DNA of 61,645 nt, the filler included, from Hausera hauseri (taxonomy: Eukaryota): assembly GCA_046269625.1 (NCBI GenBank). It is 11 parts of 11 records of this genome, joined end to end, with 100 filler letters (N's around TTAATTAATTAA, not from the genome) between each part and the next. Parts side by side here need not be neighbours in the genome. Positions count along the whole stretch, not along the records: positions 9,963 to 14,966 come from JBJURY010363817.1; 10 more parts are not named here. One strand, given 5' to 3'. The notes beneath the pieces were generated by a model. That model saw only the letters and a list, made by a program, of their open reading frames with translations, was not told the origin of the DNA and searched no databases. The translations under genes were made by a program, and so were the position numbers. The stretch's first letter is position 1, and the number at the start of each line of letters is the position of its first letter. Below are positions 1 to 61,645 of this stretch, in pieces.

Positions 1-1236
1 ATGTAAAATTTCAAATAGTGTTTGTGGATCAAACTAGTTCTGCGATGAAGACATGTAATTTTCCGTATGCAGCTTATAAGAAATGTTGCGATTCGGATTT
101 TGGATAAACATATAAATATAAATTTCAAATGTTCTATTATAACCTGCCCGGAACCAAAGCGTACATAATCACCGAATTTGAAATAAAAATGCCTCAACGC
201 AACGACATAAATAAAGCCAAGACGGACGATATAGTCCGGAAAACCGATCAGTTTAAGAGACTCTTAGATTATAAATTTATTGGAATCTTTAAAGATCTTA
301 AGAACCAATGCATTCAAATTAAGACCAAACTAGAACTGCCAAGGACAGACAAATTTCCATCCGATTTATACCACTAAATACCTCGACTCCCCACGAAATA
401 TTGTTATACAGCACGACGACGATTCATCACACAGCCTCAAATATGACATCGACGACTACTTACAGCAGAATGACACAGTTCTTAAGCCCCATCTAAAAGC
501 TTGTATCGATAGATTGGAGAGGACTTGAAAGACATGGCCTATGTAGAGATTAACCAAGAAATCAGAATACCAAATGGATTGAAATGGGTTTTAGAGAAAA
601 TCGACTAGTTCGATTATATGCTATGAGAAATGCAAAGGATGCACGAGTATACCTATTGCGAGACATGATCCCATATGAACCGACGTTTCAGCAATTGTAC
701 GTACGTCACTAATGGTGAAATACAATATAAAGTTGTTGGACAGCTCTGGAGCACGCAGAGGGCAACAATGGAAATTCAGTACATACGAATTATGTTGCTC
801 GAATTTCATGGATTACGCTCAAGTTTCGAATAGCAGAATTAACGACCAAGATTACGTTTGAACAAACCTTGAGAATAGAAGTAATGAAACCACTATCGCC
901 AATACTATGTATACAGAAACCATCGGAAGACGAAATAGAACAGAATAGAGAGTCATTTCTACTAGTTCCAGACAGCAGGAATACCAGGATTCTAGAAGTA
1001 AATTATGGAGAGAAGGACGATGGATGGTACACTCAAATCGAAGTTTCTAACCGAAGTATAAATGAAGAAATTGTAAACAAGATAATAGCATCCAGAGCTA
1101 AAGTAAAGGATACTTGTCCTGACGTTAGAGGAACTACAAAGTTACAACTCGAAAGAGGATGACTTTTTGGACATGCAAGAAGACATAAGTCATTGCTTGT
1201 ATGGATTCATTGTAACCGGTTTCAGAGTACATGAAA
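1..1236 (+). pseudogene. Decayed unknown ORF; second copy of the RING-terminated LTR-element ORF at 15067-17117
   Basis: About 750-1236 aligns with 15085-15580 (EVMKPLSPILCIQKPSEDEIEQN vs EVMKPLPPLLCIQKPSEDEIEQN; QEDISHCLYG in both). Stops and frameshifts present; homology ends abruptly at 1236. Confidence 0.75.
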
Positions 1237-2482
1237 TGTATTGGTTCCCCTTAGGTATCCCAATATATAAAATAACATTTAAGGAGTTTAAGATGGATTA
1301 ATACCTTTGCATCAGTCCCATCTGAAGATTCAGGAGTTCTGTGCCGGTCCGGCAACTCAAGATTATCTGCAAAAATGAATGTAGTCGGTAAGAAGTTAGC
1401 AATATCTTATCAGATGTGAGAGGACTAAATAATCTTATTTTTATTTATAAGTATAAATTCATGTATTTATTCAATCTTTAGGGTAGAATGAACAACCTGA
1501 ACAAGTTCTATAAATACAATCATGGCATCCATTACTGAATGATTTAAATCTCAACTAAAATCACTACTCAAATATACGGACAGTACTAACTGGATAACTT
1601 TTGAATAATTTATATTGTAGTTCTGGGTTTAAGATCTCGTCATCATACGCCATAATATTCAGATGAGAGGTTACCGCGGAAGCTCATAAAAATTTCCTTG
1701 TTATCGTAAGGTCAGAACAGAATACCTCCATCGCAATCATCATATACTAATTCTACTCATTTGATTAAATGTTATGCGACAGAAATATTAACAGAGACTA
1801 TAATATATGCGAAGTTTTATAATATAATATGGCAGGGGCATTGGATTGTTGATTAATCTCGTCATCTTACGGGTAATTTCTGCACCGGATAGTGAAGTCA
1901 CTATACCTCGCAGATTAGTCTATGATTCCGGTTAATATAAGGGTTACCCAATTTGCAACTTTAAGTGTGGTACTGATAAATCGGTTCGTATACAATGATC
2001 GTGTTTTAATTTGGGTTTATAAGTAAAGCATGTATGATTGGGTTCGAATCTCCAGGTAACTGAACCTCACGCTTTGAGAGATTATTTGTTTGTATACTTA
2101 TACAGAGTACCTGCGATGTTTCACCAGCTTTTGCATCTGCATAAATATACGTTTCTCATACGTCGACCTTCGTCGCACTCAAAGAGAAACATTACGTAAG
2201 GCTCATTATCCCCCATTCTCGCTTAGGTTTAGCCTGTAGTTGAATCCGATAGTCGAACGACAGTCTTAATTACTCCGTCATCTTAGCTGCCAGTTAATCC
2301 CTTTTTCTTCATCGACCACTTGACTCATGTAATTAGCTAATCGTCGGCACAAGTCTGCTATCTACAATATCGATTCCATCATCTCCACATGTTAGTACAT
2401 CAGAATTCATCTGCAGGGATGTTACTTTTCTGCTGGTTGTATTCCCTATTATGACATCACTGTCGGAGTGATCGCTGCAACA
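1237..2482 (-). mobile_element. Putative 3' LTR (~1.25 kb) of an LTR retrotransposon inserted into the ORF above
   Basis: Termini TGT...ACA. On the minus strand it is preceded by a purine-rich tract GGATAGAGAAGT (2483-2494) and has AATAAA signals near its 3' end. The left end coincides with the break in ORF homology. Confidence 0.6.
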
Positions 2483-2905
2483 ACTTCTCTATCCAATCAG
2501 CAGTAAGCACGATTGTGAACTACTCGCACTTAATTTCTACTTTGAGAACTTTGTTTGATAATTGTGTCAGTTTGGATAAACATTTTGTTAGCTTTCATTC
2601 GATAATTTATAACTGGTTTTCATGAGGGGATTTTATGGAATAATTCGATTTTTTGCAGGTTTAATTAATAGTTATAATTCGAAGTTTTATTATTCTCACC
2701 GACTCATGAGTTTTTTATTGGTGATTGGAATACGGTAATAGGTTTTTTGGTTTATGATTTTGTTCCTCTTTATATGTTTGCAGTGGGATATAGCTGATTT
2801 TTCTAGTATTAGATCTACGTTGATTATGTGTATTAATTATTTAACTAATTTTTTTGCCGCTCTGGATAACAACTCATACACAAACAGGCATTGTAAAGAT
2901 ACTCA

Positions 2906-3661
2906 TCAGGGGTTTAACAATAACGAGAAGGTAAGACAATTATATATACAAGATTTATTGATTAATACAGTAATATTCACATAGTACTGGTAATTCTGGT
3001 AATGTTCTAATAATTTGTTGGTGGTAATAACGAGAATGTGGTATTGAGGATGGTTGTAATAAAGCAATAAAGGTGTAATGTTTATATGAGGTAAGGGTAG
3101 TTGGAATACGACCGGTGGTGATCTAACTATTGTGGATGGACTAAAGCGATGGATTGGAAAATCAATTCTGGCAGATGATTGCTGTTCTAGTCGGAAGTAT
3201 CTTGTTGAAAGTAACTGAGGAATCGGTGTATTAGTAACGGTGAGGTGGTGAAAATATGAGTACAGAAATAACATATACTGCAAACTAAGTGTCGGTGGAG
3301 GGCAATATTCGGCGTTACAACAACTAAACTGGTAGGCTGTTTTAGTAGGTTTTCCACATAAACGACATATATGGAGCAGAAAATGCGGAATATAGAAAGG
3401 GGCTGACACATCCCAAGTGTAGTAATATGTGGTGTGATCGGTGGGTTCAAGGAATTCGAATGTTTTGGCCTCGAGTAGAGATTGACCAGCATCGGAAGAA
3501 TAAGCGTTATGTTGGATGCAATATTTAATCTGAGCTTTACAGATTGAACAATAGTGCATTGGGCTTGCTTGGGTTCTAGCTTGGTCCATGCAATACAAAT
3601 ATAGTATGTGTAAGCACGGTGTAAATCGGTGTACTACATCGAGGATTACTATGCATTCCAT
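2906..3661 (-). CDS. Unknown Cys/His/Tyr-rich 251-aa ORF, probably an accessory ORF upstream of the PPT/LTR
   Basis: Open frame in the ORF track, same strand as the inferred LTR; no recognisable motif. Confidence 0.35.
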   Translation of the reverse strand: MECIVILDVVHRFTPCLHILYLYCMDQARTQASPMHYCSICKAQIKYCIQHNAYSSDAGQSLLEAKTFEFLEPTDHTTYYYTWDVSAPFYIPHFLLHICRLCGKPTKTAYQFSCCNAEYCPPPTLSLQYMLFLYSYFHHLTVTNTPIPQLLSTRYFRLEQQSSARIDFPIHRFSPSTIVRSPPVVFQLPLPHINITPLLLYYNHPQYHILVITTNKLLEHYQNYQYYVNITVLINKSCIYNCLTFSLLLNP

Positions 3662-4269
3662 GCATTTTTAAGGATCTGAAAATAAGTAGAATTAATTGAG
3701 ATTTATTTGAATAGTATTAGGATCTATACAATTAACAATATCTTCAATATAAATTGAGTTTTTCAGATAGTTATGCAATTGTCTAAGTAGGTGAGCTTAC
3801 ACAAACGGTGACGTGTACTCAGGAATGGGGGTAGTATGTTATAATTGTTCACTTAGGCTAATTATAAGTACTGGATATGTTAGGAAGTTTGCGGCGATAG
3901 GGTGATGGCTAAGATAGAAGAAAGCTTTGGTATGGGTAGTGGGTAATTTCAGTGAGCAGAGAAGTAGATCTACTTGTGTTGTTATGATGAATTTATGCTT
4001 CGGTATATCTTGTATAAGGGGTAAAAAATCTTCTTATCAATTTTATTCAGGGTGAGATTATCTGTTATGCCCGTAAAGGGTGTTCTCCAGTCGATGACTT
4101 TATGTCTGGGATACATTTGTTGTTGTAATAAAATCTCATCTTTATGATCTCGTATAGCAATGTCAGTGATGGTCTGGTTGATAGTTGTCGGATTAGGTTG
4201 AGTGCTGCCGTAATTATAGGGTACGAAGGTAAATAATCTTTCTAAATCTGATAGGGCTAATCCTTCTCG

Positions 4270-4369
4270 NNNNNNNNNNNNNNNNNNNNNNNNNNNNNNN
4301 NNNNNNNNNNNNNTTAATTAATTAANNNNNNNNNNNNNNNNNNNNNNNNNNNNNNNNNNNNNNNNNNNN
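4270..4369. other. Assembly linker (44N-TTAATTAATTAA-44N); identical linkers at 9863-9962, 14967-15066, 22270-22369, 32003-32102, 36715-36814, 40794-40893, 46205-46304, 50345-50444, 56799-56898
   Basis: Ten identical 100-nt spacers carrying a six-frame stop sequence. Confidence 0.98.
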
Positions 4370-6004
4370 TTCTCTTGACCATTAACATAACCGCTACCGT
4401 CTGATATTCTCTGCATTATAGGAGGCTTTGTTTGTCGAATGAATAAAGTGGTGACTATTTCGATTTTCTTAGTTACAGATTCTAATGTTATAATATCGTT
4501 TTTACTTTTATTAATGTTATCTCCCTGTCGTATCAGTGAAATAGCCGATTGTTGGTTCGTTATTTTATTATCAATAATAAAAACATTTGCTATATACTTG
4601 GACGCATTCTTAGAACTTTGTGTTTTGAAATTTCCTAGACTAATCGTGGAATTTAAGAGTTACATTAAATCCTGGCATAATTAAGTGAATCCGAAGTGAA
4701 TTATTAACAATATCTCTCGGATGTCTATAATGTCTTTCATTTATCAACCCTCGTTCTGAAATTTGCTTAATACTATAAGCATCCAAGCATTGAACTTTTA
4801 CTGACTTGCTAAAGATTTCTAGCGTAATTAATATGTCCGAAAATATTCCTTGTAATCTGTTTCCGTGGTATGTGATAAGTAATTCTTAACACATTTTCCT
4901 TTTGTAGAGGTAACATTTTCCAGTGAAATTTCCCCCTTAATTCTGTACTCAATGTAGGAGCACCACACCAATGATGAATATGGTAGGTAGCTTGTTTCAT
5001 TTCATGTCTGATTTGAACCCATCAAGAATCATTTAGTTACATGAATAACTTTTTAAACTAATCTTTCGTTCTATATGAACATCGTTTTTATTTGATTGAG
5101 ATATATTATTAATTATTTTGGTAACTTCACTTTGCCAACCATTAGGCATTTCTTCTCATTGCAAGAAGTAAGTCAAATGTAAATGATTTACATAAACCGT
5201 AAATGTCATGATATTAAGAAATCATGATTCCCATCGTCGTACCATCAGTTCGTGGTTCCATTCTTCAATTATTTGTTTAAGATGAACTCTGTGTCGTCTG
5301 TTCAATTATGCAATACCCTTTGGTGGATCAATAATGCACAACATAAGACGTATATATGTCCAGCTTCAAATGTGATGATTCTAATTCCATTTTCAGTATT
5401 TGAAACAAAGGTGTATAAAAGAAGTTTATCATTCTGTTGCATCCATCTCCATTAAACAGTTGTTCCCTGGATGGTATTCCATAAAGAAATACATGTCAGT
5501 ACAGTAAACATCATTGTAAGATATTCTCGTCCCCTTTCTTTGCCAAATTATCGACGTTTCTATCTGATCTATGACTGATACTTGTGTTTGCTCATCCTGC
5601 TGATTAGTACTTGTATTATTAGGGCTACGGACCGCATTTTCAATTTTTTAAAATTCTCATTCGTTCGTCCCCCCCCACCACGAATTATAAATAAATCAGA
5701 TAACAAATACATTTGGAGTGAATGTAGGAGAAGCCGAGGTGAATCCTCTTCAATTTGTAAATGTTATATTAGCATTATAAAAATATAAAATAAAAATGGA
5801 TAATCCGGAACCGAAAAGTTGTAAAAAATATTGAAATTGGGCTTTCTGAGTTTTAAAACCATTGCGTTCGAGTTTTTAAATATCTGTGATACTAAAGTTG
5901 CACCATTCTAATGTCCCGTTTCTCAACTTTCGAATGATATGTAACACATGTGTACAGTGATTATTCATGTGTGTAGAGACGATGCAAAGTTGATGGTAGT
6001 GTTT

Positions 6005-6120
6005 TTACTTGAGAAACAGTTTTCAACTATGGAACTTGAGAAACAGTTTCTCAACTACGGAACTGTTTCTACTTGAGAAACAGTTCGAACAGTTTCTATA
6101 GCATGTTGCTATAGTTTCTG
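6005..6120. repeat. Short degenerate tandem repeat (CTTGAGAAACAGTT x3 plus partial copies)
   Basis: Visible directly in the sequence. Confidence 0.7.
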
Positions 6121-6649
6121 TTTTTCTGCGCGATATTTAAATTTTTCAGTTTTTTTAAATATATAGTCACTCTACGAATCTGCCATTCACACATTTTCAT
6201 GTTCCTTTAGTCCTATGGACTTGAAATTTCAAATGTGGTCAACATGTTTTGTCATGGATACCCTTGGTTACGGTTATGTTTACCTTAGTAGCAGGGGTGC
6301 ATTCGATAGAGGTTAATGAGAGCTTTAATTCAAGCTATAGGTCATCAAGACCGGATCAGGCGATCAAGAGATATGATCATTTTTCTGAATTTTTCTGAAT
6401 TTTTGAGCTATTTTTTGACGATTATATCTAAACTGTTGAATATTTTGAATTGATCTTTTGCTACTTTGTAGAGCTCATTGAGATGCATCATATAAGCTAC
6501 ATATCAAATTAATCAAATTAAATTAAAATAGTAATAAATGATGGAAATTTTATACGAAAACGATTCGGTAAATTGTATAATCCTCCTATTAGATGATTAA
6601 TTGATTGACCCTGTTATTACCTCCTGGTGCAATCTTTGTCGTTTGTTCA

Positions 6650-7768
6650 CTAGGCCCATTTAAAATTTTCTTTGAAATGTGTGTTGATTTTAAGGTTACG
6701 TACATTACCTATGAAACCAATTTTCTTTTCTATCGGATTATCACATACGTATGTATTCACTTCATGACTATATATGTTCTCCCTGGACTTGAATATCTTT
6801 AAATCCAAACCAGGTGTTATAAGATTCAATTCATAATTTTCTCCCAATCCCCAAGTTCCCTCCCCAAATATATAACCATAAGAAAAAACATTTAATTTAA
6901 TTTTGCATTCATTCCTAGCCATTTTTATCGGAGTGCTCCTCTCCGGGGGACTCTGTCCACCTTTAATTATCGGTATCATAACATGCATACTGAATTTATC
7001 AATCACACCATCCCCGGCAACACCATTGGGAACGAAGGGGGAATAACGACAGGAAATCATAATATTATCATAACATATCACATTACCTAACGTTCTCTCT
7101 TTCACACAACTCATCAGACTTTGAAATACGACTTCCAATACAATGTCATGCCCATCCGACTTTACGTTTTCGATTTCTAACATTTCATTGAAGATTAGAT
7201 ATTCCGCAAATATTTCTCCTTTCTTTTTCCCTCTGTCTTTGTTCCCCGGGGAACGTCTAAAAAAATTAGATAATTGACCAAATTTTAACATTCCAATAAC
7301 AAGATATATAAATTTATACCGATGAGACTCTTTACTTTCAAACGTAACGAATGCAATTCTTCTCTTTCTTATTATTTTTGGTAAATGTGAATGAAGCGTA
7401 TCAAACATAGTTGACCTTTCATAAGTACAACTCTTTTCCAAATCATCTTTAATAAATTCCATAATACGATTTAGGACAACTTCCGCCTGATCTAGTGGTG
7501 GATCATAATGAGCTTTCTTAAGTTTGGAAATGTACGATTTGTAGAGTAAATTAGTTAATTGGGACAGAGACAGTGATTTTATCTTTCCTTGTCTTTCCTG
7601 TCTGGAATTTTCTACTTTTCTCGGAGAGATCCTACACCCATACTCTCCAATTTCTTCTGCACTAATTGGGATATAAATTTTGTCAAATTTCCCTATTTTT
7701 TGCATGAAATTTGATTCTTTCCTATTTGTCCGTAACAGGACTTTAAAAACAAACAGTTTGAAATTCAT
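6650..7768 (-). CDS. Intact 372-aa intronless protein of unknown function
   Basis: Long uninterrupted ATG-initiated ORF in AT-rich DNA with globular-protein composition; no family recognised. Confidence 0.65.
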   Translation of the reverse strand: MNFKLFVFKVLLRTNRKESNFMQKIGKFDKIYIPISAEEIGEYGCRISPRKVENSRQERQGKIKSLSLSQLTNLLYKSYISKLKKAHYDPPLDQAEVVLNRIMEFIKDDLEKSCTYERSTMFDTLHSHLPKIIRKRRIAFVTFESKESHRYKFIYLVIGMLKFGQLSNFFRRSPGNKDRGKKKGEIFAEYLIFNEMLEIENVKSDGHDIVLEVVFQSLMSCVKERTLGNVICYDNIMISCRYSPFVPNGVAGDGVIDKFSMHVMIPIIKGGQSPPERSTPIKMARNECKIKLNVFSYGYIFGEGTWGLGENYELNLITPGLDLKIFKSRENIYSHEVNTYVCDNPIEKKIGFIGNVRNLKINTHFKENFKWA

Positions 7769-9720
7769 ATTTTATAATATCATTAATTTAATATTTTTTC
7801 CATTTTTCATCAATTCTAATTCTATAGTGATTAATTCTTAGTGATATATTTTTATATAAAACTTTGTGGTAAACCCATTCAGCCACTGAAGAAGTACAGG
7901 CGAAAATTATCACGATGTATTATTAATTTGATCAATCTAACGATAATTTTGAATGAAGAAAATTTTCTAAATTAAATGACCAAAGTACATAGTACATTAC
8001 ATTTTGAAAAGGTAGCAAACCCGGCTTCATTCGCCATCTAACCGAGATTTAAAAATGATTTTTTTTGAAATGTATAAATTTTAATAATTTCCAAATTTGG
8101 TCTATAAAGGCAGACATGAATTTTTTCATCAATTTGTGTACAATTGTAATTTTCTGTTCTTTCTCACATACATTTCTTCATTTTAATTCCAATTGGGTTT
8201 TGCTGTTTTGATGTTTCTTCTGGTAATAATTGGTTCATAAAACAGATTCCTGAAACGCTCAATAGTTTGTTTATATATGATACAGTTTCTTACACTTTTG
8301 ATCACCGCCTTCATTCCCCCCGTCTCCACGAATGTCGCCAGGTATTCCTTGCATTCTCGTTCATTTATCGACACATTTTATTTTTGCACCATGCATATCG
8401 TCAAACACTTATTCAATCAAACCCAACCCAGCAACCAATTATTTTAATACAAACAGTACAACCAAACATACGAACATACATATACATACTCCTAAATAAT
8501 ACGCATATATCTATATACATATTTATATTATATACAACTCTATACCCCCTTCAAACGTCTTGAAATTGACTGGATTGCCCAACTAAACAATTGGGTTCCA
8601 ACAGTAACAGTATTTTTATTTTGTAAAATTAGTTATACAAATATAGAATTTCCCAATTTTGACAAATTTTAGAACTTAATTCAAATGTGTTTTGTGACTT
8701 AACCATACAACTTTCGAGTTAAAATTTTTTATGGCTTATAGAGGAAGATCTCGGCCATCAGATTCCAAAGCTTCCACCAAGTTAGCATGAATATGAATAT
8801 GTAAAAATTGCTTTTGAAAAACATTCCCTACCCTTAAAAGATGAATGCACAAAATAAAAGAGAAAAGAGAAAAAAATAAACTAATTACTATTGAATTGCG
8901 TTAAATGATTAGAGACGAAAGGTATTTGCAATATTACAAGGTACATACAAAGAGATGAATGAGAATAAGTTCAATGAGATGAATCAACTAAACATAAGTA
9001 AAATGTTACAATCAAATATCAACTGATTAAAAAGAAAGAATACACTATACGCAAGTCGAAAATGAACACATCAAATCAAAATTGAACGTCAAATGTTATT
9101 GTTCTATATCCCACTGTAATGACTGGAGCATCCTTTAATGATCCAAATCGACACTTTCATGCGAGATTCTTGTGTATAGAAGGTCTTCTCTGTCTGGTTT
9201 CTTTCCTTTGGGGACTCTTTTCACGGGTTATTATTGGCATGTTATTTTTTAGTAATAGTAGAGATTTTAGATCCATATTTCCATAATTCTTTTCTAAATG
9301 GTCTATGCCAATACCTCTTTTTAGTCTCAATTGCAATCTGGTGCTGAGTCAACACCAAAATTTATGGTAACTTCAGTACCCTATTGTCCTTCAAGTATGG
9401 GATAAAAATATATATATTCTCCAATTTCTGGTAAATAAAACTAATTAATACATTTTCTGAACTCCATTTATATAGAACTGAGGAGTCTATTTTATTGACA
9501 ATAAGGCCTCTGTACCTCATGTATGGGAACTGGTAAGTGTAAATAATTACACTGAGTTGATTCCAAAATTGAAAACGATATTTTTTCACGAATAATACAT
9601 TTTCTATTCGTTTTGCCATTTTTATAGTCTCCGAATCTACGGTTTGTGTAGTTTGATTGTTTTTTATAAGAGCGTTATTCCAGTTGTTATGTTCAATTAA
9701 TTAATTACTGTCTTCTGCAT

Positions 9721-9862
9721 CGCTGGGCGCCATCAGTTGTAATATGTCCTAATTATAAATAATATCAGATGAAATATTAGAAGCGACTTATTGTTCATTG
9801 CTGGGACTATTAAGCTCCATTTCCTCTCTGTCCAAATCTTTATCTATTGAATCATTAGATTT
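9721..9862 (-). mobile_element. End of a 5' LTR (..ATTACA at 9738) and tRNA-Lys-type primer-binding site
   Basis: Minus strand reads ...CATATTACA-actga-TGGCGCCCAGCG, an 11/12 match to the tRNA-Lys(CUU) PBS TGGCGCCCAACG. An ORF starts about 100 nt downstream (9619). Confidence 0.6.
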
Positions 9863-9962
9863 NNNNNNNNNNNNNNNNNNNNNNNNNNNNNNNNNNNNNN
9901 NNNNNNTTAATTAATTAANNNNNNNNNNNNNNNNNNNNNNNNNNNNNNNNNNNNNNNNNNNN

Positions 9963-12900
9963 ATATCCATAGACATAGCTTGCATAGGTCTATCTGGTAC
10001 GTCGATAGGTTTTAATTCTGCTATATAGTTTTTCACTTTCCTCTGTTTCGTTGCACAGACTTCACAAGCGTCCACCCAATTGTTTACATCGATATAAATG
10101 CTTGGCCAGTAGTACTTATTCAATATTCTTTCTAATGTTTTCTTCCATGACATATGTCCAGCCAAATGTGAATCGTGTTCAGCCATTAATACTTCTGTTC
10201 CTAATCCTTTTGGAATGACTACCAGTTTCCGTCCTTTGCGTTCATAGTATAAGATGTTGTCTTGATTCGATGCATAATATTTATGTCCGTGTCTTTGTAA
10301 GTGTTTCTTAAGCTGCCGTCCCTTTAGCATTATATCTTATTCGGAAAATTTGATTATTTGTTGGATAACCTTATCCTTAGCTTGTTCTGAAGTAATTTTG
10401 ATTGTTTTATTTAGTGTTAAGGTCTGTTGTCGCTGGACTAATTCTTCGAGCTGAACCTTCTTCATGGTCGTAATTGTACTTGTTTTTGTTTTGAGTCTTG
10501 ATAAAGCGTCTGTGTCTATATGTTTACTTCCGGGTTTGTATTGAAATTCGATATTGTATTGCGAAATTTCCTCAATCCACCGATTTAATCTACATGTTGG
10601 GTTATTAGCCCGTCCTTTCAATGTTGTGACAGCTTTGTAATCGGTAACTATAATGATTTTCGGCCCATAAACCTAGACATTAAAATGTCTTAAGGCTTCT
10701 TTTACAGCTAATGTTTCTAGTTCAGTGACTGAATAGTTTTTCTCAGCTTTCTTAAGCGACCGTCCTCCATATGCAATCGGATGCTCCAATTCTTCGTCTT
10801 CTCGTGTCTGAGCCAATTCATAACCTATTCCTTCTTTACTTGCGTCTGTTTTAATTATAAATGGGAAATTAAAATCGGGGTATTTTCAACACCGGTTCAC
10901 TTGTTAAAATTTTCTTTATTTCGTCAAATGCTTTCTGTTCGACATCAGCCCATTTCCATTTAATGTCTTTTTTCAATAGCCGATATAACGGCGCATTTAT
11001 TTTCGAGTTGTCTAATACGTAAGTGGCATAATATCCTCATAATCCTAACCAATGTCTTAATTCTTTCTGATTCTTGGGCTCCATACAATCCGATATTTTG
11101 TTTAGTAGAGATTTGTCTGGTTTCGATCCTCCTTCTCCAACTATATGTCCGAGATAAAATACAGCATTTTGCGTCCATTTACATTTCTTTGGGTTTAGTT
11201 TTAATCCTGCCTTTTTCAATCGCATAAGAGTATTTTCGATGTCCTTTAGATGTTCGTTTTCCGTTTTTGATTCTATCATTACGTCGTCTAAATAATGGTC
11301 TAATTCAATTAGCATTTTATTCATCATTCTGGTAAAAATAGCTGGGCCGGTTGTTATACCGAACGGCATGACATTAAATTCGTAAACTCCGTCGTGTGTC
11401 TTGAACGCTGTTTTATAACGATCATCCTCTTCAATTTTTACTTGCCAGTATCCGGATTGTAAATCTAGTGTGGTAAACCATTTTGCACCTTATAGTCTGT
11501 CTAAAGCTTCTTTTACTGACGGTAGTGGAAACGAGTCTTTCATCATAAGCGTGTTTAGGGCTCCTTAGTCTATACAGAATCTGTGTTTTGTGGTACCCTT
11601 TTTCTTGACCATAAGTATTGGCGAGTACCAAGATCGGTAGCTTGGTCGTATTATGTCAGCCTTTAACATATGTTCAACCTCTTTGGTTATTTCCGGCCTT
11701 AATGAATGCGGTGGTAAGTACCATTTAGGCATCCTCTGTTCTTCCAAATCAATTTCATAATTGGAGCAAGGTTTCTTTTTTAATGAAATCGTTAATCTTA
11801 AGGTTTTCGCTCTATTTATGTCTTCTTTATTTTGGGCAATAATCGACTTGTATTTACATAGTAATTCGTAAAACTGGCAAAACGCGTCTGGTGAAAACTT
11901 TGTCTCGACGTGAAATGGAAATTCAGCATATTTGTAAGGTTTTTCTTCAGTCGTTATTGCTGACACCTTATAAGTATGACCCAATGTAGTATTGGCGTAC
12001 AATTTTACGGGAGTTGGTGCATTATTTACTAATCTGGTTGGTACTCTTCCTGTCGTTACTCTTGTCAAAATGTTACTGATTAAAATATTTAGATTAACGT
12101 CTTATTGCTGCTCAAAATATACTGGTTGGTCGTCTTCTTCGCGGATTTGAGCATAAATTAGCATTTCTATTCTGGGCGGAATATTTTCGTCGACAGGGAT
12201 CCATACTTCTCTTTGCTTCCTTTCTTTCATTGTTTTAATTACTTTCACTGGTCCAAGTTAAAGTAATTTTTCAGTCTGTAAGTTTATTGCGATATTAGGT
12301 AATTGCTTCAATATGTCACATCCTAATACTACGTCATCGGTAAGTTGATCCATTATAGCAAACTCATGTCTAAGGATTTGACCCATTAACTGGACTAAGG
12401 GACTCCATTTAAATTTTGGTTTGGATTCTTGCCCGAAGGCTCCTAAGCTGCCTGGGTCTTATGATTATGCTGGTTGCAATTGCTTTCAGAGTGTCGGCTG
12501 TATCGATTCTAATTTGATAAACGATTTCTCCGATCCGGTGTCTATTAATGCATATACTTCCCAATTTTCGATATTAACTTTTGTGAAGGACCTTTCTTTC
12601 ATAACTGATCCGTAACAACTCGACACGTCTTTTGGTTGTTTAACTGAAGAAATTTTATGTCCGTTTATCGTTATTTCTGGTGAGGAAATGATATTATCGC
12701 TCTGTTGTTTCAATTCTTCGTTAGGGTATAAGTCGTTAACTGCCAGCTTATTTGTGTTGTTCCTGATCAATAGTTCTTGTACTGTTGGATTTTGGAACGA
12801 TTTCGCTCCCTGCGTTCCCAATACTGTTGATCTTGTTTCTATATTCCGAGCTATCCTCGGTGAGTACAATATCCTATGGTCATCTTGTGCTCGTCTTTGA

Positions 12901-13277
12901 TTAGTGATCTGAATTTTCTTTAAGACTCCATACTGTCTTGTTCCTTCATAAGGATCTTCATAGCTGAAGGGTTTCTGACAAAATGCTGATCTGTATGACA
13001 TCATAGATGCTTTGTCACGATCCTCGTATATCGGAGCTGTTGGCAGCATGATACGTAAGAGTGCTCTAATCACTGAATACATTCTATGTCTATTTTGTCC
13101 AAGGACTGCTTCTTCTCCCTTAGGCTTATCATCACTGGAGTTAGTTCTTCGGGTCGTTGTTTTCTTGGCCTTGTGTATTAATCGAAATATGGGTCTTGCT
13201 CGCCGTTTATAGTTATAGTAGCCGACATGGCGTTCAACATCATCTTTCCATCGATTTTCTTCATAATCCTTAAGCAT
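9963..13277 (-). pseudogene. pol: Ty3/Gypsy pol (linker-PR-RT-RNaseH-integrase N-terminus), decayed
   Basis: PR ALIDTGSEKS; RT MPFGITTGPAIF..YLDDVMI; RNase H ..RLNRWIEEISQYNIEFQYKPG..TDALSR; integrase zinc finger HDSHLAGH..CEVC. Order PR-RT-RH-IN, with several stops and frameshifts. Confidence 0.95.
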
Positions 13278-14966
13278 TTTACGAAGGGTGTGATAATTGC
13301 GGTTAAGATCTTACAGGAAAATCCTTTTAGCGTAATTATTTTGTATCCATTTATAACTGTTTTGATCACCGCCTTTACTAATTGTACCATGAAATAGATT
13401 GCTAAGAATCCAGATGCAGCTTGTTTAAAAATTAAAAATCTTCCCCACATTTTGGATAGTATTTCTGTGGTTACTTGCTGGTAGTGGTTCGCACCAAGTA
13501 AGGATTCCCATTTAGCCTGGTAGCGGGTATCGTCTACTACTGATGCCATAGCTCGGTTTAATTCGTGTGTTCGCTGTCGTGAAAAAGCGAGAAATTGTCG
13601 AAAAGCTTCGATTTCTTTTGGTCTGTAAATGCCTTTTTGAGAACTTGTCGTCTGTAATTCCTTTTGCTAAATTAGTCCCAGTTAGTTTTTTAGGAATGGT
13701 AGTGATGCCTCCATTAGGTAGGCTACCCCAATCTATTTCGCTACGCCTAAACATCGGTTCACCAAACTTGCCATACAATCTTTTAGAATGGTTGGTTGTG
13801 TCGCATTATCGAGCAACAGTCTAGTGAGAGGCATAGCTAAGCGCGGATATTTTGATAGATCACAGGAAGTTCTTGTATGCATCGTTTTTCCTTAACATTA
13901 ATTGGTACGTCTCTTTTCTCGCATTCGTATGTCAGTAGAACTTCTCCAGTAACTTAACCAAAAATTCCTTCTTTAATGGGAATAACTGGTGAGGCTAATT
14001 CCGGGTTTGCATAAATAAGAGATAATTTTGTCCTAATAATTTCCGTATCTAATTTGCAATCGTTAGTTATCATTTTGTGGTATAGTTCTGCTATTCCAAC
14101 CTGTCCCTTATAATAGAAATAATCGTCTTTGTTTTTCAGATAATCCTCGATTCGAATGTCTTGTGTTTATAGGTTGTATGTTTTCGCGTTTATCTCCGTT
14201 TCTGCGGCGAAGAACGCTTCATAATTAGTGGTGAACATTACTACTTTGCAGAGTGAAATCGTTTCCTTTTTTATGAATTTCAATCCATGTTGATCAGAGA
14301 TTAATATTGTAGGTGTGTGATGCTCTGATACGTCTTTACGTGCTCTTGAACTGATGTCGGATTTATCTACGTATTGTTTCCCAGTAGTTTCGTTAAATTT
14401 CAATTTTTTGATCTTAATAAAATTACAGGCTTTTCCCGTGGGCGGTTCCCATATAACCAGAGAACTTCTGAAGGCACAAGTTCCGTCTTGTATGTGACAT
14501 TTTTTGATTCTCCGTATACTGCTTAGTAACACTACGGAATATTACTTTTTGGATTTGAATTTCCGATTCATAGAAGTCTACTACTACTACGTTTTCTTTC
14601 AATCCTTTTCCGGTATCGTATTATGTTTCACTACAGTGCCCGTTATGCATATCTAGCCTTCCGGCTACTATCTTATATGCTCCTATTATTTTTCCTAATT
14701 GCATTTCCAATTCCATGCTACCCCATTTCGGTCTTCCAGTTTCTCGGGCTTATTTACAATGTTGCCTTTCCAAATTCATGGGAATTGGAGGAGTTATTGG
14801 TTTAATTATTGAGGAGTGTCCGTGCATTAGTCCACAATGAAAAATGCTACGAGATTGTTTCAGCATACATTCCATACCATCCAGAGATATAAATGCTTGT
14901 TGTTGGTATAGGAAATAGTTCTTTTCTTTTGTTTCCAATTTGTATGGTCTGGTATCTTCAAATGCA
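13178..14966 (-). pseudogene. env: Chuvirus-type (class III, gB-like) envelope glycoprotein, decayed, 5' truncated by gap
   Basis: Motifs recalled from chuviral G: ECMLKQSRSIFHCGLMHGHSS; CHIQDGTC..VIWEPP..C; ISLCKVVMFTTNY; ELYHKMITNDCKLDTE..NPELA..GEVLLTYEC; C-terminal hydrophobic WGRFLIF..ASGFLAIYFMVQLVKAVIKTVINGY..GFSCKILTAI. Confidence 0.8.
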
Positions 14967-15066
14967 NNNNNNNNNNNNNNNNNNNNNNNNNNNNNNNNNN
15001 NNNNNNNNNNTTAATTAATTAANNNNNNNNNNNNNNNNNNNNNNNNNNNNNNNNNNNNNNNNNNNN

Positions 15067-17117
15067 GATCGTAGGAAAATTCTAAAGTACACAAAAAGGA
15101 CAACAATGGAAATTTAGTACCTATGAACTATGTTTCTATAGCCTCATGAAATATGCTCTAGAATTCAGAATCGCAGAACTTCCAACCAAACTCATGTTCA
15201 AAATGACCTGGCAAACAGAAGTAATGAAACCCCTACCACCATTACTATGCATACAAAAGCCTTCAGAGGATGAGATAGAACAGAATGGAGAATCTTACAG
15301 ATTGGTTCCAGACGGCCGAAATACTCGAATTTTAGCCGTAAGCTATGGAGAAAAGGATGATGGATGGCATATACCTATTGAATTCTCTATTCGGAGGATA
15401 AACGGAGAAGAACTTATAAACAAAGTAATCGCGCCTCGAGCTAGAGTAAAGGATACCTTTCCCGGCGTTACTGGAATTACGAAGGTACAGCTCGAAAAGA
15501 GAAAAGATTTCTTGGAACTCCAGGAAGACATAAGCCATTGTTTATATGGATACATTGTTACCAGATTTCGAGTGTACGAAGCGTTAAAACAGCTAGGAAT
15601 TAGACAGGAGTATATAGCCGGAATTCGTGAACTGAGTCGAAATATAGAGGTTGTAGGTCAAGCGCAAAATACTTTAATGAGGAAAAGAGGGTGTCTGCTT
15701 CCGTCAGCGTCGCGTGAACCACAATTTAAGATGAAGTTAGAGGCCATGAATAGCGAACGATTCAAATTTCCTAAACTGATGTCAGCAAGTCTAAGAACAA
15801 GGTTTATAAAAGATATCTATACCTCATTACGATGGGAACATGAGTGAAAACCCAGAAATCTCGTACAGAATTTGATATACGACAACAATCCGAAGGTCTT
15901 GATACAAAAATTCCGAAAAGAGTTTAGCGAGATCCAGTTTATAGGCAAATGGAACCCCAAGAATATAATCGATTTCGAGTAACTATACACAATAGTTTAG
16001 CAGAAACATCAAATAGTCGACAAAAACCGTCAACCAGTCGAGCTCAAGATGACATGGCAGCAAAACTTAATAATCCAGAAAAATGGAGAGGACAAAAGAC
16101 AAAAACCTCCTTTCTAGAATATATTAGCAAAAAAGAAGCAAAACCAGTAAGAGCCAAACGAAAGAAATCAAATCATCATCAAACAGCCCTACACAAAGTG
16201 AACGGATAAACGATCAAACCGAAATACCGATCAGACAAGGAACGAAAGAAAACAAAGAAGACCAATAAAAAGTACTAAACCCAAATCCCTCAAGACGGAT
16301 GCAAACGTCCTTCGGAAGAATTGGGAAGAAGATTTCCTAATTTTGGTCAGGTGAAAGAATACCACCGAATGGTTGTCATGGCCGAATATTATAGCAAGGG
16401 TAAGATTAAGGAAGCGATATTTTATGTATCAACCGTTCCTAGGAGAATAGTAAGTGGAAACGGATACGCCAGAGAAGATACCACTATTGGCAGATATCTA
16501 GCCCCAATATTCCAATCAAAGAATGGTACTAACCGATTGACAATCCCCGTGGATACCAAAGTTCTAATTCACCTAAAGAGGCAATACAAGAAAACTGGAA
16601 TACCTGATTTAGATAAGCAAGACGTAGGCGAGTGGACCTTAGTCACAGTGTCAGATGACACTAAAAAAAGTTCTATAGACCCTAAACAGAAACATTTATA
16701 TGGATACTTATATCAAGATAAAAAAGACTAGTATTCGAACGAATAGAAGTTGATGAAAACCTCGTAGACATAGATGGAGGAGAAAAGGAAGAGTGCCCTA
16801 TTTGCGACGCTAATCTCTACCAAGGATTCGTATTGTTGGACAATAAAGACTGTACTCACAAGTACTATAGATACTGTTTAGAAACATGGACCCTAAAAAA
16901 CGGGAAAACGACGTGTCCTGTATGTAGAGCCGAAGTTACCAGACTGAAATACTATGCCCATTAAGAAAATAAAAAGGTAGTAGAAATGCTGCCCCAAAAA
17001 CCCACTACATCCTACAACTTTGACTTACAATCTCCACGAGACGAATCGGATTCGGAAACGGACTCACGTGGACGAATGAACCGACTGCGCGGCACATCCG
17101 AGAGTGCCGTTCAGTGA
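15067..17117 (+). pseudogene. Long unknown LTR-element ORF with C-terminal C3HC4 RING finger (16794-16925) and acidic tail
   Basis: Same-strand fragments 15146-15847, 15949-16209 and 16321-16731. After a frameshift in an A-run it reads ECPICDANLYQGFVLLDNKDCTHKYYRYCLETWTLKNGKTTCPVCR, then an internal TAA, ..RDESDSETDS..; the last stop overlaps the PPT. Confidence 0.75.
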
Positions 17118-17124
17118 GGAGAAA

Positions 17125-17860
17125 TGTTATAAAAGTTCACTAAGTATGTACAAATGTAAATAACCGAAAATGAAAGTAGAATTTTAAGAAACAAAACCGA
17201 AACTGAAATTGTACATCGGTATTTAGAACCCGAAAAATTAATTAGCTAATTCGTTCGGCAGAAATCGATTTAAAACTTGTTGATAGTCGAAAACTGTGTA
17301 AAATAACCAGAGAAAATTGAAAATTACATATAGACGAATATTTAGTGGCCAGAATTGGCAGAAAAATTAGATGGAATTCATCAGAGTAAAACTAATTAGC
17401 CAAAGGCTATATAAACAGAGTAAGTCGACAGTATGAGGAAGAAGTGAAATTTTAGGGGATAAAATCGTGTCAGTTCCCGTATCGTCTGAAAAATTTGTTG
17501 TTCTGTATCAACTAAGACTTATTCATAACTCACAGTGATTCGATTGATATTGCCGATTATTGTATATTGGTATATTATTTTGATTTCAATAAATTGTGTA
17601 TTTTAAAATTCTTCTATAGTTTCCGTCGCTCCTTGCGACGGACTTGTACTACACTAAGGATTAAAATCATATTAAACTTTATAGTTAAATCGAAATTTTC
17701 TAAACTACTAAAGGCACAGCACGCAGTACACGCATCCTAAACTAGTGCAAACATTCTAACGAGAACGTTAGAACTTATCTGCTTATAAATATTGTTCTAA
17801 TTTGAGTTTCGATATTGTTATCGTTGGGTGTTGAATAGGACCCACCTTCAACTACTAACA
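17125..17860 (+). mobile_element. 3' LTR (736 bp) preceded by PPT GAGGAGAAA (17116-17124)
   Basis: Termini TGTTA...TAACA (perfect 5-bp inverted repeat), TATATAAA at ~17408, AATAAA at ~17589. The right end truncates the Polinton protease gene. Confidence 0.8.
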
Positions 17861-18150
17861 AAATTGATTGTATTCAACACGATATGATGATGATTGTCGT
17901 TCAATTTGTGAAACTAACGATGACGGGTAGTAAAATCCGAGCGGATCGAATATCCTGACGACGTTGGTCGGATGGTGGACGTACACAGCTATCTAATGTT
18001 CGCCCAGCAACGATGAAGTGTGTATTGACAATAAAGCCACCGCTGCCAGTTGGTTGTAAATCACGCGGCACACCATCCAGTGGAAACACGCCACGAAATT
18101 TCGCACCAATGAGCCGTTTTCCGTAGTGATTGAGCTCGGTGGAGCTAAAT
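17861..18150 (-). pseudogene. Polinton adenain-like cysteine protease, truncated by LTR insertion
   Basis: KFRGVFPLDGVP..FIVNTH / LGEH*IAVYV..IFDPLG..VEYNQ matches the adenain pattern F.GVFP.D..IVNT..GEHW.A..FD..G..YN. Confidence 0.85.
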
Positions 18151-18197
18151 GTGAATTAAGTATAATAGTAATAGTAGTAATAAATTACTTATAATAT

Positions 18198-18219
18198 GAA
18201 GAAGAAGAAGAAGAAGAAG
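18198..18219 (+). repeat. (GAA)n microsatellite
   Basis: Visible directly in the sequence. Confidence 0.9.
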
Positions 18220-18239
18220 TGAGACACAGCGGATTTTAT

Positions 18240-19464
18240 TTATACAATAATGGTTCCGTTTTTCGTTATTTCAACCTCGACATCAAATACACCGTAAATG
18301 TACATCATGGTAGACTGCTCCAACGTTTTAGCAAAATGAATCTCCAGTCGTAGGTTTCCCAGGTGAGGTAGTTGAGTCTGCTCAACATGATAATCCGGAG
18401 CCAGGACAAAAGTGAAAAATGAATAGGTGGACTTGAACAAATTCATTGATATGCCATTGTTGATGTTTTTCTTCAGCAAACTTATGTTGCGCACAATAGA
18501 TTACATATATATCATTAGACTCAAAGTCTTGTTTGTACGTCTCAACGAAATCCGCATTCCGGCCCAAACTGATATAATTTACATTGCTATGGGTAAACGT
18601 TTCCGAATCGGTGGTATAACTGCCCGTTTGATGAACTGTCCTTTGAAATGTAACGGGCACAAATTTCGGCAATCGCATGTCGCCAAACAGTGCAACTTTG
18701 TAAAACGTAGTTGAACCTTTCGGTATGGTGTAAAAGACGAGTTCTGTGCGTTGTATCGGGTAACAGACATTTTGCGTTTCCAAACCCAATCGATGTCCCA
18801 TGAGCACAGATTGTTCTAACTTTACTCGACATACGTATAATCGTGTCTAGGTAATTTTTAGTATGGGTTTGAGATATGCAACAGCGGTTTTCAAACAAAA
18901 GACATTGTCGCTTCGTTTTAGCCAAATCATGGCTTTAACACCGGGTAGTAGGTATATTGGCTGATTGAAAAAGTCAAAGTACAGCGGCCCACACATTGTA
19001 AGCGGTTTTGATTCTGCCACCCATTAATGACGGTTTGCGGCTGTAGCATCGTATCCGATGGTTTTTGCTAAATTAGTCGTTTTTGTGTCTGTGCTGTAAT
19101 TCAGAGCCGTTTCAATGAGTGCTTTGATACTGTATAGACTGGTTTTGCCTTCGATTTTGAGGCTGTTCAGATTCAGTGAAGCCTGCTGGAACAGTGTGAG
19201 GAAAAATTAATTGGCCGGTGTGACAGTATCTGTTACAGCGAGAACAGTTGACGCGTCCTTTTTAACAATGACTTTTACATAGAGTAGCGTAACGTTCAAA
19301 TCTAGGTATTCATTGTCCGAAGCCGTAATGTTGAATTAAATGTCAATGTTATTGTCCGTTGAAACCGAATCAATGGGGTAAATTTCTTCAAATGCCACAT
19401 TGTCAAGAACAATTTGTGACGCCTCTTTGTCAAATATGCACAATTCGGATTTTGCAGATGCCAT
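18240..19464 (-). pseudogene. Polinton major capsid protein (double jelly-roll, hexon-like)
   Basis: N-terminus MASAKSELCIFD..EIYPI..EYLDLNVTLLYVK..LFQQ..IETALNY; C-terminus GNLRLEIHFAKTLE..VEVEITKNG. About 408 codons with stops and frameshifts. Confidence 0.9.
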
Positions 19465-19467
19465 CAG

Positions 19468-19797
19468 TCAATTGAAAATCGTACGACGGCGTTTTCGTTT
19501 TCTCGTCATTAAGCCACTTCCAGCGAATTGGTTTTTGATTGATTCAAAGACTTCCGGTGCAGCGCTTTTTATTTCCGACAAGGCGTGTTTCTTCATTGAT
19601 GGTAAAATCGATTTATTTTCATATAGTATGTCCTGTGCTGTTTTTGCTGCCACGGCACAGATACGCTTCAACAGCGGAAATGCTAAACGTGCCAATGTAC
19701 GCAACCATCCAAAGCCGTACTGTTTACCGACGAAATACGGCAGTTCCCTGCCCTTATGCGGATTTCTGTAAATGGAAACGATTTTAGAATCAATCAT
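19468..19797 (-). CDS. Small Polinton virion protein (pVI/pX-like: protease site, amphipathic helix, basic NLS)
   Basis: LPYFVGKQYGFG followed by WLRTLARLAFPLLKR; FAGSG then RKRKRRR; lies between penton and MCP. Confidence 0.75.
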   Translation of the reverse strand: MIDSKIVSIYRNPHKGRELPYFVGKQYGFGWLRTLARLAFPLLKRICAVAAKTAQDILYENKSILPSMKKHALSEIKSAAPEVFESIKNQFAGSGLMTRKRKRRRTIFN

Positions 19798-20843
19798 ATT
19801 TTTGTTGTTGTATTCGATGGAAATGAATAGCTAGACTGGTTGCGGTACCGTAACGAAATTCAATAAGGTAATCCGCGTCATATCGGATATTCACTTCAAT
19901 ATTATTTATAGATGTAGATGTCACAGGTATGTATATTGGATTATCGAGCTTGACAGTGACATTGTCACCGGAAGTATACTTGCTGCTTTCCGGATAAATT
20001 GCTCGGAGTAGCGGTACACGTACTCCACCGATAAAAATCGGTTCGGTGACATTCACATAAATGTACATTTGACTTAGTCCCGTTTTCAGTTTGGGTTTGA
20101 GTGTTGCAACATTTGCCACCTCCGCCCCTGTCTTCGTATATGATGTCTGAAACTGCTGTTTTTCAAAACCCAATACCATGGCCAAAGCGTTGTCTAATGA
20201 AATGTCGACAATATCCTTTTTTAGTTCAAATTTAACGTACCCATTTGTATCTGACTGGAAAACTTTAAATATCACCTTGTACTTTTTATTAGAAAATTGT
20301 TGACCGAAATGTGCTACAGATTCGCAATAGACATTGTTGTATAGATAAATTTCACAGTTGTCTGATAATGTACGGGACTTAATCTTGAAGCAACAACATA
20401 TTCAATTTTAATATGTTGACCTTTGTACTTTGTATTTTTAAATCCAAATTTCTGCGCCATCTCAGAGGACTCAAAGGTAATAGTAAATTCAAAATCTGCC
20501 ATAAATGTAAGTATTCTCCTAAAATAAAAACACCGATCTTGCCGCATACACCGTAATTTGTACTGGTCGTGCAAATGGCCGATTCTCCAGCTATTATTTT
20601 ATTGTCAGTAAGTCTCAGAGGACAAAAATGTGTTTTTGTTTCAGTAACAGTCTTGTTGTACGTTATTTTCATACTACCTTTGAATGTTACCGGTGCGTAG
20701 GGAAAGTTAAATTCCGTCCGTGCAACTTCCCATTTTCCAGATAAATCCAAAGGATTGTTCCAATCTACAACGTATTCATTAGCGGAATTGTTCGGACGAG
20801 TCGTCGGACAACTGTTGCTCGATAACATCATGTAAATACTCAT
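19790..20843 (-). pseudogene. Polinton minor capsid protein (penton) paralogue 2
   Basis: N-terminus IYMMLSSNS..PNNSANEY..PLDLSGKWEV..EFNFP; C-terminus MYIYVNVTEPIFIGGVRVPLLR..PIYIPV..INNIEVNIR..LAIHFHR. Frameshifted. Confidence 0.9.
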
Positions 20844-20888
20844 GATCTCGATGATGGTGATGATGGTAATGATGACGCAGTTTGTTTA

Positions 20889-21945
20889 CTATCGACGTTG
20901 ACGACGTCGAAAATGTAACTTCAAATGTTTCGTTGACCCGAACAGAAATTTAATGGGTTACCAAAATTCATCAAACATATACACGGAAATATTGTGCACA
21001 ATATTGTGAGACAATGGTAAGTGCATGGTTCTGAACATAATAACGCGAACAGTTTCACTCGATGTTTTGTGTGTGTCAGAATCTAGTTGGATAGAAGCTA
21101 GCAGTTGTTTAAGTTTTCCATCAACAATACGGATTCGGTTAAGTCTGTTAAAATGTTGATTCTATGAAATGCTCCATAGATTTGTGGTTTATATTTGGCA
21201 ACAATAGATCATCCAACAATGCTTTGATAGAATTTGCGTTGTTAAAAACTCATATTCCGAGCCAATAATTCATCAAAGGCAAAATATGTAACATTGTCAT
21301 AGAGTGTAATCGAAATATGACCATCTGCGTTTATTTCACATGTCTTTACGGCTAATGAGGCCGTTTTCTTGACGCATTCACACAATTCCAGTTCCGTTTC
21401 CATTAGTAAATCGTGCGGTATAATACATGAGTGGAAGACCGATTTTGACTTAGTCCACTTTACTATAATATCAGATTCCGCATCGGATGAAAGGTCCAAT
21501 TTTTCACCAACTATAACATGTCCACCTAGCCGTAGATGTTTTGAGTGTACATTGACTGATTGAAAACCCATACCTGAGCATTAGCTATGGATTTAAACGG
21601 CATTTCCATGGGATTTCGATGCAATAGTTTCAAACAAAAATAAGCATAAACCGAAAAATTTTATTGCGAATAATTGCGAAGAACATATCGGTTATTGTGT
21701 CGGATTGCCCGCAAACCACTTAAAATAAGGTTCGTTTCTTGTCGGGTAAAGTAAATACCACTGTTCTGACGTATTGTCATTAGTGAAAATGTAAATATGA
21801 ATTCCGTCAAAGCCACTTTCCATGCTCTGTGGCGTAATTCAACCGGTTGGTTCAAGTGCACGGTAAATTGTTTAGCGGTATTGTCGTCATTGTCTTCATG
21901 TTGTGATAATGATCTGTTACTATTAAGTACCAAATAAATGCCCAT
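20889..21945 (-). pseudogene. Polinton minor capsid protein (penton) paralogue 1
   Basis: N-terminus IYLVLNSN..NTAKQFTVHLNQPVEL..WKVALTEF; C-terminus ..KQLLASI..VHNISVYMFDEF..PIKF..LKLHFRRR. Confidence 0.85.
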
Positions 21946-22269
21946 CACTTAATCTGCGATGCAAAAATCCAACTCGGTGTAGTGTATCCGTGCCACTTGA
22001 TGAGATATTGTTTATTCGAACCTTTGCCGCGTGAACGTAGAATTTCTTGAATACAATATACATCGGGTTTCTCGGGCAGTACCTGCAGTTCCTGTTCGTA
22101 GAATTTACCGCCCATTTCCTCGCCATTTTCATCCTCTAAAACGTACATGACAGGTGTTTGTTTTGTGTTGATTGCCGAAATGCGGAAAACATCGTCGCTC
22201 CAGTTCTGATTGAAATTCTTAATGAATGGCGTCGTACTTATTTTTGAAATACGTACATAATCACCGATT
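21945..22269 (-). pseudogene. Polinton integrase C-terminus with chromodomain (5' part lost in gap)
   Basis: YVLEDENGEEMGGKFYEQELQ..YCIQEILRSRG..QYLIKWHGY..SWI; closely similar to 39260-39585. Confidence 0.9.
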
Positions 22270-23049
22270 NNNNNNNNNNNNNNNNNNNNNNNNNNNNNNN
22301 NNNNNNNNNNNNNTTAATTAATTAANNNNNNNNNNNNNNNNNNNNNNNNNNNNNNNNNNNNNNNNNNNNGAGGAGTGAGCTTTTTAAATTGGCAGTGCAA
22401 AGATTTTGTCGTGTTAAAGACAATCTGAAGCAGTTTGAAGGAAACCAATTCATATCCCGTGCAAGTCCTCAGTTTAATCACTTTTATGGCCATTGTTTTG
22501 GCACTTTCTTAGAAATTATCAGCTTGTCTGAATCTCTGTAACATTATCCACTAAAACCCATCAGTGCTGTCAGAGCAGCACAGCAACATGGGCTGGCTGA
22601 ACAAGTAAGCAAATCACCTCAATTCAAAACCTCTTCAATCTCTGACCTTTTTTCATCTTTCAGTGGAGCTTAGTCAGGGATCAGAGTTCAGCGGGCGGTC
22701 CTGACCTGCCGGCTGCAGGAATAATCCATCAAAGTGCTTCTATTTTCTTTATGGAGTAGTTAATTTAAAATGTTAGATTATGAACCTAAATTCTGGGGGG
22801 TAATAACTATCTGTTCTGATTTACCCATGCTTGTGGTCGGTACCAACAGCTTAAAACAAAAATGTGGTTCTTGTTTGCACTACAAACACTCTCAAAACGT
22901 CATACTTCACAGACAATCCCTAACAAATACGTTGTTTCTAGGGAACTATATTTTAATGCTACCCTATTTTATATTTAACAAACACTAATGATCCCCCCCC
23001 CTCTAAAAAAAAAAACCTGTCTACGCTGCTGCATGTTGATATAAATATA

Positions 23050-23078
23050 CTAGCTTGCTTTACCCGGCATTGCCCGGG
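23050..23078 (-). mobile_element. Helitron-like 3' terminus
   Basis: Minus strand reads CCCGGGCAATGCCGGG (GC hairpin), 9 nt, then CTAG followed by T. Confidence 0.6.
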
Positions 23079-23138
23079 TGAAGGGAAAATGTCATTACAT
23101 GCTATAATGCCGTATGAATAGTTACCGAAAAATGATTA

Positions 23139-23292
23139 GAAGCTTCGTTTACATTTAGCCGCTAGAGACGGCCCCGCAGCTGGTTTCCATGGTGATAAGC
23201 CAACTCGACCAATGAGCTGGGCAAAGCGAGTCGCGCGTCTAGCGAATGTACGGTGAATTCGCGGAAAAAGCGGCTAAGCGTAAATGAAGCTT
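23139..23292. mobile_element. Small MITE (possibly Harbinger-like)
   Basis: ~24-bp imperfect terminal inverted repeats AAGCTTCGTTTACATTTAGCCGCT / AGCGGCTAAGCGTAAATGAAGCTT. Confidence 0.5.
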
Positions 23293-23578
23293 TAAAGTCT
23301 ATATGCTAACTCCTGGGTACCAACTCCGGTGAAAGCTCCCATATAAATAAAACCATCATTATTCTTAGCACAAAAATTAAAGCTTTATTTATTTCTCCAG
23401 TACCTAAGCAATATCTATTTCGAATTCATTTCCTACTCCTGCGTTTCGACATATTTTGATTACAACTTCACCGCGTAACGAATTAAAAAAAAAAAAAAAA
23501 CGAGATCGGATTCCCGATTGATGACGTCACTCGTCCATTTGGGAAGAAAGAAAACAACGCGTAGCCGAAGATTAATTT

Positions 23579-37884: not shown

Positions 37885-38102
37885 TATGATAAAGATGAAG
37901 AATTTCCAAAAAACGATTGTTAAACGTAAACCTACCAAGCGGGTGTCCGGCGGCAAGAAACGTGTGCCAAAATGAAGCGCCACTACAGTCAAGTGATTAA
38001 TCAATTCTGTGCTTCGAACAACAACCAGACGCAAATTACCGTCAAAGTGGCAACGGTTATAAACAACTACGTCTCATCAGCAGCATCAATACGTCCACAA
38101 AA

Positions 38103-38426
38103 AATGCTATTCAAACGTAGTCACCAGTACTTTATTGCTTTGCTCAAGGCACTTACGAGACATAAGCGAAACATGCTGCGATCATTCCCACAGTTTGTAG
38201 TAAACAGTTTGATGGAAATTTTATACAATATCGTTGTGGGTCACGTTGACATTGGTAGTCGAAAGCGGAATTTACTAAAGTATCGAAAACGACTCATTGG
38301 CTTTGCCAACGCCCGTAGTAAACGACTGAAACGAGAGGTCATGTACCAGCAAGATGTCGGATTCCTTGGTGCAATTATATTAATTGTCACTTAATTACTG
38401 GGTGGACTCATTGGTTTTACAGCATA
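38103..38426 (+). pseudogene. Conserved small Polinton virion protein (pX/gasderminX-like)
   Basis: SLMEILYNIVVG..LLKYRKRL..QQDVGFLGAII..LLGGL resembles the Polinton ORF ending QxGGFL plus a hydrophobic tail; lies between ATPase and integrase. Confidence 0.6.
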
Positions 38427-38538
38427 GTATAAACAATGACGGTAGGTATATGATGATTCAGTGATATGGGTGCATGGTTTTCATCATTTTGCCCCTGTTT
38501 ACCGAATCCTTCATTTACGTTTTGTTCTAATTGTTGCA

Positions 38539-39585
38539 ATGCAAGCAAATCCGGCACCATCGACGACGACAACACCGATGGACGACGTGTGGTTTAACCC
38601 TCGTCATCCCGTCGGGTATACTGGCGACGACAAACTGGCAAAGACTGTCAAACAGACTCGGCAACAGACCCTACGTTGGCTCGGGAAACAGTTAGCATAC
38701 AAACTAAACAAACCGATAAGAAGGCGGTTTCCAACTCGTGCATATCGTGCTGACGGTGTAAATAAGGTATGGAAAATGGATCTGATGGAAATAATTCCGT
38801 ACGCCAGCATCAACGATGGGTATGGGTACGTGTTGACATGCGCTGATGTGTTTAGTCGTTTTGCACATGCAATTGCTGTGAAATCTAAATCCGGTAAAGA
38901 GATTACCGACGCTGTTCAGATGCCGATTCAACAACAACAACCGAAGCATTTACAAACGGATTTAAGTAAGGAATTATACAAAGCCCACGTTGCAGCGGTC
39001 TTGAAACGGTTCGGAGTAAACCACAAATAAAAGGCTGCACTTGTTAAACGATTTAATCGAACATTGCGCGGTCGCCTAAAGAAATTCTTTACGAAGCAAG
39101 GCAGCAAACGCTGGGTAGATGTGCTGCCGGATATTGTTCATGCATACAATCATTCGACACACCGTGATATCAATGGATTACGGCCGATTGACGTAATCAA
39201 TGATTTGGACATGTGGCTCTATCAAAACCGACAACAGACAATTAAATGCCCAAAATATAAAATCGGTGCTTACGTACGCATTTTGAAAATAAGTACGACG
39301 CCATTCATTAAGAATTTTAATCAGAACTGGAGCCATGAGGTTTTTCGAATTTCAGCAATCAACACAAAACAAACACCTGTCATGTACGTTTTAAAGGATG
39401 AAAAGGGTTATGAAATACGCGGTAAATTCTACGAACAGGAACTGCAGGTACTGCCCGAAAAACCCGATGTGTATCGTATTCAGAAAATTCTACGTTCATG
39501 TGACAAAGGTTCGAATGAACAATATCTCGTCAAGTGGCGCGGACCCACTGCACCGAGTTGAGTATTTGCATCACAGATTGAGTGA
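38539..39585 (+). pseudogene. Polinton retroviral-like (rve) integrase with chromodomain
   Basis: WFNPRHPVGY..WKMDL..YVLTCADVFSRFA..LQTDLSKE..RFNRTL..YNHS.H..NWSHEVF..KFYEQELQ..YLVKW. Confidence 0.93.
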
Positions 39586-40648
39586 TGAGCATTTATTTGA
39601 TATTTGATAGTAACAGATTATCAGAACATGAAAACAATAACAACAACAATACCGCTGAATGGTTTACCATGACGTTGGACCAGCCGCTTGACTTACGCCA
39701 GGGAGCCTGGGAAGTGGCTTTGGCGGATTTCACGATTACATTTTCGCCAAAAACAATACGTGAGAACAGTGGAATATACTATATTCTACTAAGACAGTCT
39801 CCTGAATCTAGTCGTTTGTAGCTAGTTCGAGACTCTAATGGAACATTTCACGTTTACAATTACCAACGGCAATATTTCGCGGTTTATATTTTTCATTTAA
39901 ACAATTGATTGGTGCCAAAACACAAACATCCGACTGAATTGCAATTTAAATCACTTGAGACTCTCAGGCATGGGGTTTTCAATCATTTGCCAATGTACTC
40001 TCGAAAGGTCTACAGCTCGGTGGACATAATATAATTAGTGAAAAATTGAACTTTTCCACTGCGAAAACTACCGATATTACAGTGAACTGGCAAAGACTGA
40101 ATCATTCATTAACTCTCATACAACAGGAATTGGTTTTCTTACGGAAACGGAAACCGAATTGTGTGCAACCATCAAGGCAGTAGCTAAATTGGTTCTCAAG
40201 ACATTTGAAATAAACTTTGATGGTCGTATTTTGTTTATACTACATGATAATGTTACATATTTTGCTTTTGATGAACTATTGGCAAGGAATCTGGGTTTTA
40301 AGAAACTAGAATTTGGTCAAACCGGCGGCGGACGTTACATGTTGCTAAACACAAACCACGTCTCTACGAAGCATTTCATCGAATCAGTATTTTAACGGTT
40401 CTAACCGAACCCGTATATGTTGGCGGAGACCGTAAACAACTATTGGCTTCTATTGGACTGGATTCGGACACGTAAAAAACACCGGGCGAAACTGCTCATG
40501 TAAATATCATCCGGCCCATATACTATCGTTTTCTCACAGTGTTGTGCACAGTATTTCCGTGCATATAGTAGACGAATTTTAGAAACCCATTAAATTTCTG
40601 TTCGGAGCCAAGACACATTTGATGCTACATTTTCGTCGTCATCAATAA
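39585..40648 (+). pseudogene. Penton paralogue 1 (second copy)
   Basis: MSIYLIFDSN..NTAEWFTMTLDQPLDL..WEVALADF; DNVTYFAFDELLARN shared with 21242-21571; ends LHFRRHQ. Confidence 0.85.
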
Positions 40649-40683
40649 CAAACAAACTGCGTCATCATGATCATTATCGAGAT

Positions 40684-40793
40684 CATTAGTATTTACGTGG
40701 TGTTGCCGAGCAACATTTGTCCGACGACTCGTCCGAACAATTCAGCCAGTGAATACGTTGTAGATTGGAACAATCCTTTGGATTTATCTGCTG
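40684..40793 (+). pseudogene. Penton paralogue 2 N-terminus (second copy, cut by gap)
   Basis: SIYVVLPSNICPTTRPNNSASEYVVDWNNPLDLS, almost identical to the N-terminus starting at 20843. Confidence 0.85.
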
Positions 40794-40893
40794 NNNNNNN
40801 NNNNNNNNNNNNNNNNNNNNNNNNNNNNNNNNNNNNNTTAATTAATTAANNNNNNNNNNNNNNNNNNNNNNNNNNNNNNNNNNNNNNNNNNNN

Positions 40894-42562
40894 CACCAAT
40901 ATATTACATTGATCTATACGATCTAATGTAATTTATATCATTTAGAATATTTCTAGTGATCATGTTTGATCACAATGATTCTCTGTCAATTTAACCCATA
41001 AACAATAATACTCCTCAATCCTTGAAGGAAATTAAGCCAATATTTGAATGTGGCAAATTTTAATTGTTTGTCGTTATTTTGAATACATTTGAGGTTAGCT
41101 GTTTTCCTTGAATGGGCTTTCTTATTTCTAATTTATTATATTCCGATCATCTTGCGTACAATTGTAGTTTGCTGTTTAACATATGTTTTTCTGTAATCTT
41201 CAAATACAACGAAGACAAATCCGGCCGGTTTTCGTGCAATTTAAACTGGTTTTGCAGATTCAATCTTTAAGACATTCTATATTTCTTTTTCTCTGGCATC
41301 TTTAGTAAATCACCAATGTATACTTTTATTTCTTCTTTTGACCTAGACATTAAATAACCGCCTTTTACAATGTTTTAACTATTCAAAGTACCAGTTTTTG
41401 CATGTTCTAATTTGTATAAACCTCAATCAAGTAGTTCCTACATTGTTCAACTATATACTGTCCGATGACCAACTTTCTTTATCGCTTTCATCATCATGAA
41501 CCCCAGACGTTTTGAATAAAGGTCTTTTATCCATTTTATTACAGTTACATTTATCATCTGAATTTGGGTTAGTGTAATTTTCTTTAAATTCATAAGTTAC
41601 ACAATCGCAGTTGCAATGTGATTCTCTTAGTATACCACTTTTGTTGACTTGTAACGGAATTCAGAAAACCTATTATTAAAGGACCTGCGTCCGAATCACA
41701 AACTGATGGAATTACGGTACTCTCAGGTTTTTCCACATCCTTTACTTTTGACATGTAGAGCCCTTGTCAGACAAAGGATCAAACGCTGAAGCTGGGCTAG
41801 GACTGCTAAATTTTTCCTATAACCTTTTTCATAAAATCGTCATACGCATCTCCAGTTTGTTGGTGGTGAGCCATTGTAGTACCCACATATCTTGATCCTA
41901 ATTTAACATTCGAATCTGATGGATTAAAAACTCTATCAACGTCGTGAACCGCAGTTGACGGACTTGGATATCTTTGGGGCTTTAACTTTTTGTTTATCAT
42001 AGAGTCTTTTAGACATATCTTCAGTTTGATGATGTTTAGATATCATAGGACTTGTACGACTAGGTTGATGAACGTTAGTATATGGATTTTAGGTTTGTCT
42101 TTCGTTTTCTAATAATTAGATATCTTAGGACTTGTGATTAGACGGACGAACGTCGATCCAACTTGTAAAACATTTTCCGACTAGTGATCATACTTCCATG
42201 ATATTTCGACATCTTTTAGTCGACGATGCCTTCCTGTTGTGTACTGTCTCAACAACTTTTAGTGCCTCTTTACATTTTTCGCTACAGCTATCGCCTCCCC
42301 GTCTCCGCGAGCGCCGCCAGGAGTTGTTGTCTACACGTTAATTCTAGCATATTTCATTTTCATATCACATACACTCAATTCAACAAATTTCAACCCCCCA
42401 ACATCGAATAATTTAAATACAAACAATACAATCAAACATATGAACATGCATATATACCTAAACATATGTCTATATATATACACAAATTTATGTCTACCTC
42501 TCACCCCTACTTAACCTTTTGATATTAACCGGATTGCCGAACTAAACAGTTGGGTTCCAACA
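40894..42562. mobile_element. LTR-like element end inserted into pPolB, with decayed minus-strand coding remnants
   Basis: Ends GGATTGCCGAACTAAACAGTTGGGTTCCAACA, as at 8573-8603; shares the motif CCCCGTCTCC.CGA..G.CGCCAGG; PolB sequence starts immediately after. Confidence 0.6.
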
Positions 42563-45553
42563 CAAGCCTCTATTGAAATCCTTTAACATTAAGGATTTTA
42601 TTATTGAGGACTATTCAAGGCTCATTAGCGAAGCCGAAGAAGGCCAGGACAAGAAGAGCGGTTGGATTTTAGCAACAATAAAGGGGTTACTTGTGCATGT
42701 GCACAAGTATTCTCCCAGGAGAGGCAGCTTCTACATACCGCTTCCTGATTGGATAGTTAAGGAAAAGGCATGCACCAATGTCCACAATTAGGACAGCATG
42801 TGCTTCATGTATTCTATTTTGTCAAAACTAATCCAGGATCAACATAATGCTTCCCGAGTTTGGATATATGACAAAGTGCAGCATACATACGACTTCAGCT
42901 GTATTTCATTCCCGCCGACCCTAGATGAAGTCGTGAAATTTAAAAGCTTGAACAACATCTCCATCGACATCTTCGGATTGGAGGAGGACAAATTTTATTC
43001 CTTACATGTGTGCAAGGAGGAATTGGAGGATCATAGGGATCTGCTCCTGCTAGATGATGGAGAAACGAGGCATTTCATCTGGATCAAGAATTTTGAGCGC
43101 CTCGTAGGATCCCGAATATCCAAGCATAAATCAAGACTGGAAATATGCAAGAGATGCTTTACACATTTTAATGGGGAGAAAAGCTGGTGGAACACAGGAC
43201 GTAGTTCAATTCAAAATATTGCATCCGAGCAGAATTCCCCAAGGAGGATTACCTGGAATTCAAGGAGTTCGAGAAAATGCAGAAAGTGCCGATTTTCTTC
43301 TATAGTGATTTTGAGGCCATTCTAAGCCCAGTTCACAGGTGCAGCCCTAATCCCTAACATAGCAGCACAACAACATACCAATATCATGAACTCTCATCAT
43401 ATTGTATGTATGCCAAAGCAGTGGACAGTGAACGATTTTTATTAAGAGGGCTAGACGCAGCAGCACATTTCATGAAGAGATTAGAAGACATGGCTTATAG
43501 GCTTGAAAACATGCTTCACAGCATAAGGATACAATGAGTATGTCGAAGCAGCAAGAAGATGAATGGCGCAATGCAACAACATGTTACTTGTGAGACAAGT
43601 CCTTCACCAAGGATAATTATAAAGACAGGGATCATTGCCATTTTACAGGCACATATCGAGGAGCAGCATGCAACAACTGCAACTTACGCTGAAAAACATG
43701 CACATATGTGTCTGTAGTGTTCCATAATCTTAGTGGCTATGATTCCCACTTCACTGTTTGGGAACTGGGTAATAATGAGGGAAACATCGATTCATAGACA
43801 GCTTCCGCTTCATCAGCTCGTCACTGGATAGTTTAGTGAAGAACCTCCTTGTAGAAGAACTCAAAAAGACAAAGAGGTTCTTCCCCACTGCATTTGACCT
43901 CGTCAAGAGGAAGGGCCTTTTTCCCTATGACTATATAACGTCATGAGAAACACGGGATAAAAAAGCATTACCGGACAAGAAGGACTTTTATAGTCAGTTA
44001 TCATCCAGTCATATTAGCGGTGCTGACTATGAGCATGCCCAAAGAGTACGGCAAACCTTCCAGTGCAGGACAATAGGGGAATACAGTGATATCTATCTTC
44101 TCACAGATGTGCTGCTGCTTACAGATGTCTTTGAAAGCTTCCAGGATGTGACCCTTAAGACCCACAAGTTAGATCCAGCCCATTTCTTTACAGCTTCAGG
44201 AATGAGATGGGCGGCGATACTGCTCCATACCGGCATAAGGCTCCAGATATTGAAGGATTACAATATGGTCCTCATGGTTGAGAGGGGTATCAGGGGTGGA
44301 ATATGCCAGGCCATTCACAGGTACCGTGAGGCCAACAACAGATACATGGCAGATTATGATCCATCAAAGGAATCCTCATATATATCATATCTGGATGCCA
44401 ACAACTTGTATGGATGGGCAATGAGCAACCCATTGCACTATGATAACTTTAAATGGTCGAGAATCCTGAAGACATGCCAATATTGGACCTAGATCCCACT
44501 GGAGATACGGGGTATATACTGGAGGTGGATGTGGAATACCCACATAGCACCCACACAAGGAATGAGCAGCTGCCATTTCTGCCGGAGAGCAAGAGGCCAC
44601 TAAATGGTAAGCATAATAAGCTGCTCTGTCATCTCGAAACCAGGGAGAGGTAGGTAGTCCACTACATCAATCTCCAACAGGCCATCCAAAATAGACTCCA
44701 AGTCATCAGAATTTATCGGTCCCTGCAGTTTAGCTAGTCCAAATGGCTGAATCCATACATACACCTCAATAATCAGTTTAGGGCCAATGCCAATAAAGAG
44801 TTTGAAAAGGACCAATTCAAGTTGTATAAAAACTCGGTCTTTGGCAAAACTATGGAGAACATCCAGAACCGGATAAACATTGAGCTGATATGTGACAGGA
44901 AGAGAGCAAAGAAACTCATCGCTAAGCTTAACTTCTACAGCAGCACAATCTACACGGAGAATCTGGTGAGCATCCATATGCTCAAGGCATCACTTGAGTT
45001 CAAACAGCCTATATATGTGGGCATGTCCATATTGGATCTATCCAAGACCTTGATGTATGACTTTCATTATAACATCATGGTCCCCACATTCAAGGAGATC
45101 CAGCTAATGTACATGGACACGGACGGTTTCATATACCAGATCCGCACAGATGATGTCTTTGAAAAGTATGCAAAATTGGCGCAGTATATGGATACCTCAG
45201 ACTATCCGAAGGATTATCCAAATTATTCATTTACCAACAAGAAGATCCTCGGGAAGTTTAAAGACGAGGTGAATAGGAAGATCATCACCCGTTTTGTGGC
45301 GTTTAGGTCAAAAATGTACGCCATCGATGTAAGTGGTCAGGTAAAGAAGTGGGCCAAGGAAGTTCAAAGGGCCACATTAGCTAAAAACATTGACTTTGGA
45401 GATTTTGAGAGTGTTGCGGGAGCAAAGTCACAGTCAGCGAGATGAAAAGGATCCAGTCCCGGGAACATCATATTGTTACAGTTGCTCTGCGGAAGAAAAA
45501 TCACGATTGGTTCGATGATAAGAGATATATTCTTGAAGACGGCATTATTGTAA
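42563..45553 (+). pseudogene. Protein-primed family B DNA polymerase (second copy)
   Basis: KSGWIL..RGSFYIPLP..KACTNVHN; RDHCHFTGTYRGAACNNCN; YLDANNLYGWAMS; NSVFGKTMEN; YMDTDGF; GKFKDE; DDKRYI. Confidence 0.93.
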
Positions 45554-45761
45554 CTATGTACGTATTGTTATTCTTTGTTCAATAAATGTTGTAGAAATAT
45601 CGTGTTGTTTTCTTGATCAAGTAATGTGGGATAAGGCTAAGTAAAACTAAGTAACTACTATATAGGTTAAGACTAAGTGAAACTTAGATCAATAAAATCA
45701 ATTCATTTGAATAATAAATACAGTGCGACATTTACTTGCATTAATCTTTCATTATTTCAAA

Positions 45762-46037
45762 ATGTTGAAAACTTCTCCGATTTGTTGGGAGCAGATGCCT
45801 GATAAAACAATGAGATTGGCGGTATGCGACACGCATACTTTCTGCATAGGCTGTCTGCAGAAATGGCTAAGCACTAGAATGTCTTGTCCACTATGCAGAA
45901 CAAAGTGTGAGTATGTGATAGTCCAGGATGTTGAAGACCATTGCCTGTATGTAACATGGGTAGGGTGCCTGATAAAACCCCTACATGAATTCTTACCAGA
46001 CAGTGACAGTGACAGTGATGATACTATTATTATGTGA
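45762..46037 (+). CDS. Small C3HC4 RING-finger protein (putative E3 ligase) with acidic tail, downstream of pPolB
   Basis: (S)PIC..CDTHTFCIGCLQKW..SCPLCR..DSDSDSDD; first Cys appears mutated TGT>TCT. Confidence 0.8.
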   Translation: MLKTSPICWEQMPDKTMRLAVCDTHTFCIGCLQKWLSTRMSCPLCRTKCEYVIVQDVEDHCLYVTWVGCLIKPLHEFLPDSDSDSDDTIIM

Positions 46038-46304
46038 TTGATTTGTTCAATACATGTTGTTTTCAATATACTTTAAGTCTTTTAAAACCAACTAATTTCA
46101 TAACACATTTATTTAGTAACAATATAACTTTGATATGACTCTAAACACTTTTTATAGGCACAATATGAACCATGTTCACGATAAATACATGTAATGTTTG
46201 TTGGNNNNNNNNNNNNNNNNNNNNNNNNNNNNNNNNNNNNNNNNNNNNTTAATTAATTAANNNNNNNNNNNNNNNNNNNNNNNNNNNNNNNNNNNNNNNN
46301 NNNN

Positions 46305-46996
46305 TAAAATTGTGACTGGGGACGAAACGTGGGTCAAGTTCGTTAATGCAGAGACCAAGGAACAGTCTAAACAATGGATGCATTGTCATTTCCCAAACAA
46401 ACCCAAAAAATTCAAACAAACGTTTCCAAACCGAAAGATGATGGCAACGGTGTTTTGGGATCTCAGAGCAGTATTGCTGACGGAATTCATGAAACCAGGC
46501 ACGACAATAACGTCTGATGTTTACTGCAAAACACTGAAAAAGCTTCGAAGATCAATCCAAAACAATCGCGCGGGATGCTTATGTCTGGCGTTATTCTTCT
46601 GCATGACAACACGAGGTCCCAGACCGCATTTGGCACACAAGCTTTATTGCAGCAGTTTAATTGGGAAATTTTCGAACATCCGCCATACAGTCTGGATTTA
46701 GCTCCAAGCAACTATCATTTGTTCACCAAGATGAAAGTTTGGTTAGCTAATCAACACTTCAAAACAGACGATGAGCTGATGCAAGGAGTTCAGAATTGGC
46801 TGCATACGCTGGCAGCTGAGGTATTTGACGAAGGTATCCAAAAGCTTGTGCCAAAGTACGATAAATCCTAAATGTTACTGGAGACTATGGTGAAAAGTAG
46901 AAAACAAATGTAACATTTTTGTATAGTACCGACTTTGTAGCAATATTTGTACTTTGTAAATAAACCATCGGGAGTTAATTTCTGAATTGCCCTCGT
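46305..46996 (+). mobile_element. mariner transposon 3' part (transposase catalytic domain and right TIR)
   Basis: IVTGDETWV, LLHDNTR, HPPYSLDLAPSNYHLF (D34D-type, third D mutated to N), frameshift near 46570; terminus ..TTCTGAATTGCCCTCGT. Confidence 0.9.
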
Positions 46997-47491
46997 TCAT
47001 GAGATATGAAAGAAATGTACATTTTTGTAGTCAAAATAATGCTGCAAACATCTTTATTTCATTCCGCCATACTTTCTTTTTTGTTATGATAAGATATAGA
47101 AATCCGTTGATATTATCCTTTGATAATTTTTGTTTAAAAGCTTTCCGACCTTTTGATTCAATGTAAAAATAATACTCTATCAAGGATTATTTTCTTTCAC
47201 TTGTTTTATTCTGACAAAGTTCAGTAGTCAAAATGTAAGTGGCTAAAAAGAACATTAAAAGAATTTAGAGCAGGAAAATTTTCTCAAACTAAAATTTTCC
47301 ATATCCCTTATTACAAAATATACATAAACCCTGCTAATGGTGTTTTTTATACTCCTGATTTATAATTCTATTATTAATAGATCCATCGAGTTATTTTAAT
47401 TTTCAAAAAAGTAAACGTCGAGCGACTTTATTCAATGACTTGATAACCGTGTCTAAAAATTAAAGGCTTTCATAGATTTTATTTATTACAG

Positions 47492-47860
47492 AATGAGCGA
47501 CTCAGTGCTGAAGCTGCCTTACAAAGTCCATTTCTAGCCCAGGGTCGCCACTTGTTCCATTCGTTTCTTTGTGCCTGTTGTCCGCATCCAGCCGAAAATG
47601 TTTCGAAGAGTAACAGTATCATGTGGAACGATGTGACGATGCTGAATTCTCAGAACATAATAAATCAGAGATTCATGCAAGATCCTCAGTTATTCGAACC
47701 AGCGTTTAATGGTCAACTATTTTGTTCCGATATCAACGATGGCATATCTAATTTGTACGAAGCTCGAATGAAGATTTACACATTGGGTCAGACCTACTAT
47801 AACAACGAACCGACCAAACCGAGACTTGTTAGAGTCGTTTTTATAATCAGAATACACTGA
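47492..47860 (+). CDS. Putative terminal exon of a divergent Nemo-like kinase (NLK/LIT-1-like)
   Basis: TTTATTACAG acceptor, then NERLSAEAALQSPFLAQGRHLFHSFLCACC..FEP, resembling NLK KRISAKDALAHPYLDEGRLRYHTCMCKCC..FEP. Confidence 0.55.
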   Translation, partial: NERLSAEAALQSPFLAQGRHLFHSFLCACCPHPAENVSKSNSIMWNDVTMLNSQNIINQRFMQDPQLFEPAFNGQLFCSDINDGISNLYEARMKIYTLGQTYYNNEPTKPRLVRVVFIIRIH

Positions 47861-48289
47861 TAAGATCCAGTGTTGCTTTAAGGCAGATGATGCCACCAAT
47901 GCAACAGGAAATTTGTTGAATTGTACCAAAATAATCAGACATTATGTGCAGTTTTTACTACCGTTTATCATTGTTCTTGTTTATACTTCACCCGGACGCT
48001 GACAGTACGATTTTACTTTTCTGATAAACAAACCCATGATCATATGCATCGATACCACGTTCGACACAAATTATTCTAATGTGATTTTCTAACCTCTCTT
48101 CCTTCCGTCAAGATGTTGTATTTGGAAAAATGATTTTTATTTCATTTGAAAAAGAACTGTTAAATATGTATGTACATTTTAATATTATATGGTTTTTTGT
48201 GCGTTAGTAAAAAATTAGATTTGCTAATTGATGACAATAAATTCTTATTATCACCGTAAACTGTTTTATCCATTTGCTTTTTTATCCAT

Positions 48290-50344
48290 TTACCTTGGAT
48301 AAATCTTCTGTAGTAGTTTCAGATTCCCAAGGAGCTTCTCAAATTCTTGACACATTTTGATTTCTCAAAGGACTTGATTGCTTCCAGTTTTTATGGATCT
48401 GTCTCTATCCCCTTGTCATTCACTGTGCCCTAAAAATTTTACTTCTTTCTTGAGGATGTGACATTTCTCTGGGTTTATTCTGAGACCTGCTTGCGTGGTT
48501 TACTGCAATACCTTTTCAGTATCCTATAATGCTCTCCTAGAGTTTTGGAGAAGATTAGAATATCATCTAGGTATACCACTTGTAAAGCTTTGCTTTACAA
48601 AATTCAAGTACTACTAAAAAATAAATCATAGAAACTTAATAAAACATGTTAAATAAATTCCAATGCTAATAGCAAAATTTAATATCATGGATTCATCCTA
48701 ATTAAAAAAAATTATTAAAATTTCTTAACATATTAATTAAGAATTCATCTATACAAAAATAAAGAAAGCAGAATCAAAAGAGGAGAATCACAAGTGCCGT
48801 AGAAACCATCAAATTGTGATCAACAAAAAATCTGTGAATTTAAATTCAGTTGTTTAAATCCACAGTTTAAAATCAGTTGATATACTTTTAAAAAGGAATT
48901 TTCAAATAAACAAAAAGAGAAAAGGCCAGGAAGCACTATTCAGTCCCAACGGAACAAAACCAATTCCATGCCAAAAACTTCAAGGCCAGGTGAACCAATC
49001 ACCAGAGCACATGACGCAGTGGCGAAGTTCGTGTCGCCACCAACACGGGTTCATACCGGTGAAACAATAGCCAGGAAAAAGAACAGTATCAATTTGGGAT
49101 ACCGAATCCCAAAGATCTCCCGACCGGCCCAAGCTGGAGACAACGCACATGCACCCAATAATGGATCACCCGACGAGCAACTGGTAAGCAGCGAGCTACA
49201 TCCTGCCGGTTGAAACATCCAGAAGGCAGCCCGGAGAGATACTATCTCTCGCGGACAACTACGCCGCAACACCGCCAAGCAAGCCCCGTACCGGTCCTAT
49301 TCGGACTTCCTGACGGTATGGGAGCTGTTGCAACGGAGCCGTTTCGTGCGGCACCTTGACAGTTTGGGATGAGACGACCACTACTCCTTACCTGCGGGAA
49401 CGCTCTACCGGTTCTGCTACTACGGGGAAAATCGACGACTCTTTGACTCGTCGGTTTTCCTGCCGGTTTTCCTGAGACTGATGGCGGCAGCCGACCCCCT
49501 TTACGAATCACTGGCTCCCTCGGAGAGTTAGTTGATTTCGGTACCCCGAATTCCTGAACACCGACATGCAAAGACGTCGAGCTCCGACGATATACCTAAA
49601 CCTGTATAACAGGCGCCGTTTAGAGCCGGCACGACGAAAACTTACACCGTTGGATTCAAGTTTGGACGACGCTCCGACATTACACGCCGAAATATCCTAA
49701 CTGATCCAAGTTTATGTTTAGGAGGTTGTTCTTTAAGGATGAAAGCACTGTTTGTTCAATGGCCCCTAGTACTTTATCCGTTAGATCTTGTAATGTGCCC
49801 GGTGCTGCTGTTATACCAAATGGCATCCTGTTGAAACAGAACTGTCCTAATTTGGTTGAAAACGCTGTCTTCAATTTGGAGTCTTCCTCTAGCTCCACTT
49901 TGTTGTATGCATTCCCTAGGTCGATTGACGTGAAAAATTTGGTCCCGTATAACCTGTCCAATATCTTTACCACGTTAGGCATCGGGAAGGCCTGCCGTTC
50001 CCTTATAAGATTCAGCTGTCTAAAGTCCAGGCATATTCTGACATTGTTTTTGTCTTTTTTCTATACGCATATTATTGGTGTATTCCATGCTGAGTTACAT
50101 GGCTTGATAATATCGTTTTTCCATAAATTTCGGATGGTCTTGTAGATCATTTTTTATAGGTTTACTGTTTGCCTGTGAGGTTTGATATTGATCGGCGCTC
50201 CTGTCGTGTCTATTCGGTGTTAGATGAGAGATGTGCACCCTATGTCCCACTTGTCGGCCATGAATTTTTCTGGGTATTTCTGTATAATGTTGAGTAGCTC
50301 TTTGTTGTCACTCACCTGAAGAGCTTCCTTCGCCCTGTTGATTC
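48290..50344 (-). pseudogene. pol: Ty3/Gypsy reverse transcriptase fragment split by a 1165-bp insertion
   Basis: FTSIDLGNAY..KTAF..RMPFG..IEQTV | VYLDDILIFS..GLRINPEKC..KFLGH..YYRRFI; the frame rejoins across 48581-49745. Confidence 0.88.
48581..49745. mobile_element. Unclassified non-coding insertion with 4-bp duplication CACT
   Basis: CACT at 48577-48580 and 49746-49749; removing the insert restores IEQTVVYLDD. Confidence 0.75.
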
Positions 50345-51670
50345 NNNNNNNNNNNNNNNNNNNNNNNNNNNNNNNNNNNNNNNNNNNNTTAATTAATTAA
50401 NNNNNNNNNNNNNNNNNNNNNNNNNNNNNNNNNNNNNNNNNNNNCAATCTGCCGCAGAAATTCCTTTGTTCACAACCGAAATTTAAACAAATTCTTTCGC
50501 GCCAAATTCAAATTTTTACACGTACCTAAAATCCATACAGTACGCGTGCTTGTGTGTATCCACTTTCTGACTGTGTGTCTCCTATCTCAGCCCTATTAAC
50601 CGTGCGTGCGTGTATCGTTTTGTCTACCCCATGATTCATCCGCGAACCAAAAAAGAATTTTCTTCCCCCGGGAGGGGGCTTGGGGTCATGCGCTCACATC
50701 TACCTACTGGTAGCCAACAACGGGTGCAACAAGCACAGATTTTAAGGCGGCGAGTAGCTTTAATGCAACGTAAAATACATGGCGACCAATTGTTTCCTAC
50801 TCCATTGAATTCACTACCGCAGACTTGAAAATTCTGTAAATAAACCATCTATGAATAATGACGATAATACATGCAATAATGACTTTTCTAAGCAGAAACC
50901 AATGCCTTCAAATATTATTCCCCCAACATTTCAATCTCAAAAATCTCAAATTAAAAATATTTATTCTAATAATGTTAATAGTACATTAAATACCGCTACC
51001 CCAAATTACTTTACTAATCTGAAAACAGCTACGGATGAAAATGTGCGTGAAGATTTTATCAAAAATTTCAACGACTGGCTTGACACATCCAAACAAAGTC
51101 ATTGTCAATCCTCCATTTCAAAACATCCAGTCTGTCAGTGACGACTATATGAGATCAACGAGATTATTTAACAATAATCCTGTGTACATCGCACCTATTC
51201 CACAACAATTACATCCCACTCAAACAGCAAATTCGCTGTTTAATTATCCGAAACAAAGCAATCCTCAATCTGTCAAAGCTGTTCAGGAGTTAGCGAAATC
51301 AGTTCATTTGATGCAAAAACCTCTGGAACGATTTCCAGAGTTGCTATCAATAAAAAAAATTATATTAGATGTATGCATATCGTTACTCCATTATTTATAA
51401 TGCGAAACGACTCTATCAGTGAGAGAGTTGTCAATCATTTGGGTGAGAAGTCGAGGGTGACCGTCAACGCTTCACTGCATCCCCTTTCTCTTCTTATTTT
51501 TGCCCATAACAAACATGTACACACACTAAGTGTTGCATGCAAACATATGGCGCACATCCTTTATTCTGCATTGTCTTCCTTTTTCGGCTCCTCCGACTTT
51601 TATTGCACTCACAATGGCTTGACTCTGTTACATTCTGATTCTGTCATCTTTTGCATCCGGGAAACATTCA

Positions 51671-52690
51671 ATGATATTCACTGTCTATTTTCGCATTCGT
51701 GATGTATCAGACCCTGACCCTTCTGCCGAAAATTTAACCAAAACCAGATATGGTAGTCGTCCTGCCGACCCCACACCAAGTACATCTCCAAATCTACATT
51801 GCACAGATTTTCTTCTTGATAAAACCAATTCTAGTCGCACTTGGTTACAGTTTCATTTGCAATGGCTTAAAGCCAATTATATCACAGACTCCTTTTTGCT
51901 GGCGAAAAGTTTGCTGCTACTACTGCCAGCTAACATCAAGCAGAAAATCAAGAATCTTGCTGACATACTTACTTCTTCAAGCCCATATGACATGCTTTAT
52001 GAATCAGTTCTGAATATCACCGACTCTTCCATTGGCAGCATAATTCAAAAATACTTCAATGAGCATGCCATCGAAAATCAAAATCCATCGGACTTCCGGA
52101 AAACTGCTATCTCTGAACTGAGTTCCTTAGGCGTCACTTCAATAAACAATGCCGATCTTCTTCATCGGTATTTTCTTTCATCGTTGTCAACTTCCATCAG
52201 GGCGCTGCTCACTGTAGTAGATGACTCTGCTGCCCTTGAAAAACTCGCCTTATTGGCAGACCAAAGTTTTGACATTTTGCAGTCTAATAATCCACAACCA
52301 GTAGCTGCAGCAATCGCTTACACAACTTTATACACCGAGAACACTTCATTTTCACAACAATTTCAATTGATACAGCGACAGTTTGACGAGTTACAGCAGT
52401 CGATTTAGCCATTACTACCCAGCTAAATAATCTTAATAAGCCTTGACGAGGCAAAACCAGACCTTTAAGGGAGAAAATCACTTTCAGACACTGCTCGATC
52501 CATTTCATCAGGCCGACGCATGACTTGTTTTTATCACACGCGATTTTGAAGGGATGCTAGGAAGTGTTTTTTGGGTTGTTGGTTGTACAGCGAATGGTAC
52601 GCTATGGACAACCCCATTTGTGTCTATCACAATAAATTTCAGTCACGGACTAGATCATGTGTGCTTGTTTGTAAACATTATAAAAAGAAT
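51671..52690 (+). pseudogene. gag: gag of a CsRn1/Kabuki-like Gypsy element with two CHCC knuckles
   Basis: PYDMLYESVL..QNPSDF..LALLAD; then CFYHTRF*RDARKC..C and CVYHNKFQSRTRSCVLVC. Confidence 0.75.
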
Positions 52691-52849
52691 TTTAGTTTCT
52701 TCTTCTTCGCATCCTCGCACTCACCATTCCTCTTCTTTCTCCAAACAAGTCTTAAAAAACCAATAATGCAACCAGATGCCACGGTACATTTTGGTGCAGG
52801 TAATATTATTCAATCTTCTGGCCGTTTCAACACCGCCTCTGAAGTTTTT

Positions 52850-55800
52850 TTGCTGAAAGCTGATTTGTTATTGGGAGACACATCACACATATACTTTCTT
52901 ATTGATTCAGGAGCTGCCTTTTCACCTATCCCTTTGCCCTTAGCTCCTACATTCAACACAGTTCTCTCTCCTCCAGTTTTCACTGCCTGTGGTCAACCCT
53001 TGAACATTGTACGTACCATAAAGCTGTCCGTCACATTCTACAATCTACCAGGGAAATTCTCTTTGTAACTTCACATAGCCAATATCAGATCGCCCATTAT
53101 AGGATCTCCGTTGCAAATACCAACAAATGCTTACCAGACGACCAGTCGTACACCTTGTCTTCCTCCATTCATTCAAATGTCAATTTGACATGCTGTTTAT
53201 CGGCTGAAAACACACTTAATAATTCATCAATATTTTCAATCTCGTCAAGTGGGACAAATAAATGTTGAAACAATCGGCTGAACCAAATGTCGTTAATAAA
53301 GTATTCAGTGATTCTACATCAATTGCAGACACTGACTAATTTAGTGATATGCCTTCATCATTCTTATCGTTGGGTTCTGATCTTAAATACCATATCAAAG
53401 CTTCTTGTTTCCTCATTCTCAAGAAGGACGTAAATTTCCAGCCGCATTCTACAACTTATCACAACATAGTCACTGAACACCAAAGACCTATCAGACAAAA
53501 GGTAAGGCCATTGTCGCCTCGCAGACGAAAAGCCGTTGAATCAGAGTTTAATGAACTCGAAAAGGCTGGCATAATTCGAAGATCCAAATCACCATGGGCT
53601 TCACCATTGCATGTAATAACAAAGAAAGATGGCACTTACAGACCATGCGGTGACTATTGTCAGTGAAATAATCTAACAGCCTTGTATTCCTAACCTCTAC
53701 CTCTCATAAAGAACATTCTGAATAGTCTTACCAACACTAACACGTACTCCACAACTGACATGCACAAAGCATTTCATCAAATTCCGGTTGCACCTGATGA
53801 TATTGCAAAAACTGCTCTTATCACTCCATTTGGCCTCTACGAATATATCTTCATGCCATTTGGTTTACGCAGTGCTTTCCAAACTTTCCAACAGCACATT
53901 GATACCGTACTCTCGGGTCTGGACTTCGCTCATCCATACACTGATGACATATTAGTTGCCTCTACGTCTGCAAAGCAACATCAAAAGCACCTTAGCATTA
54001 TCTTTCACAGACTACATAACAGTAATTTTCAAGTCAACTTTTCCAAGTGTCATTTTTTTCAAAAACGTGTAAATTTCCTAGGTCACGTAATCACGCCTCA
54101 CGGCCACTCTCCACAACCGGATCGACTGCAACAATTGAAGAACGTAATTCTATCAACGACTACCACGGACATGATAAGCTTCTTAGGCACACTCCACGTC
54201 GTCCACAAATATATACATCATTGTTCTGAGCTCACAGCACCTTTTGCACATTTACCATCCGGAGAAAAGAGGCAGTTGATTCACTGGACTCCTGATTTCA
54301 TCACTACGTTTGACCACTTACGCGATGGCCTAAAAGCTGTCGAAATACTGGCATATCCAAAGCCCAACGCAGATCTTATATTTACCACCGATGCCTTGAC
54401 CATAGCATTTGGTGAGATATTACACCAAATATACAATGGCGTCGATGAACCATTAGAATTCTATTCCAAAAAGCTCACGCAACCCGAAAGCCGTTATTCA
54501 ACATATGATCGTGAGTTACTCGCCATTATTCTGGCAGTAAAACATTTTAAACATCGACTTATATCTCGTCCATTTGTCATTCAAACTGATCACAAGCCTC
54601 TCCTGCACATTATATCATTAAAACAGCCATCACCGAGGCAAGAGCGACATATATCATACCTGTCTACGTTCAGCTTTGTTTTGGAATATATATCAGGCAC
54701 AGATAATCTGGTAGCAGATTTTTTATTGAGGTCGGCTGGGTCCATCACAGTTAAACCGATTTTCTCATCCGAAGTGTTAAAGGAAAATCTACCGTCTGCT
54801 GCCCTCCTTAGTTCCTTCAAATCTTTCGAGATCATCGATGGCATCGCTTATGATACGTCGAACATAGGTAATAAAAAGATCATTCTAGCACCACCTTTAC
54901 AAAAGCCAGCTTTTGTTCATACGCATCCACTCCATCATCCAGGTTCGAAAGCAACCTTTCGCTTGCTTAAACGTCATGTAATATGGCCGTCAATGAGCAG
55001 ATATGTACAGGGCTGGGTTAAGGAATGTGTAGCCTGTCAAAAATATAAAATCAGCAAACATCTTAAACCGCCACTGTACCATTTTCCCTGTACATCACGT
55101 TTTCATACAGTTCATCTTGATCTCGTTGGTTCTTTACCTTCAGACAACGGATATCAACATATACTTACCATGACGGATCGTGCTTCTAGCTGGCCTGAAG
55201 CCGTTCCTCTTCATTCAACAAACGTTGATTCAGTTGCAGACGCCTTCATAAAAATCTGGATCAGTCGTTTTGGTTCCCCACGTTATATAATAACGGAACA
55301 AGGTTTACAATTTGAGTCGGGATTTTTCAAATCACTTGTCAAACGCTTGTGAATATCCAATTTTCATACTACACCATATCATCCTCAAGCAAATGGCCTT
55401 CTTGAAAGGTTCCATCGAACAATAAAAGTTTCCTTAAAAATCTTGGCTGACACTCGTGGTAATTGAACGTCCATTCTACCATTTGTTCTACTAGCTTGGC
55501 GCAACACACCCCCTACCACTACCGGTTGTGCTCCAGCCGAAGCACTCTTTGGGAATTCAATTCAGGCCTCATTTGAGCTTTCCGATCTCGACGACAAACC
55601 CACAGACGAAAATATTCGTGCAGCACAATCTTATTTCGTCGAGTTCAGCTCAGACTCGTTCTGCCGTCTTTTCAACAATAAGAAATCGTACATTCCCAAG
55701 GATTTATACTCGGCCAAGTTTGTCAGGCTGAAGGTTAGTCGCCTTCAGGCTTTAGACCTAAATATGTTGGCTCATACAAACTGTAAAATCTTTCATCTCA

Positions 55801-55875
55801 CGCAGCTGCCGTTTTACGTCAAGATAAACCTTATAACGTCCACATTTCGATTTTGAAGCCAGCTTTCTTCATTGA
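52850..55875 (+). pseudogene. pol: Ty3/Gypsy pol (PR-RT-RH-IN), CsRn1-like
   Basis: FLIDSGA; SPWASPLH..YRPCGDY; KAFHQIPV..MPFGL..YTDDILVAS; TTDA..YSTYDRELLA..TDHKPL; HHPG..CVAC; HLDLVG..WPEAVP..QGLQFES..YHPQANGLLERFHR. Confidence 0.95.
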
Positions 55876-56304
55876 CGACAATCCGAATGCCAATGCTACC
55901 ACCAATTCAAACTCAATTCCGACTCATACCGATTTTATAAGCGATCTTGCGCCATTGCAGCAATCACCGTTCGATCACACTAAATCATCATCATTTCCTC
56001 CAGTCGTCGCGCATCCTTCTCCTCCATCATGCACACTAAATTCTTCACTTCCCTTTTTGCTTGACTCTTCTTCACTATCATCTCCATCACAAAATATCAC
56101 TCAACAATTCATCACAAATCCATCAAGTAAGCTACGCAGAGTGACATTTAATACGTACGGCAGAGAAAAGTTCTTTGATGGCACTCAACTCCTGACCCTT
56201 ACTAAAACCGAATAGGCACCGAACATTGTTCCTTTTTCGACTCATAGTTTTCATTTATCTAATATTCATCATTTTTTTCGCCTTCACTTTGCTTCTTCTC
56301 TGCC

Positions 56305-56345
56305 ACGGGCTGGAGTAATGTGGTGCCGCGGTTTCGGTTGCAGCT
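56305..56345 (+). mobile_element. PPT and start of 3' LTR (TGTGG at 56319); LTR end not determined
   Basis: GGGCTGGAGTAA followed by TGTGGTG downstream of pol. Confidence 0.45.
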
Positions 56346-56898
56346 CATGTCCTATCAATACCCAAGGTTGACATGACTCAGACGATCTAAATGAAACAAA
56401 ACCGGCTAAACAGCTAATCAACAAGAACCCGCACATCACCTCAGAATTATCAATCACGTATTACAGTCAAAGAACGATCTGCTCCTATAACTAAACCACC
56501 ATGTCTCGTACAACAACGTTTTCCACTACTGCGTACAAACGAGAACAAGTATGTCACAGAAGACGGCGACACCTCCAGAGATTCAACAAAATTCAAATAC
56601 CATTAGTAAACCCCGAGAATCACTCACAAGTAACTCTTACAGGCAACTCGTATAAGTCGGACAGGCCGTAAACTTCACGAAATAGTACAGAATAGAATAC
56701 AATATTGAACAAGCTGTTGATTATATTCAAAGTGCAAATTAGACACTAAAAGGCAGTAAAATATCAGAGCGCAGCAAGGGAGATCAAAACTTCTGAAANN
56801 NNNNNNNNNNNNNNNNNNNNNNNNNNNNNNNNNNNNNNNNNNTTAATTAATTAANNNNNNNNNNNNNNNNNNNNNNNNNNNNNNNNNNNNNNNNNNNN

Positions 56899-59040
56899 CA
56901 TATGCCAATCGACAGTGCACAAGGTGCACAATCGATCGGTAATGTGTCAGGCAAAGGTACCGTTTCTAAGCACATTTCTGCACATTTCACAAATCAATAA
57001 CTGCATATTGCACTATTGATCAAATAGATTAGAACAAAGTGCTAATCGATAGTGCACATTAATATATAGCGATTGGTGCACTGTGCAAGTACACTGCACA
57101 TGTGCAATTATGCAAAAATCAATAATATCGGTTTCCCGATATTTCCAATATTCATGATTAGCACATGTGATCAGGTGCAATCGGTTGGAAATACGATGCA
57201 CTATACGAATGTGCAATTAGTATTTAAATCTATCGATTGATTTTCGAGTGTTATCGACTCGAAGGTGAGGTCGTGCAGACTTCCAACACGTTTTACTTGC
57301 CCTAAGGAGTGAAAATTCGATTCAACATTTAGCGGGGACATATAGGAAACCGAGTATGCAGATCTCGAATATCGAGTCCAATATTCGAAATTAGAACATT
57401 TTCCCCTTTGAATAGCGAACTTCGAACTTCTCGAAAATCTGACAACGGAATTCGATCCCTCATGTCCGAAAACCTCTTGATGCATTAAAGTTATTCCATG
57501 AAAATGTGCTACATAGGTACATAATCAATATTTCCAATTAAGCAAAATAGCGGGGCTGGATAGGAACCCACATGTAATGAATAGGAATATGATGTCAGAT
57601 ATTCGAATTCCAGCTTCCAAGTCGAGTATTTAGTTATTCGAACTCGAAAACTCGAGAAAGGGTGCATTATTCGAAGAATCTGATGGCTTTAACCGATTCT
57701 CCATGTGATAACAGGGCAATCAATATTGGTGCGGTGCAGTGCACCGCTGTATATTAAAACAGGGTTTAATAACAAGTAAAAAGTACATAAAAAGTACAAA
57801 GTAATTAAACGGTGCTTATTTTGACTGCACAATTGAGGAATGAAATTGGAGGTGAAGCACACTGAAATCAATAAATCTTTAAGCATACACAGATAGGAAA
57901 CAATATATGTAGAATCTGAATCCGATGTTAGATATTCGAAAACAAGTCGAAATTATCGATTTCGATATTCGAACTCGAATACTCGGTTAAGTGCGTATTA
58001 TTCGAAGAATCTGATTGCTTTAGTCGATTCGCCATATACGAAAACCTATTTAGCAATGGAAATTAGCGCGGTTCAGTGCACTGCGCTGTATTAAAACAAG
58101 GTTTAATAACAGGTGCATAATAAATACTATGTAATTCAATGGTGCTTGTTTTAATTAATTGAGTAATCTTAAAAGGTGAAATTGAAGGCGAAGCACACTG
58201 AAATTGATAAATCTAATAGCGCACACAGGTAGGAAACCATATATGAAGAATCCAAATATGATGTCAGATATTCGAATATCGGTTTACGAGTCGAATAGTT
58301 ACTGAATCGAACTCGAAGAATCAGTGAAGTGTGATTCAATCGATTCATTCAATGGTTTCAATTGATTCACCATATAGGAAAACCATATGTAGGGTAAAAA
58401 CGTGCGCAGCAATGTACGCAGCACGTTGCACATTAAATCAACATAATATAAGTCAATGGCTTTTTGTGTTGTTTCACTGTGAATTACAAGGAGATCAAAG
58501 TGAAAATCGATAAATCTTTAAGCAGGGATAGACAGAAAATCATGTATTGGAAATCCGAATGTGACGCTGGATGTTCAAAAAAATGTTCACACGTCGAGTA
58601 TTCATAGACTGGAATATTTGAAAATTGATAAAATCACGGTTTTATGTATGTAAACAAGATAATACCTTGAGTTTGTTAATCATTTTAATCACGTTTCAAA
58701 TTTTTCGAGGTAAAAACAAATTATTCAATTGATGCATTAAAACAAATGCACAAAGCGCAACACGATGACAATAAAATGCAACACGTTGGAAAGTTGTAAG
58801 GATTCATGTGTGTGTTTTAATATTGGAATTGGGGCGGCACGATGCCTCGTCTACTAAATAAACTTTTAAATTTTGCGGATAAAAAAAAATTATGCAAATG
58901 ATGCATTTAAACAAAAGATAATAAAATTAGGCTATAAATGCATTTAAACAAAATGCAGTGCCGAATTTACCCTACCGTTAAAACTATTTATTTTGCTTAC
59001 ATGTTTTTGTATTACTGCATCAATTATCAAATTAAACCTA
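56899..59040 (+). repeat. Terminal/subterminal region of a pPolB element with ~335-bp tandem units
   Basis: GATGT(C/T)AGATATTCGAA recurs at ~57591, 57924 and 58260; homologous to 60170-61645 and (reverse) 35940-36714; lies directly upstream of pPolB. Confidence 0.75.
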
Positions 59041-59134
59041 GAAAATATCTAACCGAGTCTTAAAATAGTGTAAACAAAAAGTGAAATACATAAAATTGAC
59101 TATAATCGAAAATCATTATTTCAGAAAACCTTTT

Positions 59135-60049
59135 AACCAATTAGAGAAGGCTCTTATATAGAGCTTCCTGAATGGATTGAGCAGAAAGCACCATGCATCA
59201 ATGTGAAAAATAAAGACAGCATGTTCTTCAAGTACGCGATTCTCTCCAAATATGTAAAGGATCAAAAGCAAGCTTTTCAAGTTTCAGTATATCAAAACAT
59301 GAAGCATAATTACGATTTCAATTGTATTGAATTCCCGCCAGAAATATATGGCATCAAAAGATTTGAACGAGTTAATCGGATGTCCATCAATATCTTCGGG
59401 GTGGATAAAACGGATAAATTCTATCCTTTTACATATATGCAAAGAGGAATTGGAGGACCATAGGGATCTGCTGACATTACATGATGGTGAAAAGAGGCAT
59501 TTCACCTGGATCAAGAACCTTAGTCGTCTCATCAGATCGGAAATAACAAAAATGGACATAGAGTTGTGATGTGTAAAAGATATTTATCACATTTTGGTGA
59601 TGAATCTGTTGTGGAAGAGTTAAAGGAGCATAAAATTTTTGTAACAGCAATTATTATATAAGACCTGAATTTCATAAGGAGGACTATATAGATTTCAAAG
59701 AGGTTGAAGAACAGCAGAAAGTATCCATTGTAGTATATTGCGACTTTGAGGCTATTCTCCGGCCAGTAAAGAGCTGCAATCTGAATCCGCAAAAAAGTAA
59801 TACGACAGCGTACCAAGATCATGAGCTGTCGTCATATTGCATGTGTGCAAAAGGACTGGACAAGGAGCCAAATTTATATAGGAGTCTAGATGCAGCAGTA
59901 CACTTCATGAAGAGATTAGAAAACTTAGCCCACAAGGTTAAAATAATGTTGCAGCAGCATAAATATTGTATGTTTATATAACAGGAAGAAGAAGGTGAAT
60001 GAAGAAAGGCAACAATCTGCTACTTGTTTAAAAAATCATTCTCAAAGGA
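59135..60049 (+). pseudogene. pPolB N-terminal fragment (third copy), truncated by insertion at 60050
   Basis: GSYIELPEWI..CINVKNKDS..YAILSK; EELEDHRDLL..WIKNLSRL; CDFEAIL; HELSSYCM; ends SFSKE. Confidence 0.85.
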
Positions 60050-61645
60050 AGTAGGTAGATGTGAGGACATGAGGCCACCACACCCCCCCAGGGAAGAAAA
60101 GTACGTAGTGTGAAAATGGAGGTTCTGCCCCACCCGGGGGGGAGAGTAATCGATAATTCCGTTTTGCACAAGTGCCAATCGATAGTGCACACTGTACATT
60201 ATCGATCCAAAAAGTGCCTAGCAAAGGTGCCGTTAGGCACCGTTGCTATCACAATTTTTGCACTTTTCACAAATCGATCGCTGAACAGTGCACTATTGAC
60301 CCAATTGATCGGAACAACCTGCGTATCGACAGTGCACATCAGTGAACATCGATTAGTGCAAATACAAGTGTGCAACACATGTGAAAGTGTGCAAAAATCA
60401 GTAATATTGGATTTCCGATAAATCAAAAAGTGCTGATTAGCACTCGGACCGGATGCAATCGGTAGTGCACACGATGTTGTATGTGAATGTACAGTTAGAA
60501 TTTAAATCGATATATTGGTTTTCGAATAATTCGCAAGTGGGACCGAACTGCCATAGGCCTTTCCACCATAAATTTTAAATTAATGATATGAATATAGCAC
60601 ATATACTGGCGTGTTCAATACTTGATGTAGTATGAAATGGTGCACTAATTGAGACTGGTGTGTTTATTGATCGGTGTGCATGAGTACTTTTTCACTTTGC
60701 GAACTTTTGCAATTGTGCAGCGCAGAGTTGATGGAAATGATCGGGATCAAGTACAGGTGGATAGAGCACCTCGAGATGCACCTTGATTTGTGGTGTGCAG
60801 TGCAAAATCATGTGTTCAAGTGTGCAAAAATCAATATTATCGAATTTTTGATATTTCGAATAAGGAAGTTTAGCACTCGGCACCAGGTGCAATCGGAAAC
60901 AAACACGGTGTAGTACATGAATGTGTAGTTGGAATTTAAATTAATCGATTAGTTATTGATTAATATCGATCGAAAGTGCAAATTGGTTATTTTTTCAACA
61001 TGTTTTATAAGCGTAGGGAAGCATAATTCGATACAATATTGAGCGGGGACAGGTAGGAACTCCAGTATGCCGAACTCGAATATCAAGATTAAAGTTCGAG
61101 ATTCGAAGATTTTGGAACTAGAATATTGAAGTTCGAACTATTCGAAAAATCTAACGGCGGTTATCGATTCCTCGTATTCGAAAAGCCCCATGTGCGTACA
61201 AATTATGTCATGAAAATGTACTATAGAGATACAAAATCAATATTTCGAATTAAGCAAAATGTGAACTTAAAGTGCAGTGAAGCGGAAATCAACAAATCTA
61301 ATAGCGGGGCTAAATAGGAAAGTATATGCGGAGAATCGGAATATGAAGTTAGATGATCGAAAAGAATATTTAAACTCGAAGAAATATCGATTCGAACTTG
61401 AATATTCGGTGAAGCGTGCATTATTCGAAGAAATTGATGGTGCCAATTGATTCGGCATGTAATAAAACCTATTCAAATCTGGCGCGAGCGATATTTTAAA
61501 TAATTTGATGCATTAAAACAAACTCATGATATTGACAAGAAATGGCATAAGTCCGTGACAAGTTCATGCATTAGATGCATTAAAACAAATGTACATTATA
61601 TATTGGCTATACAATATTCATTGCCGAATTTACCCCACCATTAAA
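60050..61645 (+). mobile_element. Left terminus of another copy of the pPolB element nested in pPolB
   Basis: Begins AGTAGGTAG (Polinton ends are typically AGT/AG-repeat-like), then a GC-run block, then sequence homologous to 56899-59000. Confidence 0.65.

Follow-up and report, generated by a model that had tools for sequence, protein, structure and literature searches.

Burro and GYPSM1 are giant gypsy elements of planarians in which env sits between gag and pol without a change of frame (Arkhipova and Yushenova 2019, PMC6431247), and errantiviruses with a GAG-ENV-POL order and an HSV/gB-type env are described from Nematoda, Bryozoa and Platyhelminthes (Chary and Hayashi 2026, PMC13524379). 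The proteins of chuviruses comprise a glycoprotein, a nucleoprotein and a viral particle protein (Dezordi 2020, PMC7642597). Two short late-domain motifs connect viral proteins to the ESCRT machinery, P(T/S)AP binding TSG101 and YPXnL binding ALIX (Welker 2021 review, PMC8402826). The papers examined, in their accessible text, do not address by what route envelope-carrying Ty3/gypsy elements, or chuviruses, exit the cell. Late domains normally lie on Gag or matrix proteins, and we know of no recognised matrix protein in chuviruses. On GAG-ENV-POL errantiviruses with an HSV/gB-type env, Chary and Hayashi 2026 cite Sacco 2022.

The locus described here is a decayed Ty3/gypsy element, of the GAG-ENV-POL (Burro-like) type by its layout, with a chuvirus-type, herpes-gB-like glycoprotein (G). 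It lies in a window of 61,645 nucleotides from Hausera hauseri, by which we mean the whole stretch of DNA analysed; the window consists of contigs strung together by spacers. The two late motifs fall within a single contig at 9963-14966, flanked by the spacers N44-TTAATTAATTAA-N44 at 9863-9962 and 14967-15066, which carries the internal part of the element on the minus strand. The contig stops within env at one end and within the integrase at the other, so that neither gag nor an LTR is visible. Intact relatives align by tblastn along the whole contig (14965-9965) in alternating frames, and the element is therefore a decayed copy with several breaks. The stretch is present in one sequencing run (share 0.22), with no RNA run listed, and 17530 contigs of that run match at 80% or more, which points to a large number of related copies.

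Read along the minus strand with stops treated as X in the Pfam searches, the element begins with a glycoprotein ectodomain remnant (13660-14965) that is spread over several frames with stops; it matches PF24664 in two frames, and tblastn covers it in two segments (14965-14471 and 14499-13843). The C-terminal piece of the glycoprotein, P0002 (13181-13666; PF24664, E 1.4e-21), contains a stem helix, a transmembrane (TM) helix at 13408-13352 that forms the single hydropathy peak (residues 87-105), and a weaker amphipathic segment at about 13330-13274. An aspartic protease (PR) with a DTGS motif and in-frame stops follows at 12300-12596 (RVP, E 4.4e-5), directly downstream of env and on the same strand, as in GAG-ENV-POL and Burro-like elements. 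The spacer between PR and the reverse transcriptase (RT) aligns with relatives and has no Pfam dUTPase match. The Ty3-type RT (11139-11609; RVT_1, E 3.7e-33) is in the same frame as the motifs and the protease and also has in-frame stops; RNase H (RH) lies at 10556-10876 (RT_RNaseH, E 5.5e-28), with another frame break near 10880, and the H2C2 zinc finger of the integrase (IN) N-terminus at 9963-10216 (Integrase_H2C2, E 8.6e-17) is cut by the contig end. The resulting order, PR-RT-RH-IN, is that of Ty3/gypsy elements (Metaviridae). Among structures in the PDB, the RT matched Ty3 RT (4OL8, E 3e-52) ahead of caulimovirus-type (8e-40) and retroviral (2e-23) enzymes, in a comparison that contained no BEL/Pao RT.

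Two other element types were considered. ENV-GAG-POL elements with a short Gag, known from Arachnida according to the accessible text of PMC13524379, were rejected, as no capsid domain, CCHC or Gag match was found between env and PR. Troyka, as far as it is described in the available part of PMC12440569, was also set aside; nothing in the window pointed to it, and its defining ends would lie beyond the contig.

Several further features lie elsewhere in the window. Maverick/Polinton-like remnants lie at 32103-34710 and 42797-45445, at 38446-39561 and at 19790-20885; they include a protein-primed polymerase B that carries an endonuclease VII-like insert, a second copy on a different contig, inverted and about 74-85% alike, and an integrase for which a chromo match was weak, and by eye the ORF at 19790-20401 has the look of a Polinton-associated gene. 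A second, unrelated Ty3/gypsy element occupies 51244-55352 on the plus strand, with RT-RH-IN in a frame of 552 aa and an ORF that looks gag-like by eye. A 373-codon open frame at 6650-7771 (minus strand) has no Pfam family and no atlas match above 0.83. A repeat unit of about 335 bp is dispersed in several copies, 65-83% alike and in both orientations (57546-58636, 60380-61465 and 36202-36707). Finally, 752-1069 and 15090-15409 are two copies about 72% alike that overlap a 253-codon frame (15086-15847) without a Pfam match.

The motifs themselves are PTAP, of the TSG101 type, at 13032-13043 (read 13043-13032; residues 90-93 of P0001), and LYPNEEL, an ALIX-type LYPx3L, at 12711-12731 (read 12731-12711; residues 194-200). 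Both fit the consensus P(T/S)AP and YPXnL as given in the available text of PMC8402826. P0001 is a stop-free frame at 13310-12489 on the minus strand that continues into the protease motif LIDTGS, and LYPNEEL stands 62 residues ahead of the catalytic Asp, whose codon is at 12542-12540. The other two minus frames over this interval contain 14 and 29 stops, and shuffling of the 93-codon stretch that leads from 13310 to PTAP left it stop-free in 0.24% of cases, from which we conclude that the motifs lie in the coding frame. When the residues of the 202-aa linker were shuffled 100000 times, P[ST]AP appeared in 0.36% and LYPx(1 or 3)L in 0.34%, and both appeared jointly once. Six-frame counts for the whole window gave two matches to P[ST]AP and four to LYPx(1 or 3)L, and only at this locus did two fall in one ORF.

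The earlier note had read both motifs, at these positions, as lying between the glycoprotein TM and the protease. The positions, strand and single stop-free frame running into PR were confirmed; the continuity with the TM was not, since the TM frame (ORF 13666-13181) differs from the motif frame and one frame break must separate them. The break falls within 13181-13280, TM-frame homology ending at 13280-13259 ahead of a stop at 13180. Assignment of the motifs to the glycoprotein tail of the window copy is thus drawn from relatives. The linker of about 200 aa (12576-13181), the probable cytoplasmic tail of G, has no family match and cannot be aligned to relatives' tails. The same note had named a Gag capsid fold in the linker as evidence against its reading, and no sign of one was found: there was no Pfam match and no CCHC in the linker, relatives' Gag gave no match either (best E 0.18), and in a relative the corresponding tail models as disordered. 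A search for homologues of the linker-PR ORF among longer proteins returned 725 candidates, none significant. The single-sequence model of the linker in P0001 (pLDDT 37) and the best score of an atlas search with the linker (0.81, below 0.9) are each uninformative alone.

Relatives were found by phmmer with the G piece P0002, which contains neither motif. This gave 113 hits, the top ones being polyproteins in which G is followed by an in-frame protease and often by RT-RH-IN. Scans for loci with the G piece or with alignment A1 found nothing in viral contigs, genome contigs or a first metagenome scan; a second metagenome scan gave 2 loci. CCHC knuckles lie upstream of G in the same ORF in P0003, P0009, P0014, P0019 and the locus L002; P0019 also has a Retrotrans_gag match, and one relative has a weak Bcl-2 match ahead of G. 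As an architecture, the Gag independence suggested in the earlier note is not supported, because relatives encode Gag upstream of env; the GAG-ENV-POL order is moreover published, and the absence of Gag from the window copy comes just from the contig stopping within env. In a quick tree of 94 G pieces the window, on a long branch, joined the fused set with an SH-aLRT of only 91.

Several features of these relatives were observed in passing. P0005, P0006, P0008, P0009, P0012, P0019, P0116, L001 and L002 have two to six tandem protease-like D[ST]G domains after G, and the window has one. L001 and L002 show, by eye, extra predicted membrane segments within or after Pol. P0003 (HBK71150.1), a Gag-G-Pol polyprotein, is filed under a Flavobacteriaceae MAG and is most likely animal DNA binned into that assembly.

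The relatives have an internal signal anchor, one strong C-terminal TM and a weaker hydrophobic segment. Given the signal anchor and the single strong TM, with Pol following the tail, the G tail and Pol should lie in the cytosol. A model of P0012 built from a 48-row alignment (mean pLDDT 71) placed its tail, residues 465-584, at pLDDT below 50, with a gB-like ectodomain on one side and a protease fold on the other. By Foldseek this model matched herpes gB at E about 1e-5 with low TM-scores, and it also matched retroviral-type proteases. With PF24664 present in the window and the predicted fold taken from P0012, the window env appears to be of the HSV/gB (class III) type.

We then compared motif content across homologous tails. 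A search with a profile built on the C-terminus of G yielded 117 sequences, from which we excluded 3 same-cluster duplicates and 22 rows that fell short of the membrane-region end or had tails under 30 residues; one very long tail was trimmed to 100 residues. The resulting 92 tails comprise 15 fused ones, with G and PR in a single ORF, and 77 stand-alone ones, which include fragments and named chuviruses. [LIVM]YP was present in 33/92 tails versus 3.2 in shuffles, and P[ST]AP in 13/92 versus 0.7. Fused tails carried [LIVMFH]YP in 11/15 (shuffle mean 1.39), [LIVM]YPx(1 or 3)[LI] in 6/15 (0.28) and P[ST]AP in 1/15 (0.05, p 0.049); YP lay 29-61 residues before the first protease Asp in 12/15, and the remaining 3/15 had no YP at all. 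Stand-alone tails carried [LIVM]YP in 24/77 (2.57 in shuffles) and P[ST]AP in 12/77 (0.56). PPxY was not enriched in stand-alone tails (2/77 vs 1.55) and was marginal in fused ones (2/15, p 0.047), and dileucine motifs were not significant in the 92 tails (9/92 vs 5.2).

Because these first patterns had been chosen after looking at the tails, all words were ranked without a prior. The top 3-mers were LYP, IYP, SAP and PSA and the top 4-mers PSAP, YPLL, LYPT and PTAP; LYP, IYP, SAP, PSA, PSAP and YPLL exceeded the best score of any shuffled set, which LYPT and PTAP alone did not, and reversed decoys were null. The most enriched words in homologous tails are thus the same late-domain-type motifs that had been proposed for the glycoprotein's cytoplasmic tail. 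Leu or Ile followed YPx in 27/47 cases; the x3 spacing of the window was rarer (6/92) than x1 (20/92). PSAP stood ahead of YP in 7/7 tails carrying both, the order also seen in the window. Fifty of the 92 tails, many of them fragments, had none of the three late motifs as scored.

[LIVM]YP occurs 4.4-4.6 times per 1000 aa in tails, compared with 0.28 in the ectodomain and 0.56 in Pol, and the regions upstream of G in 11 relatives held a single motif match, inside a capsid domain. The tails are mostly unalignable, the window tail reaching z of at most 2.4 against the 15 relatives' tails; three fused pairs align at z above 5, so the tails are not fully independent. YP or P[ST]AP was present in 15/24 full-length stand-alone G proteins. 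Ten stand-alone hits were looked up, and 7 clusters bear the names of chuvirus or chu-related glycoproteins. The tail has YP or P[ST]AP in each of the 7, which is not a frequency because the 10 had been picked partly for their motifs. The expectation that both motifs recur in homologues above flanking sequence is therefore borne out strongly for the YP motif and weakly for PTAP within fused elements, where it is rare.

Taken together, we think it probable that the locus is a dead GAG-ENV-POL copy whose ESCRT late motifs came with a captured glycoprotein tail, and that budding of such elements is driven by the Env tail and includes Gag. The pattern of sequence suggests that recruitment of the cellular budding machinery falls to the envelope protein and not to the capsid protein. 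An intact polyprotein would read Gag, internal signal anchor, gB-like ectodomain, TM, disordered cytosolic tail, PR, RT, RH and IN, an order seen in relatives and presumed for the window copy. Its tail would have arrived with the captured chuvirus-type glycoprotein, bringing the late motifs along. PTAP would engage TSG101 and ESCRT-I, and LYPx3L would engage ALIX, these being the established partners of such motifs. Env trimers at the membrane would in this way recruit ESCRT to the bud neck, and the Gag capsid, RNA and Pol would be drawn into the bud, with Pol presumably tethered to the Env tail until the protease frees it. Enveloped particles released by this route would be driven by the Env tail yet would contain Gag.

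Four other explanations were weighed. The motifs might bind ESCRT for sorting of G into multivesicular bodies or exosomes, or for its turnover, and not for bud scission. Cellular membrane proteins such as E-cadherin are described as using the same motifs for vesicle loading (PMC9511404), and endosomal sorting and surface budding are indistinguishable by sequence. The pairing of a TSG101-type with an ALIX-type motif in fixed order, however, and the near absence of both from Gag fit release; the two uses are not mutually exclusive, and we regard sorting in place of release as unlikely.

Retroviral proteases cut Tyr-Pro and Phe-Pro bonds, and the YP, 29-62 residues before the catalytic Asp, could be such a cleavage site at the start of PR; or it could be a YxxPhi endocytosis signal, since YPxL also fits YxxPhi and YPx[LIVMF] occurs in 30/92 tails. 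PTAP would be incidental in both cases. But YP precedes the G-adjacent protease in 12/15 cases and later protease copies in 1/11 (Fisher p 0.001), and G proteins without a protease carry YP too; YxxPhi lacking the Pro is not enriched (30/92 vs 24.4, p 0.08), and YPNE in the window is not YxxPhi. With the enrichment of P[ST]AP left unexplained by both, these two uses of the YP seem to us very unlikely.

Only a slight probability attaches to the proposal that env ends at the stop at 13180 and that the motifs form the N-terminus of a separate Pol, as a p6-like or transframe leader. In its favour, the TM frame closes there, the linker frame offers Met codons at 13277, 13082 and 13049, and the five indels among the differences listed from sibling contigs (40/1074) all lie outside the TM/linker junction; published GAG-ENV-POL elements are also described in terms of ORFs in the accessible text of PMC13524379. 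Against this, G and PR share a single ORF in all 15 fused relatives, Burro env is reported in frame between gag and pol (PMC6431247), and the window copy is broken at several other places within G and Pol. The junction, moreover, has no strict slippery heptamer, only relaxed matches, and in stand-alone G proteins the motifs lie close to the protein's own C-terminus (median distance 17 residues, 24 tails). The least probable reading, that chance alone placed both motifs in a linker that is decayed and evolves fast, can appeal to short motifs picked post hoc from a 61-kb window with 6 matches in six frames, to a degenerate copy and to the rarity of PTAP in fused relatives, but it is opposed by the joint chance of 1 in 100000 for the linker and by the agreement of position, order and type with the family pattern.

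The window copy is dead and belongs to a known class of element; what is of value is the pattern of motifs, and the late-motif signature on the glycoprotein tail looks real and is apparently undescribed. Among the matches listed, we found no report of late domains on chuvirus-type or errantivirus Env tails; subscription literature was mostly outside the search, and absence from print is not proven. The family-wide signature of PSAP followed by LYPxL on the tail of a fusogen lends support to the idea that enveloped particles were made by these elements. More tentatively, and with less confidence than in Env-tail-driven budding with Gag, we speculate that the class III glycoprotein of chuvirus type forms a self-contained module for both entry and exit, in which the tail replaces a matrix or Gag late domain and G alone recruits ESCRT and buds fusogenic vesicles. 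If true, this would explain how chuviruses, with no recognised matrix protein to our knowledge, are released, and why the unrelated Ty3/gypsy and BEL/Pao lineages turned virus-like by capturing this one gene.

Among described systems, Burro and GYPSM1 share with the window an env related to mononegavirus-type fusion glycoproteins directly before PR and a gypsy-type Pol, and the relatives found here share the Burro layout; late motifs are not mentioned in the accessible text of PMC6431247. The in-frame junction of env and pol in Burro is matched by the 15 fused relatives, and the decayed window copy shows one break there. Gag, accessory domains, size and LTRs are out of view in the window, whose contig is cut before them; Burro proper has a giant ORF with BCL2-, BIR-, SUMO- and dUTPase-like domains, the upstream part of which would lie beyond the contig end. 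GAG-ENV-POL errantiviruses likewise have env before pol, a gB-like fold (here from the model of a relative) and a Ty3-type RT; they differ in that the window copy is not intact and in that the tail is not analysed in the available text of PMC13524379, whose main text contains no occurrence of late domain, ESCRT, budding, cytoplasmic or PSAP.

Similar motifs are found on other carriers. HIV-1 Gag p6 has PTAP and then YPXnL just before the protease (PMC8402826), and the analogy drawn in the earlier note holds for motif order and position; it fails for the carrier, which is Gag in HIV-1 and a membrane-anchored Env tail here, with motifs about 100 residues apart, and protease-free chuvirus G has the same motifs. 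NS3 of bluetongue virus is a viral membrane protein that carries PSAP and PPRY and recruits TSG101 for capsid release, although it is non-structural and not the fusogen (PMC7409164). Foamy virus capsids need Env to bud, yet the PSAP stays in Gag (PMC3705263), and the motifs of West Nile E are reported to show no dependence on ALIX or TSG101 (PMC10532540). These three are partial precedents. The glycoproteins of Chuviridae and the env of Anakin BEL/Pao elements (PF24664; Dezordi 2020, PMC7642597) are homologous to the window G and carry LYP or IYP and PSAP or PTAP words in their tails; there, G stands alone with a free C-terminus, whereas in the window type it is fused to the Pol of a Ty3/gypsy element.

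What the first reader, a model, noticed from the sequence alone, without database searches (positions are those of the whole stretch)
15067..17124. LTR retroelement with a very long unknown ORF ending in a RING finger at the PPT
Seen: ~2 kb of co-oriented coding remnants ending in a C3HC4 RING (missed by the ORF track) and an acidic tail, with the stop overlapping the PPT of a TGTTA..TAACA LTR. A diverged second copy (1-1236) extends it ~750 nt upstream, implying roughly 900 aa or more. Inference: an accessory E3 ligase in the usual env position, possibly an anti-silencing or anti-defence factor analogous to viral RING ligases such as ICP0.
Basis: partly seen in the sequence, partly recalled or inferred. 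Interest (0 to 1): 0.7.

Follow-up and report, generated by a model that had tools for sequence, protein, structure and literature searches.

The report
Retrotransposon gene: dead nuclease plus RING
A decayed copy of a repeated jumping gene ends in a long extra gene, kept under selection, that joins a nuclease-like domain lacking its cutting residues to a RING finger, so it likely tags RNA-bound proteins, possibly host defences, for destruction.

Summary
The observation mostly holds. 15086-17132 is one broken, co-oriented ORF. An intact natural relative (P0001, 870 aa) matches it piece by piece, in order, at 40-49% identity, and shares its last residues, which are encoded across the PPT and the first LTR bases. 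The LTR (17125-17860, TGTTA..TAACA) has a sharp 3' end in a public run and no 4-6 bp TSD, so it is best read as the element's 3' LTR. The two window copies show purifying selection (pN/pS 0.19). The ORF is not wholly unknown: its middle is an ISG20L2/SDN1-type DEDDh exonuclease fold lacking the catalytic acidic residues, and a tentative cupin-like domain precedes it. It is not Env-like. Corrections: the window RING lacks one of eight ligands, the relative has no stop at the PPT, the tail is not really acidic, and only about 310 of the 750 upstream bases are confirmed as this ORF. No gag/pol link was found. E3 activity and any anti-silencing role are inferred. Extra ORF3 exonucleases are known in rotifer LTR elements; a dead DEDDh fused to a RING was not found in nine literature searches.

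The parts
15086..15325 (+). ORF piece: 3' part of the N-terminal beta-rich domain (tentatively cupin-like) and spacer; P0001 162-244
   Evidence: tblastn; fold hint from low-confidence models, best Z 5.7
15326..15844 (+). DEDDh exonuclease-like domain (ISG20L2/ISG20/SDN1 type) lacking the catalytic acidic residues; P0001 about 245-416
   Evidence: profile without P0003 vs PDB: ISG20L2 E 8.9e-9, SDN1 1.8e-4, ISG20 2.4e-3; Foldseek rank 1 ISG20L2 for both models; site columns
15845..16350 (+). Stop at 15845, same-frame continuation to 15979, then a degenerate low-complexity linker with several stops and a frame change
   Evidence: P0001 419-597 is polar and has no predicted secondary structure
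16351..16716 (+). Conserved domain of about 120-140 aa, fold unknown; P0001 599-721, 49% identical
   Evidence: no significant Pfam hit, no Atlas hit, 0 of 141 candidates
16728..16961 (+). Acidic patch and C3HC4 RING (16794-16925), after a frame change; one of eight zinc ligands missing in this copy
   Evidence: Pfam; 61% identity to P0001; pattern test
16962..17132 (+). C-terminal tail with stops at 16962 and 17115; the frame ends at the stop 17130-17132 inside the LTR
17116..17124 (+). Polypurine tract (9 purines) abutting TG
   Evidence: sequence; the bin 17098-17126 is covered far more deeply by run X1 contigs than the U3 that follows
17125..17860 (+). LTR, 736 bp, TGTTA..TAACA, read as the 3' LTR
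   Evidence: 29 contigs leave the stretch at exactly 17860 with unlike flanks; no 4-6 bp TSD
439..1238 (+). Second, frameshifted copy on another contig, covering P0001 56-330
   Evidence: codon test
17861..22269 (-). Flank, not part of the element: a very abundant Polinton/Maverick-like repeat into which the element is inserted
   Evidence: depth jump; similarity to the integrase-chromodomain contig 36815-40793; capsid and protease names are recalled motifs, not from a call

Best explanation
This is a decayed copy of a long extra gene at the 3' end of a repeated LTR element, likely a Ty3/Gypsy-type retrotransposon; it encodes a DEDDh exonuclease fold without catalytic residues plus a C3HC4 RING, and it likely works as an RNA- or RNP-targeted ubiquitin ligase that favours the element. 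Shown: domain order, ORF end across the PPT into the LTR, sharp element end, many diverged copies, purifying selection, loss of the catalytic residues. Inferred: that gag and pol lie upstream (about 0.75); that the RING recruits an E2 (about 0.75); that the dead nuclease binds RNA ends or RNA-bound partners, as other inactive DEDD domains do, and sets the target (about 0.5); that the target is a host silencing or RNA-surveillance protein rather than the element's own particle (about half of those cases).
For: Intact relative P0001 with a full C3HC4 and the same C-terminal junction. Run X1: 29 contigs diverge at 17860 (agreement 0.43); 19 contigs share the PPT junction and diverge after 17134. 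Differences by codon position 31/25/69 over 158 codons, pN/pS 0.19 (95% 0.14-0.27), against 1.09 and 1.35 in the other two frames. DEDDh identity by sequence profile, Foldseek and Atlas (score under 0.9, a lead only). No hydrophobic 19-mer above 0.95 after residue 55. Precedents: extra ORFs in place of env, with DEDDy exonucleases (PMC5408684); amniote PML pairs a RING with a catalytically mutated DEDDh domain and promotes proteasomal loss of L1 ORF1p (PMC10123124).
Against: No gag, pol, 5' LTR or PBS could be tied to this ORF; 11 collection scans gave no true locus. Only one full-length relative is known. The three distant exonuclease-like relatives P0003-P0005 show no RING, though they lie on short contigs. 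Both structure models are poor (mean pLDDT 35.8 and 41.4). The selection test covers only 15086-15580, not the RING. No activity, expression or target data.
Confidence: 0.5

Rival explanations
1. Same element and ORF, but the protein serves the element's own cycle: it binds the element's RNA or particle and controls assembly, transport or Gag turnover, the RING acting on element proteins or as an interaction module.
For: Rodriguez 2017 proposes auxiliary replication roles for exonuclease ORF3s. RING domains are reported in Gag of Osvaldo-lineage elements (PMC3630058). Nothing here identifies a host target.
Against: Most LTR elements replicate without such a protein (general knowledge). A large multi-domain add-on in the accessory slot fits host interaction somewhat better (inference).
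Confidence: 0.27
2. The gene is cargo of a non-autonomous LTR element without gag/pol, copied in trans and kept because it helps the element family or the host.
For: No gag/pol link was found. The Gypsy pol remnants on contigs 3 and 10 share no DNA with 15067-18000.
Against: Contig 4 starts inside the ORF, so upstream genes cannot be seen. P0001 and P0002 lie on 16,242 and 12,445 nt contigs, long enough to hold gag-pol, but their DNA could not be read.
Confidence: 0.15
3. A host or DNA-virus gene (nuclease-like plus RING), processed or endogenised, with an unrelated solo LTR inserted at its end.
For: The window is rich in Polinton-like sequence, and another RING ORF lies at 45711-46037.
Against: No 4-6 bp TSD. 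P0001, at 45% identity, ends in the same residues as those encoded by the PPT and LTR start. Many contigs share the ORF-end/PPT junction with unlike U3. No named cellular or viral relative.
Confidence: 0.05

Closest known systems
DEDDy exonuclease ORF3 of bdelloid Juno and Vesta LTR retrotransposons (Rodriguez, Kenefick, Arkhipova 2017, PMC5408684)
   Same: Extra non-env ORF in the env position, carrying a DnaQ-superfamily 3'-5' exonuclease domain, no transmembrane segment.
   Different: Those are RNase D-like DEDDy with invariant residues intact, and the word RING does not occur in the paper. Here the best matches are ISG20L2/ISG20/SDN1, the catalytic residues are missing, and the ORF is about 820-870 aa with a C-terminal RING.
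ISG20L2 / ISG20 / SDN1 DEDDh exonucleases (PDB 7yw5, 1wlj, 5z9x)
   Same: Sequence profile and predicted fold of the middle domain.
   Different: ExoI Asp and Glu, ExoII Asp and the ExoIII His/Asp are absent in the window copy and P0001 (motif names recalled). The domain sits in a mobile element.
Burro giant Gypsy elements of planarians (PMC6431247)
   Same: LTR retrotransposons carrying ubiquitin-related accessory domains, proposed to meddle with host systems.
   Different: Those domains (AIR1-type zinc finger, MATH, BIR, SUMO-like, BCL2-like) lie in a 4,873-aa polyprotein or an upstream ORF; no DEDDh domain appears in the passages read.
RING in Gag of Osvaldo-lineage Gypsy elements (PMC3630058)
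   Same: RING finger encoded by an LTR retrotransposon.
   Different: It is in Gag, not in a 3' ORF, and has no nuclease partner.
Amniote PML-I (PMC10123124)
   Same: RING plus catalytically mutated DEDDh domain in one protein, linked to proteasomal turnover of a retroelement protein.
   Different: A host TRIM restriction factor with the RING at the N-terminus; an analogy of design only, no homology claimed.
Herpesvirus ICP0 (recalled)
   Same: C3HC4 RING in a selfish element's accessory protein.
   Different: No relation tested or seen; ICP0 has no nuclease-like domain (recalled).

Membership tests
LTR retrotransposon | Terminal repeat with TG..CA ends and internal promoter and polyA signals | tested here: met
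   TGTTA..TAACA, 736 bp, TATAAA 17410, AATAAA 17588; signals are motif matches only
LTR retrotransposon | PPT directly before the 3' LTR | tested here: met
   17116-17124; junction shared by many contigs and reflected in the end of P0001
LTR retrotransposon | Dispersed copies with a sharp end and varied flanks | tested here: met
   29 of 872 laid contigs leave at 17860, agreement 0.43; one run, possibly the source sample
LTR retrotransposon | Paired 5' LTR, PBS and TSD around the whole element | not testable with these tools
   contig begins inside the ORF; no genome held
Ty3/Gypsy (Metaviridae) | gag and PR-RT-RH-IN pol in cis, RT in the Gypsy clade | tested here: inconclusive
   11 collection scans gave no true locus; no DNA link to other contigs of the window
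Solo LTR | 4-6 bp TSD flanking the single LTR | tested here: not met
   only a 3-base A run matches
Env ORF3 | Signal peptide, transmembrane anchor, fusion-protein similarity | tested here: not met
   max 19-residue hydropathy 0.95 after residue 55; a hydrophobic start in P0001 1-24 is not shared by P0002; no fusion Pfam hit
DEDDh exonuclease | DnaQ-like fold and sequence | tested here: met
DEDDh exonuclease | Catalytic D-x-E, D and H-x4-D residues | tested here: not met
   absent in both window copies where covered, P0001 and P0002 (ExoI); P0003 keeps D-x-E
C3HC4 RING E3 ligase | Eight zinc ligands in cross-brace spacing | tested here: met
   met in P0001 747-790; the window copy has 7 of 8
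C3HC4 RING E3 ligase | E2 binding and ubiquitin transfer | not testable with these tools
   needs a bench assay
Bdelloid DEDDy ORF3 | RNase D-like DEDDy subtype with intact catalytic residues | tested here: not met
   best matches are DEDDh enzymes and the residues are lost; the rotifer sequences themselves were not compared
Cupin / double-stranded beta-helix | DSBH fold of the N-terminal domain | tested here: inconclusive
   best Z 5.7, rmsd 3.3-4.2, 83-89 aligned, on a model with pLDDT about 41; no Pfam or PDB sequence hit

The most novel reading that the evidence does not exclude
An animal LTR retrotransposon lineage built an RNA-guided ubiquitin ligase from a captured, disarmed ISG20/SDN-type nuclease and a RING, and uses it to destroy piRNA/siRNA or RNA-surveillance proteins: a transposon-encoded mirror image of PML-type host restriction.
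Probability: 0.25. Interest if true: 0.82.

Novelty: new variant of a known kind. Interest (0 to 1): 0.55.

Why it matters
Animal LTR retrotransposons have few characterised counter-defence proteins (general knowledge). This ORF gives a concrete candidate with separable parts: a RING that can be assayed, a dead nuclease whose RNA binding can be measured, and two conserved domains of unknown or tentative fold. It also suggests that DnaQ-type nucleases were captured into the ORF3 slot more than once, from a different subfamily than in rotifers, and reused without catalysis. If the protein only serves the element's own cycle, it remains a new accessory architecture of moderate interest.

Tried and rejected
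Genome context: no genome is held. Word-indexed protein searches: 0 of 628 candidates, 2 of 6866, both already known, 0 of 141 for the C-terminal part. Locus scans: 7 of viral contigs, 2 of metagenome contigs and 1 of genome contigs found nothing; one search gave 2 loci from 32 stretches, short and weak (E 6e-4, 7e-4), dropped as chance. The DNA of the P0001 and P0002 contigs could not be read, so the gag/pol link stays open. No RNA holder listed; this is no evidence on expression. Loose-end tables show only 6 of 110 rows, so a PBS behind a 5' LTR could not be looked for. The viral fold search on the full model was noise. The Atlas gave no usable hit for P0001 598-735. Four look-ups of earlier findings were empty. 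Circularity check: the first profile included the nuclease-like P0003; a profile without it still hit ISG20L2 at E 8.9e-9, while the closest family members alone reached polC exonuclease E 8.9e-4 and ISG20L2 only E 0.82. Summed contig depth was not used as a copy number. Malik 2000 (recalled as reporting an accessory exonuclease in nematode elements) is not held and could not be checked. Rejected: Env, active nuclease, acidic tail, solo LTR.

Full report
Setting. The window is 11 short contigs joined by N spacers and is made mostly of mobile-element remnants: Gypsy pol pieces, Polinton-like polymerase and integrase, a DDE transposase piece. An animal host is inferred from this content. No genome is held. 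The finding is at the start of contig 4, which begins inside the ORF; the second copy is on contig 1.

One ORF. Searching the 253-aa open piece 15086-15844 against 1.84 billion representatives gave 5 proteins at E <= 0.001, two of them strong: P0001 (870 aa, 44% identical) and P0002 (333 aa, 51%). None has an informative name. P0001 aligns in order to three window pieces, 15086-15979, 16351-16716 and 16728-17129, so the remnants are one broken gene. The window copy has stops at 15845, 16962 and 17115, several more in the linker, and frame changes in the linker and near 16720. Contig 1 covers P0001 56-330 from base 439; bases 1-438 match none of the five relatives.

Selection. Over 158 aligned codons of the two window copies, differences fall 31/25/69 on codon positions 1/2/3; pN/pS is 0.19 (bootstrap 0.14-0.27), against 1.09 and 1.35 in the other frames; synonymous sites are near saturation. 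This covers 15086-15580 only.

Link to the LTR. 17125-17860 runs TGTTA..TAACA, with a TATA motif at 17410 and a polyA motif at 17588. Its flanks share no 4-6 bp duplication. The purine run before it is not rare by itself (11 such sites), but three results tie it to the ORF. First, P0001 has no stop at the aligned place and its last four residues equal codons 17118-17129, which span the PPT and the first five LTR bases. Second, in run X1, 872 contigs lie on 17040-17890: 29 leave at exactly 17860 with unlike flanks (agreement 0.43), 19 go on unlike after 17134, and the PPT bin is covered far more deeply than the U3 behind it (6 of 110 loose-end rows shown). Third, many diverged contigs lie on the ORF itself, for example 58 differing at 15342. 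X1 may be the source sample, so this shows copies in one organism, not range. Downstream of 17860 lies a very abundant Polinton-like repeat on the minus strand (capsid and protease labels recalled), the insertion site.

Domains. The RING scores Pfam E 3.6e-8; P0001 has all eight ligands, the window copy seven. The middle of the protein is a DEDDh exonuclease fold. P0001 alone hits a DnaQ domain at E 8e-4. A profile of five family sequences without P0003 hits ISG20L2 (E 8.9e-9), SDN1 (1.8e-4) and ISG20 (2.4e-3); the closest members alone give weaker support. Both AlphaFold models are poor (pLDDT 35.8 and 41.4), yet Foldseek ranks ISG20L2 first for each. The ExoI Asp/Glu, ExoII Asp and ExoIII His/Asp positions hold other residues in the window copy and P0001, while P0003 keeps the ExoI pair (motif names recalled). 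The N-terminal 120 or so residues of the conserved part model as a beta sandwich matching cupins at Z up to 5.7, below the level the tool calls reliable. P0001 419-597 is a polar linker, and 599-721 is conserved (49%) but unassigned. There is no transmembrane segment in the conserved part, so this is not Env. The tail is not notably acidic.

Mechanism. A RING under long retention most simply means E2 recruitment (established knowledge of the family; untested here). A nuclease fold kept without catalysis suggests a binding module; Rodriguez 2017 notes that Maelstrom and EXD1 are inactive DEDD derivatives that keep RNA binding. I therefore commit to an RNA- or RNP-targeted ligase (0.5), with a host silencing or surveillance target in about half of that weight. 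The rivals are a role in the element's own cycle (0.27), cargo of a non-autonomous element (0.15) and a chance neighbour of a solo LTR (0.05).

What is missing. No gag, pol, 5' LTR or PBS could be linked; 11 collection scans gave no true locus, and the relatives' contigs could not be read. The Gypsy assignment is therefore inferred from the termini and the ORF position. Only one full-length relative is known, and P0003-P0005 show no RING.

Literature. Nine full-text searches found no LTR element with a dead DEDDh domain fused to a RING. Read: PMC5408684, part 1 of 5 of the text and 10 passages: DEDDy ORF3 with intact residues. PMC6431247, passages: Burro with ubiquitin-related domains. PMC5718144 and PMC6338049, passages: exonuclease listed as a known accessory domain. 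PMC13524379, abstract, outline and passages: no mention of RING or nuclease in the main text. PMC10123124, abstract and passages: PML analogy. PMC3630058, passages: RING in Gag. Malik 2000 is not held and is recalled only. No supplements were read, subscription journals and Repbase were not searchable, and an entry there could already describe this family.

Verdict. A real feature and a new variant of a known kind: an LTR-element accessory ORF with a new architecture (tentative cupin-like domain, dead DEDDh nuclease, linker, unknown domain, RING), ending across the PPT. Interest 0.55; 0.82 if the anti-silencing ligase reading (probability 0.25) is right.

Noticed in passing
window 4173-4030 (minus strand, contig 1): A second, more distant exonuclease-like remnant (profile i-E 8e-5), facing the ORF copy at 439-1238; possibly another element family with a similar domain.
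   Followed up: partly
window 14966-9963 (minus strand, contig 3): A Gypsy-type element in which a Monjiviricetes-type fusion glycoprotein remnant (13181-13666, PF24664 E 1.4e-21) lies upstream of protease-like, RT and integrase zinc-finger remnants: env before pol, as described for Burro but with a different glycoprotein class. Not linked to the finding.
   Followed up: partly
window 45711-46037 (+): A small RING ORF with an acidic C-terminus (zf-RING_2 E 2.8e-9) downstream of a B-family polymerase-like region of a Polinton-like element.
   Followed up: no
P0001 residues 14-20 and P0002 residues 17-23: Both called N-termini have a Phe-rich run at the same aligned place, about 40 residues before the conserved part, as a pyrimidine-rich splice acceptor would give if read in frame. 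A hint of a spliced subgenomic mRNA; inferred from amino acids only.
   Followed up: no
window 1-438 (+): A-rich and partly open, upstream of the second copy, with no match to the five relatives or Pfam (111-371): either a longer N-terminus or the end of an upstream gene.
   Followed up: partly
P0003, P0004, P0005: Distant relatives: P0003 keeps the ExoI D-x-E; P0004 and P0005 lack it, and P0005 also shares the N-terminal domain (hhalign 96.9%). They suggest a wider family in which catalysis was lost in steps.
   Followed up: partly
window 6650-7771 (minus strand): A 373-codon stop-free frame with no Pfam match.
   Followed up: no
window 51623-55856 (+): Another Gypsy-type pol remnant (RT, RNase H, integrase), no DNA similarity to the finding.
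   Followed up: no
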